Origin: Rhodospirillaceae bacterium
GTDB lineage: Bacteria > Pseudomonadota > Alphaproteobacteria > SP197
Direction: 5' to 3'
Assembly (NCBI GenBank): GCA_002722885.1
Contig: PBNE01000002.1
Location: 258,278-322,277, forward strand
Length of the DNA stretch: 64,000 nt
Shown here: positions 1 through 64,000 of the stretch, piece by piece
How positions within the stretch are numbered: the stretch's first letter is position 1
How the letters are laid out: the number at the start of each line of letters is the position of its first letter
Notes under the pieces: generated by a model
What the model saw: the letters and a program-made list of their open reading frames with translations, nothing else
Database searches by the model: none
What the model was told of the DNA's origin: nothing
Program-made: the position numbers and the translations under genes

Positions 1-1
1 G

Positions 2-181
2 GGCCATTTGATACTGCTTTTGTTCATCCCGACTGAAGACGATCAGCTTGTGCGGCTTGAACCGGTTCAAGACAGTCGACACAAAGGCCTGACCGAATGA
101 TCCGGTACCGCCGGTTACAAGAATGGAGGCTCCATCGATCTCTGGCAGTGGCGCATCAAAGGCGCGTGGTGAATCGCTCAA
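2..181 (-). CDS. pseB: 5' part of UDP-N-acetylglucosamine 4,6-dehydratase (PseB/FlaA1-like), runs off window edge
   Basis: Manual translation from TTG at 181: MSDSPRAFDAPLPEIDGASILVTGGTGSFGQAFVSTVLNRFKPHKLIVFSRDEQKQYQMA. Contains the ILVTGGTGSFG and FSRDExKQ motifs of this family. Confidence 0.8.
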   Translation of the reverse strand, partial: MSDSPRAFDAPLPEIDGASILVTGGTGSFGQAFVSTVLNRFKPHKLIVFSRDEQKQYQMA

Positions 182-310
182 GGGTTTGGCCGATTTTGTA
201 GATTAAAGATTATGGGAAACTGTATGTTGGGTCGTTGGCGTGCGTGAACCACGCTACCGCAGGCCGGGTGAACGCGTCCCCGAGCGCCTTCACCAGCCTT
301 GGGACGTAAT

Positions 311-351
311 GTTCATGACATGAACGCCAGGGTCAAGTTCATTTTCTGAAC
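311..351. promoter_or_regulatory. Two GTTCA-N5-TGAAC palindromes (putative operators) upstream of a TTGACA at 371-376
   Basis: GTTCATGACATGAAC at 311-325 and GTTCATTTTCTGAAC at 337-351, in the divergent pseB/Rieske intergenic region. Confidence 0.55.
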
Positions 352-434
352 GCAAAGCGCTCATGCGGATTTGACATGCCCCGCAGCCCCTTGGAAGCTA
401 GGTGCCTGCCACGCGCTGAACCGGACGATTAGCC

Positions 435-1637
435 ATGTCACACGACGAGCTTTCCCCCGCGACTGTCGCAACACTGGATGAAATGGCCAGGGTCGCCGCC
501 GACGGCAATGCAGGCTGGATGTCCCTGCCGCCGGAATCCTACACGGACCCCGACATCTACCGGCTCGAGATCGAGAAGATTTTCAAGACGACCTGGCTCA
601 ACATCGGCCGCATCGATGAAGTCTCCCAGCGCGGAAGTTATGTCGCACACGAGGTGGCGGGCACACCTATCGCCATGGTGCGGGGACAGGACGACCAGCT
701 CCGTGTCTTCGCCAACATCTGTCAGCACCGCTGGATGAAGCTGCTTGAGGGCAAGGGGCGCAAGGCCGTGATCACCTGCCCCTATCACGCCTGGGCCTAT
801 GGCACTGACGGCGTTCTGCGCCGCGCACCGGGCATGGAACAGCACCCCAGCTTCAAGCCGGACTGCGTGCGCCTGGAAAAACTCAACCATGAGATCTGGC
901 AGGGCTTCGTCTTCGTTAATCTCGACGGCAAGGCCGCGCCACTGGCCCCCCGCCTCACTGGTCTAGACGAGCGGATCAGCGAGTTCCGTCTGGAGTCCTG
1001 GTCGACGGCCCGCACCATCAACCACGGCGAGGTGCCGTGGGACTGGAAGGTCATGCAGGACAACGGCGAGTGTTATCACCATGAAGGCCTGCATCCCCAG
1101 ACTTTCCAGAAGGTCTTCCCCGGAGAGCGGTCGCGCTGTGTCGTGGATGGAGACTGGATCTTCCAGTGGAATCCCGCCCGTGAGGAGATTCTCGAGACCT
1201 CGGCCGCGGGTGAGAAGGTCTTCCCGGGTCTCTTCTTCAAACCGATGGACGGGCTCACCGAGTTCCAGCGCACCAACTTCCATCTGTTTTATGTGCTGCC
1301 GAACTATCTCTTTTACGTGCAGCCCGACTGCGGCATCGCCATCCGTTGCCTGCCCACCGGGTCTGGCAGGATGCACATGGAGACTGATCTTCTGGTGCCT
1401 CCAGGCGCCCGTGACCTGCCCGATTTTGAAGAACGCCTCGATCAGCTCGACGCGTTCTTCAACACCTTCAACGACGAAGACACCACAGCCAACTCGGCGA
1501 TCCAGAAGGCGCTCGATTCCGGCCGTGCCCATCGCGCGCCGCTGTCGCATCTCGAAGCACACAACCGTCATGTCGCGTGGTGGATTGCCGACAAGCTGAC
1601 CGGTGACCGCGAGGCTGCCGCCGTGGCGGCGGAGTAG
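435..1637 (+). CDS. Rieske non-heme iron oxygenase alpha subunit (choline monooxygenase/CntA-like group)
   Basis: Rieske motif CQHR...CPYHAW; mononuclear Fe site DNGECYHHEGLH and distal ED. Confidence 0.9.
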   Translation: MSHDELSPATVATLDEMARVAADGNAGWMSLPPESYTDPDIYRLEIEKIFKTTWLNIGRIDEVSQRGSYVAHEVAGTPIAMVRGQDDQLRVFANICQHRWMKLLEGKGRKAVITCPYHAWAYGTDGVLRRAPGMEQHPSFKPDCVRLEKLNHEIWQGFVFVNLDGKAAPLAPRLTGLDERISEFRLESWSTARTINHGEVPWDWKVMQDNGECYHHEGLHPQTFQKVFPGERSRCVVDGDWIFQWNPAREEILETSAAGEKVFPGLFFKPMDGLTEFQRTNFHLFYVLPNYLFYVQPDCGIAIRCLPTGSGRMHMETDLLVPPGARDLPDFEERLDQLDAFFNTFNDEDTTANSAIQKALDSGRAHRAPLSHLEAHNRHVAWWIADKLTGDREAAAVAAE

Positions 1638-1642
1638 CGCGT

Positions 1643-2635
1643 CTAGCTCTTGTCTTCGAGTTTGGTGATCAGCCGGTCGATGTCGCGTGTTGCATCGCGC
1701 AGAGCTGCAACGATGGCATCGGTGTCATCGTCCAGCGGCAGGTCGTCCACCAGCTTTTCCAGCCGCGCACCCGATCGCCACGCGGCGTGACGTGTGAGTT
1801 CCGACAGGATGCCCGGCTCACCCCAGGTCGTGATCCGTTCGACCTTGGTCGGATCGGGGTCGGCAACATCGGCGGCGACAAAACCCGACACCAGGGTGAT
1901 GCGTTCGACCGGCTCAAACAGACGGGTTGCCCGGTGCAGTACCAGGTGGCCCTGCTGGAACAAGGCATAACCGGGCCCGGGAAAGGTAATGGTTTCGACG
2001 CGGTCTGCGGGCAAGTCATCCAGAAACCCTTCGGTCAGAAGCCCGGGTTCCGTACCCAACAGTGCCGCCGCTTCATCCAGCGTGCCCCGGAAAAACTCAA
2101 AGCGGCCGCCGTTGAGCGCTGCGGGATCGCTGGCCATCAGGACATAGTCGAAGCCGATGGAATCAATGTGCCAGTTGTCGATCGCCTTGGTGATATCGTC
2201 GGGTGCGAAGTTCACATAGACCTGCTGGGACGGCATCGAATGGGGCACCAGCGTGGTCCCGGCGATTTCCGACAGGAAGGCCGCGACTTCGGGGCTGTTG
2301 GCGAGGTCACGCAGGAAAAACGAGCGATAAACAGCACCTGAGACGAAGGCGCTGGTGCGCTGGTTGGCCTCCATGCTCCGTTCACCACGCAGCGCCCGAC
2401 ACATCTCCTGTGTCACCGCGACCCCCTCTTCGCTCAACAGCCGGAAGGGACCGGCAGCGGCAACGTTGGACGGGGTCGAAGAGGCGACATCCTCGTCGTA
2501 GCCAAAGTCACGCAGCGTCCAGGTGCGGGCCGGCGCCTCGAGCGCCAGATGCCGCGCCGCGTCAAACAACGGCTCGGACTCGAGCGGCTGATAAGCCTCT
2601 GGCCCAGAAGACGGAAAAGGTAGAATCGAGGTCAT
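1643..2635 (-). CDS. Fe(II)/2-oxoglutarate-dependent oxygenase-like protein
   Basis: WHID (HxD), GGRFEFF, distal LHRA and ERIT; 71 nt downstream of the mgdD-like gene, same strand. Confidence 0.65.
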   Translation of the reverse strand: MTSILPFPSSGPEAYQPLESEPLFDAARHLALEAPARTWTLRDFGYDEDVASSTPSNVAAAGPFRLLSEEGVAVTQEMCRALRGERSMEANQRTSAFVSGAVYRSFFLRDLANSPEVAAFLSEIAGTTLVPHSMPSQQVYVNFAPDDITKAIDNWHIDSIGFDYVLMASDPAALNGGRFEFFRGTLDEAAALLGTEPGLLTEGFLDDLPADRVETITFPGPGYALFQQGHLVLHRATRLFEPVERITLVSGFVAADVADPDPTKVERITTWGEPGILSELTRHAAWRSGARLEKLVDDLPLDDDTDAIVAALRDATRDIDRLITKLEDKS

Positions 2636-2706
2636 CGCAATGCTCCGTTCTGAGGAACGGAGATCACGCTAATGCGGATTGTGGCGCCTTGGAACCGTCT
2701 GCAGTA

Positions 2707-3408
2707 TCAGCCGGCCAACGCCCTCACAGCGTCCAGTCCCACGGCGCGGCCGTCGAACTCGGCCATCGCGTCAGTCAGGCATTCCCACATGTAAACGATG
2801 GACGCGCTGTCGAGCACCATATCCAGCGCATAGGTATCGCCGCGGTCGTTGCGGATCAGGATGGCGTTCATGCGCGCCACGCTGGTCTGAGCGATCTGGT
2901 GATTGGCAAAACGATGGGTCCGAAGATCGATGCCGCACATCTTGGCCATCATCTCCGGCACGCGGCTGCCGGTGATGGCGATCCGGGTGTTGGTGTCCGA
3001 ACGCGGCACGGGGAAGCAGACTGCACCCTCCATGGTCCAGGCGGCGGCCAGCTTGTCGATGGTCGCGCTATCGGCGTTGTCTCCGGAAACAAGCAGGAGC
3101 TCGCCACCGGAGAGCCGGCAGGCCAGCGTGCCGTCGCCCTGGATCAGGGCCTCGTTGGGCTCCGGCAGGTCGACGCCCTGGCCCGTGGCCCAGCCGGCCA
3201 TGTCCCAGCCCTTGTAGCCGGCGCGCGGCAGGGCCGTCAGATCGGCGATGCCGAGCGCGGCGGCGGCCGAAGTCTCACCGGCCGCGTCGCCATAGTGTTC
3301 AGGGCAGGCAAAGCCGTTCACGTCGGTCCACTGCGCGCCAAGCGCGGTCGAGACACGATAAAGGTTGGAACGGCGGATGCGGTCCGTGGGCTGCAATGAG
3401 TCAGGCAT
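2707..3408 (-). CDS. mgdD: N-methylglutamate dehydrogenase subunit D / sarcosine oxidase gamma subunit
   Basis: GcvT-like folate-binding fold (LGIADLT, AKMCGIDLR, AQTSVAR); last subunit gene of the four-subunit operon. Confidence 0.8.
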   Translation of the reverse strand: MPDSLQPTDRIRRSNLYRVSTALGAQWTDVNGFACPEHYGDAAGETSAAAALGIADLTALPRAGYKGWDMAGWATGQGVDLPEPNEALIQGDGTLACRLSGGELLLVSGDNADSATIDKLAAAWTMEGAVCFPVPRSDTNTRIAITGSRVPEMMAKMCGIDLRTHRFANHQIAQTSVARMNAILIRNDRGDTYALDMVLDSASIVYMWECLTDAMAEFDGRAVGLDAVRALAG

Positions 3409-3417
3409 GATGGGTCC

Positions 3418-6363
3418 TCAAAGCTCCTGTCGGGCGTTGTCGGGGTCAAAGAACGGCAGCGGGACGACCGTGCAGCCGACCATGTCGCCGGTGTTGATGG
3501 CGACCTTCTTGCCTTTCATCTGGCCGGAGTTCACGCGAACCTGGAACCGGGTCCCCACTTCGGCCCGATCGGCGCCGACGTAGGCAAGCCCTATCACCTT
3601 GTCGAGCGTCGGCGAGTAACTGCACGAGGTGACGCGGCCGGTGATGTCGCCGTCCTTGATCACCAGATGACATTCCTTGGGCATGGTCGCACCGGCATCA
3701 AGTTCAAAGCCGACCAGCTTGCGGTCAAGCATGTCGCGCTGGATCTCGATCGAGCGCTTGCCGATGAAGAACGGACGCTTCTTGGCCAGCGCCCAATCCA
3801 TATCGGCTTCCAGCGGATTGGTCAGGCCGTCGGTGTCCTGGCTGACGATGATGTGGCCCTTCTCGAGGCGCAGCAGTCGCTGGCACTCGACACCGAACGG
3901 CTTGATCCCGTGCTCGGCGCCGGCCTCCATCAGAGCATCCCACAGCGCCTCGCCGGAGTGGGCGGGACAGTGGATTTCAAAACCGAGCTCACCGACGAAG
4001 CCGACCCGCAGCAAACGGCACGGAATGCCAGCCACGGTCGCCATGCGGACGCCCATGTAGGAGAACCCTTCGGCCGAGAGATCCTCATCGGTCAGCTTGG
4101 CCAGAACCTCTCGGGACTTCGGACCAGCGATGTTCACGCCACTGAAGGAACCGGTCACATTGGTGACGTCGACCTTCAGACGCCACTGGGCGTTCCAGAA
4201 CAGCATCTCCTTGTAGACGCCGTCGACGCCCGAGGTGGTAGCGGTGACATAGAAGTGGTTGTCATCGAAACGGCAGGCAACACCGTCGTCGGTGATGACA
4301 CCGGTCATGTCGGTCATCAGCGTGTAGCGCGCACGACCGACCTGCTGCTTCTTGTAGGCCCAAGTGTACATACGCTCCATCATCTCGGCCGCATCCGGGC
4401 CGCGAATCTCAAGACCGCCCAGGGTCGAAACATCGATCAGGCCGACGTTCTCGCGCACATTCCGCGCCTCGGCATGGATCGCCGCGTTACGGTCCGATCC
4501 GAGGTTGTAGACCTCCGGGCGATACCACAGACCCGCCAGCATCAGATTGGCGCCGGCTTCGGCGTGGCGATGATGCATTGCAGTGTAGCGTTTCGGCTCG
4601 AAGCTGCGGCCGGCCAGCACACCGATCTTCTCGGCAGTGTAGGGCGGACGCTGTGTGGTCATGCCCGCTTCGTTGACGCTGAGCTCGTTAGCCCTGGCAT
4701 TGAGACGAATCGCATTAAGCCAGGAGTGGCGACCCTGGCTGGGGCCCATGCCGCAGGTCGAGAACCGCTTCATCAGCTCGATGTGAGCATAGCCTTCCTT
4801 GACCGCGTTGTTGAGGTCGTGGATCTGCAGGTCCTCGTCGAAGTCGACGAAATCCTTGGCCTTGGCGTGCTCGAACATCGGCCAGGGATGGTTCTGGCCC
4901 TGCTCGCCCTTGTCGTTGCGCACCGAGGGAATCGCCCCCTTGGTGAAGCCGGCGTCCTTGGCGGCAGACCAGCCCGCGGCGCGGCCCTGCTCGATCACGG
5001 TGTCGAGCAGGAAGCAGCTCGCCACCGAACCCGCGGCATGCATGCCCGCGGGCAGCTCAGCGATCTCGAACATTGACGTCGCGTCGTTGTAGGGCGTCTG
5101 GCCGCCAGCATGCCAGATCAGGTTGGCCGACGGCTGCCATCCGATCGAGGTGATGATCGTGTCGCAGTCGAAGGTGTCGTGGCGGTCAGCGACGCGGCCT
5201 TCGCCCGTGATCCTGGCGACGCGGGCGCCTTCGACACCGTTGAGATGCGGCTTGGCCATGGCCTCATAGACCGTGGCGCCAACCGAGATCGGCACGCCAT
5301 GATCGGCCACCGCATCAGCCAGCTCGTGCTGGGGCCGTTCGCTGGAGAGATCGGCGACACAGGCAACATCGACACCCGCGGCGATCAGATCAAGCGCGGT
5401 GGCATAGCCGTCAGGATTGGCCGTGGCGATCACCGCCCGGTTACCAGGCTTCACGCCGTGGCGGTTCATCAGGCGCTGGGCCGCCGATCCGTACATGACG
5501 CCGGGCAGATCGTTGTTGCGGAACACCAGAGGCTGCTCGTAGCTGCCTGTCGCCACAACGACCGACTTGGCCCGCAGCTTGAACATGCGGGTGCCCTGTA
5601 TGACCGGCAGGAAGTGATCAGTGAACCAGCCGTTGCAGTAGGCACCGGCCAGAACGCGGATGTTCTCTTTGGCTTCGACCGCCTTGATCAGGTTCTCGTG
5701 CTCCTTTGCAGCGCGCTGGCCCTCGGCGTCGAAGCGGGCATAGGTCAGCGACCCGCCGAGACTGGGGTTCTCCTCGATCAGGATCACTTCGATGTCATCG
5801 GCGGTTTCGGCGGCCTCAAGCGCGGCGGCCATTCCGGCGGGGCCGCCGCCGACCACCACGACATCGGCCCAGAGGTACTGCTTGTCGAAGTAACCGTGGG
5901 GTGCATCGAGATTGACAGTGCCCAGGCCCGCCATGCGGCGGATGATCGGCTCCCAATACTTCCAGGCGCCCTTCGGCTTGAAGAACGCCTTGTAGTAGAA
6001 GCCGACCGGCATGAACTTGCCGAACTTGTCGAGCATCTGGGCGCGGTCGTGATCGACGCTGCCGAAGGTGTTCTGTGCGGTGACCGCCATGCCTTCTTCG
6101 ATCAGACGTGTGTCGGCGACCACGTTCGCCTCATCACCGACCTGGACCAGGCTGTTGGCGTCATGGCCGGCTGCCGACAACGTGGCGCGCGGGCGGTGAT
6201 ACTTGAACGAACGTGAGATGATTTTCACGTCCTCGGCCCACAGCGCGCTAGTGATGGTATCGCCAGCGAAGCCAGTCCGGGCCTTGCCGTCGAAGGTGAA
6301 GTTGATCGGGTTGGAACGGTCGATCAGCGAGCCGTGCGGTGCATCGAGACGGTTGCGTGCCAT
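3418..6363 (-). CDS. mgdC: N-methylglutamate dehydrogenase subunit C / sarcosine oxidase alpha subunit
   Basis: SRSFKYHRPR, VVGGGPAG, GMGPSQGRHS, DVSTLGG and C-terminal GcvT domain (RVGFVGELGFEIH, LRLEKGH); 981 aa. Confidence 0.9.
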   Translation of the reverse strand: MARNRLDAPHGSLIDRSNPINFTFDGKARTGFAGDTITSALWAEDVKIISRSFKYHRPRATLSAAGHDANSLVQVGDEANVVADTRLIEEGMAVTAQNTFGSVDHDRAQMLDKFGKFMPVGFYYKAFFKPKGAWKYWEPIIRRMAGLGTVNLDAPHGYFDKQYLWADVVVVGGGPAGMAAALEAAETADDIEVILIEENPSLGGSLTYARFDAEGQRAAKEHENLIKAVEAKENIRVLAGAYCNGWFTDHFLPVIQGTRMFKLRAKSVVVATGSYEQPLVFRNNDLPGVMYGSAAQRLMNRHGVKPGNRAVIATANPDGYATALDLIAAGVDVACVADLSSERPQHELADAVADHGVPISVGATVYEAMAKPHLNGVEGARVARITGEGRVADRHDTFDCDTIITSIGWQPSANLIWHAGGQTPYNDATSMFEIAELPAGMHAAGSVASCFLLDTVIEQGRAAGWSAAKDAGFTKGAIPSVRNDKGEQGQNHPWPMFEHAKAKDFVDFDEDLQIHDLNNAVKEGYAHIELMKRFSTCGMGPSQGRHSWLNAIRLNARANELSVNEAGMTTQRPPYTAEKIGVLAGRSFEPKRYTAMHHRHAEAGANLMLAGLWYRPEVYNLGSDRNAAIHAEARNVRENVGLIDVSTLGGLEIRGPDAAEMMERMYTWAYKKQQVGRARYTLMTDMTGVITDDGVACRFDDNHFYVTATTSGVDGVYKEMLFWNAQWRLKVDVTNVTGSFSGVNIAGPKSREVLAKLTDEDLSAEGFSYMGVRMATVAGIPCRLLRVGFVGELGFEIHCPAHSGEALWDALMEAGAEHGIKPFGVECQRLLRLEKGHIIVSQDTDGLTNPLEADMDWALAKKRPFFIGKRSIEIQRDMLDRKLVGFELDAGATMPKECHLVIKDGDITGRVTSCSYSPTLDKVIGLAYVGADRAEVGTRFQVRVNSGQMKGKKVAINTGDMVGCTVVPLPFFDPDNARQEL

Positions 6364-6369
6364 GAAGGT

Positions 6370-6663
6370 TTACTCCTTCGTCTCAGGTGCGGTGAACTCG
6401 ACGCGATCCTTGTAGACGTCGCTCGCCGCGTAGGTTTTCAGAATCTCGTCGGACCGGGTGTCACGTTCGGCGATGAACCAGAAGGCGGTGGGCGTGTGAT
6501 ACCACCATTCGCGCACCACACCTGCCGTGTTGTTCTCCAGATAGACGTAGTCAATCCAGGTCTCGTTGTCGCAATCAGGCGCGGGCAGGTCCGCAACTTC
6601 GCCACCATAGGCGAACTCGGAAATGTTCCGCGGACCATTGAGAGGGCAGGGCATGATCTTCAT
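6370..6663 (-). CDS. mgdB: N-methylglutamate dehydrogenase subunit B / sarcosine oxidase delta subunit
   Basis: Start reassigned to ATG 6663 (GGGAG upstream): MKIMPCPLNGPRNISEFAYGGE...EWWYH...WFIAERDT. Confidence 0.88.
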   Translation of the reverse strand: MKIMPCPLNGPRNISEFAYGGEVADLPAPDCDNETWIDYVYLENNTAGVVREWWYHTPTAFWFIAERDTRSDEILKTYAASDVYKDRVEFTAPETKE

Positions 6664-6700
6664 AGGCAAACTCCCATGAAACGGGATTCGGAAATAACGG

Positions 6701-7129
6701 TCATAACAGGACCAACAGGACACAGAGCATCGCGGAGATCATCACAGCCGACATCTTGATGGCCGTATGAGATTGATCCCCCGAGATCCAAGTGGCATCG
6801 CTGTCGGTCTGCTCGACCAGCAAGGCGTCGCGTGCTTCGGCTTCGAATGCTGCCGGGACCGAGATGATGCGCCGGCGATAACGCACCAGGTCGGAACACG
6901 AACGATGAAGGAAGTGAAGAAAGGTCGCCATCACGATGAGCACCAGCGCGGCAAAGGCGATGTCGCTGCCTGTCCGATGACCGAAGTAGTCGTCGATCAC
7001 CACAACCGCCGCAAAGAGCAACAGCGAGTAGTTCACGTAGTTGAACTGCATCTCCTTGACGAAACGCACATTGGCCATGGTTTCGGTGAAACCGGCCAGA
7101 ATCTGGCTGTTGGCTGGTTCGTCCGTCAT
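6701..7129 (-). CDS. Small hypothetical membrane protein inside the mgd operon
   Basis: 142 aa, about three hydrophobic segments, fills the gap between beta and delta subunit genes; no family recognised. Confidence 0.6.
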   Translation of the reverse strand: MTDEPANSQILAGFTETMANVRFVKEMQFNYVNYSLLLFAAVVVIDDYFGHRTGSDIAFAALVLIVMATFLHFLHRSCSDLVRYRRRIISVPAAFEAEARDALLVEQTDSDATWISGDQSHTAIKMSAVMISAMLCVLLVLL

Positions 7130-7137
7130 TGCTGATC

Positions 7138-8394
7138 TCAGTGGCCGACACTGGCGGCACCCTTTTCACCGACCAGTTTGAAGTCGTGATAACGCTGCAG
7201 CGCGAAGGGTGCGATGGTCTCAGGCACCTTACCGGTGGCAAGCATCTCGGCGTTGCGCTTGCCGCAGACCGGCGTGGCCTTAAAGCCCCAGGTGCCCCAG
7301 CCTGCATCGATGTAATAGTTGTCGACCGGCGTCTCGCCCATGATCGGGGCGAAGTCCGGCGTCATGTCGGTCATACCGGCCCACTGGCGCAGGAGTTTCA
7401 CCTCGCCGATGTAAGGCAGTAGTTCCATCATGTGCATCATCAGACCCTCCTTGAAGTCGAGGGTCGAACGGGTCTGGTAGACACCATAGGGATCGGTCGA
7501 ACCGCCCATGACCAGCTCGCCGCGCGAGGACTGGCTGACATAGACGTGCAGGCTGCCCGACACGACGATGGCGTCGAGAAACGGCTTGAGCGGCTGGCTC
7601 ACACAGGCCTGCAAGGGAATGGTCTTGAGCGGCAGCTTGAAGCCCGCCATGTCCGAGACCACGCCCGACATGCCGGCGACGCACTGGATCACCTTGCCCG
7701 CCTTGATCGTGCCGCGCGTGGTCTTCACGCCGGCCACCTTGCGCGGGCTGCCGTTCGCCTTGGTGATCTCGAAGCCGGTCACTTCGGTCTTTTGGTGGAT
7801 GTGCACGCCCCGCTTGGCGGCACCGGCGCCATAGCCCCAGGCCACCGCATCATGGCGCGCAATGGCGCCGGGCTGGTGATAGAGCGCACCCATGATCGGA
7901 TAACGAACGTCTTCGGAGTAGTTCAGCTCCGGCACCAGCTTCATGAGGTCGTCGCGCAGCACCAGTTCGGACTGGATGCCGAAGTGCTTGTTGACCTCGG
8001 CGCGCCAGCGCATCGTCCGGACCGCGCTGTCGGTGTGGGCCAGCGTGTAGTGACCACGCTCCGAATACATGAGATTCATGTCGAAGTCGTTGGCGAGGTC
8101 CTTATAGAGGTTCACCGACTCGTCGTAGAACTTCACGCCTTCGGGCGTCAGGTAGTTCGAGCGGATGATGGTGGTGTTCCGGCCGGTGTTGCCGCCGCCG
8201 ATGTAACCCTTGTCGAGCACCGCGACATTGGTGATGCCGTGGTCGACCGCTAGGTAGTAGGCCGTCGCGAGGCCGTGGCCACCGCCGCCCACGATCACGA
8301 TGTCATAGGAGTCCTTGAGGTCCCTGGCGCCGGGCAGCGCACGGGGCACAGGATGACCCTTGTTGAGACCGAATTTTAGCAATCCGAACGGCAT
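7138..8394 (-). CDS. mgdA: N-methylglutamate dehydrogenase subunit A / sarcosine oxidase beta subunit
   Basis: MPFGLLKFGL N-terminus, GGGGHGLATAYYLA, GGGNTGRNTTIIRSNY, IARHDAVAWGY, GWGTWGFKATP, AASVGH C-terminus. Confidence 0.88.
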   Translation of the reverse strand: MPFGLLKFGLNKGHPVPRALPGARDLKDSYDIVIVGGGGHGLATAYYLAVDHGITNVAVLDKGYIGGGNTGRNTTIIRSNYLTPEGVKFYDESVNLYKDLANDFDMNLMYSERGHYTLAHTDSAVRTMRWRAEVNKHFGIQSELVLRDDLMKLVPELNYSEDVRYPIMGALYHQPGAIARHDAVAWGYGAGAAKRGVHIHQKTEVTGFEITKANGSPRKVAGVKTTRGTIKAGKVIQCVAGMSGVVSDMAGFKLPLKTIPLQACVSQPLKPFLDAIVVSGSLHVYVSQSSRGELVMGGSTDPYGVYQTRSTLDFKEGLMMHMMELLPYIGEVKLLRQWAGMTDMTPDFAPIMGETPVDNYYIDAGWGTWGFKATPVCGKRNAEMLATGKVPETIAPFALQRYHDFKLVGEKGAASVGH

Positions 8395-8657
8395 GAAAAC
8401 TCTCCCGGCACGGGCATGAGGCGCAGGGCGGACGTGGCACGTGACACCAGCAACCGACCATTACGAAGCGATCTGCGGTTTAGACCAGCACCGCGTGGCT
8501 GTCCATGCTGCGCAGAACCTTTTTTGGACCAAATCCATACCAAATTCATCCAATAAGAACCGTAGGCGCGGCCACCTGCCCTCATGTTGCCGCGATCATG
8601 AAACAGACAGAATGCTGCTCTTGAACCGACCCCTCAAAGACGCGACAAGGCTCCATC

Positions 8658-9596
8658 ATGCTGCGTTTCCTTGCCACCCTTCTGATCGTCGCCCTGACGC
8701 TTGTGCATCCCGCCCTTGCTGACATCGACGCCGACATCCAGGCAGCCGATCTGTCGGCGCAATCAGGTGACTTCGAGGGATCCCGCGCGATCCTGACCCG
8801 ACTGATCGAATCCGGCGAGCTTGATGCCGAGCGCCAGGCCGTGATGCTGCACAGCCGCGGCACCATCGAGCAGATTCTCGGCAACCCCGAAGCAGCGATC
8901 GAGGATTTCAACAGGGCTATCACACTCTCGGCGACCTACACTGATGCGCTCTACAACAGGGGTGTGGCCCTGATGGCGGTGGGCCGGCCGGCTGATGCCG
9001 CCAATGATTTCGCCGCCGTGTTGCGCGAGGAGCCCGATGCCGTCGATGCCTATGCCGTTCTGGCCGAAGCCCAGCTTGAGATGGGCCTGCTGGATCAGGC
9101 CGTGGCCAACCTCGACCACGCCCTAGCCCTGGCGCCGGGCGAAGGTTTCCTGCTGGTCGCGCGTGCCCATGCCCGTCGCCTGAACGGCGACATGACGGGC
9201 GCGATCATCGACTACGACAACGCGCTCGCCTACTTCGGAGCCGACCCTCAGATCTATTTCGAGCGTGGCCGCACACGGTATGCCGATGGAGACCAGTCCG
9301 GCGCGCTGGAGGACCTCAACCGTGCCCTGGAGCTCGATCCCCTATGGGTCGAACCGATGATCGAGCGAGCCTTTCTGTTCATGGATTACGGCGAGATCAG
9401 TCTTGCACTGGCCGATTTCAACGATGTTCTGGCCCGTTCACCCGAGCATCCTCTGGCTCTGTTCGGCCGTGCTGTGGCCCACGCCGAAACCGGCGACATC
9501 GCCGCCGCCGACGAGGATTTCATGATGGCCTATGCCATGGGCATGAGCCACCCGATCCTCGACGAACGCCTGCGCGAACTCGGTGTGATCGAGTAA
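8658..9596 (+). CDS. Secreted tetratricopeptide repeat protein
   Basis: Signal peptide ending ALA-D; repeated AIEDFNRAI / ALEDLNRALELDP TPR units. Confidence 0.85.
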   Translation: MLRFLATLLIVALTLVHPALADIDADIQAADLSAQSGDFEGSRAILTRLIESGELDAERQAVMLHSRGTIEQILGNPEAAIEDFNRAITLSATYTDALYNRGVALMAVGRPADAANDFAAVLREEPDAVDAYAVLAEAQLEMGLLDQAVANLDHALALAPGEGFLLVARAHARRLNGDMTGAIIDYDNALAYFGADPQIYFERGRTRYADGDQSGALEDLNRALELDPLWVEPMIERAFLFMDYGEISLALADFNDVLARSPEHPLALFGRAVAHAETGDIAAADEDFMMAYAMGMSHPILDERLRELGVIE

Positions 9597-9601
9597 ATCT
9601 G

Positions 9602-9639
9602 CATCATTTTTGCAAAGTATCTTGTTTGCAAAAATGATG
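9602..9639. promoter_or_regulatory. Perfect 15-bp AT-rich inverted repeat overlapping a candidate sigma70 promoter
   Basis: CATCATTTTTGCAAA-gtatcttg-TTTGCAAAAATGATG; contains TTGCAA(9610-9615)-N17-AATGAT(9633-9638). Confidence 0.65.
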
Positions 9640-9680
9640 ATGGCTTCATCATCCTTCGCAACAAAGGAGGCAATCTCAGG

Positions 9681-10679
9681 ATGGGCACGTCAGCCGAAAA
9701 CGTGGTGAGAGAGGCGGGAGCACCGGGCAATGCGCCGCTTGCCGGCCGTACCTTTGTGGTCACCGGCGCGGGCCGCGGCCTGTGTGTGGCCTTTGCGATG
9801 GTGTTTGCCGATGCCGGCGCCGACCTGTTGTTGACCGGCCGCGACCTCGGTCATCTGGAAGCGGTGCGCGTTACCGTGGGCCGGCGGAGCGGAAGAACCG
9901 CCACGATCACAGCCCTCGATCTGGCCGATCCGTTGAATGCAGCAAAGAAGATGCGCAGCCTCGCCCATACCTCTCCGGGGATTGACGGTCTGATCAACAG
10001 CGGAGCGGCATGGCAATCAGGAGCCTTGCTGGACCACGAAAACGCTGAAATTGCCGGCGTGATCGCCTCTCACATTGCCGGCACACTCCTGGTGACCCGC
10101 TCACTCGCGCCGGCACTTCTCACCGCTCCCCGCGGGGATGTGGTTAACATCGTCTCGATCTCGGGATTACCCAACACCCCGCTCTCGGGCGCCTCACCGG
10201 CCTTCCATGCCGGCAAGCACGGACAGGCCGAGCTGAGTGATGCACTGCGTCAGAGCTTTGCCCGCAGCAGCTTCCGCGTCACGGCTCTCTATCCACCTGA
10301 CCTCGACACCATGACTCCTGAGGACGACGCTTGGCACTTGACGCCGACACAGGCGGTCTCATCCCTGACAACAACAGCACAACCGCCTAACCGTCCCGTC
10401 AAACTGTCCTACATGTTCCACTCGCGCGGCACGAAGAGGCCATCGGCGGCGAACCGTGTCTTGGCATCGGGATCGTCGTGCAACACCTCGCCGAGGCGAC
10501 GCATCACCAGGCCAAACGAGCTCTGGGTCCAGTACCAGCGCCGAATCGCAAAGGGTGCATCGCCGCTCCGATGGGCCGCGGTCTGTGAGAAGGCGTCGGT
10601 CAGATCCTGCGAACCATGCTTGATTACAAAGGCCCGCTCGCGCTTGGGAATGTTGTCGGTGGGGCCTTCCAGCAGATAA
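9681..10679 (+). pseudogene. SDR family oxidoreductase, probably degenerate with lost 3' end
   Basis: VVTGAGRGL and AFHAGKH motifs; SDR similarity fades near 10340 and the frame runs about 270 nt into the convergent gene ending at 10409. Confidence 0.55.
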
Positions 10680-11602
10680 GATACAAATATCTCACCCAGC
10701 TCTTCGAGCGACCGGCCCACCAGACCGAAGGTCGACCAGCCGTGCGCACGGGTCGCTTCGGCATGGAGCGGCGCCAGGGCGGCGAGGTCATACCGGAACC
10801 GGTTGACAAGCTCAGCATCGGAAACGGTGTCCTCGACCGGCTCGATATACCAGGACGGCGACCATGTCTCAGGATCGGCCGTCGGCGGCGGCTCCTCTTC
10901 ATAAGTCTCCAGGACGAGTCCGGTCGGGCGGCCCAGAAGATCGAGAGCCGCGCGCAGCACACGCGTCTGCAGCGCCGGATTGTTCGGCGCACCGAAAGTG
11001 CGGCCATACCAGTAGGGCACCCAGATCGCGCGCGGCGGCTTCTGGCCTTCGGCATGGCGATACACCAGCGCGACCAGCGTGGTCGCAAGGCCTGCCCGTT
11101 CGAACACATGTGCCAACACGCTCACGGCGCGCGTACACGCGGGTCAGACCGGGGCCAGAACCACCGTGTTGACGCCCTCGGCCTTCATGGCCGCTATCGC
11201 CGATTCGGCATGGGGCAGAAACTTCTCTGGGGCGCTGGAGCCCCCCATAAACGAATAGTGTGTCGGCGCCAGGGACCCCAGAACACCCTCATCAACCAGC
11301 TCGTTGAGACGGTCGAAGGGCAGGTAGAGATTGCGGTCCTGCATGAAGCCGCTCCGATCGAAGTTGGTCGAAGCATGGCTGACGCGAAAGCTCTGCTGGT
11401 CACTGGAAAAGCTGCGCCAGTCGTGATCGTTCCAGGCGAAGGGTTTGTCGTCAGGCTTGTGGACGCCCGCCGACGACACCAGAGCCACGCGCCGTTCCTT
11501 CGGCGGCGGGGGTGTCACCCAGGGCTGGTCGTCGAACGCGACGAACCCGTAGTTGGCGAATGAGGTTCGGGACACCTCACTCAAATCACTCCATCTGACC
11601 AC
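10409..11602 (-). CDS. Predicted selenoprotein, glycine/sarcosine/betaine/D-proline reductase selenoprotein B (PrdB/GrdB-like) family, Sec at TGA 11146-11144, 397 aa
   Basis: GAGGAG RBS then GTG 11602. RVALVSSAG, DRNLYLPFDRLNELVDEG, HYSFMG, then VVLAPV-TGA-PACTRAVSVLAHVFERAGLAT...KPPRAIWVP in one frame. UxxC motif and downstream hairpin. Confidence 0.85.
11096..11127 (-). promoter_or_regulatory. Candidate bacterial SECIS element
   Basis: mRNA CCGU-GAGC-GUGU-[UGGC]-ACAU-(GU)-GUUC-(GA)-ACGG, folded by eye; apical loop starts 29 nt after UGA with G at loop position 2. Confidence 0.55.
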
Positions 11603-11656
11603 GGTCTCACTCCTCTCAATCGCGACAACTCTAGAGGTGCCTGAGGCTGTGGCAAC

Positions 11657-12595
11657 TCACGTTCGCGAGGACCGTCTCCAGCGTGGCAGCTTGCCCTCGA
11701 GCGCGAGGATGCTGACGATCACAAGGCCCGCACCGGCAAGCTGTTCGAGGCTCATGCGTTCACCGAGCAGGAGGGCGGCAAGACCGAGAGTCGCCACGGG
11801 ACCGACGGTGGATATGAGCGCCGAGCGGGATGCCCCGACACGCCGGATGCCTTCGGTCACCAGCAGGAACGGCACGACCGAACAGAAGACCGCCATCGCC
11901 AGGATCATGGCAAAGGCCGGCCAGCCGGTCGCCAGGGAATCCAGCGGCGTGGTCACCAGAAAATGCCCGTCGATGCCCAGGGTGGCGCCGGCAACCGCTG
12001 CGAGCGCCATCCGCGCACTGCCCAGCCTGGGACCCAACGCCTGGTTCACCATGAAGTAGAGCGAAAACGCAAAGGCCGAGGCAATGGCGTAGAGCCCGCC
12101 TTCGAGGTTGACAAAGAACACACGTGCGTCGGTGATGCCCATAACCATGAGGATCCCGGCCTCGGCAAGCAGCAGCGCGATGGTCTGACGTCGCGGCGGC
12201 AAACGTCTGCGGCGCAGGCTGTCGAGCAGCAGCACGAACACCGGGAAGCTGAACAGAAGCACGCGCTCGACCGAGACATCGATCAGTTCGAGTGCGGTGA
12301 AGTCGAGAAGGCCTGCGATGTAGTAACCCATCAGCCCGCCAGCCATCCCGATGGCGAAATCACGCCATGGCATCCTCAGGGCAGAGAAGCTTCCTTTCAG
12401 AATCAGGGCGATGCCCACAAGCATGGGCAGGGTGAGGCTGTAGCGAATTGCCAGCAGAGTCGCGACATCAACGCCTTCGGCGAAGATGTACTTGGCGAGA
12501 ATGCCTTTGAGCGATAGCGCCAGGGCCGAGGTGATGACACAGGCGATCCCGATCAGCTCGCGCCGCCGGTCCTCCGGTTCTGCAACCGAGACCAC
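11657..12595 (-). CDS. DMT/EamA family transporter
   Basis: About 10 hydrophobic helices, two EamA halves, GIRRVGASRSAL and LLLGERMS motifs. Confidence 0.88.
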   Translation of the reverse strand: MVSVAEPEDRRRELIGIACVITSALALSLKGILAKYIFAEGVDVATLLAIRYSLTLPMLVGIALILKGSFSALRMPWRDFAIGMAGGLMGYYIAGLLDFTALELIDVSVERVLLFSFPVFVLLLDSLRRRRLPPRRQTIALLLAEAGILMVMGITDARVFFVNLEGGLYAIASAFAFSLYFMVNQALGPRLGSARMALAAVAGATLGIDGHFLVTTPLDSLATGWPAFAMILAMAVFCSVVPFLLVTEGIRRVGASRSALISTVGPVATLGLAALLLGERMSLEQLAGAGLVIVSILALEGKLPRWRRSSRT

Positions 12596-12596
12596 G

Positions 12597-12971
12597 CTAA
12601 GTGGCGATCAGCGGCCCGAGATTCTTGCCCGCCAGAATATGAACGTGAAAGTGCGGGACCAGCTGTCCACTCGCGGTACCCTGATTGGCGATCAGGCGGT
12701 GGCCCTCGGCAGCTACACCGAGGTCGCTGCAAATGGCCGTGACCGCGCGCCAGAACGCGACAATCTCCTCGTCGCTGGCATCGCGATGGAAATCGTCATG
12801 GGCGATGTAGCGACCCTTGGGGATGACCAGGACATGAACCGGCGCCTGCGGCGCAATATCGTTGAAGGCCAGAACATGCTCGTCCTCGTAGACGGTGGTG
12901 TTCGGCAGCTCCCCGAGAAGGATCTTTGCGAAGATGTTGTCGTCGTCATAGGTCTCGAAATCCATGGTCAT
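12597..12971 (-). CDS. hinT: HIT family nucleotide-binding protein (HinT-like)
   Basis: NIFAKIL, AFNDIAPQAPVHVLVIPK, HFHVH histidine triad. Confidence 0.9.
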   Translation of the reverse strand: MTMDFETYDDDNIFAKILLGELPNTTVYEDEHVLAFNDIAPQAPVHVLVIPKGRYIAHDDFHRDASDEEIVAFWRAVTAICSDLGVAAEGHRLIANQGTASGQLVPHFHVHILAGKNLGPLIAT

Positions 12972-13039
12972 GGCCCAGTCCTCAGCTCACGCCCTGTCCA
13001 TACCCCGGAACGTCGCGGGGAGTCACGGGCATGTCGACG

Positions 13040-13873
13040 TCACAGAATTCCGAGAGGCTGCTTCGACGACGGTGGCGGAAAGGCACGGTCGAGGGCGGCA
13101 AGGTCGTCTTCATCAAGTTCGAGGCGGGCCGCGTCATGGTTCGCGGTGATGTGTTCAGGATGGGACGCTTTGGGGATTGCAATGAGATCATCACGGCGCA
13201 GGACCCAGGCTAGCATGATCTGTGCGGCTGTTACGCCGTGACGCTGCGCTACAGGGTCGAGTTCCAGATGACCGACACGACGCCCCTGTTCCAGCGGCGA
13301 ATAGGCCATCGCCGGCAGGCTTCGGCCCTTCATCCATGGCAGGAGATCATACTCGGGCCCGCGCCGGGTGATGTTGTAAAGAATTTGGTTGGTGGCGCAG
13401 GCACTGCCGCCCGGCGCCTGCCACATCTCCTTCATGTCGGCCGTGTCGAAGTTCGACACGCCCCAGCGCAGAATCATGCCGTCGGCCACCAGTTGCTGAA
13501 ACCCGGAAATGGTCTCGGCGATGGGTGTGCTGCCCGGCCAATGAAGAAGATAAAGGTCGATCCGATCGGTCCCCAGCCGCCACAGGCTGCGCTCACAGGC
13601 GTCGATGACGCCCTGGCGCGTGGCGTTGTGCGGATAGACCTTGGAGACGATGAACGCCTCGTCACGCCGCCCTGCCAGAGCCTTGCCGACAATCTCCTCG
13701 GCACCACCCTCGCCATACATCTCCGCGGTGTCGATCAGTGTCATGCCGAGATCGAGCGCCCGGCCGACCGCTGCGATCTCGCGCGAAGCCTCGGACGCAA
13801 CCTCTCCCATACGCCAGGTCCCGAATCCCAACTGCGGAACCGCGGTGCCGTCGGGGAGTGAAACAGTTTTCAT
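13040..13873 (-). CDS. Aldo/keto reductase
   Basis: LGFGTWRMG, IDTAEMYG, IDLYLLHWP, WGVSNF, AYSPL, AIPKAS; start set at ATG 13873. Confidence 0.92.
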   Translation of the reverse strand: MKTVSLPDGTAVPQLGFGTWRMGEVASEASREIAAVGRALDLGMTLIDTAEMYGEGGAEEIVGKALAGRRDEAFIVSKVYPHNATRQGVIDACERSLWRLGTDRIDLYLLHWPGSTPIAETISGFQQLVADGMILRWGVSNFDTADMKEMWQAPGGSACATNQILYNITRRGPEYDLLPWMKGRSLPAMAYSPLEQGRRVGHLELDPVAQRHGVTAAQIMLAWVLRRDDLIAIPKASHPEHITANHDAARLELDEDDLAALDRAFPPPSSKQPLGIL

Positions 13874-14074
13874 GAAAGGTTCCGCTGCTGACCGTCCCAA
13901 GGATGACTGCAGTGGCTTGACGTGTCACGCAGCGTCGAGCGTATAGCCGGCCGAGCGAACCGGTCAGAATCAGAACCGCAAAACCCAGGGCTTCGGCCCC
14001 GAACAAGGGAGCAAGCAGCCGCAGCCCCACCCGTTTCAGGGCGCGGCGTGCATCAAGGCCGCCGACCGGCACGG

Positions 14075-16327
14075 TCAGATGTCGACCGCGGCGAGCGCCG
14101 CCATGTTCATGAGGTCGTTCACTGTGGCGCCCAGCCGGACAATCTGCACAGGCTTCTCGAGCCCCATCAAAATCGGACCGATGACATGCGCCCCGCCCAT
14201 CGCCTCAACCAGCTTGTAGGAGATGTTGGCCGTGTGGAGATTGGGCATCACCAGCACGTTGGCGGTGCCGCTGATCCCGGCGAAGGGATAGTAGGCGAGC
14301 GCTTCGGGCTCCAGCGCCGTGTCGGGGCCCATCTCGCCATCGAACTCGAAGTTCACGCCGCGCTCGGTGAGGATTTCGATGGCTCCGCACAGGTTCTTCG
14401 TTTGTGACGCGCCCCGGCTGCCGAAGTTCGAGAACGACATCAGAGCCACCCGGGGCTCGACACCGAAGCGCCGCACCTTCTCAGCGGCCTGCACCGTGAT
14501 GTCGGCCAGCTGTTCGGCTGTGGGGTCCTCGTTGATCGTGGTGTCGGCAACAAAGATGGTGTGGTGGTCGGACACCAGGATCGACATGCCGCAGATGATT
14601 TCGCCCGGCTTGGCGTCGAGCACGCGGCGCACATTGTTCACCGCGCCCGCATAGCTGCGCGTCAGTCCGGTCACCATGGCATCAGCCTCGCCGCCCGCCA
14701 GAAGGGCCGCTGCAAACACGTTGCGATCAAGGTTGATCCAGCGCTGGCAGTCCCGCAGTAACGCGCCCTTGCGCTGCATGCGTGCATAGACGAGCTCCAC
14801 GAACTGGTCGCGGTTTTCCATCTTGGCGGCGTTGGCAATCTGGATGCCGACCGGGCTGACACCCAGCGATTCCATACGCTCGAAGATGCGCTCCTCGCGG
14901 CCGACCAGAATGGCGGTCCCCATGGACTGATCGCGCCAGAGGGCCGCCGCACGAATGGTCTTTTCCTCTTCACCCTCGGTGAAGACGATGCGGCCCTGTT
15001 TGGCGCGCGCGACTTCGAACACGTCGTACATGTGGCCCGCGACGGGCGAGAGCCGGCCCGTGAGCTGGGCGCGGTAGCCGTCCATATCGATGATAGGGCG
15101 GCGGGCCACGCCGGAATCCATGGCCGCCTTGGCAACGGCCGGCGGCACCTTGCTGAGCAGGCGCGGATCGAAGGGCTTGGGAATGATGTAATCGGGCCCG
15201 AACTGCAGGTGCCCGCCGGTGTAGGCCGAGGCAACCTCGTCGGGCACATCCTCACGCGCCAGCGAGGCGATGGCCTCGGCTGCAGCAATCTTCATGGCAT
15301 CGTTGATCGTCGTCGCACGAACATCGAGCGCGCCACGGAAGATGTAGGGGAAACCCAGCACGTTGTTGACCTGGTTCGGATAGTCCGAACGGCCGGTCGC
15401 AATGATGCCGTCCTCACGCACCTCCAGAACCGCTTCGGGCGTGATCTCTGGATCGGGATTGGCCATTGCGAAGATGATCGGCTTGTCGGCCATCGAGGCG
15501 ACCATCTCGCGGGTTACGGCATCCTTGACCGAAACACCCAGGAAAATGTCGGCGCCTTCCATGGCTTCGGCCAGCGTTCGTGCCTCGGTCGGCACGGCAT
15601 GAGCCGACTTCCACTGGTTCATGCCCTCTTCGCGGCCATGGAACACGACACCCTTGGAATCGCAAAGCAGCGCATTCTCATGCGGCAGACCATGCGCCTT
15701 GATCAGCTCCAGGCAGGCGATGCCGGCAGCGCCGGCGCCGTTCACCACGACCTTGCAGTCCTTGATATCCTTGTTTGCGATCTCGAGCGCATTGATCACA
15801 CCCGCCATGCAGATGATTGCGGTGCCGTGCTGGTCGTCATGGAAGATCGGGATGTCGACCAGCTCGCGCAGGCGCTGCTCGATGATGAAACACTCCGGCG
15901 CCTTGATATCCTCCAGGTTCACGCCCCCGAAGGTGGGGCTGATCAGCCGCACCGTGTTGATGATCTCGTCGACATCCTCGCTGTCGATCTCGATGTCGAT
16001 ACCGTCGACATCAGCAAAACGCTTGAACAGCACCGCCTTGCCTTCCATGACGGGCTTGGCGCCCAGGGCTCCGAGATTGCCGAGGCCAAGCACGGCCGTG
16101 CCGTTTGACACGATCGCAACGACATTGCCCTTCGAGGTGTAGTCGAAGACACAGGCCGGGTTGCGATGAATCTCAAGGCATGGCGCGGCCACACCCGGCG
16201 AATAGGCGAGCGAGAGATCGCGCGCCGTGTCGAGCGGTTTGGTCGGCGCAATCGCCAGCTTGCCGGGCCGCCCCTCGGCGTGAAACTGCAGGGCCTCCAC
16301 ATCGGAGACCTTCACTTGGTCGGACAT
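14075..16327 (-). CDS. maeB: NADP-dependent malic enzyme with phosphotransacetylase-like domain
   Basis: DLSLAYSPGVA, KPVMEGKAVLFK, NLEDIKAPECF, HDDQHGTA, TGRSDYPNQVNN; 750 aa. Confidence 0.95.
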   Translation of the reverse strand: MSDQVKVSDVEALQFHAEGRPGKLAIAPTKPLDTARDLSLAYSPGVAAPCLEIHRNPACVFDYTSKGNVVAIVSNGTAVLGLGNLGALGAKPVMEGKAVLFKRFADVDGIDIEIDSEDVDEIINTVRLISPTFGGVNLEDIKAPECFIIEQRLRELVDIPIFHDDQHGTAIICMAGVINALEIANKDIKDCKVVVNGAGAAGIACLELIKAHGLPHENALLCDSKGVVFHGREEGMNQWKSAHAVPTEARTLAEAMEGADIFLGVSVKDAVTREMVASMADKPIIFAMANPDPEITPEAVLEVREDGIIATGRSDYPNQVNNVLGFPYIFRGALDVRATTINDAMKIAAAEAIASLAREDVPDEVASAYTGGHLQFGPDYIIPKPFDPRLLSKVPPAVAKAAMDSGVARRPIIDMDGYRAQLTGRLSPVAGHMYDVFEVARAKQGRIVFTEGEEEKTIRAAALWRDQSMGTAILVGREERIFERMESLGVSPVGIQIANAAKMENRDQFVELVYARMQRKGALLRDCQRWINLDRNVFAAALLAGGEADAMVTGLTRSYAGAVNNVRRVLDAKPGEIICGMSILVSDHHTIFVADTTINEDPTAEQLADITVQAAEKVRRFGVEPRVALMSFSNFGSRGASQTKNLCGAIEILTERGVNFEFDGEMGPDTALEPEALAYYPFAGISGTANVLVMPNLHTANISYKLVEAMGGAHVIGPILMGLEKPVQIVRLGATVNDLMNMAALAAVDI

Positions 16328-16511
16328 TCTTGTTGTTCCTTGGTGTCGTGAACCAGCGTAGTCGGGCGAGCGCCGGGGTCAAAGCGAAGATGCCATGACA
16401 CGACATGCCTCATCTAATCCACCGTTTCCACTCCTTGCCCATGTGGTCGCGGTTGCAGACCTGATCAATTGCAACCACCGTGCGCTTCGGCTTTCGCTCA
16501 GGAGATGACGC

Positions 16512-16804
16512 ATGGCGCTTGCCCGATCCGTTGATCCCGACGTCGCGCGCATTCGCGACCGCATGGCGTCCTCGCCGGTCACCGACTCCGTGGCCAAGGA
16601 CATCTGCACCTGCAACTCGTGGCGCCGCGATCCCGAACCGCGCCTGCACACCCCGATCATCACCAATCGCTGTTCATCGTGAACCACCATGTCACTCACC
16701 TACCTGCCGACGGCTCCGTCTACTTCACGGACACGCGCGGCTATCACACCGCGCTCAACGGCGGCGATGTACGGGCCCATCTGGTTGCCGCGCTGGTCGA
16801 CTGA
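16512..16804 (+). pseudogene. Relic of an aspartyl/asparaginyl beta-hydroxylase-like (2OG-Fe) gene
   Basis: AGGAG RBS and ATG 16512 give ...CNSWRRDPEPRLHTPIITN; after a frameshift near 16667 it reads SLFIVNHHVTHLPADGSVYFTDTRGYHTALNGG...HLVAAL. Too short for an intact enzyme. Confidence 0.6.
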
Positions 16805-16816
16805 AAGAGAGTTCTT

Positions 16817-17884
16817 ATGTCCCAGGCATCCGCCTATCCCGGATCATCGTCGGGCACTGTCAACCGGCCCGACGCCGTGGACCTCCGGAGCGACACGGTC
16901 ACCCGGCCCGATGCCGACATGCGCCAGGCCATGGCCGAGGCAGAAGTGGGTGATGATGTCTACGGCGACGATCCCAGTGTGAACGCCCTGGAGGCTCATG
17001 TTGCCGGGATGATGGGCAAGGAGGCAGCGGTTTTCTGTACCTCCGGCACCCAAAGCAATCTCTCGGCGATTCTGGCCCATTGCCAGCGCGGCGAGGAGCT
17101 GATCGCCGGAGCAGGTTATCACGTCCTGGTCGCCGAGGCCGGTGGCAGCTCTGCTCTGGGCGGCATTGTGCACTGCGCCCTGCCCGTCGGCGATGACGGC
17201 GGCCTCGATCCCGTCGATGTCGAAGCTGCAATTAAACCCGATGATGTGCACTACCCCGTCAGCCGGCTGCTCTGCCTGGAGAATACGATGGGCGGTCGGG
17301 CTCAGACCGAGGCGCGCCTGAAGGCGGCCTCCACCGTGGCCCGGCGCCACAGGTTGAGCGTGCACCTCGACGGCGCGCGCCTGATGAACGCGGTCACGGC
17401 CCTGGGCACGTCGCCGGCCGACTTCGCGCGCCATGCCGACACGGTGTCGCTCTGTCTCTCGAAGGGCTTGGGCGCACCCTGCGGCACGGTTCTGTCCGGT
17501 CCGGTCGATATCATCACGAACGCACGCCGCCAGCGTAAACTGCTGGGTGGATCCATGCGTCAGGCCGGGATTCTGGCCGCCGCCGCGCTACATGCGCTCA
17601 ACCACAATGTTGAGCGCATGACCGAGGATCACGCCAACGCGCGCCGCCTTGCCGAGGCGCTCTCCAACCTACCCGGGGTGACGGTCGATCTCGACGCCTG
17701 CCAGACGAACATGGTGTTTGCCACCCTTCCCGAAGACGGCTGGCAGGCTGCGCTAGCCCGCGTGGGGGATGCAGGAATCATCACCGCGCAGCATTCCCGC
17801 CACCTGCGTCTGGTCTGCCACAAGGACGTCAGCAGCGACGGCGTCGAGCGTACCATCAAGGCTTTTCAACAGGCCTTCACCTGA
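16817..17884 (+). CDS. ltaE: Low-specificity L-threonine aldolase
   Basis: DLRSDTVTRP, VGDDVYGDDP, SGTQSN, HLDGARL, CLSKGLGAP. Confidence 0.93.
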   Translation: MSQASAYPGSSSGTVNRPDAVDLRSDTVTRPDADMRQAMAEAEVGDDVYGDDPSVNALEAHVAGMMGKEAAVFCTSGTQSNLSAILAHCQRGEELIAGAGYHVLVAEAGGSSALGGIVHCALPVGDDGGLDPVDVEAAIKPDDVHYPVSRLLCLENTMGGRAQTEARLKAASTVARRHRLSVHLDGARLMNAVTALGTSPADFARHADTVSLCLSKGLGAPCGTVLSGPVDIITNARRQRKLLGGSMRQAGILAAAALHALNHNVERMTEDHANARRLAEALSNLPGVTVDLDACQTNMVFATLPEDGWQAALARVGDAGIITAQHSRHLRLVCHKDVSSDGVERTIKAFQQAFT

Positions 17885-17964
17885 ACCGGCGTGAAGCTGC
17901 CGCAGCGGGCGCCATCCTGTGATAGCGTTGGCCCCGAATCAGACCCATCACGGATGACCATCCC

Positions 17965-20703
17965 GTGTCCGAAGACGCCGGCACAGGCATGACCGAAACC
18001 ACGGATCCCGACCGGGATTCCGATGCTGCCGCGCGCGCCGACACCAAGCACGCGAAGAAACCGGGCACCAGCCAGATGACGCCGATGATGGCGCAGTACT
18101 GGCAGATCAAACGCGAGAACCCGTCGACCCTGCTGTTCTTCCGCATGGGCGATTTCTATGAGCTGTTTTTCGACGATGCCGTGAAGGCCGCCGCCGCGCT
18201 CGACATTGCCCTGACCAAACGCGGCAAGCACCTGGGCGAGGACGTCCAGATGTGCGGCGTGCCGGTGCATACCGCCGAAACCTATCTGGAGCGCCTGATC
18301 CGACACGGCTTCAAGGTGGCGATCTGTGAGCAGATGGAAGACCCGGCCGAAGCCAAGAATCGCGGCTCGAAGTCGGTCGTGAAGCGCGATGTCACCCGCA
18401 TCGTCACGCCGGGAACAATCACCGAAGACAACCTGCTCGACGCCCGCCGCGCCAATCATCTTGCCGCGCTGGCCCGCGCCCAGGGCGGCATGGCCGTAGC
18501 CTGGATCGAGATGTCGACCGGCGCCTTTGCCGTGGAGGCTGTCGACAGTGCAGGCCTGGCCGCCCTGCTTGAGCGCATCGATCCCGCTGAGCTGGTGCTG
18601 TCCGAGGCGCTCTTCGATGATGACGAGCTCACTGACGTGCTGGACGACCTGCGCGAGCGGCTGTCGCCGGAAGCGGCCGCACGGTTCCACAGCCGCACCG
18701 CCGAACGGCGCCTGAAGGAGCTCTTCGGTGTCGCATCGCTCGACGCCTTCGGCAGCTTCGGGCGGGCCGAGCTCGCGGCGATGGGCGGGCTGATCACCTA
18801 TCTCGAACTCACTCAGAAAGGCCGCGTGCCACGCCTTGCGCCGCCGCGCCCGATGGCTGCCGGCCAGACCATGGCGATCGATGCTGCGACCCGTCGCAAT
18901 CTCGAAATCATGCAGGCGCTCGATGGCTCGCGCCGTGCCAGCCTGCTGGGCGTCATGGACCGCACGGTGACAGGCGCAGGTGCACGCCTGTTGGGCCAGC
19001 GCCTTTCGGCGCCGCTCACCGATACCGCCGCCATTGTCAGGCGGCACGAAGCCGTCACATTGCTGGTCGAAGACCGCGCCCTGCGCGAAGGCCTGCGGGC
19101 CATGCTGGCCCAGGCCCCCGATCTGGAACGCGCGCTGGGGCGGCTTGCGCTGGGGCGGGGCGGCCCGCGCGATCTCGTGGCCATCCGTGATGGTCTCAAG
19201 GCCGGCGACGCCATGGCCAGTCACCTTGCGGGCGTGGCGCACCTGCCCGACGAGCTGCGCGATGCGACGGGCCGTCTGGGAACTCTGCCCGAGCTCGTCG
19301 ACCTCCTGTTGCACGCACTGGTCGACGAACCTCCGCTTCTGGCGCGCGACGGCGGGTTCGTGCGCCCGGGCCATGACGAGGCCGTCGACGAAGCCAAGAC
19401 GTTGCGGGACGACAGTCGCAAGCACATCGCTGCCTTGCAGTCGCGCTACCAGGACGAGACCGGCGTCACCAGTCTGAAGGTCCGGCACAACAACGTGCTG
19501 GGCTACTACGTCGAAACGACCCAGGTTCATGCCGACAAGCTGGACCGCGAGGTCTTCATTCACCGCCAGACCATGGCGAACGCCATGCGCTTCACCACCG
19601 TGGAGCTCGGCGAGCTCGAATCGAAGATTGCCCGTGCCGCCGACCGCGCCACGGCCGGCGAACTGGAGATCTTCAACAACCTCGTCGACAGCGTGCTGGC
19701 TGAGGGCATGACGATCGCCGCGTCAGCCTCGGCGCTCGCCACCATCGATGTCGCCTCGGGCCTCGCTGAACTCGCCGCCGAGCGCGGCTACATCAGGCCC
19801 CAGATCACCGCCGATCTCGACTTCACCATCGAGGGCGGCCGCCATCCCGTGGTCGAGGCTCTGGCCGATCCGGCTGCCGGTCAGGCTTTTGTCGCCAACG
19901 ACTGCCGACTCGAAGACGACCAACGCCTGTGGCTGCTGACCGGCCCCAACATGGCGGGCAAGTCGACCTTCCTGCGCCAGAACGCCCTGATCGCGATCAT
20001 GGCGCAGATGGGAAGCTTCGTGCCTGCGGCCACGGCACGGATCGGTGTTATCGACCGCCTGTTCAGCCGTGTCGGCGCAGCGGACGATCTGGCGCGCGGC
20101 CGCTCCACCTTCATGGTCGAGATGGTCGAGACGGCTGCGATCCTGAATCAGGCGAGCCGGCGGGCGCTTGTGATCCTTGACGAAATCGGCCGTGGCACGG
20201 CGACCTTTGACGGGCTTTCCATCGCCTGGGCAACTTTGGAGCATCTCCACGAACAGAACGGTTGCCGTGCGCTCTTCGCCACGCACTACCACGAGCTCAC
20301 GGCCCTTGCCGCACGCCTCGACACCCTCAAGCCCCACACCATGCGGGTGAAGGAATGGCAGGACGACATCGTCTTTCTTTATGAGGTCGGACCGGGCGCC
20401 GCCGACCGCAGCTACGGCATTCATGTCGCCCAGCTTGCCGGTCTGCCGGCCGCCGTAATCCGACGCGCCGAAGAGGTGCTCAAGACCATTGAGTCCGGAG
20501 AACAGGGCAGCGCGCTGGTTCGTCTGGCCGATGACCTGCCGCTGTTCCAGGCCGCGGCTCTCCAGCCCGAACCCGTAACGGCGGCCTCCGCCGATTCGGC
20601 GTTGCAGGACGCCGTCGCCGCCATCTCACCCGACGAGCTGACGCCGCGCGAAGCGCTGGACCTGATCTATCGCCTCAAGGATCTCGCGGAGGACAAGACG
20701 TGA
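17965..20703 (+). CDS. mutS: DNA mismatch repair protein MutS
   Basis: [54 protein letters not shown]; alternative start ATG 17989. Confidence 0.98.
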
Positions 20704-23453
20704 GCCGCCGGACCAGGGTTACCAAGCTCAGTGAGGTTATAAGCCGCAAGAAGCTCGATGCCGCGCTGGCGGCCCTCGATGCCGGCGACAAGAAGGCCGT
20801 CGTGGCCGTGCTCACCGAGACCATCGATACCGGACGGTCCGTGATCGAAGCACGGCTTCACGACCGAGCACCAGGAATGGAACTGGTTGCGGCGATGTCA
20901 TGGCTGATGGACGAGACGCTGCGCGCGATCATGACCCATGTCACCGAACGGGTGATGCCGAACGCCAATCCCCTAAAGGGGGAACGCATTGCGCTGGTGG
21001 CTGTCGGCGGCTACGGGCGTGGCGAACTGGCACCCTATTCTGATCTCGATCTCCTGTTCCTGCTGCCGTGGAAGGTGACACCCTGGCAGGAGCAGGTCAT
21101 CGAGACCGTGCTCTACCTGCTCTGGGATCTCGGCCTGAAGGTTGGCCACGCCGTGCGCACGGTCGACGACACGATCCGCCGCGCCCAGGGCGACATGACC
21201 ATCCGCACGGCGCTCCTGGAAGCGCGCCTGATCAGCGGCGACCGCTCGCTGTTCCGCACTCTGGAGCGTCGCTTCACCCGTGACATCGTGACCGGTTCCG
21301 GATCGGAGTTCGTCCGCGCCAAGCTCGAAGAGCGTGACGGCCGTCATCTCAAGCTCGGCGACTCGCGTTATGTGCTGGAACCGAATGTGAAAGAGGGCAA
21401 GGGCGGCCTGCGCGACCTGCACTCGCTGTTCTGGATCGCGAAGTACCTTTATCGCGTCAAGCTGGTAGCCGATCTTGCCGAGGTCGGCGTGCTGACCCGC
21501 GCGGAGCTGACCCGTTTCCAGCGCGCCGCCGACTTCCTGACCCGCGTGCGGTGTCAACTCCACATCATCAGCGGCCGCGACGAGGAACGCCTGACCTTCG
21601 ACCTGCAGACCGAGATTGCCGAGCGCATGGGCTTTTCGGGCAACCGCGAGCAGCGCGCGGTCGAACGGTTCATGAAGCGTTACTTCCTGGTCGCCAAGGA
21701 TGTCGGCGATCTCACGCGCATCTTTGCGGCGGCCATCGAGGACAGCCAGATGACCGTGCGCAACCGGCCGCGTTACGGCGTGGATCTGGGCGAACTCGAG
21801 GGCTTCCCGTTGCGTGGAGGACGTCTGGCAGCACCGGACAAACAGCACTTTGCGGACACACCCGGCGACATGATCCGCATCTTCCACGCGGCCCAGGCCA
21901 GCAATGTGGAGCTGCATCCCCGGGCCCTGTGGCAGATCACCCAGAACGTACAGCGCATCGACGCCGACCTGCGCCAGGACCCCGAAGCCAACTGTCTGTT
22001 CATGGATATCCTGACCTCGGTCAACGATCCCGAACGGGCGCTGCGCAGCATGAATGAGGCCGGTGTGATGGGCCGTTTTCTGCCCGACTTCGGCCGTGTC
22101 GTGGCGCAGATGCAGCACGATATGTATCACGTCTATACCGTGGACGAGCACTCGATCCGGGCAATCGGTGTGCTGGCCGGGATCGAACACGGAGACCATG
22201 CTGAAGAGCTCCCGCTGGCGACCGAGATCTTCCCGAAGATTCTGCAGCGCCGCGTGCTCTATCTCGCCGTGTTACTGCACGACATCGCCAAGGGCCGGGG
22301 CGGCGACCATTCGGTTCTGGGTGCCGAGGTCGCTGACCAGCTCGCACCACGCCTGGGCTTCACCGCAGAAGAGACCGAGACCGTCTCCTGGCTGGTGCGT
22401 TATCACTTGCTGCTGTCGAATACGGCCTTCCGCCGCGACCTCACCGATCCCCAGACGATCGAGGACATGGTGGACACCGTCCAGTCGATCGAGCGGTTGC
22501 GCCTGCTTCTGATCCTCACGGTGGCCGACATCCGCGCGGTCGGACCGAAGGTCTGGAACGGCTGGAAGGGCGAGTTGCTGCGCGAGCTCTATTACCGCGT
22601 CGAAGAGGCGATTTCGGGCGGTCACGGTGAAGCCATCGCCAAAAAGCATCGTGTCGATGCACGCACTGATGCCTTGCGCGAAAGGCTCGGCACCTGGGAT
22701 GCAAGGGCCCTTGATGTCCATGTCAGGCGACTGGTGTCGCCCTACTGGCTGGCCTTCGACGCCGACACGCACGTCCGGCATGCCGAGATGATCCGTCGTG
22801 CCGAGGAGGCCAACTACGATGCCGCCGTGGCCGTGGACACACGCACCGATCACTTCCGCGCCGTCACGGAGGTCACCATCTTTGCGCCGGACCGCCGGGG
22901 CCTTTTTGCCCAACTTGCCGGCGCCATTGCCGTGGCCGGCGCCAGCATCGTCGATGCTCGCATCTTCACCACACTCGACGGCATGGCGCTCGACACCTTC
23001 TGGGTCCAGGACGAACAGGCCGGGGCCTTCGACGACGATCGCCGGCTCAACCGCCTTTGCCACACCGTGGAAGAGGTCGTGCGCGGCACCTTAGATCTCG
23101 AGGGTGAGATTGCTCGCCGCCGGGAAGGCTGGCTGCACGGACTGGCGCTTTCGGTCACACCGCGCGTCTTGATCGACAACAACGCCTCGACCAAACACAC
23201 GCTGATCGAGGTCACCGCCCGCGATCGCCTGGGGCTTCTTTATGATCTCGCACGGGCCGTCACAGACATGGGTTACTCCGTCATAACTGCCCGGGTCGCG
23301 ACCTTCGGCGAACGCGCCGTCGACGCCTTTTATGTGAAGAACAGCTTCGGCCTGAAGCTCACGAACAAAACCCAGCTCGCCACCACACGCGACCGCCTGC
23401 TCGAGGTCATCGCCGAAAGCGATGCCCGGTCCCTTCCCGGCGCGGCCGAGTGA
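20700..23453 (+). CDS. glnD: [Protein-PII] uridylyltransferase/uridylyl-removing enzyme
   Basis: [47 protein letters not shown], two ACT domains; GTGA overlap with mutS. Confidence 0.97.
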
Positions 23454-24787
23454 CAACCGCCATCCCGACACGCGCGCACTGGCATGGCCGGGTGTGGAAA
23501 CTCGCTCTGCCGATCATGCTGTCGAACCTAGCGGTTCCCATCGTGGGCGCAGTCGACACCGCCGTGGCCGGGCACCTGCCGGGGCCAGAGTACCTGGGCG
23601 GTGTCGGCGTCGCCGTGATGATCTTCAGCTTTGCCTTCTGGACCTTCGGTTTTCTGCGGTTCTCGACGACGGGTTATGTCGCGCAGGCCCTGGGGCGGGG
23701 TGACTATGAGACTCTGAAGGCGGTTCTGATCCGGGCCGGCGTGCTGACTCTTGCCATCGCGCTGTCGCTGCTTGTGCTGCAGGTTCCGATCCTCTGGCTT
23801 TCCCTGTTTCTGATCGACGCCAGCCCGGAAGTGTCCCATCAGGCCGCGCTTTATTTCGACGTGCGCGTCTGGGCCGCACCCGCCGTGATGGGCAACTACA
23901 TCGTGCTGGGTGCAATGATCGGCTTGCAGCGCACCGGCTGGGCACTGGTGGTGCAGACCGTGGTGGCGGCTGTGAATGTCGCGCTGGACCTCTTGTTTGT
24001 CCTGGAGTTTGGCTGGCAGGTGCCGGGCCTTGCGGCCGCGACCGTGATCGCCGAGTACACCGGTCTTCTCGTCGGCATCGGCGTCTTGCTCTGGGTCATT
24101 CCCGGCAGCCGGTGGCGCTGGTCGCTTCAGGCCGCCACACAACTGGCAGCCTACCAGCCACTGCTGGCACTCAATCGCGACCTCCTGATCCGGACCATCG
24201 TCCTGAGCTTCGCCTTTGCCGTCTTTGTTGCGCTCTCCGCGCGGGAAGGTGATGCCACACTCGCAGCCAACGAGGTCCTGATGATGTTCCTGAGCTTCGC
24301 GGCCTTCGCACTCGATGGCTTTGCCAACGCCTGCGAAGCCGTCGTGGGCGAAGCCTATGGCCGCCGGGACCGGCGCACGCTCTCTCAGGTGGTCGGCGTC
24401 TCAACGATCTGGGCCGGGATCGCCGCCGCTCTTGTCTGTCTGGTCTTTGCGCTGAACGGCGAAGACATCGTGCGCCTGATGACCGATGTCGAAGAGGTCC
24501 GCGAGATCGCGATCACCTACCTGCCTTACGCCGTCCTGATGCCGCTGTTCGGCGTCTGGTCGTTCCAGCTCGACGGCATCTTCATAGGCGCGACGCGCGG
24601 CCCCGACCTAAAGAACTCGATGCTGATCACCGCTGTGCTGTTCCTGCCGGCGATGGTTCTGTTGTGGCTTACCCTGGCCAACCACGGGCTCTGGATCGGC
24701 CTGGTTCTGCTGTTTGTGCTGCGCGCCCTGACCCTTTGGGTTCGTTATCCGGCGCTGGTCCGCGAGGTCGAAACCTCAGCGGCCTGA
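23450..24787 (+). CDS. dinF: MATE family efflux transporter (DinF-like)
   Basis: LALPIMLSN..VPIVGAVDTAVAGHL, FGFLR, ALDGFA, FQLDGIFIGA; about 12 TM; GTGA overlap with glnD. Confidence 0.88.
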   Translation: MTTAIPTRAHWHGRVWKLALPIMLSNLAVPIVGAVDTAVAGHLPGPEYLGGVGVAVMIFSFAFWTFGFLRFSTTGYVAQALGRGDYETLKAVLIRAGVLTLAIALSLLVLQVPILWLSLFLIDASPEVSHQAALYFDVRVWAAPAVMGNYIVLGAMIGLQRTGWALVVQTVVAAVNVALDLLFVLEFGWQVPGLAAATVIAEYTGLLVGIGVLLWVIPGSRWRWSLQAATQLAAYQPLLALNRDLLIRTIVLSFAFAVFVALSAREGDATLAANEVLMMFLSFAAFALDGFANACEAVVGEAYGRRDRRTLSQVVGVSTIWAGIAAALVCLVFALNGEDIVRLMTDVEEVREIAITYLPYAVLMPLFGVWSFQLDGIFIGATRGPDLKNSMLITAVLFLPAMVLLWLTLANHGLWIGLVLLFVLRALTLWVRYPALVREVETSAA

Positions 24788-25384
24788 GCGCGGCTCGAAG
24801 GGCAGCACGGCGAGCCGCGCGAGCGGCAATTCGTCAGCCCCCTCCACGCCCAGTGTCATATCCGGCGTGCGCTGCGTCGGGCTGCGGCTGCCGAATAGGT
24901 GATCCCACACCGACAGGATCGAAGCGTAGTTGGAGTCCGTGTCGGCCTGGCGATCGTGATGGTGCACCCAGTGAATGCCGGGCATGACGATAACGCGGGA
25001 GAGCCAGGCTTCTGTCTTTGGGCCCAGCGCGAGATTCGAGTGGTGGAAGGTCGTTGCCAGAAGCAGCAGGGCTTCGAAAACCAGCACTGATGACAGCGGC
25101 ATGGCAAAGACCAGGATCAGCAGTGCGCGCACGAGCGCTGACAACAGAACCTCGCCGGGATGAAACCGCACGGCGGTGGTCACATCGAGTGACGTGTCGC
25201 GGTGATGCACCTAATGAAAGCGCCACAGGAAAGGAATCCGGTGGTTCAGCCGGTGCCAGACGTAGATCCAGCAGTCGATAAGCAGGAGATCAGCGATCAG
25301 CCCCGGCGCACCGGACCACCAGCCCGGCCGCCCACCCAGATTGTGCGCTTCAGCCAGAGCCGTCACCGGAATCACGACGGCCAT
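24776..25384 (-). pseudogene. Sterol desaturase/fatty acid hydroxylase family pseudogene
   Basis: YVWHRLNHRIPFLWRFH-TAG(25213-25211)-VHHRD...RFHPGE...FHHSN...HWVHH...SNY histidine boxes; the stop falls inside a His box and the N-terminus looks short. Confidence 0.8.
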
Positions 25385-25474
25385 GGCCCTCGTTCGGCAG
25401 TTTCACGGTTCGGCGGGTATGGTACGGTGTCGGACAATGAACACTCATACTTTTGGCCAAACCACCGGCGCATC

Positions 25475-26281
25475 ATGACACAACACGGCCCTCTGCCGCT
25501 TGTCGGCATTCCCTGCGATCTCCGCCAGATCGGCATTCATCCCATGCATGTCGTGGGCGAGAAGTACATCAACGCCGTGGCTCATGGCGCCGGTACCATT
25601 CCGATGCTGATGCCCTGCTTCGGCGAGGGCGCCGACCTCGAGCCGCTGCAGGACCTTTACAGCGTCGATGACCTGCTCGACCGCGTCGACGGCGTGTTTC
25701 TGCCCGGCAGCCCCAGCAACGTCGCGCCCCACCACTATGGTGGACACGACCCCCGGCCCGACACCCTGCAGGATCCCCAGCGCGACGCCCTGACGCTGCC
25801 GATGATCCGGCGCATCGTCGAGCGCGGCATACCGCTGTTCGCGGTCTGCCGCGGGATTCAGGAGCTCAATGCGGCCTTGGGCGGCACACTCTTCCAGCAT
25901 GTTGAAGAGGTCCCCGGCCGCATGGATCACCGCGAGAACAAGGACGATCCGCGCGATAAACAGTACGGCCCAGCCCACAGCATCGAGGTCACCCCCGACG
26001 GCGTACTCCACGGCATCACCGGCCTGGAGAGCTACGAGATCAACTCGATCCACGGTCAGGGTATCGACCAGCCCACCGAACGCCTGCAGGTCGAAGCCGT
26101 CGCACCGGACGGCCAGATCGAGGCCGTCTCGGTCAAGGGCGCGCCGTTCCTGCAGCTGGGTGTGCAGTGGCATCCCGAGTGGCGCTTCCGCGAACGTGTC
26201 CCCGACGCCGCCCTGTTCACCGCCTTCGGTGAGGCCTGCCGTGCCCATGTGGTCGCTCGCCGCACCTCAACCGCGTCCTGA
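25475..26281 (+). CDS. puuD: Gamma-glutamyl-gamma-aminobutyrate hydrolase (peptidase C26, PuuD-like)
   Basis: GEKYINAV, GSPSNV, AVCRGIQELN, NSIHGQG, GVQWHPE; start set at ATG 25475. Confidence 0.88.
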   Translation: MTQHGPLPLVGIPCDLRQIGIHPMHVVGEKYINAVAHGAGTIPMLMPCFGEGADLEPLQDLYSVDDLLDRVDGVFLPGSPSNVAPHHYGGHDPRPDTLQDPQRDALTLPMIRRIVERGIPLFAVCRGIQELNAALGGTLFQHVEEVPGRMDHRENKDDPRDKQYGPAHSIEVTPDGVLHGITGLESYEINSIHGQGIDQPTERLQVEAVAPDGQIEAVSVKGAPFLQLGVQWHPEWRFRERVPDAALFTAFGEACRAHVVARRTSTAS

Positions 26282-26317
26282 GTCCTGGAGCAACCTGATG
26301 ACCCTTGATCCTGAATC

Positions 26318-27379
26318 ATGGCTGCGCGAGCACCTGTTGCTGAACGTGTGATGGCGACCGCGACGCTGCCCGCACACTGGTACACCGACCCGACCATTGC
26401 GGAGCAGGAGCGTCACGCCATCTTTGCCGGGAACTGGGCACTGTTCGGGCCGGAGCATGAGATCGCTGAACCCGGTGCCTATGTCGCCCAGGTGATCAAC
26501 GGCTGGCCGCTGGTCGTGCTGCGTGATCACGGCGGTGCTCTTCGCGCCTTCCACAACGTGTGCCGCCACCGTGCGGCCGCACTGCTCGGTGACGGCGCAG
26601 GCACCTGCAGCCGCCGCATCACCTGCCCCTACCACGGCTGGGCTTACGAGCTCGACGGCCGCCTGCATCTCGCGCCCCGTTTCGGCGAAGACCTCGATGC
26701 GGACGAGAACGGCCTGCTGACCGTTCGTGTCGAGATATGGCGGAGCTGTGTCTTCGTCTGTATCGACGACAGCGCGCCTGATCTTACGACCTGGCTCGGC
26801 TCGATCCCGGCCTTCTGTGCGGACTATCCGGAGACCGACGACCTGGACTTCCATGGCGGGTTCACCGTCGAGGGCCGGGCGAACTGGAAGACCTATTGCG
26901 ATAACACGGTCGAGGGCTACCACCTGCCCTTCGTCCATGCGCGCCTCTCACGCGCGGTCGAAGGCGCATCGGTTGAGATCAAGGGGCACGACGACGGCCG
27001 CCTGACCTGCTTCCATGTCAGCTACCGGGGTGACGGTGCGGCCCTGCGAGGCAATACCGGTCTGTGGTTCTACCGCTATCCCGGGTTCCAGGCAGTGATC
27101 GGGCCAACAGGTTTCAAGGCCGAGCGGATCGAACCGGTGGGTGCGAGGGACCTGCGCTCGAAGAGCTGGGCCTGGTACGCCCGCGTGATGAGCCCGGAGG
27201 AAGCCGCCGACAGCTTTGCCTGGGCGGAATCGATCGTGCAAGAAGACCTCGGCATCTGCGAAACCGTCCAGCGCAACTTGGAGGCCGGGGCGTATACCAA
27301 CGGTTTGTTGTCGCCCGCCATGGAACAGCACACCGCGACGTTCCAGGCGCTTGTGCGCCAGGATTTGCAGGCGACCTGA
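26318..27379 (+). CDS. Rieske oxygenase alpha subunit (choline monooxygenase-like)
   Basis: CRHR...CPYHGW, NWKTYCDNTVEGYHLPFVH, EDLGICETVQRNL; alternative start 26351. Confidence 0.9.
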   Translation: MAARAPVAERVMATATLPAHWYTDPTIAEQERHAIFAGNWALFGPEHEIAEPGAYVAQVINGWPLVVLRDHGGALRAFHNVCRHRAAALLGDGAGTCSRRITCPYHGWAYELDGRLHLAPRFGEDLDADENGLLTVRVEIWRSCVFVCIDDSAPDLTTWLGSIPAFCADYPETDDLDFHGGFTVEGRANWKTYCDNTVEGYHLPFVHARLSRAVEGASVEIKGHDDGRLTCFHVSYRGDGAALRGNTGLWFYRYPGFQAVIGPTGFKAERIEPVGARDLRSKSWAWYARVMSPEEAADSFAWAESIVQEDLGICETVQRNLEAGAYTNGLLSPAMEQHTATFQALVRQDLQAT

Positions 27380-27455
27380 CATCGGCGCAAGAAGCGGGTC
27401 ACCCGGCGATACCGGACCGCCCGCAACGGTTCCCACATCACGAGGAGACCCGACC

Positions 27456-27773
27456 ATGAAACGCTTGCGCTATCTCGCACTCGACACCGCCACCGTGGAC
27501 GCCCTGCGTGCCGGCGGGCCGGATTCCAACGGCCAGACACACGAGCGGCTGGCGTCAGACGGCGGCTTTCCCGATGCGCTGACCAACAGCCCTGATTTCA
27601 TCCTGCACGGCTATGACCACGACAACCGCATCGTCTAAGGCACCGGCGCGATTGTTGTCACGCCGGAGATTCCGGCCCGCGCCGCCGAGCTTCTGGACCG
27701 TGACGACATCGCTTTTCTTCACATGCACTCGACACCCAACAACTGCTATCAGTTGAGGATCGAACGCGGATGA
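27456..27773 (+). pseudogene. DUF1203-like pseudogene
   Basis: MKRLRYLALD...SDGGFP joined to ...FILHGYDHDNRIV-TAA(27636-27638)-GTG...HMHSTPNNCYQLRIER; the central PCRxC/PYxExGP part typical of the family is absent. Confidence 0.75.
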
Positions 27774-27783
27774 GGAGACGGGG

Positions 27784-28533
27784 ATGGCGAAGGTGATGCT
27801 GGTGACCGGCGGCAGCCGGGGAATTGGCGCCGCGACGGCACGGCTAGCGGCACGCGAGGGCTGGGATGTCGTCGTGAACTACAACAGCAACAGCCGCGCC
27901 GCCGACGCTGTAGTCGCCGATGTCGAAGCCGCCGGCCAACGGGCCGTCGCCATCCAGGCCGACAGCGGCAAACCGAACGATGTCATCCGCCTCTTTGCCG
28001 AGGCGGATGCCGCCTTCGGCCGGCTCGATGCCTTTGTGAACAACGCCGGGATCGTGAACCCAATCGGTCGCCTCGACAGCCGTGACCCCGCCGATCTCGA
28101 ACGCCTAGTCGCGGTCAACCTGACCGGCGCCATCCTGGGCTGCGCTGAAGCCGTGCGCCGCATGTCGACCAGCCACGGCGGTCAGGGCGGGTCGATCGTG
28201 AACGTCTCCTCGGTCGCCAGCCGCCTGGGCGGACCCGGTTCCTATGTCGACTATGCCGCCAGCAAGGGCGGGCTCGACAGCCTGACCGTGGGCCTGGCCC
28301 AGGAGGTCGCTGGCGAAGGCATCCGCGTGAACGCCGTGCGCCCCGGCATCATCAACACCGACATCCACGACGACCTCGGCGACGAACCCGGCCGCGTCGA
28401 GCGCCTGGGCAAGACTGTCCCAGCGGGCCGCCACGGCACCGCCGACGAGGTCGCCGAAACCATTGTGTGGCTCTGCTCGGACGCGGCGAGCTACGTCAGC
28501 ATGAGCCTGATGGAGGTCTCGGGAGCGCGGTGA
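27784..28533 (+). CDS. SDR family oxidoreductase
   Basis: TGGSRGIG, VNNAG, NVSS, YAASK. Confidence 0.93.
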   Translation: MAKVMLVTGGSRGIGAATARLAAREGWDVVVNYNSNSRAADAVVADVEAAGQRAVAIQADSGKPNDVIRLFAEADAAFGRLDAFVNNAGIVNPIGRLDSRDPADLERLVAVNLTGAILGCAEAVRRMSTSHGGQGGSIVNVSSVASRLGGPGSYVDYAASKGGLDSLTVGLAQEVAGEGIRVNAVRPGIINTDIHDDLGDEPGRVERLGKTVPAGRHGTADEVAETIVWLCSDAASYVSMSLMEVSGAR

Positions 28534-28547
28534 CGGAGGTGGCGTCC

Positions 28548-29750
28548 CTAATCCCAGAAAAGCATCGGCGTGTCGGTCAGCGGCTCAACGCCGTCGGCGC
28601 TGACCAGCATGTTCTGTTCGAAACCAGCGCTGCCCAGGCCCGGCAGGCCGAAGAAGGCCTCAACGCCCAGCGCCATGCCTTCTTCGAAGACATCGTCGTC
28701 GCTGCACATCTCGACGCCGAGATAGGGACGCTCGAAGAAGAGGCCCAGGCCGTGCCCGAAGTGAGGCCATTTTTCCGCCATCTGGTTGGATTCCGCGCCG
28801 AACTGCCGTGACAGCTCCAGCCCATGGCGGGCGACCTCCTTGACCTTCCGACCTGGTCTGATCTGCTCCATCACCGCCTCGACGATCCGCGCGCCCGTTT
28901 CGACCATCTCCTTCTGCTCGGACGATTGCGGCTTGCGCCCGCACACCGTGGTGCGGCCGGGATCCTGGTAGTAGCCTTCGAACATTGGGCCGTAGACCCA
29001 GGCCCGCACAAGATCGCCCTCCTTGGGCGAGGAGAACGTGTAGCTTGCGATGGGGTTGGCGACGAACTGGTTGATGAGATCGCCATGGCAGGCCGGCAGC
29101 ATATGCACCGTGCCGCCGCTTTTGACGACCTCGTGCGAGGCATCGGCTGCGGCGTCGGTTTCCGAACGGCCCATGATGAGCCCCTCGATGAAACGGTTGA
29201 GCGCACGGCTGGCTGTCGCCCCGCCGATCCGCATGGCCTCCTGCTCCCGCGCCGACTTGATCCGCCGCACCGAAAGAATCAGATCGTCCTCGATTTTCCA
29301 GTCAATCCCCGGCGCTTCCTCGCGCATCACATTCCAGTAGCGCAAAGGCACGACATCGCTGCCGACCAGACCGACCGGCCCCTCGATGCCGAGGTCCCCG
29401 ACGGCCCGCGCAATATCGCGGAACGGTCTATTCGACGAGACGATCCGGTCGGTCGCGATCAGCTCGCCGCGAATGCCCGGCTCATCGGCGTGAAGCTCCG
29501 GTGGCTGGCCCACACGCAGCAGCACGGAGTTGAACGAACGGCCCTCGAAGATGGGGCTGTCGTAGCCCTGACCCGAGGCGGTCGAGAAGAAGTTGGTGAG
29601 ATAGAGCACATCGCCGCAGCGGTCGTTGGTACCGCCGGACCGGCCGAAGACAACGGCGGTTTCCAGCCCGCGCCGTTTCATCTCCGCCTCCACGGCGGCC
29701 CAGCGCGCGTGATACTCCTCATCGGGGAAGAAACGGCCGAGTGGGGTCAT
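28548..29750 (-). CDS. M24 family (Xaa-Pro peptidase/creatinase-like) hydrolase
   Basis: AGGAG RBS, ATG 29750; VLYLTNF, RRIKSARE, GYYQDPGRT, GHGLG, GFEQN. Confidence 0.82.
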   Translation of the reverse strand: MTPLGRFFPDEEYHARWAAVEAEMKRRGLETAVVFGRSGGTNDRCGDVLYLTNFFSTASGQGYDSPIFEGRSFNSVLLRVGQPPELHADEPGIRGELIATDRIVSSNRPFRDIARAVGDLGIEGPVGLVGSDVVPLRYWNVMREEAPGIDWKIEDDLILSVRRIKSAREQEAMRIGGATASRALNRFIEGLIMGRSETDAAADASHEVVKSGGTVHMLPACHGDLINQFVANPIASYTFSSPKEGDLVRAWVYGPMFEGYYQDPGRTTVCGRKPQSSEQKEMVETGARIVEAVMEQIRPGRKVKEVARHGLELSRQFGAESNQMAEKWPHFGHGLGLFFERPYLGVEMCSDDDVFEEGMALGVEAFFGLPGLGSAGFEQNMLVSADGVEPLTDTPMLFWD

Positions 29751-30030
29751 GACGATCTCCTGACTTGGGTCTTGGCGGGCGTATTGTGACAATCTCCGCG
29801 GCGCGGGAACAGTGCTCTCGCCTTTCGACCCGCCGCTTTGATAAACTGCCACCATGAAACCGCGCCTGACAGACGTGACCGATCTGACACGCAGCCATGA
29901 TCTCCTGATCCTGTGCGCGCGGATCGACTTCAATCCCTAGGCCGCGCCTGCGCGTACAGGCCGGCCGCGGGCCCTGTTTCCGGGCGGCACATCACCATCA
30001 CGACCATCAGATTCATCGGAGAACAGACCC

Positions 30031-31395
30031 ATGGTCTCGAACCTAACCGCGGTCCTGCAGGACATGGACCGCCAGCATCACATGCACCCCTTCACAGACA
30101 GCAAGGCGCTGAACGAAAAGGGTGTCCGTATCATCACCAAGGCCGACGGCGTTCACATGTGGACGTCAGAAGGCCGCCGCGTGCTCGACGGCATGGCGGG
30201 CCTCTGGTGTGTGAACATCGGTTACGGCCGCAAGGAACTGGCTGATGTTGCCTACCAGCAGATGCAGGAGCTGCCCTACTACAACACCTTCTTCCAGACC
30301 TCGACGCAGCCGGCGACCGAGCTTTCGGCCAAGCTGGCCGAGGTCACGCCCGAAGGCCTGAACCACGTCTTCTATGCAAACTCCGGTTCTGAGGCCAACG
30401 ACACCATCGCCAAGATGGTGCGCTGGTACTGGAATACGAAAGGTCAGAAGAACAAGAAGACGATCATCAGTCGCAAGAACGCCTACCACGGCGTCACCAT
30501 GGCGGCCGCCAGCCTGTGCGGCCTTTCGGCCATGCATCCGCAGTTCGATCTGCCGCTGCAGGGTTTTGTCCATGCCGACTGCCCGCACTGGTACCGTTTC
30601 GGCGGCGACATGGACCCCGAGGAGTTCGGCTTAGCAGCCGCCCGCTCGGTCGAGAACATGATCCTAGCGCTGGGCGCCGAGAACGTCGGCGCCTTCATCG
30701 GTGAGCCGATCATGGGTGCCGGCGGCGTGCTGGTTCCCCCGGCGAGCTACTGGCCGGAAGTGCAGCGCATCTGCCGCGAGCACGACGTGCTGGTGATCGC
30801 CGACGAGGTGATCTGCGGCTTCGGGCGCACCGGCACCTGGTTCGCCAGCGAGCAGTACAAGATCGATCCTGACTTCATGACCATGGCCAAGGGCCTGTCG
30901 TCGGGCTACCAGCCGATTTCGGGTGTCATGGTCCACGACCGTATCGCCGACACGCTGGTCAACATCGGTGGCGAGCTGCAGCACGGCTTCACCTATTCCG
31001 GCCATCCCGTGGCTTCGGCCGTGGCGCTGGAGAACATCAACATCCTGCAGCGTGAGGGCATCGTTGACAGGGTCGGTGCGGAAACCGGCCCCTACTTCCA
31101 GGAGCGGCTGCGTACCCTGGTCGATCATCCGCTGATCGGCGAAGTGCGAGGCCTGGGCCTGATGGCCGCGATCGAGATCGTCGAGGACAAGGCGACCCGC
31201 CGGTCGTTCGACGGCAACAAGGGTGCGGGCATGATCGTGCGCGAGGAAGCCTGGGAACGCGGCCTTCTGGTCCGCGCCACAAGCGATTCCATGGTCATGT
31301 CGCCGCCGCTGGTGATAACCCGGGAGAACGTCGACGAAATGATCGACGCGCTCACCGCAGCACTCGATGCCGCCGAGCCGCAACTGCGTGGCTGA
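30031..31395 (+). CDS. Class III aminotransferase (putrescine:pyruvate transaminase SpuC-like)
   Basis: HHMHPFTD, DGMAGLWCVNIGYG, NSGSEAND, IADEVICGFGRTG, MAKGLSSGY. Confidence 0.92.
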   Translation: MVSNLTAVLQDMDRQHHMHPFTDSKALNEKGVRIITKADGVHMWTSEGRRVLDGMAGLWCVNIGYGRKELADVAYQQMQELPYYNTFFQTSTQPATELSAKLAEVTPEGLNHVFYANSGSEANDTIAKMVRWYWNTKGQKNKKTIISRKNAYHGVTMAAASLCGLSAMHPQFDLPLQGFVHADCPHWYRFGGDMDPEEFGLAAARSVENMILALGAENVGAFIGEPIMGAGGVLVPPASYWPEVQRICREHDVLVIADEVICGFGRTGTWFASEQYKIDPDFMTMAKGLSSGYQPISGVMVHDRIADTLVNIGGELQHGFTYSGHPVASAVALENINILQREGIVDRVGAETGPYFQERLRTLVDHPLIGEVRGLGLMAAIEIVEDKATRRSFDGNKGAGMIVREEAWERGLLVRATSDSMVMSPPLVITRENVDEMIDALTAALDAAEPQLRG

Positions 31396-31409
31396 GCGCT
31401 CAACACGAT

Positions 31410-31450
31410 CACCGGCCCTGTTGCCCCATCATAAGACGGCAGGGCCGGTG
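31410..31450. terminator. GC-rich hairpin after the aminotransferase gene
   Basis: CACCGGCCCTG-N19-CAGGGCCGGTG, 11-bp stem 14 nt after the stop; only a weak U tract. Confidence 0.35.
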
Positions 31451-31482
31451 TACTTCTCCCTTTCCGACACCGGTAGCACGCC

Positions 31483-32034
31483 ATGATCGGCCGTTTTTCC
31501 CGCGCTCTGGATGGTATCCTGCCCGCCACCCTGGTGGCCGGCGTGATCCTTGTCATCATCGGTGTCTGGTTTGCTACGGAGCCCTACCGTTTCGATTACC
31601 CAGAGGAGAGCGATCTTGTGGCGGTCGAGGGTGAAGCCTTCGATGCCATTGAAGTCCGCCGGCGGCGCGGTGCCTTTCTCCGCTTCATGGTCGACGACCC
31701 GCTGGAGTACCAGGCGGTGTTCAATCCCGGCGAACGGCTGGTCCTCTACTACAGCTCCATGCCGAACTACGATGCCGTCACCCAGGCGATCGGATCCGGC
31801 CCCGCTATCTTCTGGCTCTGGCAGGACGCGGGCGACGAAACCGACAGCATGATCGTCTGGCAGCTTGAGAACGCCGATGGCATCGTGGTCAGTCGCGACG
31901 CGACCGTGGCCGGGTTTGCGGCATCACGCCAGGAGGCCGCGAAATGGCCCGGCGCGATCGCCCTCTTCGGTGTTCTTCTCACCATCATGGGCCTGCGGGC
32001 AAGAGCTCGGGCCAAACGGGGGCTGGGCGCATGA
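31483..32034 (+). CDS. Hypothetical two-TM membrane protein
   Basis: Hydrophobic segments near both termini; ATGA overlap with the GST gene. Confidence 0.7.
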   Translation: MIGRFSRALDGILPATLVAGVILVIIGVWFATEPYRFDYPEESDLVAVEGEAFDAIEVRRRRGAFLRFMVDDPLEYQAVFNPGERLVLYYSSMPNYDAVTQAIGSGPAIFWLWQDAGDETDSMIVWQLENADGIVVSRDATVAGFAASRQEAAKWPGAIALFGVLLTIMGLRARARAKRGLGA

Positions 32035-32696
32035 GCGGACCTGACGTCGTCCTTCACGGGCACTTTGAATCCGGCAATGTCTACAAGGTCACACTGCTTC
32101 TGGCGCTGACTGGCACGGCCTATGACTATCGCCATGTCGACATCTTCGCCGGTGAGACCAGGGACGACAATTTCACAGCGCTGAACACCTTCCAGGAAGT
32201 GCCGGTTCTGGAGCACGGCGGCACGGTCGTGACCCAGTCGGATGTCATCCTGCGCTACCTCGCCGACCAGCTTGGACGGTTCGGCGGGAAAAACGAGGAC
32301 GAGCAGCGCCGCGTGCAGGAATGGATGGCATGGTCGAGTAACAAGCTGATCAACGGCATATCGCAGGCCCGCTTCGGGTCCCGCTGGGCGAACTACGATC
32401 CCGCCACGATCACCTTCTTCCAGAACCGGGCTCGTGCGGCCTTCGATCTGATGGACCGCCACCTCGCCGACCACCCCTGGCTTGTCGGCGACGAGCCGAC
32501 CATCGCCGATTTGTCGGCTGCGGGTTACATCTATCTGGTCAACGAAGCCGGTCTCGATACCACCGCCTGGCGCAACATGCTGTCGTGGATGGGGCGTCTC
32601 TCTGTCCTTCCGGGCTGGCACCATCCCGACAAGCTTCCCCAAAAGAACGCCATCGTCGCGCCCACCGTGACCTTCGACGCCCCGGCCGACGACTGA
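32031..32696 (+). CDS. Glutathione S-transferase family protein
   Basis: SGNVYKV, EVPVL, QSDVILRYLA, WLVGDEPTIADLS; start ATG 32031. Confidence 0.92.
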   Translation: MSGPDVVLHGHFESGNVYKVTLLLALTGTAYDYRHVDIFAGETRDDNFTALNTFQEVPVLEHGGTVVTQSDVILRYLADQLGRFGGKNEDEQRRVQEWMAWSSNKLINGISQARFGSRWANYDPATITFFQNRARAAFDLMDRHLADHPWLVGDEPTIADLSAAGYIYLVNEAGLDTTAWRNMLSWMGRLSVLPGWHHPDKLPQKNAIVAPTVTFDAPADD

Positions 32697-33283
32697 TGGA
32701 TCACGAGGCCCTGGCGAACCTGCTTGCATCACGCCGCAGCCGCCGGGAGTTCGCACCGGGCGGCATTGTTCGCAGCGGGGTCGAGTCTGTACTTCAGGCC
32801 GGCCTGGGCCATGCCGGAGACGGACAACGCACCGCGCCGTCTGCCGGCGCCCTTTACCCTCTCCATCTGTTTGTCGCCGCCGTCGCCATCGACGGACTGG
32901 CGCCGGGCCTCTATCCGTAGAGCGCCGTCGACGGGTTCTCGTCCGCACTGTCGTCCGGTGATCTCAGCAGCGCGCTTCATGCCACCACGCTGGAGGATCA
33001 GCCCTGGGTCGGCAAGGCGCCTGCTTTGATCGTCATTGCAGCCGATCTTGAGAAAGCCAACACCACCTTCCACGAGCAGCAACCCGACGGACGGCGCGGC
33101 GAGCGTTATACCACCATCGAAACGGGCGCGGTGGCTCAGTCGATGTCTCTGATGGCCGAGGCCCGTGGTCTCACGGCTGTTCCCATCGGCGGCACCGGCG
33201 ATCAGGCGCTGGCCGAGGTTCTGGCGCTTCCTGCAGATCTGTCACCACTAGGCCTGTTCCTGTTGGGGTGCCGCCCGGCCTGA
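32696..33283 (+). pseudogene. SagB/ThcOx-like nitroreductase family pseudogene
   Basis: RRSRREF, RTAPSAGALYPL, GLYP-TAG(32918-32920)-SA, continuing in frame to ETGAVAQSMSL...GL..VPIGG. Confidence 0.8.
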
Positions 33284-33301
33284 ACATCGGAACAGACGCT
33301 A

Positions 33302-34864
33302 TCAGCCCGAAGCCGCAGGCTGTCGCCGCATCATAGTCCTGATGTCACCGAGGCGGAAGGCGCCCAGGACTTGCCCGGCGAGGGCATAGATCGCGAGGCC
33401 CAGCGCAACCAGTGCTGCAAGGCCCAGGGCGTCAGCAACGAAGCCCTCAGGCAGCCATTGCTCACGCGCCCAGACGCCCAGCCACAGGACTGCGGCCATT
33501 GCCGCTGACGCGAACAGGATGCGCGGCAGGCGGTGCTTGAGACGATCATCAGGGGCAAAATGGCCACGCCTGATCAGGATAAAGCAGAGGATACCGCCGT
33601 TGATCCATGCTGCGCCCGCGGTTGCCAGGGCGATGCCGACATGGCCGAGGGACCAGATCAGCGTGAGCATGATAGCGAGATTGCTTAGCAGCCCAACGAC
33701 CGCGACCTTGACCGGCGTCTTCGTGTCCTTGCGGGCAAAGAACCCCGGCGCAAAGACCTTGATCAGAACATAGGCCGGCAGGCCCACGGCAAACGCGACA
33801 AGTGCTGCCGCGCTGGCCGCGGTGTCGGCGGCGTCGAAGGCGCCACGCTCGAACAGCACCGCGATGATGGGTTCGGCGATGATCGTGAGCGCCACCGCCG
33901 CCGGCAGGCAGAAAATCATGACGAGCTCAACCGCACGGCTCTGGCTGTCGTTCGCGCCGGCCTGATCGTCGGCTTCGATCTGGCGTGAAAGCAAAGGCAG
34001 CAGCGCCGTGCCGACCGCGATGCCGATGACGCCGAGCGGCAGCTGGTTCACGCGGTCGGCGTAATAGAGATAGGAGATTGAACCGGTCGGCAGGAACGAA
34101 GCGACCCAAAGATCGATCACGAGGTTGATCTGCACGACGCCGGCGCCCAGTGCGGCCGGTCCGAACAGGCGCAGGACCTGTTTCACGCCCTTGGTCAGGC
34201 GCGGCAGCAGCAGCCTTGGCATTAGGCCTGCACGCGACAGGTTGGCGAGCAACAGCAGGACCTGGGCCACACCGCCCAGGGTTACACCCCAGGCCAGGGC
34301 GTGCCCGGCACCGATGGTGGGCGAGGCATAGGCCACCAGCGCCGCGGTGATCAGGCAGAGATTGAGCAGGATCGGCGCGGAAGCATAGGCGGCAAACCGG
34401 CCGGTCGAGTTCAGCATGGCGCCGTAGAGAGCCACGAGCGAGATCAGCAGCAGATAGGGGAAGGTGATTCGTGTGAGCTCGATCGCCAGCTCGAACTTCT
34501 GGGGCTCATCGGTGAAACCCGGTGCCAGACCCAGCATGACCCAGGGCATGGCGATCTCGAACGCCAGGGTCAGCACGACCAGAGCCAGAAGCAAAACGGC
34601 CATAACTTCGTCGGCCAACCGCTTGGCCTCAGCCTTGCCCTCGCCTTCAAGTCGCCCGGCGAACATCGGAATGAAGGCCGCGTTGAACGCGCCTTCGGCA
34701 AACAGGCGACGGAAGAAGTTCGGCAGCTTGAACGCAACCAGAAAGGCATCGGCTGCTATGCCGGCGCCCAGCGCGGCCGCGAACAGCATGTCGCGCACGA
34801 ACCCCGCCACCCGGCTGATCGCAGTCAGTCCGCTCACGGTCACAAAGGCACGGGCGAGGTTCAT
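33302..34864 (-). CDS. murJ: Lipid II flippase MurJ (MviN)
   Basis: SRVAGFVRD, AFKLPNFFRRLFAEGAF, LYYADRVNQLPLG, FFARKDTKTP. Confidence 0.97.
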   Translation of the reverse strand: MNLARAFVTVSGLTAISRVAGFVRDMLFAAALGAGIAADAFLVAFKLPNFFRRLFAEGAFNAAFIPMFAGRLEGEGKAEAKRLADEVMAVLLLALVVLTLAFEIAMPWVMLGLAPGFTDEPQKFELAIELTRITFPYLLLISLVALYGAMLNSTGRFAAYASAPILLNLCLITAALVAYASPTIGAGHALAWGVTLGGVAQVLLLLANLSRAGLMPRLLLPRLTKGVKQVLRLFGPAALGAGVVQINLVIDLWVASFLPTGSISYLYYADRVNQLPLGVIGIAVGTALLPLLSRQIEADDQAGANDSQSRAVELVMIFCLPAAVALTIIAEPIIAVLFERGAFDAADTAASAAALVAFAVGLPAYVLIKVFAPGFFARKDTKTPVKVAVVGLLSNLAIMLTLIWSLGHVGIALATAGAAWINGGILCFILIRRGHFAPDDRLKHRLPRILFASAAMAAVLWLGVWAREQWLPEGFVADALGLAALVALGLAIYALAGQVLGAFRLGDIRTMMRRQPAASG

Positions 34865-35023
34865 GGGGCAGACTTCTGGGCGGCAACAAGGGCGGATTTA
34901 CGGCACGACAGCCGGGATCAGACCGGAACAACCAATCCGATGTCGCAAGAACGCTATCACGCTGCAGATGTCGGGTGTAGTCGGCGCCACCGCTGCCGCC
35001 ACAGCCATGCGGGGAAAACGCTT

Positions 35024-35098
35024 ATGTCGGGATCCATCAAGTGTCTGCTCGTCGCCAACCGCGGCGCGATCGATCTGAAGCCGCTGCCGTCGCCCTAG
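35024..35098 (+). pseudogene. Micro-relic of a biotin carboxylase (acyl-CoA carboxylase alpha) gene
   Basis: GGGGA then ATG 35024: MSGSIKCLLVANRGAIDLKPLPSP*; LLVANRG is the canonical biotin carboxylase N-terminal motif. Confidence 0.55.
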
Positions 35099-35119
35099 AA
35101 CAACGCCGGCGCACAGGCC

Positions 35120-35974
35120 TCAATCCACCAGAGTGTCCGAACGCTGGCCTTCGTTCTCGACGTGGATCGGCAGGACGCGGCCGTAAAGCTGGCGGGTGCG
35201 TTCGACGCTGCCAACCATGGCGGGGTTTTCGACAAAACTGAAGATACCGACGTAGCGCGCGCGTTGGCCTTCGACCGGAGAGACACGGTGGAGCGCATAG
35301 CGACCCTTGAAGATTTGGAGATCACCGGGCTCGAGCGCCAGGGACCGGGGGGCGTCGCTGGTGCCGTCGAGCACGGCACGGACACCGTCGTAGTTCTCGT
35401 CGGTCGGCGTGCGCAGGCCCGGGCAGTATTCGAACAGGCCGCCGCCCTCGCCATTCCGGATCGCCAGCGTGACCGTGTAGTTGTTGGTGTCGAAATGCCA
35501 CGGGAACCCGCCTCCTGGCTCCACGACGTTGACGATCACATCGGCCAGCGGGTCGGCGTAGCGGTGAAACCGCTCTTCCTGCAGGGCGTCCTGAATGAAC
35601 GGCGCGAAGAACGGTACTTCGTAGATCGCACGCAGCATCGAGTCTGGGCCGAAGTTGTCGGCGGGCACGAAGGCGTTCGAGCGGTCATAGAAACGGCGCA
35701 GCGGATGCTTGGGCGCCAGGCTCTCATCGTCCTGTGTGAAGTAGGCGTTGGTACGGTTGAACGACCGATGGCCGAAGGGTGCTGTGCGTTCGGCCTCGGC
35801 TTCGAGGGAAGCCAGACAGTCGGCGCGGACAAAGCCCTTCAGAACGGCACAGCCGTCGTCGTCCAGATCCGCACGGATCGTGGCGAGGCCGGCGTCATAG
35901 TCCGGCGTGTCCGGCCGATGAATCGGATAACGCGTGAGGTCGATGATGTTCCGGGCGTCGGGCGAAACAGTCAT
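35120..35974 (-). CDS. Fe(II)/2-oxoglutarate-dependent oxygenase (BesD/HalD-related fold, HxD hydroxylase type)
   Basis: IDLTRYPI, DGCAVLKGF, FPWHFDTN, GGLFEYCP, PGDLQIFKGRYALHRV; start ATG 35974. Confidence 0.78.
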   Translation of the reverse strand: MTVSPDARNIIDLTRYPIHRPDTPDYDAGLATIRADLDDDGCAVLKGFVRADCLASLEAEAERTAPFGHRSFNRTNAYFTQDDESLAPKHPLRRFYDRSNAFVPADNFGPDSMLRAIYEVPFFAPFIQDALQEERFHRYADPLADVIVNVVEPGGGFPWHFDTNNYTVTLAIRNGEGGGLFEYCPGLRTPTDENYDGVRAVLDGTSDAPRSLALEPGDLQIFKGRYALHRVSPVEGQRARYVGIFSFVENPAMVGSVERTRQLYGRVLPIHVENEGQRSDTLVD

Positions 35975-35997
35975 GGCGGCGTAGTCCGTCTCGTGGG

Positions 35998-38900
35998 TCA
36001 GCCGGCCAGGGACCGCAGGGCGCGGCTTGCAACCGAGACCATAGCGAGATCGACAGGCCCCGCACTCTTGAGCTCGTTCAGCACAGCACTGGCCCGGTCG
36101 ACCCGGGTGCGGTTGTCGCCGATCCAGTGCCCCACGGCCTTGTCGGCAGACTTTCCAGACTGCGCTTCCAGCACGGCGGTGGTCAACAAGGTCTGCTGCT
36201 GGAAGCTCTCCTCGATCAGGGCCTGCTGAGCCAAACGGTCCCAGCGGTCCTCGACCGCAAGGCGGCCCAGCATGTCGCGCAGCCACTCGTTGCCCAGCTC
36301 CTCACCAACATCAAAGAAGATCGTGGCGACATCGATGACGTCGACCTCCATGGCCTCAGCCGTGTCGATCACGTCACAGACCGCCGACATGGTGCGCAGG
36401 CTGGCAATCAGCGCGGCAGTCTCGGCCGGAACGCCGTCCTTCTCGTAGCGCTTGGCTGCGCGCTGCATCGACTGGCGGCGCCGTGTGCTGACGAGCTCGG
36501 GCAGCTTCTCCTGCAGCGCGACCACAGCGGGACGATAGGCCGCGACAGTCTCGCCCATCGCCATGGGCTGGCTGCGGTTGCGCAGCATCCAGGCCGTCAC
36601 GCGCTCGATCAAGAGCATGGTCTCTTCCAGCATGGCGGTCTGAACCGACGCAGGCACCTTGTTGTCGAGCGCCTCGATGGCGAGCCAAGTGTCGCGCAGT
36701 CCAAAGGCATCGCGTGCCACAGCATAGGCCCTTGCGATGGCGGCAAAGCCGTGACCGGTCTGTTCGGCCATGCGCCGGATGAAGGTGATGCCGGCCCGGT
36801 TGACGATGGAGTTCGTGGTGAAGGTCGCCACGATCTCCCGCCGCAGCCGGTGGTTCATGATGATCTGGTGGAAGGTCTCCTGAAGCGGCACCGGGAAGTA
36901 GCGCACGAGATCGCCTTCAAGATCGGGATCGTCGGGCAGGTCGGAATCCAGCAGCGCGGGGTAGAGGTCCATCTTAGCGTAGGCCAACAGGACCGAGAGT
37001 TCCGGCCGCGTGAAGCGGCGGCGCTTGGTGGCCCAGTCCGCCAGCTCCTCGTCTTCGGGCAGGCCTTCGATGGTGCGGTCCAGAAGGCCGGCCTGCTCGA
37101 TGGCCCGCATGAAGTGGGCCTGCTCGTCGGTCCGCGTGACGCCGTGGGTTTCCAGCACGGTCAGCGTCTGGGTCTGGAGGTAATTGTCACGCAACACGAG
37201 ATCAGAGACCTCGTCGGTCATCTCCTCGAGCAGACGATCGCGCTGCTTGATCGTCATGTCGCCGGCTTCGACGACATCGCCGAGCAGGATCTTGATGTTG
37301 ACCTCGTGGTCCGAGCAATCGACACCCGCGGAGTTGTCAATGGCATCGGTGTTGATACGGCCGCCCGCGAGCGCGTACTCGATACGCCCGGCCTGGGTGG
37401 CGCCGAGATTGCCGCCCTCACCCACGACCTTCGCACCGACCTCCCTGCCGTCGACCCGGAGCCCGTCGTTGGCCCGGTCACCGACTTCGGCATGGCTCTC
37501 GTGCCCGGCCTTGAAGTAGGTGCCGATACCGCCGTTCCACAGCAGCTCGACATCGGCCTTCAGCATGGCGTTGATCAGCTCGGTCGGCGTCACGGTCTCT
37601 TTCTTGATGCCGAAACAGGACTGGATCTGCGGGGAGAGCGTCAGCGACTTCGCGCTGCGCTCAAAGATCGCGCCGCCCTCGGAGATCAGCGAGGCGTCAT
37701 AGTCGGTCCAGGAGGACCGCGGCAGCTCCAACATCCGCTTGCGTTCGGCATAACTCGTGGCCGCGTCGGGGTCGGGATCGCAGAAGATGTGGAGATGGTT
37801 GAACGCACCCAGCAGGCGGATGTGTTCTGAGAGCAGCATGCCGTTACCAAAGACGTCGCCCATCATGTCGCCGACACCGATGACCGTGAAGTCCTGGCTC
37901 TGGATGTCCTTGCCCAGCTCGCGGAAATGACGCTTCACCGCCTCCCACGCGCCCTTGGCCGTGATGCCCATGGCCTTGTGGTCATAGCCGGCCGACCCGC
38001 CCGAGGCGAAGGCATCATCGAGCCAGTGACCGTAGTCGCGAGCCACGCCGTTGGCGATGTCCGAGAAGGTCGCCGTGCCCTTGTCGGCCGCGACCACGAG
38101 ATAGGGATCGTCGCTGTCGTAGCGCACGGCCCGCTCGCGCTGGACGATCTCGCCGCCGACGATGTTGTCGGTGATGTCTAGCATGCCGGCCATGAAGGTC
38201 TGGTAGCAGGCGATACCTTCAGCCTGGAACGCCTCGCGCCCGCCCTCTGTCGGCGGCTTCTTGACGACAAACCCACCCTTCGAGCCCACGGGCACGATCA
38301 CGGCGTTCTTGACCATCTGGGCCTTCACCAGGCCCAGCACCTCGGTGCGGAAGTCCTCGCGCCGGTCCGACCAGCGGATGCCGCCGCGGGCCACAGGCCC
38401 ACCGCGCAGGTGTACCGCCTCGACGCGCGAGGAGTAGACAAAAATCTCACGCCAGGGCCGGGGCTCCGGCAGGCCTTCGATGGTCGTGGAATCGAACTTG
38501 AACGAGACGTAACTCTTGGGCCCGCCGTCTTCGCCGGTCTGGAAGAAGTTGGTACGCAGGCTTGCTTCGATCAGGTTGAGATAACGGCGCAGAATGCGAT
38601 CCTGGTCGAGCGAGGCGACCTCGTCGAGGGCGGCGGCGATCCGTTCCTGCACGGCCGCACTGCGGCCCTCGACATCGGCACGGTTGTCGGGGTCAAAGCG
38701 GATCATGAAAAGCTCGACTAGCAGCCTTGCAATCACGGGATTAGCCGCAAGCGTCTGCTCGACGTAGGTCTGGCTGAACGGCGCGTTGGCCTGGGTCATG
38801 TATTTGGCATAGGCGCGCAGCACAACGACCTGACGCCAGTCGAGCCCCGCCAGTACGAGATCGTTGAAGTCGTCGTCCTCGATCTCGCCGGACCAGACCC

Positions 38901-40818
38901 GCGCGAAGGTCTCGTGGAAGCGCTGGCGCGCTTCACTGACATCGACCTCCCAGTCGAACTCCAGGTTCACATGGAAGTCGTGGATCCAGACGATCTCGCC
39001 GTCATCGAGCCTGATCTCGAACGGCGTTTCCTCGATCACCACAAGGCCCATGTGCTCGAGCATCGGCATGATGCTCGACAGCGGCACAGGGTTGCCGCCG
39101 TGGTAGATCTTGAAATTCAACATGCCCTCTTCGGCATCGACGCGGCGATAGAGATTCATGTTGATGCCCTCGCCCATCTTCTCCATGCGCTCGATATCGG
39201 CCACGGCCAGGCGCGCGCTGAAGGAATCCTTGTAGCTGGCGGGAATGCCCTCGGCGTAACGGTGGTAGAGCACCATGCCCTGGCCTTCGCCGAACTCGTC
39301 GATCAGGGCGTCCTGCAGGTCGTCGTTCCAGTCGCGCGAGGCGGCGACCAGCCGGCCCTCGATCGCGCGCACATCAACCTCGGCCGCCGAACCGCCCGGC
39401 GTGTGCACGATGAACTGAGCCCGCGCCATCGGCGCATCGGAGATCTGTGTCGTCACATCAACCGAACTGCCGCCCAGCTCTTCGAGCAAGATATGTTCCA
39501 TGCGTGTGCGCAGGTCCGTCGTGTAACGGTCGCGCGGGACGAACACGAGGCAGGTGACAAACTGGCCGTAGGAATCGCGGCGCATGAAGAGCCGGATGCG
39601 CTGGCGGTGCTCCAGGTGAAGGATGCCGTGGGTGATCTCTTCCAGGGTGTCGATGTCGATCTGGAAAAGCTCGTCACGCGGATAGGTGTCGAGGATGTGC
39701 TCCAGCGCCTTGGCGTTGTGGCTGCCGTGAGGATAACCCGACCGCTCGATGACGGTGGCGACCTTGCGCCGCAGCAGCGGAATCTGGGCCGGAAGTGCGC
39801 TGTACGCGGTCGAGGTCAGCAGGCCCAGGAAACGGCGCTCGCCCACCACGTTGCCGTCGCCGTCGAAGCGGCGCACGCCGATGTAATCCATATAGACCGG
39901 GCGGTGCACATCGGACCGGGTCCAGGCCTTGGAGATGATGAAGAGCTCTTTGCGCTCAATATAGCTCGCGAAGTGATCGGGCAGCGCCTCACCGTGGCGC
40001 TTGCGGCTTTCCTCGGACACCTCACGCAGAATCCCGAGGTTCTTGTCCACGACGATCTCGGCATAGACCCCGTCGTCGCGCCGGTCGTAGACGTATTCGC
40101 GGTGGCCCAGGAAGGTGAAGTGGTTGTTCTGGAGCCATTCGAGGAAATCGAGCCCTTCGGTGAAGTCCTCCTCGGCCACCGGCGGCGGTGACGCGCGGAG
40201 CTCGTCGATCTGGGCTTCGAGCTCGGCCATCATCTGATGCCAGTCCTCGACCGACGCGCTCACGCTGCCCAGCACCTCGTTCAGCCGGGCCTCGATCTCA
40301 TTGTGTCGGTCACCACCGGGCTGCTGGGTGATCTCGACATGGAGCACCGATTCAGCGGCCATGCCGTCGGTCGCCTCATCGCCGGTCGCCAGGGCTTCGA
40401 CCAGGCCGGTGTCGGAGCGGGTGACATGGATGATCGGGTGCACCAGGTTCAGCACCGGCAGGGCCATGACGTTGAGTGCGGAGACCACGGAATCAACCAG
40501 GAACGGCATGTCGTCGTTCACGATCTCGATTGCCGTGTGGGTCGACTGCCAGCCGTCCTGTTCGAGATCGGGGTTGTAGACCCGGATCTTCGGGCCCGCG
40601 GATTTGCGCTGCTTCAGGAACTGCCAGAGCGAGGCCACCGCGCCATAGAGGTTCTCGATGGTCTCGTGTTCGACATCCTCGACGATGACATCGGCAAAAT
40701 ACGAACGTGTAAACGAACAGACTCCGCCCGCATCGTCACCGAACCGGACCCTGATCAGGTCCAGAACCTCGCTCACCCGTTTGTCGAGCAGGTCCTGATC
40801 ACGCCGTCGCATCGCCAC
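35998..40818 (-). CDS. gdhB: Large NAD-specific glutamate dehydrogenase
   Basis: 1606 aa; DDMPFLVDS, ARGGIRWSDRREDFRTE, VKNAVIVPVGSKGGF, DPYLVVAADKGTATFSD, DNSAGVDCSDHEVN. Confidence 0.96.
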   Translation of the reverse strand: MAMRRRDQDLLDKRVSEVLDLIRVRFGDDAGGVCSFTRSYFADVIVEDVEHETIENLYGAVASLWQFLKQRKSAGPKIRVYNPDLEQDGWQSTHTAIEIVNDDMPFLVDSVVSALNVMALPVLNLVHPIIHVTRSDTGLVEALATGDEATDGMAAESVLHVEITQQPGGDRHNEIEARLNEVLGSVSASVEDWHQMMAELEAQIDELRASPPPVAEEDFTEGLDFLEWLQNNHFTFLGHREYVYDRRDDGVYAEIVVDKNLGILREVSEESRKRHGEALPDHFASYIERKELFIISKAWTRSDVHRPVYMDYIGVRRFDGDGNVVGERRFLGLLTSTAYSALPAQIPLLRRKVATVIERSGYPHGSHNAKALEHILDTYPRDELFQIDIDTLEEITHGILHLEHRQRIRLFMRRDSYGQFVTCLVFVPRDRYTTDLRTRMEHILLEELGGSSVDVTTQISDAPMARAQFIVHTPGGSAAEVDVRAIEGRLVAASRDWNDDLQDALIDEFGEGQGMVLYHRYAEGIPASYKDSFSARLAVADIERMEKMGEGINMNLYRRVDAEEGMLNFKIYHGGNPVPLSSIMPMLEHMGLVVIEETPFEIRLDDGEIVWIHDFHVNLEFDWEVDVSEARQRFHETFARVWSGEIEDDDFNDLVLAGLDWRQVVVLRAYAKYMTQANAPFSQTYVEQTLAANPVIARLLVELFMIRFDPDNRADVEGRSAAVQERIAAALDEVASLDQDRILRRYLNLIEASLRTNFFQTGEDGGPKSYVSFKFDSTTIEGLPEPRPWREIFVYSSRVEAVHLRGGPVARGGIRWSDRREDFRTEVLGLVKAQMVKNAVIVPVGSKGGFVVKKPPTEGGREAFQAEGIACYQTFMAGMLDITDNIVGGEIVQRERAVRYDSDDPYLVVAADKGTATFSDIANGVARDYGHWLDDAFASGGSAGYDHKAMGITAKGAWEAVKRHFRELGKDIQSQDFTVIGVGDMMGDVFGNGMLLSEHIRLLGAFNHLHIFCDPDPDAATSYAERKRMLELPRSSWTDYDASLISEGGAIFERSAKSLTLSPQIQSCFGIKKETVTPTELINAMLKADVELLWNGGIGTYFKAGHESHAEVGDRANDGLRVDGREVGAKVVGEGGNLGATQAGRIEYALAGGRINTDAIDNSAGVDCSDHEVNIKILLGDVVEAGDMTIKQRDRLLEEMTDEVSDLVLRDNYLQTQTLTVLETHGVTRTDEQAHFMRAIEQAGLLDRTIEGLPEDEELADWATKRRRFTRPELSVLLAYAKMDLYPALLDSDLPDDPDLEGDLVRYFPVPLQETFHQIIMNHRLRREIVATFTTNSIVNRAGITFIRRMAEQTGHGFAAIARAYAVARDAFGLRDTWLAIEALDNKVPASVQTAMLEETMLLIERVTAWMLRNRSQPMAMGETVAAYRPAVVALQEKLPELVSTRRRQSMQRAAKRYEKDGVPAETAALIASLRTMSAVCDVIDTAEAMEVDVIDVATIFFDVGEELGNEWLRDMLGRLAVEDRWDRLAQQALIEESFQQQTLLTTAVLEAQSGKSADKAVGHWIGDNRTRVDRASAVLNELKSAGPVDLAMVSVASRALRSLAG

Positions 40819-40993
40819 ATCTCCCTCAGACGTGGCAAAACCCTATGGCGCAATCCGCGGCAGGGCCATGGCCCTGACCTCAAAAAAACCGATGGCAGGG
40901 GCCGTTCTTTTGGCATCGTCGTTTCCGCTGGCGGTCCCCGTGCCGCCGTGCAAGATGGCGCCACGTTTACCACCAGCGACGGGTTCGCCGCCC

Positions 40994-42247
40994 ATGCCCT
41001 TTTCACTCCTGAAGTTCGGTCTCAGAAAGGACGGCAGGCCGCCCCGTGCACTGCCCACGCCCAGCGCGCTGAAACCCAGCTACGACGTCGTGATCATCGG
41101 CGGCGGCGGTCATGGTCTCGCCACGGCCTATTACCTGGCGCGCGACTGGGGTATCACCAATGTCGCGGTGCTGGAGAAGGGCTACATCGGCGGCGGCAAC
41201 ACCGGGCGCAACACCATGGTGATCCGCTCGAACTACCTGACACCCGACGGCGTGCGCTTCTACGACACCTCGTTGCGGCTCTACCGCGATCTGGCCCATG
41301 ACTTCGATCTGAACCTGATGCTCAGCCAGCGGGCCCAGATCACGCTGGCCCACAACGACAGCCAAATGCGCACCATGCGCTGGCGTGACGAGGTCAGTCA
41401 TCATTTCGGCATCGCCAGCGATCTGGTCGACCGCGACGAGCTCACGAAACTCGTCCCGTCCATGAACCTCAGCGACGATGTGCGTTTTCCGGTGCACGGC
41501 GCGCTGGTCCATCACCCCGGCTCGATAGCCCGCCATGACGCGGTGGCCTGGGGTTACGCCTCGGGCGCCTGGCAGCGCGGCGTGGAGATCCACCAGAACA
41601 CCACCGTCACCGGCCTCGAGATCGAAGGGGCCAACGGCTCACGCACGGTGACTGGCGTCAGGACGAACCGTGGCACGATCAAGGCAGGCAAGGTGATCCA
41701 GTGTGTCGCGGGCATGTCGGGCGAGGTCGCGCGGATGGCGGGTATCAAGCTGCCGATCAAGACCTACCCGCTGCAGGCCGGCGTGACCCAGCCGCTCAAG
41801 CGTTTCCTGGACCCGATGATCTCAAGCGCCCAGCACCACGTCTATCTGAGCCAGACCAGCCGCGGCGAAGTGGTGATCGGCGGCGGAAGCGACCCCTACA
41901 CGCTCTACAGCACCCGCTCGACTCTGGATATGAAGGAAGCCTGGATGGTCGGCACCCTCGAGCTCTTCCCCTTCCTGGCCGAGGTCAAGATGCTGCGCCA
42001 GTGGGCCGGCATGACCGACATGACGCCCGACTACAGCCCGATCATGGGCAAGTCCGACGTCGCCAACTACTACCTCGACGCCGGCTGGGGCACCTGGGGC
42101 TTCAAGGCCACCCCGGTCTGCGGCAAAACCAACGCCGAGCTCATCGCCAACGACAAAACCCCGGACCTGATCAAGGCGTTCGGTCTGGAGCGATTTAACA
42201 CGTTCAGCCTGCTGGATGACAAGGCGGCGACGGCGGCGAGTCATTAG
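40994..42247 (+). CDS. Second, stand-alone MgdA/SoxB-type flavoprotein subunit
   Basis: MPFSLLKFGL...GGGGHGLATAYYLA...GWGTWGFKATP; colinear with 7138-8394 over its full length. Confidence 0.9.
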   Translation: MPFSLLKFGLRKDGRPPRALPTPSALKPSYDVVIIGGGGHGLATAYYLARDWGITNVAVLEKGYIGGGNTGRNTMVIRSNYLTPDGVRFYDTSLRLYRDLAHDFDLNLMLSQRAQITLAHNDSQMRTMRWRDEVSHHFGIASDLVDRDELTKLVPSMNLSDDVRFPVHGALVHHPGSIARHDAVAWGYASGAWQRGVEIHQNTTVTGLEIEGANGSRTVTGVRTNRGTIKAGKVIQCVAGMSGEVARMAGIKLPIKTYPLQAGVTQPLKRFLDPMISSAQHHVYLSQTSRGEVVIGGGSDPYTLYSTRSTLDMKEAWMVGTLELFPFLAEVKMLRQWAGMTDMTPDYSPIMGKSDVANYYLDAGWGTWGFKATPVCGKTNAELIANDKTPDLIKAFGLERFNTFSLLDDKAATAASH

Positions 42248-42252
42248 AATCA

Positions 42253-42286
42253 GAAAGAGCCCAACGCGTTGGCACCGGGCTCTTTC
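42253..42286. terminator. Probable bidirectional intrinsic terminator
   Basis: GAAAGAGCCC...GGGCTCTTTC inverted repeat between convergent genes. Confidence 0.7.
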
Positions 42287-42312
42287 GTCAGATCAAACCT
42301 GATCGCGTACGG

Positions 42313-42516
42313 TTACGCAGGCGAGAGGTTGCCGGCGGCGGGCTTGCCGCGCTGCATGTCGATCTCGAAGTTCACCTTGTCGCCTTCCTGGAGGGTCGGC
42401 ATGCCGGCGGCCTCGACGGCCGTAGCGTGGACGAAGACGTCCTTGCCGCCATCAGCCGGCTGGATGAAGCCGAAGCCTCGGGTGGTGTCGAAAAACTTAA
42501 CAGTTCCGGTGGCCAT
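42313..42516 (-). CDS. Cold-shock protein
   Basis: MATGTVKFF, RGFGFI, DVFVH RNP motifs; GGGAG RBS. Confidence 0.95.
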   Translation of the reverse strand: MATGTVKFFDTTRGFGFIQPADGGKDVFVHATAVEAAGMPTLQEGDKVNFEIDMQRGKPAAGNLSPA

Positions 42517-42693
42517 GGTTGTGGCTCCCTTTTCTTACAAATCACGCCAACATCGGCGTTGAGCCCGCACGACCATCGCGCAGACCCGGTATCCGAAATT
42601 CAGCGTTGTCTTGGAGAGAGAGCCCTTCCGCACACCCGTTGTCGGGGGGAAGGCGCAGGCACAGCAAGCCAGGCGTTCGTTCGAACAGAGCGG

Positions 42694-42722
42694 CATATGA
42701 GGCCTTAAGCCTGTCATTGCAA
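42694..42722 (-). promoter_or_regulatory. Candidate sigma70 promoter of the cold-shock gene, implying a ~170-nt 5' UTR
   Basis: Minus strand cTTGCAA-N17-CATATG. Confidence 0.5.
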
Positions 42723-42850
42723 GGGAAACCTCGCCGGGCAAGGCGGCGCACTTCAGGCCAACAGTCTCGCGGGGATGTCATGTCAGCGGTTGTGGACCGG
42801 CTTGGCGGACTCTGAAATCATGGCTGCGGCAACCAGCTTCAGACACCGCC

Positions 42851-43272
42851 ATGCGCTTTCTTCCCCGCCTATCCCACCGTGCGATCCGCAAGGGCAGCCT
42901 GACGCTGAGCGCGCCCGGCTTCGGGCCGGAGACCTTCGGCAGTAAGCCCGGCCGGCTGGCGCCTCCCTGCCGACGCGCACGCTGACAATCGTGTCGGCGT
43001 CGACCTCGCTCTTCTCGCTGCAGTCGGGCGATCTCCTGCCGGTACCGCTGAACGGATCGGTGGTCGACGTGCCCCTGTTCCTGGCTCACGATCAGGGTAC
43101 GGCCGCCACGGCGTCGCTGGCCGATGCCGCCGGGATGACCTGGGCCTTCGCCGAGGACGGCCTGCGCTTCGAGCTCGACGGCTTTGTTCTCGAGCCCGCC
43201 GATCCCGGCGCGACCATGACCTTCACCACATCGGGAATCGTGCTCAACGGTTTCGCGTTGATGCCGCTCTGA
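42851..43272 (+). pseudogene. Mosaic of gene fragments (cyclopropane fatty acid synthase-like N-terminus, then an unidentified C-terminal fragment)
   Basis: 42851-42985 MRFLPRLSHRAIRKGSLTLSAPGFGPETFGSKPG... resembles Cfa N-termini; 42991-43272 is a coding-like 93-aa frame without a clear RBS. Confidence 0.35.
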
Positions 43273-43316
43273 TCCCCTCTTGCTAGTCTGGTCCCGGTCA
43301 ACAGGAACAGACGGCT

Positions 43317-44219
43317 ATGACATCCTCCAAAGCACGACCCAGGGTTGGTCTCCTGGGCCTGGGCAACATGGGTTCGGCCCTGGCCGACCGACTGATCGCC
43401 GGCAGCATGCCGCTGACCCTGTGGAACCGCTTCCCCGACAAGGCCCAGGCCTATCAGGAGAAGGGTGCGGCAGTGGTCAAAGGCGCCCTCGATGCGGCAG
43501 TGGTCTGCGACACTCTGCTGGTTTGCCTGCGCGATCACGCCGCGACCCGGGACACGGTGATGACGTGGGCCATGGCCGACGCGCTCAAAGGCAAGACCCT
43601 GGTTGAGCTGACGAGCATGACGGCTGCGCACTCCCGGTCCCTCGACGCCTGGGCAGAGAACAGCGGCATCGCCTATCTCGAAGGCCAGATTCAGGATTAC
43701 CCCGCCACGGTGCGCGCCGGAACGGCGACGCTGATCTGTGCCGGACCGAAGGCCGTGTTTGAGCGTTGTCGCCCGGTTCTGGAAACCCTGACCGAAAGAA
43801 CAGTGTTCACGTCGGAGGTGATCGACACCGCGCCGACCCTGGTGAACGTCCAGCTCGCCTTTTCCTTCATGGCCTACGCCGGCGTGCTGCACGGTGTCGC
43901 CGTGTGCCAGGAGGCCGGTGTACCGGTCGAACGGTTCCTCGAAACCATGGTGCGGGACAACATGACGACGGGGCCGATGGCCGACGATCTCGAGATCATG
44001 GGCCGCGCCGCCGACACACGCGCGTTCGACGACGACGTCGGTGCGACCATGGAGATCTGGCAGGCTTCGCTTGAGGAGATCATCCGCGAAGGCCGGGAGA
44101 CCGGTATCACCACAAGCCATCTCGAAGCCGTCAGCACCCTCATGACCCGCGACCACGCGCTGGGCCACGACGGTCATGATATGGCTGGCCTGATCGACGC
44201 GATTCGGCCCGGCACATGA
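43317..44219 (+). CDS. NAD(P)-dependent oxidoreductase, imine reductase/beta-hydroxyacid dehydrogenase family
   Basis: GLLGLGNMGSALA, LWNRFPDKA, LVELTS, YLEGQIQDYP. Confidence 0.8.
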   Translation: MTSSKARPRVGLLGLGNMGSALADRLIAGSMPLTLWNRFPDKAQAYQEKGAAVVKGALDAAVVCDTLLVCLRDHAATRDTVMTWAMADALKGKTLVELTSMTAAHSRSLDAWAENSGIAYLEGQIQDYPATVRAGTATLICAGPKAVFERCRPVLETLTERTVFTSEVIDTAPTLVNVQLAFSFMAYAGVLHGVAVCQEAGVPVERFLETMVRDNMTTGPMADDLEIMGRAADTRAFDDDVGATMEIWQASLEEIIREGRETGITTSHLEAVSTLMTRDHALGHDGHDMAGLIDAIRPGT

Positions 44220-44249
44220 GCGCAAATCACCGGATTCGATAAGGAATCG

Positions 44250-44585
44250 TCAGAGAATCGGCGAGTCCGGCTGCCAGAGACCGGCCGAATCGTCGATTTC
44301 AAGAATCCAGAGGTCCGGGTCGTAGCCTGTCTGACGGTCGAGATAGGTGTCGGCAGCCTCCGCGGTGACGGATTCAGGCCCCAGGGGGCGAGTCCAGGCC
44401 AGTTCACCCTCCTCGTTGCGTGTCGGTGACAGGATAATCACCTGATCAGGTTCTCGAATCAGTTTGATGAGGATCATGCCGGCATCGCCGTCGCCCCGCT
44501 TGAGAACATAAAGCGGCACGGCGAGACCGTTGCAATGACGGACCTGGGCCTCAACCCAGATGGATGGCTTAAGCCTCTGATTCAC
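44250..44585 (-). CDS. DUF1491 family protein
   Basis: RLKPSIWVEA, KRGDGDAG, YLDRQTGYDPDLWILEI. Confidence 0.85.
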   Translation of the reverse strand: MNQRLKPSIWVEAQVRHCNGLAVPLYVLKRGDGDAGMILIKLIREPDQVIILSPTRNEEGELAWTRPLGPESVTAEAADTYLDRQTGYDPDLWILEIDDSAGLWQPDSPIL

Positions 44586-44943
44586 AACAGGTTTCTATCC
44601 TTCTCGGGAGACTCCTCAAGGCCTCCTCATCGGGCAGCCTATCAAACTGCAGACACAGATGCAGAGCCGATCTGTCGCCTTGGGAGCGTGAGCGGCGCGA
44701 AACTGCAGAACACACCACATTCATCTCAGTCTGGATCACAGGGCATGATTGTTTTGAGCGTGTTTTGCTCCCGATGCAAAGCCGCCTACCGGCCAGGAGG
44801 TAGCCCAGCATTCCCAGGTCCGGATTGCGATTCCCCAAATCGCTGAGCGGGCTCAAGCGCAACGAGCCCGCCCACAGGGACCACCCGACTTCCCGTTGGC
44901 GCATGTGAGCGCATTGTCGACGGCTCTTGTCTCGCAGCACTAA

Positions 44944-44978
44944 GCCCACTGCGGCTGTCCTCAACAGCCGCAGTGGGC
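44944..44978. repeat. Perfect 15-bp inverted repeat (hairpin) downstream of the MFS gene
   Basis: GCCCACTGCGGCTGT-cctca-ACAGCCGCAGTGGGC. Confidence 0.75.
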
Positions 44979-45027
44979 GCTGCTCTTCGTGTTCCATGAA
45001 GCGGTGACGAACAGCGACCGGCCGCGA

Positions 45028-46260
45028 TCAGGACTGTGGGCCTTGTGAGCCGGTCTTGGGCCGCCCTGCGACGACCAAGACCGAGGCGACCAGGAGCAGC
45101 AACACCGATCCGCCGAAGGCTGCGCCATAACCCAGGACGTCCGCAGCCGCGCCGATCAGTCCGGGGCCGAAGGCATATGTGAACTGGCAGATCGCCACAA
45201 TCACAGCCATGGCGCGAGCAAAGTCGGCGCGAGTGAACTCGACATGGGCGATCAACCCGTAGAGCGTGACCTGATTGCCCACGCCCAGGCCGAACAGCAT
45301 CCAGCCCGCACCCTGGCCCCAGGGCCCATCGGTCACGATCACCACGGCGAGACCGGCCGCCTGGACCGCGAAGTTCACCGCACCGGCCCGGCGGCGGTCG
45401 ATTCGGTCGATGATCATCCCGGTCCCGACCCGGCCCGTGACCGCCATGATGCCGGTCAGCGACATGATCAGCGCGACCGTGCCCTCGCTCATATCGATGA
45501 TCAGAAACCGGAACTGATGGGTCAGCACACCGACCTGCACGAACAGGGCAACGGCAAAGGGCAGCGCAATCGACCAGACCTGCCAGCTCTTGAGCAGAGC
45601 GCGTTTGCTGCGCGCTTCGGCAGGCTCCTCCTTTGCTGCGGGATCTGCAGCGCCGCCGTCGGGCGCCAGGCCCATCGCGGCAGGGCTGTGATGGAGCACA
45701 AGCCAGGCGAACACGCCCAGGGTGGCCAGCATCAATCCGGTCGTCAGCACAATGGCGGTCACGGGGCCATAGAAGCCGGCCAGCAGAACGATCACCGGTG
45801 CGATCACAACACTGCCCATGCTGGCACCGTTGAGTGAAAGCGACACCACGAAACCGCGCCGTTTCTGGAACCAGGGGGCGAGCACGATGTTGACACCGGC
45901 GGTGCCGAGAAAAGCCCAGCCCGGTGCCATGACTAGAAAGGCCAGCCACATCTGCCAGGGCTCGGTGAGCAGCGGCATGGCGAGCGGACCGATGGCGATG
46001 GCGACCATGCCGATGAGACAGGCGCGTCGATGGCCCAGGCACTTGAACACATCGGCCGAGAACACGACGACACCAGCGCTGACAGCATAAAACACCGTAA
46101 CCGCAAGCGAGACTTCGGCCAGATCCCAGCCATGCTTTTCGGTCAGCCAGCCGAGATAGATCGCCGAGCCGTAGAAACCGAAACCCCAGGCGAAGAGCGC
46201 CATCAGGAACCCGGTCCAGGCGACCCACCAGCCAAAGAAGACCCGGTTGACAGCGGTCAT
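45028..46260 (-). CDS. MFS transporter
   Basis: FFGWWVAW, WGFGFYG, PWFQKRRG, IDRIDRR; about 12 TM; ATGA overlap with the upstream DMT gene. Confidence 0.9.
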   Translation of the reverse strand: MTAVNRVFFGWWVAWTGFLMALFAWGFGFYGSAIYLGWLTEKHGWDLAEVSLAVTVFYAVSAGVVVFSADVFKCLGHRRACLIGMVAIAIGPLAMPLLTEPWQMWLAFLVMAPGWAFLGTAGVNIVLAPWFQKRRGFVVSLSLNGASMGSVVIAPVIVLLAGFYGPVTAIVLTTGLMLATLGVFAWLVLHHSPAAMGLAPDGGAADPAAKEEPAEARSKRALLKSWQVWSIALPFAVALFVQVGVLTHQFRFLIIDMSEGTVALIMSLTGIMAVTGRVGTGMIIDRIDRRRAGAVNFAVQAAGLAVVIVTDGPWGQGAGWMLFGLGVGNQVTLYGLIAHVEFTRADFARAMAVIVAICQFTYAFGPGLIGAAADVLGYGAAFGGSVLLLLVASVLVVAGRPKTGSQGPQS

Positions 46261-47177
46261 GATGATCGCGAGGCTCGCCAGCGAAGGAGCAGCCGCCCGT
46301 CGATGGCAACCAGCCCGACGCCGATCAGGACCATGCCGACAAGCTGTTCGATACTGACGGGTTCGGACAGGAACAGCACACCGAGCACAATGGCGCTGGG
46401 CGGCACCAGCAGGGTGACCAGCATGACATTGCTGCCACCGGCCCGCTGGAGGATAGCAAAGAACATGACATAAGCGAGCGAGGTGCAGAGAACACCGATC
46501 GCAACCAGCGCGAGCCAGACTGTGGTCGACGGCATCTGCAGTGTCCAGGGCTGGTCGATCAGGGCCGCGGCCGGCAACAGCAGCAGCATCGAACAGCTTG
46601 CCTGGCCCGTCGCCGCGCTGATCGGCGGCAGGTGGCGCAGGCGACGGCCCCAGAGCCCCGCCGCGGCATAGGACATCGCCGCACACAGCAGCAGCGCCGC
46701 ACCCAGAAGCTGGTCTTCCACACGGCCCAGGATCGAGGGGCCGAGCAACACGCCGACGCCGAGAACACCGAGCAGTACACCGACCAGCCGATTGGGCGTG
46801 AGCTTTTCGTCGGAGGTCAGGAAGTGGGCGGCGATCACGCCGAAGACCGGGGTGGTTGCGTTTAGCACACCCGCCATGCCTCCGGTGACCCAAACCTGGC
46901 CCGTCACGATCAGGCTGAACGGCAGCGCATTGTTAAGCAGACCCATGACCAGCAGGTCACGCCAGGTCGCGCCATCACGCGGCAGCGCGGGCCGAGTGAT
47001 CAGCACGAGCACCCAGAGCCCCGCAGCACCGAACACCATGCGGGCGGCCACGATCGTGACCGGCAGCAGTTCGGCGAGGGCGACCTCGGCCAGGAAAAAG
47101 GATGCGCCCCAAACGATGGAGAGCAGAACCAACAGAACCCAGGCGGTGGTATCAAGAGCGGGGGCACGGGCGGACAT
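46257..47177 (-). CDS. DMT/EamA family transporter
   Basis: WGASF, GLLNNALPF, LNATTP, VTLLVP, FLSEP; start ATG 47177. Confidence 0.9.
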   Translation of the reverse strand: MSARAPALDTTAWVLLVLLSIVWGASFFLAEVALAELLPVTIVAARMVFGAAGLWVLVLITRPALPRDGATWRDLLVMGLLNNALPFSLIVTGQVWVTGGMAGVLNATTPVFGVIAAHFLTSDEKLTPNRLVGVLLGVLGVGVLLGPSILGRVEDQLLGAALLLCAAMSYAAAGLWGRRLRHLPPISAATGQASCSMLLLLPAAALIDQPWTLQMPSTTVWLALVAIGVLCTSLAYVMFFAILQRAGGSNVMLVTLLVPPSAIVLGVLFLSEPVSIEQLVGMVLIGVGLVAIDGRLLLRWRASRSS

Positions 47178-47280
47178 GGTGCGGACTATTGCCGGATGCG
47201 GTTGCCCTGTCATTCCGCTTCTTGCGCTCGTAGCTCCAGCCGCTAGTGTGCGTCTCTCAAGTTGTCCGACAGGTTCTCCG

Positions 47281-49368
47281 ATGGTGCAGCACCGTCTCCA
47301 GCCTCTTCTTTGTCCCGGCTCCATCGCCGTGGTCGGCGCCTCTCCGAAGCAGTCGAGCTTCGGTTGGATGTCCTACAGAGGCATCGTCGACAGCGGCTTT
47401 GACGGCGCGCTTCATCTGATCAATCCACGCTACGACAGCATCGACGGCCGGCCCTGCCTGCCAAACCTGGCAGCCATAGGCAAGCCGGTCGATCACGCCA
47501 TGCTGAATGTGGCCAACGCGCGTCTCGAGGCTGTCTTCGACGACGCCATCGCCGCGGGCATCCCCGCCGTCACAATCTTCGCGTCGGGATATCTTGAGGG
47601 CGACACCGATCCGCCGCTGGTCGAACGGCTGCGCCGCAAAGCGCGCGAAACCGGCCTTCTGATCTGTGGCGGCAACGGCTCGGGCTTCGTCAACTACGCC
47701 GAAGGCACGCTGGTCAACCTCGCCGGAAACCGCGGCAACCCGGAGGTCGGCAACATCACCCTGATCTCCCAGTCCGGTTCGATCTATGGCGGCCTGATCC
47801 AGAACGACGGTCGGCTCAACTTTAACCTGACGGTCTCGTCCGGCCAGGAGATCTCGACCACGGTCGCCGACTACATGGATTACGCGCTCGCGCTCGACTC
47901 GACGCGTGCCATCGCGCTCTTCATCGAGACCATACGCGATCCCGAAGGGTTCGCTGCCGCCGCCGACCAGGCCATGGCACAGGGTGTGCCGATCGTGGTG
48001 ATAAAGGCCGCGCGCACCGAAGAAAGCGTGAAGATGGCGATGAGCCATTCCGGTGCGCTGGCCGGCGACGATGACGCCTACAATGCCTTCTTCGAGCACC
48101 ACGGCGTGCTGCGTGTCTATGACCTGCCCGAGATGACGGCGACCCTGCAGCTCGCCACCCAGCCTCGCACCATGGCTCCGGGTGGGCTGGTCGCCATCAC
48201 CGATTCCGGCGGTGAACGCGAACACCTGGCCGACCAGGCGAGCGACGCCGGCGTGACCTTTGCCGAGATCACGCCTGAGACCTCGGCCCGGCTGGCCGAA
48301 CGGCTGGAGTACGGTCTGGACCCCGTGAACCCGCTCGACGCCTGGGGCACCGGCCATGACTACCAGGGCATCTTCATCGATTGCTGGCATGCCCTGATGG
48401 CCGATCCCAACGCAGCAGGGGGCGCCTGGATCGCCGACATGCGCGACGGGGAACAGTTCCGCTTCATCTTTGTCGAAGGTGCCCATGCCACCGCAAAGGC
48501 GACCGGCAAACCCATGGCCTTCGTGAACTGCGTGCCCGGCGGCATCGGCCACGAAACCGTTGCCCTGCTGAACGACTACGGCATCCCCTTCATCGACGGC
48601 ATGGGTGCCGCAATGACCGCCTTTGCCCGCATGATGGCCTGGCGCGACAAGCGCGCCGCGCGCGCGATGGCACCGCCGGACGCCCCTGCCCAAAGCGTCA
48701 TCGAACGCTGGCGCGAGCGGCTAGCAACGGGGATGGCGCTGGACGAGGCCGAAGGTCTGGCGCTTGCGGCAGACTTCGGGATCGAAACTCCCGCCACAGC
48801 GATCGTCGAGACTGCCGAGGAAGCCGTGGCCGCGGCCGAAGCCTGTGCCGGCCCGGTTGTTCTGAAGACCGCAATGCCGGGCATCCAGCACAAGTCGGAT
48901 GTGGGCGGCGTTGCGGTGAGGCTCGACGGCGTCGAGGCCGTGCGTGCGGCCTATGACGACATGGCGGCACGTCTCGGAGCCCGCTGTCTTGTCGCACCTA
49001 TGGCGCCGTGTGGCGTGGAGATGGTGTTCGGACTGGTGCGTGACGCCCAGTTCGGTCCCCTGGTGCTGGTCGGCTCCGGCGGCATTCTGGTCGAGGTGTT
49101 GAAAGACAGTCTGCTCGCCGTACCGCCCTTTGACGAAGCCCACGCCCTGTCGCTGATCGACCGCCTGAAGGGACGTGCGCTGCTCGACGGTGTACGCGGT
49201 GAAGCCTCCGCCGATGTCCCGGCGCTCGCGACCATGCTGGCGCGCTTTTCCGTGCTTGCCGCCGAACTGGGCGATAGCATCGCCGAACTCGATCTCAACC
49301 CGGTGATCACCGGGCCCGACGGCGCGGTTGCCGTCGATGCCCTGGTGGTCCCGTCAACCGAAGCGTAA
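47281..49368 (+). CDS. Acetate/acyl-CoA ligase (ADP-forming) family protein
   Basis: PGSIAVVGAS, ISQSG, SHSGALAG (phospho-His), HKSDVGGV, DAQFGP, ELDLNP. Confidence 0.9.
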   Translation: MVQHRLQPLLCPGSIAVVGASPKQSSFGWMSYRGIVDSGFDGALHLINPRYDSIDGRPCLPNLAAIGKPVDHAMLNVANARLEAVFDDAIAAGIPAVTIFASGYLEGDTDPPLVERLRRKARETGLLICGGNGSGFVNYAEGTLVNLAGNRGNPEVGNITLISQSGSIYGGLIQNDGRLNFNLTVSSGQEISTTVADYMDYALALDSTRAIALFIETIRDPEGFAAAADQAMAQGVPIVVIKAARTEESVKMAMSHSGALAGDDDAYNAFFEHHGVLRVYDLPEMTATLQLATQPRTMAPGGLVAITDSGGEREHLADQASDAGVTFAEITPETSARLAERLEYGLDPVNPLDAWGTGHDYQGIFIDCWHALMADPNAAGGAWIADMRDGEQFRFIFVEGAHATAKATGKPMAFVNCVPGGIGHETVALLNDYGIPFIDGMGAAMTAFARMMAWRDKRAARAMAPPDAPAQSVIERWRERLATGMALDEAEGLALAADFGIETPATAIVETAEEAVAAAEACAGPVVLKTAMPGIQHKSDVGGVAVRLDGVEAVRAAYDDMAARLGARCLVAPMAPCGVEMVFGLVRDAQFGPLVLVGSGGILVEVLKDSLLAVPPFDEAHALSLIDRLKGRALLDGVRGEASADVPALATMLARFSVLAAELGDSIAELDLNPVITGPDGAVAVDALVVPSTEA

Positions 49369-49382
49369 CGAGGGAGAAGACC

Positions 49383-50189
49383 ATGGCTGAAGAAGTCACC
49401 GTCGAGAGAACCGACAAGGTCGCCAAGGTGACCATCATGCGTGCGGACAAGTTCAACTCCATGAACCCGCCGTTCATGAAGGAGCTGTCCGACACTCTCC
49501 GCGATCTCGATGCCGACGACAGCGTCTCGGTGATCATCCTGACCGGCGACGGCAACCACTTCGGCGCGGGCTATGACCTCAAGTACGAATGGGGCAAGCA
49601 CTACGGACGCGGCCCGATGGGCACACGCAAGATGCTCAAAGACTGCGCCGACTTCGAGTTCGGTCCCTGGGACTGCTCCAAGCCAGTGATCGCCATGGTG
49701 CGCGGCTACTGCCTCGCCGGCAGCTGTGAGCTCGCCATGATGTGCTGCATCACCTACGCCTCCGAAGAGGCCATGTTCGGTGAGCCCGAGATCCGCTTCT
49801 CGACGGCGCCCCCGGCCGTGATCATGCCCTGGATCATCGGCCTCAAACGCACCCGCGAACTACTCTACACCGGCGACATGATCACTGCCGAAGAGGCACG
49901 CCAGTTCGGCATGGTCAACAAGGTCTTCCCCGCCGACAAGCTGGAGGAAGAAACCATGAAGTACGCCAAGCGCGCCTCGGCGATTGCTCTGGAAGGCCTG
50001 CAGACGACCAAGGCCGCGATCAATCAGGGTGCCGAAATTGCCGGACTGCGCAGCGCGATCACCTACGGCGTGGAGGTCGGCGGCATTCTCGATGCCCAGG
50101 AAACCGAGCAGTACAAGCAGTTCGAAGCGGTCAGACGCGAAAAGGGCCTGAGCGCCGCCATCCGCTGGCGCGAGAGCCAGTTCGACTGA
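49383..50189 (+). CDS. Enoyl-CoA hydratase/isomerase family protein
   Basis: FGAGYDL, KPVIAMVRGYCLAGSCELA, FGEPE. Confidence 0.92.
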   Translation: MAEEVTVERTDKVAKVTIMRADKFNSMNPPFMKELSDTLRDLDADDSVSVIILTGDGNHFGAGYDLKYEWGKHYGRGPMGTRKMLKDCADFEFGPWDCSKPVIAMVRGYCLAGSCELAMMCCITYASEEAMFGEPEIRFSTAPPAVIMPWIIGLKRTRELLYTGDMITAEEARQFGMVNKVFPADKLEEETMKYAKRASAIALEGLQTTKAAINQGAEIAGLRSAITYGVEVGGILDAQETEQYKQFEAVRREKGLSAAIRWRESQFD

Positions 50190-50199
50190 CGGAGAGCGC

Positions 50200-50685
50200 T
50201 CAGCCGTCGCCGTCTTCGGCGTAGACGCCCCAGAGGTCGGTCATGGGCATCCAGCCCTTCACACCGTCGATCTCGACGCGGCACCACGCCACGTCGCAGG
50301 AGATGAACGACGCCTGCACGCCGGGCTCGGCGCGAAACACCGCATCCGCGCCGAGATCGGGGCTGTCGTAACCGGTGCGGATCGAGGGGCCCGTGATGAT
50401 GACGCTGCGCGACCCCGACAGCATGATCCGGTGGATCCAGCCCTCCGCGCCGTCGATATCGCGGACATAACGCCAGTCCTCATATTCCTTGAGGATCTCC
50501 ACCGGCAGGCCCTTGCGGAGATAGGACCAGTTGACTGGATAGTTGGTCCCCGGCCCTGCGCGCATATAGACCTCGTCGGCCTTCAACGACACGAAACGGG
50601 GCAGCGGCAGCGTATCCTGGGCCACGGAAGGCAGCGCAAACGCGGCAAACAGCAAAAAGAGAGCGCCATGCACCCCGTGCAGCAC
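50200..50685 (-). CDS. Bacterial SH3 domain protein (two SH3 repeats); start uncertain
   Basis: LPLPRFVSLK, MRAGPG, GLPVEI, WRYVRDIDGAEGW, WCRV...GW; signal peptide-like N-terminus. Confidence 0.85.
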   Translation of the reverse strand: MLHGVHGALFLLFAAFALPSVAQDTLPLPRFVSLKADEVYMRAGPGTNYPVNWSYLRKGLPVEILKEYEDWRYVRDIDGAEGWIHRIMLSGSRSVIITGPSIRTGYDSPDLGADAVFRAEPGVQASFISCDVAWCRVEIDGVKGWMPMTDLWGVYAEDGDG

Positions 50686-50776
50686 CGCGTTGCGTTGTTT
50701 CGCGGGATCGTATTTGGTAAAGGTCGCGCTGCCCGCCGTTTGGGGCGATCGTCGCAGTGAGGCAAGAAGCAAACGC

Positions 50777-51766
50777 ATGGCCCGAGCCAAGAAACCTATG
50801 GTCATTGTCACCAGAAAGCTGCCCGACGTCATCGAGACACGGATGATGGAACTTTTCGACACCAGGCTCAACGACGACGATCATCCGATGTCGCGCGACG
50901 AGCTGGTCGAAGCCGTGAAAACAGCCGATGTGCTGGTCCCCACCCTGACCGACCGCATCGACAAGGGCATCCTGGCCCAGGCCGGTGACGACCTGCGCCT
51001 GATTGCGAACTTCGGCACTGGCGTCGACCACATCGAGCTCGTCGCCGCCCGCGAGCGCGGCATCACGGTCACGAACACACCCGGCGTGCTGACCGAAGAC
51101 ACCGCCGACATGACCATGGCGCTGATCCTGGATGTGATCCGGCGGGTCAGTCAGGGCGAGCGGATGATCCGCAGCGGCGAATGGACCGGCTGGAGCCCGA
51201 CTCACATGCTGGGCAACCGGCTCTGGGGCAAGCGCCTGGGCATCATCGGCATGGGCCGCATCGGTTCGGCCGTCGCGCGCCGGGCCAAGGGCTTCGGTCT
51301 TTCAATCCACTATCACAACCGGCGTCAGCTCCCCGAACACAGCGAGCTGGAGCTGGAGGCGACCTATTGGGAGAGCCTCGACCAGATGCTGGCCCGCATG
51401 GACATCATCTCGGTCAACTGCCCGCACACGCCCGGCACCTTCCATCTGCTGTCGGCGCGACGCCTGAAGCTGCTGAAGAACACCGCCGTGATCGTGAACA
51501 CGTCACGCGGCGAGGTGATCGACGAACAGGCTCTGACCCGGATGCTGAAAGCCGGCGAGATCGCCGGGGCCGGCCTCGATGTCTTCGAACACGAGCCCGC
51601 CGTGAACCCGAAGCTGCTCGCCCTGGGCAATGTCACCCTGCTACCCCACATGGGCTCGGCCACGATCGAAGGCCGGATCGACATGGGCGAGAAGGTCATC
51701 ATCAACATCAAGATCTACGCCGACGGCCACAAGCCGCCCGACCGGGTGATCGATACGCTTCTTTAG
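50777..51766 (+). CDS. D-glycerate/glyoxylate reductase, 2-hydroxyacid dehydrogenase family
   Basis: VTNTPGVLTEDTAD, GMGRIG, NTSRG, GLDVFEHEP, PHMGSAT; start ATG 50777. Confidence 0.93.
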   Translation: MARAKKPMVIVTRKLPDVIETRMMELFDTRLNDDDHPMSRDELVEAVKTADVLVPTLTDRIDKGILAQAGDDLRLIANFGTGVDHIELVAARERGITVTNTPGVLTEDTADMTMALILDVIRRVSQGERMIRSGEWTGWSPTHMLGNRLWGKRLGIIGMGRIGSAVARRAKGFGLSIHYHNRRQLPEHSELELEATYWESLDQMLARMDIISVNCPHTPGTFHLLSARRLKLLKNTAVIVNTSRGEVIDEQALTRMLKAGEIAGAGLDVFEHEPAVNPKLLALGNVTLLPHMGSATIEGRIDMGEKVIINIKIYADGHKPPDRVIDTLL

Positions 51767-51768
51767 CC

Positions 51769-52977
51769 TCAGCGCGCGAACGCACCCTCGCCGCGCATCG
51801 CGTCGGCGATCTGCTTATGGAAGTGCAGCGTGCCGGCATCCCAGTAGGGTGAGAAGCGGCCGCCGTCGTAGGCGTCACAGGTGCGCCCTTCCTGCAGCCT
51901 GCGGCAGATACCGGAGTCCTCGGCATTGAGTTGGGCCCAGTCGCTGATCACGGCATCCCGGCCGTCGCGATGCTGTTCGTCACCCACGGCCTCATCCATA
52001 AAGTAGAACCAGACATGCATGATGGTCTTGTCGACGCCGACAGGCTCGTAGCAGAACATGTTGGCGTAGCTCGGGAAGATTGCCATCGTCGCGTTGGGGA
52101 AGAGGTTGCAGAACGGTGACACGTCCCGAATCTCGGGCGAGAGATCGGGGAACTCCGGCATGACGGGCGCATCGGGATCGACCGTCAGGCCCAGACCTTC
52201 GGACCCGATGACAAACTCATTGAACATGTGAACGCCGCCCGGCCGCATGCCGGTGCGCTTGTAGACGTCCTGAGCGTCATGCAGGTCGGGATGGACCATG
52301 AAGACATGGTAGTTGTCGCAGAAGTTCTCCACCACCAGCTTCCAGTTCGCGTGGAACTCGAACGGCTGGTAGTGCGCCAGGCGCAGCGCGCTGAAGTCCC
52401 AGTCACCGTACTCCGTGAACGCTGGCGCCATGTAATCTTCGAAAGCCGGTGCCCGACCATCGATGTTGACGAAGATCCAGTCGTGCCAGGTAGCCGAGCG
52501 AACCTCGAACAGGCAATCACGTTCGGCCTTGCTGCCCTCGCGGTCGTGATCCCGGGGGCCGTGGTAGTGCGGCCGGCCGCGCAGGCTGCCATCGAGCCCG
52601 AAGGCCCAGCCGTGGTACGGGCAGGTCAGGGCAGCGGCCTTATCCTGATCCTCGATCACCAGCCGCGCGCCGCGATGCGGGCAGACATTAAAGAACACAC
52701 GGGTCTCACCGTTGCGGTCGGTGGTCATGACGAGCTGACGGCCGGCGACCTCGATACACTTGACTGCACCGGGTTCGGCGACATCGCTCTTCGGGCCGGC
52801 AAACATCCAGCTTCGGGCGAAGACGGTCTTGTTTTCGAGCTCCAGGAAGGCCGGATCGGTGAAGGCTTCGTTCGGCAGACCTTTGGCTTCGGCGGTCGAC
52901 GCATCCATGCTGTCAAGGACGGTATCGCTGACCGCCTCGTGCAGCCCATCGGGCCAGAGCATCTGTACAACGTTCAT
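51769..52977 (-). CDS. Rieske oxygenase alpha subunit
   Basis: CPHR...CPYHGW, NWKLVVENFCDNYHVFMVH, EDSGICRRLQEG. Confidence 0.9.
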   Translation of the reverse strand: MNVVQMLWPDGLHEAVSDTVLDSMDASTAEAKGLPNEAFTDPAFLELENKTVFARSWMFAGPKSDVAEPGAVKCIEVAGRQLVMTTDRNGETRVFFNVCPHRGARLVIEDQDKAAALTCPYHGWAFGLDGSLRGRPHYHGPRDHDREGSKAERDCLFEVRSATWHDWIFVNIDGRAPAFEDYMAPAFTEYGDWDFSALRLAHYQPFEFHANWKLVVENFCDNYHVFMVHPDLHDAQDVYKRTGMRPGGVHMFNEFVIGSEGLGLTVDPDAPVMPEFPDLSPEIRDVSPFCNLFPNATMAIFPSYANMFCYEPVGVDKTIMHVWFYFMDEAVGDEQHRDGRDAVISDWAQLNAEDSGICRRLQEGRTCDAYDGGRFSPYWDAGTLHFHKQIADAMRGEGAFAR

Positions 52978-53124
52978 CACCCATCTCCATCCGTCAACGG
53001 CTGTTGAAAAACCGTACAACCAACCGGCAGAATTAGGAAGGGCATGGCGTTGCCGGACGCGAACTGTATGATCCTCACTTGGACACAGCATGGTGCTGAG
53101 TCCTCCGCATCGAGCCCTCGGGGC

Positions 53125-54885
53125 ATGAGCGTCATCCGCCGACTGACGACGATCTTCTACGCCGACGTCCCCGGCTACAGACGTCTGACCGGGGTCGACG
53201 AAGTTGGCACCCATCAACGCGTTATGGCGATGCTCGACGATGTGACCGCACGGATAAGTGCGGCTGGTGGGACCTTTCTGCGCTATGCGGGCGGCGCAGT
53301 CTTGGCAACCTTTCCCAGTGTTGTTATGGCCGTTGATATCGCTGCCGAAATCCAGAATGCGCTGGCCGACGGGAACGCCGCGCGTGTTCCCGATGATCGA
53401 GTCTCGATCCGCATCGGGATCAACCTGGGCGACGTCATCAAGGATCGTGGAGAAGTCTACGGCGATGGCGTGAACCTTGCTGCACGCCTCGAAGCGGCTG
53501 CGACTCCCGGAGGCGTCTACCTGTCAGCAGCAGCCGATGACCGGGTTGCGGGAAAGGCAATGGTCACCTTCACCGACGGAGGCGAGCAAGAACTCAAAAA
53601 CATCGAGCGGCCGGTTCGAATCTTCCACTGGGCCCCTAGTGAGCAGCTTCCGGACATGGCTCACTCAGCGCCAGCCCTGCCGGACAAGCCCTCAATCGCG
53701 ATCCTGGCGTTCAACAACATGTCGGGCGACCCCGAGCAGGAGTACTTCGCCGATGGTGTCACCGAAGACATCATCACCGAACTCTCGAAGTACCGCTCGA
53801 TCTTCGTCATCGCCCGTAATTCGAGCTTTGCCTACAAGGGTCATGCGGTCGACATCAAGCAGATCGGCCAGGAACTGGGCGTCCGGCACGTACTCGAGGG
53901 CTCGGTCCGCAAGAGCGCACAGCGGGTCCGGGTCACGGCACAGCTGATCGAAGCGGCGAACGGCAACCATCTCTTGGCGGAACGCTACGACCGCACGCTG
54001 GTTGATGTCTTCGAGCTTCAGGACGAAATCACCGAAACCATCGTGGCTACCATTCAGCCGGAGCCGGAGGTTGCCGAACGCGAGCGGGCCCGGCGCAAGT
54101 CGCCTGAAAATCTCACCGCGTGGGATCACTACCAGTGCGGCATGTGGCACAGCTACCGCGCCAAACCGGACGACACGGCGCTGGCAGAGAGCTGTTTCCA
54201 CGACGCCCTGGCGGTCGATGACCGCTACGCCACTGCGCACGCAGGATTGGGCTACTGCGCGTTTCAGCGCACGCTCTACTATGCCGAGAACGAAAGTCTT
54301 GATGATCGTGCCACACTCCTCGATCGCGCCATTTCTCACGTCAGAACCGCAGTCGAGATCGATGACCGTGATCCGTTCGGACAGTTTGTCCTGGGCCGGC
54401 TCTACGCACTTCGAGGTGACTTCGATGTGGCAGAGGAACGCCTCCGCCGGGCCATTGAGCTCAATCCCAACTTCGCACTGGCCTATCACGGCCTCGGCTA
54501 CACCCTGACGTTGAGCGGCCGGGAGGAGGAAGCGGCCAGCTTGTTCGAGCGAGCCCCGCGGTTCAGTCCCGCCGATCAGTATCACTGGGGCATCTACTCA
54601 ATGGCGTCGTTCAACCAGGTACCTCTGGGCAACCATGAGGCCGCAGTCGAATACGCCCGCAAGGGCGTGCGTGACATGCCCAATATCTTCTGGGCGCGCG
54701 TTCACCTGATATCGGCGTTGAGCAAACTTGGGCGAGATGACGAGGCACGGCGTGCGGCCGACGAAATCCTGAAGGTGCTGCGCGAGTTCACGACGGCCAT
54801 GATCGACAGAGCAATCGTGATCAAGAACCCCGAGGTCCGGGAACGCTACCTTGCCAGCCTTCACAAGGCCGTGCTGCCGGCATGA
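53125..54885 (+). CDS. Class III adenylate/guanylate cyclase with TolB-like and TPR domains (catalytic site degenerate)
   Basis: FYADVPGY, RIGINLGDV, YGDGVNLAARLE, KPSIAILAF.NMSGDPEQEYFADG, TPRs; YAGGA in place of YAGDA. Confidence 0.88.
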   Translation: MSVIRRLTTIFYADVPGYRRLTGVDEVGTHQRVMAMLDDVTARISAAGGTFLRYAGGAVLATFPSVVMAVDIAAEIQNALADGNAARVPDDRVSIRIGINLGDVIKDRGEVYGDGVNLAARLEAAATPGGVYLSAAADDRVAGKAMVTFTDGGEQELKNIERPVRIFHWAPSEQLPDMAHSAPALPDKPSIAILAFNNMSGDPEQEYFADGVTEDIITELSKYRSIFVIARNSSFAYKGHAVDIKQIGQELGVRHVLEGSVRKSAQRVRVTAQLIEAANGNHLLAERYDRTLVDVFELQDEITETIVATIQPEPEVAERERARRKSPENLTAWDHYQCGMWHSYRAKPDDTALAESCFHDALAVDDRYATAHAGLGYCAFQRTLYYAENESLDDRATLLDRAISHVRTAVEIDDRDPFGQFVLGRLYALRGDFDVAEERLRRAIELNPNFALAYHGLGYTLTLSGREEEAASLFERAPRFSPADQYHWGIYSMASFNQVPLGNHEAAVEYARKGVRDMPNIFWARVHLISALSKLGRDDEARRAADEILKVLREFTTAMIDRAIVIKNPEVRERYLASLHKAVLPA

Positions 54886-54990
54886 GCCGCGCCACATGTA
54901 GTCAGGCGACCGGGCCATCAAAGCTGCAGCGGGCTCTGTGCAGCCTCGCTCCGTTGTGGCACCATCGCGTTCCTTCGCCGGAGGCAGACC

Positions 54991-56238
54991 ATGAATCGGC
55001 CCGATAGCACCGCACCAGGACCCTTTGTCCCGCCGCTGCAGCTGACCGCGGGTGCGCCGCCGCCCGTCGCAGCCCACGGCGGCCTGTCCTACATGTCGTT
55101 TGATCGGGATGGCGATGCAGGCACCGCCGAGGCGATCAGGGACGCGATGGCCCAGATGGCCAAAGGCAAGGTCCAGGCCTTTGTTGAGAAGCTGGAGGCC
55201 GCACCGCCCGGCCCGGTCGAGACGCAATGGGGGCCTGGCTTTCGCAGCGCTGAGGAGTGCATCGCGCATATCCGAAACACCGGCATCACCGCACCGGAAG
55301 GCGGTGTGGTCGTACCGTTGCGCTACACGGTACTGGAGGAACCCAGCTACGTCGCGGTGTCGTCGAACGCCGTGTGGCGTGATCCCGCCCGCACAGAAGA
55401 ACAGGAGGCCTTGCGCAAGAGCGAAGAACTCCTGAGCAAGCGTACGCTCTATTTCCCCCAGGTCCTGCGCGACGCCCGGCGTATCGGCGAGTACTACCCC
55501 GGCCTGTCACCGGAGAGCCCGGAGTGCATGGACCGTCTGGGTGTGGCCCTGGCGCATTGCGAGTCGGCCTGCCGCAACTTCTATGATCACGAGGAGGTCG
55601 AGGCTGTCTTCTATCCGGAGATGGAGCGGCTCCTGCTCGACTTCTTCCCCGGCGCCACCGATGCGCTGGTCTACAACCACGACCTCTTCAACAAGGATTT
55701 CGAGGGCGACCCGTCCGAAGACCAGGACGCCAAGAACCCCGGGGTGAACACGAACTATGTGAATCTCGTCCACAACGATCTCAACGACAACTCGGGCCGG
55801 GTTCGCTGCCGCGAGCTCTTGATCCGGAACCTCCGGAATTTCGGACGGACCCAGCATTACACCGAGGCCGAGGCAGACGCGAAGATGAGCCGCCGGTTCA
55901 TGTCGATCAATCTCGCCAAGCCGATGGAGACCGTCCAGCAATGGCCCTTCGTGCTGGCCGCCTGGCCGTCCTTTGCCGATCAGCCCTACATCACGAACTA
56001 CCGCATCTATGACGATCGGGTCGGCGAGACCACACGCTTTGCCTACCGACCCGAGCACGAGTGGTACTGGCTTCCGCAGCAGGGCCCGGCCGAGGTATCG
56101 ATGCTGAAGTGTTACGATTCGGTCACCGACGGCTCGGTGTCACGCTGGTCGTTCCACAGCGCCTGCCAGGACCCCACGGCACCGGCCGGCGTGCCCAACC
56201 GCCAGAACATCGTCGTCCGGTCCTTTGTATTCTTCTGA
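54991..56238 (+). CDS. CmcJ/NvfI/AsaB-like 2OG-Fe oxidoreductase with N-terminal extension
   Basis: LVHND, RFMSINLAKP..VQQWP, HEWYW, LKCYDS, FHSACQDP, RQNIVVR. Confidence 0.75.
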   Translation: MNRPDSTAPGPFVPPLQLTAGAPPPVAAHGGLSYMSFDRDGDAGTAEAIRDAMAQMAKGKVQAFVEKLEAAPPGPVETQWGPGFRSAEECIAHIRNTGITAPEGGVVVPLRYTVLEEPSYVAVSSNAVWRDPARTEEQEALRKSEELLSKRTLYFPQVLRDARRIGEYYPGLSPESPECMDRLGVALAHCESACRNFYDHEEVEAVFYPEMERLLLDFFPGATDALVYNHDLFNKDFEGDPSEDQDAKNPGVNTNYVNLVHNDLNDNSGRVRCRELLIRNLRNFGRTQHYTEAEADAKMSRRFMSINLAKPMETVQQWPFVLAAWPSFADQPYITNYRIYDDRVGETTRFAYRPEHEWYWLPQQGPAEVSMLKCYDSVTDGSVSRWSFHSACQDPTAPAGVPNRQNIVVRSFVFF

Positions 56239-56268
56239 CCCATTCGACCCAGCAACAGGAATCAAACC

Positions 56269-56718
56269 ATGAGTGACACCAAGGATATGACCGGCGGTTG
56301 CATGTGCGGCGCCGTCCGCTTCGTAGCCTCCGGCGCGCCCTTCGATGTGACCCACTGCCATTGCCACAGCTGCCGCAAGCACAACGGTGCCGCTGTGGTC
56401 ACCCTGGCGGGCTACAAGGCATCCGATGTCGCGTTCAGCGGCACCGAACGGAAATTCTACGAGTCCTCCCCCGGCGTGAAGCGCGCCTTCTGCGGCGACT
56501 GCGGCGCACCGCTGACCTGGGAAGGCGACGGCGGCGAGCTGGGTGCGATCATCGAGTTCCACATCAGCACCCTCGACCACCCCGAAGATCTGAAGCCCAC
56601 GGCCCATGCCTTCGAGGTCGAACGGCTGCCCTGGATGGAGGTCGCCGACGATCTGCCGCGCTACGAAGGCTTCCCCGGTGTGGGAACGCCCTTGCGCCAT
56701 GGCCCTGTCGACACGTAA
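56269..56718 (+). CDS. GFA family (glutathione-dependent formaldehyde-activating/CENP-V-like) zinc protein
   Basis: GGCMCGAVRF, CHCHSCRK, RAFCGDCG. Confidence 0.9.
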   Translation: MSDTKDMTGGCMCGAVRFVASGAPFDVTHCHCHSCRKHNGAAVVTLAGYKASDVAFSGTERKFYESSPGVKRAFCGDCGAPLTWEGDGGELGAIIEFHISTLDHPEDLKPTAHAFEVERLPWMEVADDLPRYEGFPGVGTPLRHGPVDT

Positions 56719-56808
56719 GGGGGTAGTTCCTGAAGCTTTGGCAGTTCTGGTGACGATCAATTCCACAGGTTCCCCGGTGGAGCAGCGGCTCAAGACGGCA
56801 GTTGCCTC

Positions 56809-58470
56809 GTGACTGTCCCCCGTCGCCTTGTCGCCATCTTCTACGCCGACGTCGCGGGCTACAGCCGCCTGACAGGTGCCGACGATGTGGGAACGCACCA
56901 GCGTATCATGGCGATGCTGGATGATGTGACCGCTCGGATCGGCGCAGCAGGCGGCACCGTGCTGCGCTACGCCGGTGACGCTGTTCTGGCGACCTTTCCC
57001 AGCGTCGTGCTAGCGGTCGATGCCGCCGCTGCGGTCCAGGGTGGTCTTGCCAAGGACAACGCCGACATACCTGAAGGCGAACGTATCAACATCCGGATCG
57101 GTATCAATCTGGGCGATGTGATCGAGGACCGTGGCGAGTTCTATGGGGATGGCGTGAATCTGGCTGCGCGGCTGGAAGCCGCAGCGGAGCCGGGTGGCAT
57201 CCGTCTTTCAGCCGCGGCGCATGACCAAATCATGGGCAAGGCGTCCGTTACGTTCATCGATGGTGACAAACAGGACTTCAATAATATCGACAGGCCTGTT
57301 GGCATCTTCCATTGGACGCCGGGAACTCTAGCAGAGGGCACCGCAGGCGACTGACGCACCGCCACGCCGCAAAACAAACCCTCGATTGCTGTCCCGGCGC
57401 TCAACAACATGTCGGGCGATCCCGAACAGGAGTACTTCTCCGACGGCATCACAGAAGACATCATCACTGAGCTCAGTCGCTTCCGGGAGCTCCAGGTGGT
57501 TGCGCGCAACTCGAGCTTCGCCTTCAAGGGCGAGGCCGTCGACATCAAGGAGGTCGGCCAGAAACTCGGCTCGGACTACGTCGTCGAGGGCAGCGTCAGA
57601 AAGGCCGGAAACCGGGTCCGCGTCGCCCTGCAGCTGATCGATGCGGCGGACGGCAATCACATCTAGGTCGAACGCTACGACCGCGATATCGACGATATCT
57701 TCGAGGTTCAGGACGAGATCAGCCGCACCAACGTCGGAGCCTTGGCACAGCGCCTGCGCGGCGCTCTGGTCGAGGGCACCTATCACAAGCCGAGCCATAA
57801 CCTGACGGCCTACGACCACTACCTGCGCGGCCGCTGGCTTATGGAGAACACCGCGACCCCCGGCCAGCCCGAGGCCTTCGAGTGGCTGGAGAAGGCGATC
57901 GCGATCGATCCGCGCTGCGCCCACGCCTATGCCAGCATCGGTTGGGAGCTGGCCTACATGCACTTCAACTTCCAACCCTGGACCGACGATCTTCGCCGGC
58001 GCGCCCGCGACCATCTTGAAAAGGCACTGGAGTTCGGCGACGGCGACACCACGATGCAAAGCATGGCGGCCGACGCCTATGCCTGCCTGGGCGACAATGA
58101 GCAGGCGATCAACCAGGGCAAGCGCGCCATCACGCTCAACCCCAACGACGTCCAGGCCATTTTCGGCGACGGCCTCGCGCTGGCTTACGGCGGCCGTCCC
58201 GACGAGGCCATCACGCTCCTGATGCGGGCCCATGAGCTCGATCCGCAGGCGCCGGGCTTCATGATGGAGAACGTCGCCGAATGCCACTACATGCTGGGCA
58301 ACTAGCGGGCGGCCATCGAGATCTAACAAGCAGTAGCGCACCATGCCGCCCCATGGTCACGCCAACCTCGCCGCCTACTACGCCCAGCTCGGAGAGACCG
58401 ATCAGGTTGCCGCCGCCGTCGCCGACTTCGAACGCGCAAGGCAGGCGTGCCGGACTGAACGGTCGCGCCG
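56809..58470 (+). pseudogene. Adenylate cyclase-TolB-TPR pseudogene, paralogue of 53125-54885
   Basis: One frame broken by TGA 57352, TAG 57664, TAG 58303 and TAA 58324, then a frameshift; the intervening segments read KPSIAV..NNMSGDPEQ and VERYDR..DIFEVQDEI. End approximate. Confidence 0.88.
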
Positions 58471-59451
58471 TCAGGCCGCCGTCTTGGCCTCGAAGCGGTC
58501 GGGATACTCGTTGACCAGATGGCGGGCGTAACTCACCGCCGGGCCACCTGACGGCGCGACGACGTCGGTCTCGAAGTCCGGCTCGACAAACAGACCCACC
58601 GAGCAGCGGTCGAACCCCTGACTCAGGACACGATGCCGGGTGGCGTCCAGGCGCCCGCCAGTCAGCCCATGCATCAGGTCGCCCATGTGGATCGAGAGCA
58701 CATCGGCCCGTGCTTCCACCTCTCGCCAGACACTGTCGCGTCCCTGCATCTGCAGCCCGCCCCTGTGGTCCTGCCAGAGCACCGACATCAGGCCCGTGTC
58801 GATATGGGCACTTCCAACCAGGCGGCGGCCGTCGCCGATCTCATCGGGGGGCAAACCGTCTTCGGCGATCACTTCGAAGCCCTCAGGCATGGGGGCATAG
58901 TGCAACAACCGCAGGGTCCCGTTGCAGCTGCCTGCCGCCGCGATCACCGTCTCATCCCCGAGGCCCAGACCGCGCGCGGCTGCCGCCATCACGGCCACAC
59001 CGATCGCGCGTTCCTCGCGAAACAGCGAAAGCAGCTTCGTCCGCCATCCCACGACGGGCTCCCTGTCCGGCCAGACATTGTCCTCGCGGAAAGACTCCGC
59101 ACCCGGCACGTCGGGCGATGTCATTGCAGGTTCAGGCCCGATATCGAAGATCTCGTGGTGCGAAAAATGAGGTTCGTCGGGCAGGGGATAATAGCCGCGA
59201 TAGATGTTGGGATGGGTCGCACGGTCACTCTGTGTGGCACAGGCCATTTTGTCTTCCTGCCTAAGGTCGAAGAACCGCAGGATTTCGGAGATGCGGGTGT
59301 CATGGCCGTCGCAGCCCGGAAATCCAGTGGCGACAAAGCTGGCTTCGCTCTCCAGAACCTCCGCGATCCTTCGATCAAGGGCGGGTTCCGCGCCACCCGC
59401 AAAGAGCGGCGCGATGTCGAGCTCGGTCGTAGTGGGAATGGTCAACGTCAT
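58471..59451 (-). CDS. Isopenicillin N synthase-like Fe(II)/2OG oxygenase
   Basis: LDIAPL, YRGYY, LRLLHY, HIDTG, GGLQ, ATRHRV, RCS. Confidence 0.88.
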   Translation of the reverse strand: MTLTIPTTTELDIAPLFAGGAEPALDRRIAEVLESEASFVATGFPGCDGHDTRISEILRFFDLRQEDKMACATQSDRATHPNIYRGYYPLPDEPHFSHHEIFDIGPEPAMTSPDVPGAESFREDNVWPDREPVVGWRTKLLSLFREERAIGVAVMAAAARGLGLGDETVIAAAGSCNGTLRLLHYAPMPEGFEVIAEDGLPPDEIGDGRRLVGSAHIDTGLMSVLWQDHRGGLQMQGRDSVWREVEARADVLSIHMGDLMHGLTGGRLDATRHRVLSQGFDRCSVGLFVEPDFETDVVAPSGGPAVSYARHLVNEYPDRFEAKTAA

Positions 59452-59461
59452 CGCTACCGTC

Positions 59462-60472
59462 TCACTCCGCGACAGCGTCGCCCATGACATCGGCGTAGTG
59501 GTCGAGACCGGCAAAATCATGCTTCATGTGATCGGCGTAGGTGATCGGCGGCGCCCCGGAATCATGACTGATAACGGCCGTGAACATCGGCTCCAGGAAC
59601 ATACCCATGGAGCAACGATCGCGTCCCGTGCCGATGACCCGGTGCGGCGTCCCTTTCAGGCGTCCCTCCGTCATCTTTTCGAGCGCCTGACCGCAATGGA
59701 TTGACAACGCCCCGGGCCGTGCAGGAACCTCGCGCCACCGGCCGTCATCACCTTCGTACTGCAAGCCGCCGACATCGTCCTGCCAGAGCAGCGACAGCGC
59801 GCAGGCATCGACATGGCTTCGTGTGATGATCCTTCGACCCATTCCGTCGACCACTTCGGGCAGTTCTTCGCCGGTCGCCGCAACAAAGTCATCGGGGACA
59901 GGCGGGTAATGCAAGATGCGCAGGGTTCCGTTGTCGTCGTCGAAAGCCGCCATGAAGGTGTCGACATCAAGCGCCAGAGACCGTGCGAGAGCCGCCATCA
60001 CCGCCACGACGATCTCGCGTAGTTCGGCAAGAAGCGCGAGAGCCTCATCAGCCCAACCCGGCTTCGGCGCGGGATCCGGCCATTGGTTCATCTCCTCCAG
60101 GAAAACCTTCACAGGGTGGCCATCCGGTGCCTGTGAGGGCATAGCGGGTCCGTAGTCGAAGATCTCGTTGTGTGCCCAGCCCCGACTACGCGGAAGCGGG
60201 AAGAAGCCGCGATAACAATGGCTGGCCTCGGGTCGGAAACGACGTGTGGCGAGCGCCATGCGCTGGTCTTCCGGTAGATCAAAGAAGGTCAGCAAGCGAC
60301 CGATCCGCGCGTCGAGTTCGTCGCTGCGGGGAAAGCCTGTTGTGATGAAACCGTTGCACCGTTTCATGGCAGAAAGCACGGCCCGGTCGGTCTCGATGCC
60401 AGCGCCGGATGATCCGGCCTGAAACAACGCAGCGATATCAACGGTGGCGATGCCTTCGAGGCGCTCGCTCAT
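59462..60472 (-). CDS. Isopenicillin N synthase-like Fe(II)/2OG oxygenase
   Basis: VDIAAL, YRGFF, LRILHYP, HVDAC, GGLQ, GTPHRV, RCS. Confidence 0.88.
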   Translation of the reverse strand: MSERLEGIATVDIAALFQAGSSGAGIETDRAVLSAMKRCNGFITTGFPRSDELDARIGRLLTFFDLPEDQRMALATRRFRPEASHCYRGFFPLPRSRGWAHNEIFDYGPAMPSQAPDGHPVKVFLEEMNQWPDPAPKPGWADEALALLAELREIVVAVMAALARSLALDVDTFMAAFDDDNGTLRILHYPPVPDDFVAATGEELPEVVDGMGRRIITRSHVDACALSLLWQDDVGGLQYEGDDGRWREVPARPGALSIHCGQALEKMTEGRLKGTPHRVIGTGRDRCSMGMFLEPMFTAVISHDSGAPPITYADHMKHDFAGLDHYADVMGDAVAE

Positions 60473-60646
60473 GTCCGAATCTCCGGCTCCGCGGAAGGGC
60501 GGTCGGACAAGGCGCAAACAACCATCCGACTCGCCTCCTGGGGGGGTAAAAGATGGTCCTTGTTCGCGAGACGCCGTGTACCAGACGACGCGGTAACCAT
60601 GAAAGAGATGGTCACGCCGGTCAAGAAGACAGCAAGGGCCAGTCGG

Positions 60647-61042
60647 CTAAAGGCTGACGATCTGTCCGTCGCCCACAGTCTGATAGAAGGTGACCAGACC
60701 GGTGACCTCGACACCGAGATCGTCGCGCAACGCATCTTCGGCGACATCCAGGCCCTTGAGCCCGGCCTCGCAGACCATCATGCCGACGTCGAGCGCCGTG
60801 CAGGCCTGGAGCAGGGTCTCCATGTCGGCCACACCCCGGCCCTTGAGGTCGTCGTCGCGGTCCGAACCCGCCAACCTGCGCCAGCCTTCCCCGGACTCCA
60901 GTAGCGGCACGGCATCCATGGTGACAAACACGGTGACCGGACGGTCGATGGCGGCAGCCGCCGATGCCATCATCAGCGCGTAGTGCACACGGGTGTAGTC
61001 GCCCGAGAGCACGACAAGCCCGAGCGGCGTGGCAACGGTCAC
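60647..61042 (-). CDS. DsrE/DsrF/DrsH-like family protein
   Basis: SGDYTRVHYALMMASAAAA...VTVFVTM...VCEAG; GTGA overlap with moeB. Confidence 0.78.
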   Translation of the reverse strand: MTVATPLGLVVLSGDYTRVHYALMMASAAAAIDRPVTVFVTMDAVPLLESGEGWRRLAGSDRDDDLKGRGVADMETLLQACTALDVGMMVCEAGLKGLDVAEDALRDDLGVEVTGLVTFYQTVGDGQIVSL

Positions 61043-61863
61043 GACTGGCTCTTCTTCGCGTGGGCGGCGTGGCCGCTGAGGTGGGTGATCGTGGCCTGGC
61101 TGCCGCACAGCGCACAGTCGGTATCCTTGCCGTAGCCGACACGACGGAACTCGGTGCCCAGGGCGTCATAGATCACCAGCGTGCCGACCAGGCTTTCGCC
61201 GATCCCGAGGATTTCCTTGAGCACCTCGGCGGTCTGCAAGGTGCCCATAACACCCGCGATCGCGCCGAAAATCCCGGCCTCGGAACACGACGGCACCAGC
61301 CCTTCGGGCGGCATCTCCGGGAACAGGCAGCGGTAGCAGGGATTATTATCACCCTCATGGGCCTTGAAGGTCGTGAGCTGGCCGTCGAACCGCATCATCG
61401 CGGCGCTGACCAGGGGCTTGCCTGCCATAAAGCAGGCGTCGTTGATCAGATAGCGGGTCGGGAAGTTGTCGGTGCCATCACACACGAGGTCATAGCCGGA
61501 GATGATCTCCAGCGCGTTGTGATACTCCAGCCGCTCCTGATGACAGATGATCTCGACGCCGGGATTGAGCGCCTTGACCATGGTCTCCGCACTGGCGGTC
61601 TTCTCCACACCGACCCTGTCTGTGGTGTGCGCGATCTGGCGCTGCAGATTCGACAGCTCGACCCGGTCGTTGTCGACCACACCCAGGGTGCCGACACCGG
61701 CGGCGGCCAGATACATCAGCAGCGGTGCTCCGAGTCCACCGGCACCGACGATGAGCACCCTGGCGTTGAGCAGCTTGACCTGCCCCTCCCCGCCGACCTC
61801 GGGCATGACGATATGCCGGGCATAACGGTTAAGCTGGTCTTCGGTGAAATCAGTGATCTCCAT
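61039..61863 (-). CDS. moeB: Molybdopterin-synthase adenylyltransferase (HesA/MoeB/ThiF)
   Basis: RYARHI, GAGGLG, SNLQRQ, DGTDNF, CYRC and CALC zinc motifs. Confidence 0.93.
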   Translation of the reverse strand: MEITDFTEDQLNRYARHIVMPEVGGEGQVKLLNARVLIVGAGGLGAPLLMYLAAAGVGTLGVVDNDRVELSNLQRQIAHTTDRVGVEKTASAETMVKALNPGVEIICHQERLEYHNALEIISGYDLVCDGTDNFPTRYLINDACFMAGKPLVSAAMMRFDGQLTTFKAHEGDNNPCYRCLFPEMPPEGLVPSCSEAGIFGAIAGVMGTLQTAEVLKEILGIGESLVGTLVIYDALGTEFRRVGYGKDTDCALCGSQATITHLSGHAAHAKKSQS

Positions 61864-61908
61864 AGCGTCTAAGGTGGGCGGGCACGGCGGCCTTGGCAAC
61901 CCCGGGGA

Positions 61909-62217
61909 CTAACGCTCGCCCGGCGGAATATCCTTCACCAACGCCGCAAAGGCGGCGATGTCCACTTTGTCATAGCTCAGATGGACACGTTCGGTGAACG
62001 CGGGCTGGTGCTGCAACTACGCGCCATCGCGCCGGGCTTTTTTAGGCCGGATCTGTCGCGGCACAAATCCGCCGCCGCAGTTGAGACAGACATTGTGGAG
62101 GTGATTCTCCACACAGTCCGCGCAGAACGTGCACTCGTAGGTGCAGATGCGGGCATCCGGCGCATCAGGTGGCAGGTCCTTGTCTCAGAACTCACAGTTG
62201 GGGCGCAGATCGAGCAT
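61909..62217 (-). pseudogene. DUF1272 family pseudogene
   Basis: MLDLRPNCEF-TGA(62187-62185)-DKDLPP...ICTYECTFCADC...CLNCGGG...GA-TAG(62019-62017)-LQHQP...DIPPGER*; missed by the ORF track. Confidence 0.85.
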
Positions 62218-62226
62218 GGGTTTGTC

Positions 62227-62676
62227 TTAGTTTGTGCCGGTCGAACCGTGGCCACCGGTACCACGCTCGGTTTCGTCGAGCCAGTCGACCTCGGCCAACG
62301 CCACCTGGGCGACGGGTGCCACCACCATCTGTGCGATCCGCTCGCCACGACGGACCGTGAACGATACCTGGCCATGGTTGATCAGCAGCACCTTCACCTC
62401 GCCCCGATAGTCGGCATCGACCGTACCGGGACTGTTCAGCACAGTGATGGCGTGTTTAGCGGCAAGGCCGGAGCGCGGCCGGATTTGTGCTTCGAACCCG
62501 TCGGGCAACGCGATCGCCAGACCGGTCGGGACCATGGTGTAACGGCCAGGTTCGAGGACGACGTCGTCCTCCAGGGCGGCACGCAGGTCCATGCCGGCCG
62601 AGCCCGGCGTGGCATAGGACGGAAGCTCCAGCCCCTCACCGTGAGCCAGGCGTTGAACACGAACCCGGACGCTCAT
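62227..62676 (-). CDS. dut: dUTP diphosphatase
   Basis: [37 protein letters not shown]. Confidence 0.97.
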
Positions 62677-63878
62677 GCGGCGAGATGGTCCGCAATGGTG
62701 TGGGCCAGACGTTCGGCGACCTGCTTCTTGGAGGCACGCGGCCAATCCTCGATACCCGCAGCGGTGACGAGATGAACCGTGTTGTCATCACCCCCGAAGG
62801 TCCCGGTGCCTTCGGAAACATCGTTGGCGACGATCCAGTCGCAGCCCTTCCTGGCCAGCTTGTCTGCGGCATAGGCCGCGATATCGCCAGTTTCTGCGGC
62901 AAAGCCGACGACAAGCTGCGGACGGCGGTCGTTGCGCGCCGAGAGCGTCGCCAGAATGTCGGGATTTTCGGCAAACGCGAGACTGGGAAGACCGCCCTCA
63001 CCCTTCTTGATCTTGCTCGCCGCCGCCTGTGCCACACGCCAGTCGGCCACAGCTGCAGCACAAACCGCGACATCGGCTGGCAGCGCGCTCTCGCAGGCCG
63101 CCAGCATGTCCCGCGCCGTCTCGACACGCACGACGTCGACTCCGGCGGGATCGTCGAGCGCTACGGGGCCGGAGACCAGGGTCACGCGGGCACCGAGCCG
63201 GGCGCAGGCTGCCGCGATGGCATGGCCCTGCTTGCCGGAGCTGCGGTTGGCGATGTAGCGCACGGTATCGATCGGCTCATGGGTCGGCCCGCTGGTCACC
63301 AGCGCATGACGTCCGGCGAGCGGACGATCCGCCGCCCCGGCGAGCCGCGCTTCAATGGCCGCCACAATATCAGCGGGCTGGCTCATCCGGCCGGAGCCGA
63401 CCTCGCCACACGCGAGATCACCGGCTTCGGGACCGATCATGGCGACACCGTCTGCCAGCAGTTGCGATGCGTTGCGCCGGGTCGCGGCGTGATCCCACAT
63501 CATGGTGTTCATGGCAGGTGCGATCAGCACCGGCTTGTCGGTCGCCAGAAGCACGGTGGTGGCGAGATCGTCGGCGAGGCCGGCAGCCATGCGCGCCATC
63601 AGATCGGCCGTTGCGGGTGCGACGACCACGAGATCGGCCTCACGGCTAAGCCGGATGTGACCCATCTCGGCTTCATCGGTGAGCGAAAAGAGTTCGGTAA
63701 AGACCTTGTCGCCGGACAGCGCCGCTGCAGACAGCGGGGTGATGAACTGTTGTGCGCCCGAGGTCATGACGCAGCGCACGGCCGCACCCCTGCCCTGCAG
63801 CAGGCGAATCAGTTCGAGTGACTTGTAGGCAGCGATCCCGCCGCCAATGACCAGAAGAATGCGTTTGCCGTCGAGCAT
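62673..63878 (-). CDS. coaBC: Bifunctional phosphopantothenoylcysteine decarboxylase/synthetase
   Basis: [38 protein letters not shown]; start ATG 63878. Confidence 0.97.
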
Positions 63879-63891
63879 CGGTCCGATTCCG

Positions 63892-63911
63892 TTGTGCAGT
63901 GCACAATATAG
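63892..63911 (-). promoter_or_regulatory. Palindrome TTGTGCA-N-TGCACAA abutting a CTATAT -10 element upstream of coaBC
   Basis: Perfect 7-1-7 inverted repeat at 63892-63906; CTATAT on the minus strand at 63911-63906. Confidence 0.5.
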
Positions 63912-64000
63912 GCGATCCCGCGCCGTCTTGCACCGTCCGCGCATCAGTGCCCTGAAACGCAGAGAGGCGGGTCAGTCGTGACCCCCCTCCAGTCAGGTGT

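Follow-up and report, generated by a model that had tools for sequence, protein, structure and literature searches.

Sequence comparison joins two neighbouring reading frames into one gene for a PrdB-like selenoprotein that is probably outside the proline and glycine reductase systems

Two neighbouring open reading frames on the minus strand of a 64,000-nt alphaproteobacterial DNA stretch (hereafter the window) raise the question of whether they are two genes or a single gene in which a UGA codon is read as selenocysteine (Sec), and, in the latter case, to which kind of enzyme the product belongs. The 152-aa ORF (11602..11144) terminates at TGA 11146-11144, and the 238-aa ORF (11125..10409) opens in the same frame at GTG 11125-11123; the six codons between them, CCC GCG TGT ACG CGC GCC, encode P-A-C-T-R-A. 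An earlier interpretation made from the letters alone (the sequence-only reading) had joined the two ORFs in frame through the TGA across six codons, and direct reading of the minus strand agrees with it exactly. Translation with TGA = U yields one 397-residue product from a single CDS at 10409..11602 (GTG start 11602-11600, TAG stop 10411-10409), with U153 (11144..11146) as the sole recoded codon and a junction peptide, VVLAPV-U-PACTRAVSVLAHVFERAGLAT, identical to the one written earlier. The U-x-x-C motif U153-P-A-C156 includes a putative resolving cysteine, encoded by TGT at 11135..11137 and invariant in an alignment of 39 sequences (A3). Other conserved residues are H76, S78, D82, R83, R191 and Q212. 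A ribosome-binding site, GAGGAG (11610..11615), stands 7 nt before the GTG at 11602, and no purine-rich site is seen ahead of the downstream GTG; both had been noticed before and both are present as described. The starts of orthologues match the aligned GTG start position (MVRM.../VVKW...). The reading frame, the profile matches, the homology across the TGA and a single predicted fold support one coding sequence. We consider it very probable that 10409-11602 (minus strand) is one gene, with a conserved UGA-153, for a stand-alone Sec/Cys reductase of PrdB-like (GRDB-superfamily) type that is not a D-proline or glycine reductase.

Searches of related genomes show how widely the UGA codon is kept. 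A six-frame search with the read-through protein gave matches in 35 of 61 related genomes, among them all 22 of the same genus; at 55 of the 59 matching places, homology extends to either side of an in-frame TGA. An even sample across the class gave matches in 25 of 301 genomes at E ≤ 1e-20; here the TGA was present at 26 of 31 places and absent at five. The relatives are marine metagenome-assembled Alphaproteobacteria. Among 40 fetched loci, 35 contain the motif PV-[U/C]-PxC[TA][CR]A, with its variable first position encoded by TGA in 31 and by TGC in four (this count omits L052, L059, L060, L063 and L064, in which the motif pattern was unmatched); the same alignment column is thus TGA or TGC in relatives. 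Cys occupies the U153 column in 31 of 39 full-length database relatives and in five of six members of a smaller full-length set, and the Cys-form relatives are single chains of ∼370-420 aa. The 31 TGA-bearing loci come from many genera and span 27-85% protein identity; the alignment is conserved over its whole length, down to 27% identity, and no frameshifts were seen. Independent contigs assembled from other metagenome samples span the entire region and differ from it at two positions, neither of them in the TGA; an estuary-metagenome contig from a strain ∼97% identical spans the TGA with 22 differences and leaves the codon unchanged.

Such a pattern is far beyond chance, and alternation of Sec and Cys at one column, flanked by conservation, is the standard sequence signature of a true selenoprotein. 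Among the checks named in the sequence-only reading, two concerned homologues: they should align on either side of this codon and show TGA or Cys at it, and the TGA should not be confined to this strain. The counts above answer both points in favour of Sec, as the same codon recurs in 31 loci and in independent metagenome contigs.

Downstream of the UGA lies a candidate SECIS element, an apical stem-loop of 6 bp with the loop CGUGA at 11116..11132 (minus strand), which spans nt 15-31, with the U of UGA as nt 1, and leaves an 11-nt spacer. The minimal SECIS element of Escherichia coli fdhF is a 17-nt stem-loop too, located 11 nt after the UGA. The loop GUG (11125-11123) of the candidate is the very triplet that serves as the supposed start codon of the 238-aa ORF. 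A possible lower stem that would extend the hairpin (11107..11141, minus strand) has weak support: its pairs are kept in part of the sequences and are often lost, pair 15-43, for example, being absent from 19 of 30. In fold stability the segment of the window does not surpass shuffled versions of itself (z 0.45; 133 of 200 shuffles equal it), and we therefore relied on comparative evidence.

This comparison used a gap-free alignment of 31 Sec-form sequences (A2), in which the loop consensus is CGUGR. Pair 21-37 is GC in 25 sequences and AU, UA and GU in one each (unpaired in two); pair 22-36 is CG in 23 and UA in five (unpaired in two); three more pairs are almost invariant. Covariation in the full 14-pair model was 0.191 vs 0.123 ± 0.011 for shuffled data (none of 500 shuffles reached it), and registers slid along the alignment gave at most 0.117. 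Counting the pairs in which both partners had changed gave no significant result, since the observed count was reached by 142 of 500 shuffles. Synonymous codon choice was examined in 27 Sec-form genes. Two four-fold codons, A159 (GCC in 27/27, entropy 0) and V160 (GTG in 26/27, entropy 0.23), are the only near-frozen sites among 57 conserved four-fold columns, and both fall within the upper part of the hairpin; elsewhere, none of 52 columns has a third-position entropy ≤0.25 bits, the minimum being 0.62. This test and the tree described below omit L026, L042, L048 and L058, which have start or truncation problems. The four Cys forms, all of which belong to one divergent clade, use other codons at A159 and V160, and this hairpin is not predicted for them. 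In the strain of ∼97% identity a variant at 11116 turns the closing G-U pair into G-C. A conserved T-R-A-V peptide could explain part of the nucleotide conservation in the hairpin. The compensatory pairs together with the frozen synonymous sites argue for a constraint at the RNA level. An Rfam scan of 10300-11800 with E up to 10 returned four chance-level matches and no SECIS family.

Would the host be able to insert Sec? The source genome is a metagenome-assembled one of 3.71 Mb in 23 contigs (98.56% complete, 8.66% contamination, with a duplicated contig present in the assembly). Its Sec genes are clustered at G000:C2:14556-20041, on the window's contig and ∼240 kb away from the locus. Profile searches identified selA (561 bits vs a cut-off of 268), selB (424 vs 242) and selD (285 vs 125; the C-terminal part of a Pyr_redox_2-SelD fusion), and the selC product, tRNA-Sec, scored 75.3 bits vs 47 and was called SeC with anticodon TCA by ARAGORN. 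The four genes proposed as a check on the Sec assignment are therefore all in the genome, above curated cut-offs. None of its nine matches to molybdopterin-enzyme genes has an in-frame stop. The genome also encodes cytochrome oxidase subunit I of the haem-copper type (545 bits), in agreement with the aerobic lifestyle that had been supposed for this host. RNA-library support for the gene consists of a single 250-nt contig at 10689-10935 (run X18), possibly carried-over DNA; metatranscriptome run X21 contained next to none of the sampled words, and neither run has any bearing on absence of expression. With the conserved TGA, the Cys homologues and the Sec machinery behind it, the proposal that the locus encodes a 397-aa Sec protein is well supported by comparative data.

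The family to which this protein belongs was approached by profiles and by structure prediction. Pfam reports GRDB (PF07355) alone, at 30.3 bits vs a gathering threshold of 22, over residues 37-150; the match covers profile positions 226-345 of 347, just N-terminal of the Sec residue, and each of the 39 family members in the alignment likewise shows GRDB and nothing else. Among the NCBIfam models PrdB (TIGR04483) scores highest, at 118.6 bits vs a cut-off of 300, aligning residues 35-223 to profile positions 28-218 of 238, and the models TIGR01917, TIGR01918, NF040794 and NF040795 give 27.9, 33, 41.2 and 43.6 bits vs cut-offs of 602.2, 65.45, 800 and 775, respectively. An AlphaFold2 model built from a 39-sequence alignment (pLDDT 92.6, pTM 0.91) predicts a confident two-domain fold. 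In this model U153 follows a beta-strand (146-150) and precedes a helix (154-169) of an alpha/beta domain (∼38-233), with C156 on the first turn of that helix, one turn past U153, and the TGA break falls within one domain. An extra C-terminal helical domain of ∼130 residues (262-388) is without a Pfam match. A PDB sequence search found no relative, and the best Foldseek hit against the PDB (photocobilin protein 8j2w, E-value 3.4e-3, TM 0.26) gave no functional clue.

D-proline and glycine reductases work with partner subunits, and these were sought in the genomes. PF09338 (PrdA/GrdE) had no match in the window's own genome nor in any of the 61 genomes searched, 35 of which have the PrdB-like family, while the same search gave 350 bits in control genome G331. 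The own genome likewise had no match to TIGR04480 (PrdA) or to PF04723 (GrdA), the positive control existing for PF09338 only, and its PrdC matches reached at most 36.8 bits vs a cut-off of 490. The protein thus appears to work without a pyruvoyl subunit, for which reason we take it to be a stand-alone Sec/Cys reductase rather than a D-proline or glycine reductase. Of the 'PrdB/GrdB-like' label in the sequence-only reading, the likeness stands (GRDB superfamily, UxxC), but membership in those families does not, given scores below the PrdB and GrdB cut-offs and no PrdA or GrdE found. As judged from these searches, the family resembles PrdB in its sequence and motif but lies outside the proline and glycine reductase systems.

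A quick maximum-likelihood tree of 45 rows (four truncated rows dropped) places the window protein with three orthologues of 69-85% identity (support 100). Its sister group is another clade confined to the genus, and both are long-branched inside the alphaproteobacterial Sec radiation. Sec and Cys states are interleaved on the tree, with five changes by parsimony, at least two of them forced by well-supported branches. A paralogue of 39% identity, also with one TGA, is encoded elsewhere in this genome at G000:C2:20267-21331, flanked by the Pyr_redox_2-SelD fusion and by a gene for an amidohydrolase. Within 1.5-kb flanks, 9 of 40 loci have a selD fusion next to the family gene, these nine being spread over several families of the class; five loci, the five nearest to the genus, have the amidohydrolase beside it as well. 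The window copy is a divergent paralogue limited to part of the genus, and the family's main copy adjoins selD in this genome. On a tentative and rather doubtful reading taken up below, the linkage would point to a role in processing selenium or sulfur compounds that feeds SelD, or in cleavage of a nitrogenous marine solute.

The window copy has other neighbours. A gene for an EamA/DMT-family transporter (11657..12595, minus strand; PF00892, 90.5 bits) lies directly upstream of the selenoprotein gene after a 54-nt gap and is a possible operon partner; EamA is adjacent in three of the four orthologous loci (G003, G021 and G008) and was not found at G018. The local order (sarcosine oxidase genes, TPR, SDR, selenoprotein gene, EamA, aldo-keto reductase) is kept only among the four close orthologues, with the SDR gene decaying. 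Sarcosine oxidase genes and a gene for a beta-eliminating lyase, probably a threonine aldolase, are located within 8 kb. We regard this neighbourhood as genus-level synteny, with little weight as a functional clue.

Three other explanations of the locus have to be weighed against a single Sec gene of stand-alone type. Gene callers and public databases give the two halves separately: in the best 150 representative clusters, 23 entries stop at residue 151/152 and another 85 begin no earlier than residue 155, so that 108 are halves, and public collections list the close relatives of the 238-aa piece without a name or as 'hypothetical protein'. This would be the correct annotation if the TGA were a true stop in a split gene, followed by a separately initiated 238-aa protein, and a GTG does stand six codons past the TGA. 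That GTG, however, has no ribosome-binding site and is at the same time the invariant GUG triplet in the hairpin's loop; the six intervening codons, with the invariant C156, are conserved as protein; Cys relatives run through as single chains; the Sec machinery is in the genome; and the model puts the break inside one domain. We give independent initiation a very slim chance. A premature stop made by gene decay or by an assembly or sequencing error might be suspected in a metagenome-assembled genome with 8.66% contamination and a duplicated contig, yet the TGA is shared by 31 loci spread over many genera (27-85% identity) and by independent assemblies, with conservation along the full alignment and no frameshifts. 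Conservation refutes this explanation, and its probability is negligible. By sequence comparison, the two neighbouring annotated 'genes' are one gene for a 397-residue selenocysteine protein.

The remaining alternative accepts the selenoprotein and concerns its function: as subunit B of a canonical reductase for D-proline (or for glycine, sarcosine or betaine), the protein would, with a pyruvoyl partner, perform reductive C-N cleavage in a Stickland-like pathway. It can point to TIGR04483 PrdB (118.6 bits) as the top family match, to the UxxC motif, to the closeness of U153 to U151 of Clostridioides difficile PrdB as numbered in the available excerpts of PMC11229817, and to the sarcosine oxidase and beta-eliminating lyase genes within 8 kb. 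The scores fall far below the cut-offs, though (118.6 vs 300 for PrdB, 43.6 vs 775 for GrdH and 27.9 vs 602 for GrdB); PrdA/GrdE and GrdA were not found in this genome, which is 98.6% complete, and 60 relatives gave no PF09338 match either; the model has an additional C-terminal domain; and Cys forms are common, while the excerpts of PMC11229817 report the PrdB U151C variant as inactive. Since no partner was found, the scores stay below cut-off and the C-terminal domain is extra, we do not take the protein for a canonical D-proline or glycine reductase; that identification is largely refuted and retains a slim chance at best.

For the preferred stand-alone Sec/Cys reductase a sequence of events can be proposed. 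SelB with Sec-tRNASec would bind the hairpin and insert Sec at UGA-153, so that translation continues past residue 152. By analogy with PrdB and GrdB, the selenol of U153 would attack a substrate, C156 would resolve the adduct to give a selenenyl-sulfide, and a system based on cellular thiols or on NAD(P)H would then reduce this bond. A wider proposal, tentative and rather doubtful at present, is that the abundant marine 'PrdB' proteins are not proline reductases but a separate two-domain family (a GRDB-like alpha/beta domain plus a helical C-terminal one) with pyruvoyl-free Sec-dependent reductive chemistry in oxygen-respiring Alphaproteobacteria; were this true, the window paralogue beside the EamA transporter would be a neofunctionalised copy. 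A selenoprotein family reported as one of the most abundant in the oxic ocean carries the name of an anaerobic Stickland enzyme whose obligatory partner was not found in the 61 genomes searched. Automatic annotation still splits the selenoprotein gene, and its correction matters for counts of the marine selenoproteome.

Selenoproteins named PrdB have long been counted in seawater, as the available excerpts of the survey papers describe. In the Sargasso Sea study of 2005 the UxxC 'proline reductase PrdB' was the third most abundant known selenoprotein family, with 42 Sec sequences, every one of them mis-annotated as a truncated protein (PMC1088965). The GOS study of 2008 listed 235 Sec and 110 Cys PrdB sequences under pfam07355 (PMC2398784), and in a 2021 marine survey PrdB made up 6.4% of marine selenoprotein genes (PMC9402790). 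PrdB and GrdB are listed as UxxC selenoproteins in the excerpts of recent reviews (PMC13188914, PMC9312934). The sequence-only reading had set this Sec enzyme of an apparently aerobic bacterium against the anaerobic Stickland fermenters from which PrdB and GrdB are best known; the gene is real, but the surprise was overrated, because in the excerpts of the surveys (PMC1088965, PMC2398784, PMC9402790) UxxC 'PrdB' already belongs to the most abundant selenoprotein families of oxic surface seawater. A missing PrdA or a C-terminal domain is not discussed in those same excerpts, and our literature search found nothing on an orphan marine PrdB or on 'PrdB-like' proteins.

Among characterised systems, PrdB of Clostridium sticklandii and C. 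difficile gives the best profile match, has the UxxC motif too and carries Sec at almost the same position (U151 vs U153 here), as far as the excerpts of PMC11229817 describe it. There, D-proline reductase requires the pyruvoyl subunit PrdA, the PrdB selenol attacks the alpha-carbon of pyruvoyl-bound proline and PrdC regenerates the enzyme; PrdB itself is a protein of ∼25.7 kDa that needs PrdA, PrdH and PrdC (PMC11229817, excerpts). The window protein consists of 397 aa and includes an extra helical domain. Further differences from PrdB are that no PrdA was found here, PrdC is a weak match, the score is below cut-off and Cys forms are frequent. The B subunits of glycine, sarcosine and betaine reductases (GrdB, GrdF and GrdH) share with the window protein a GRDB domain upstream of Sec and the UxxC motif; unlike them, it matches only the C-terminal third of the ∼435-aa GrdB profile, and no GrdA or GrdE was found. 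Nearest in description is the 'PrdB' family of the marine surveys, which in the available excerpts has UxxC Sec, PF07355, marine origin and mis-annotation as truncated proteins in common with the window protein, and in which Sec forms outnumber the Cys forms found alongside, a further likeness to the window's family. Compared by description rather than by sequence, the survey entries are likely to be this two-domain family of ∼400 aa.

The Sec cluster of the window's own genome (G000) lies within 14556-22900 of contig C2 (4497-12904 of the fetched locus L072), a stretch that also takes in the genes after it, and has the order selA, selB, tRNA-Sec and a Pyr_redox_2-SelD fusion of 741 aa, with the tRNA-Sec gene located 37 nt past the selB stop codon and not nested. 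Beyond the fusion gene, on the opposite strand to it, lies a second PrdB-like selenoprotein gene (G000:C2:20267-21331) with the motif U-P-L-C-T-C; it is followed by an amidohydrolase gene, also opposite in strand to the fusion, and, further out, by S-Me-THD-like and ABC-transporter genes.

The window region from soxA to the ORF at 20700 (window ∼5000-21000) recurs on a 20.5-kb contig of the same genome (G000:C17:1-16000; L073) with protein identity of ∼98-100%, and the selenoprotein gene (window 10409-11602, minus strand) has an identical second copy there. This repeat probably reflects strain heterogeneity or assembly redundancy, the contamination of the genome being 8.66%. A ∼97% identical strain from an estuary metagenome run (X7) carries an A to G change (plus strand) at window position 11116, with which the G-U pair that closes the candidate SECIS stem (window 11116-11132, minus strand) becomes G-C.

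Some copies in related genomes are irregular: around codon 11, the G021 orthologue (L026, contig C168) contains an additional in-frame TGA; in G007, one paralogue (G007:C4:226464-227537) carries both a TGA and a TAG, and a further copy of the PrdB-like gene is broken into two pieces. Such copies may represent pseudogenes or reflect errors in the assembly of the respective genomes. An SDR ORF (window 9681-10679, plus strand) overlaps the selenoprotein gene at its 3′ end, in antisense, by 270 nt; its sequence diverges from that of the G003 orthologue past residue ∼225, and the orthologous frames are shortened in G018 and G021. This ORF probably belongs to a gene that has suffered a frameshift and is decaying.

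Neighbours of the selenoprotein gene (window 2707-8394, minus strand, and 16817-17884, plus strand) include a heterotetrameric sarcosine oxidase cluster, with a SoxA-like protein (981 aa), a SoxB-like DAO protein (418 aa) and small ORFs between and after their genes, as well as a beta-eliminating lyase gene, probably for threonine aldolase, and a malic enzyme-PTA fusion gene. The proximity of glycine and one-carbon metabolism genes to a GRDB-like gene may be a coincidence.

This genome may retain the Sec machinery in large part because of its PrdB-like genes. FdhA, the usual bacterial selenoprotein, seems not to be one here, because none of the nine molybdopterin-oxidoreductase matches in G000 (L085-L092 and C14:298515-300146) contains an in-frame stop.
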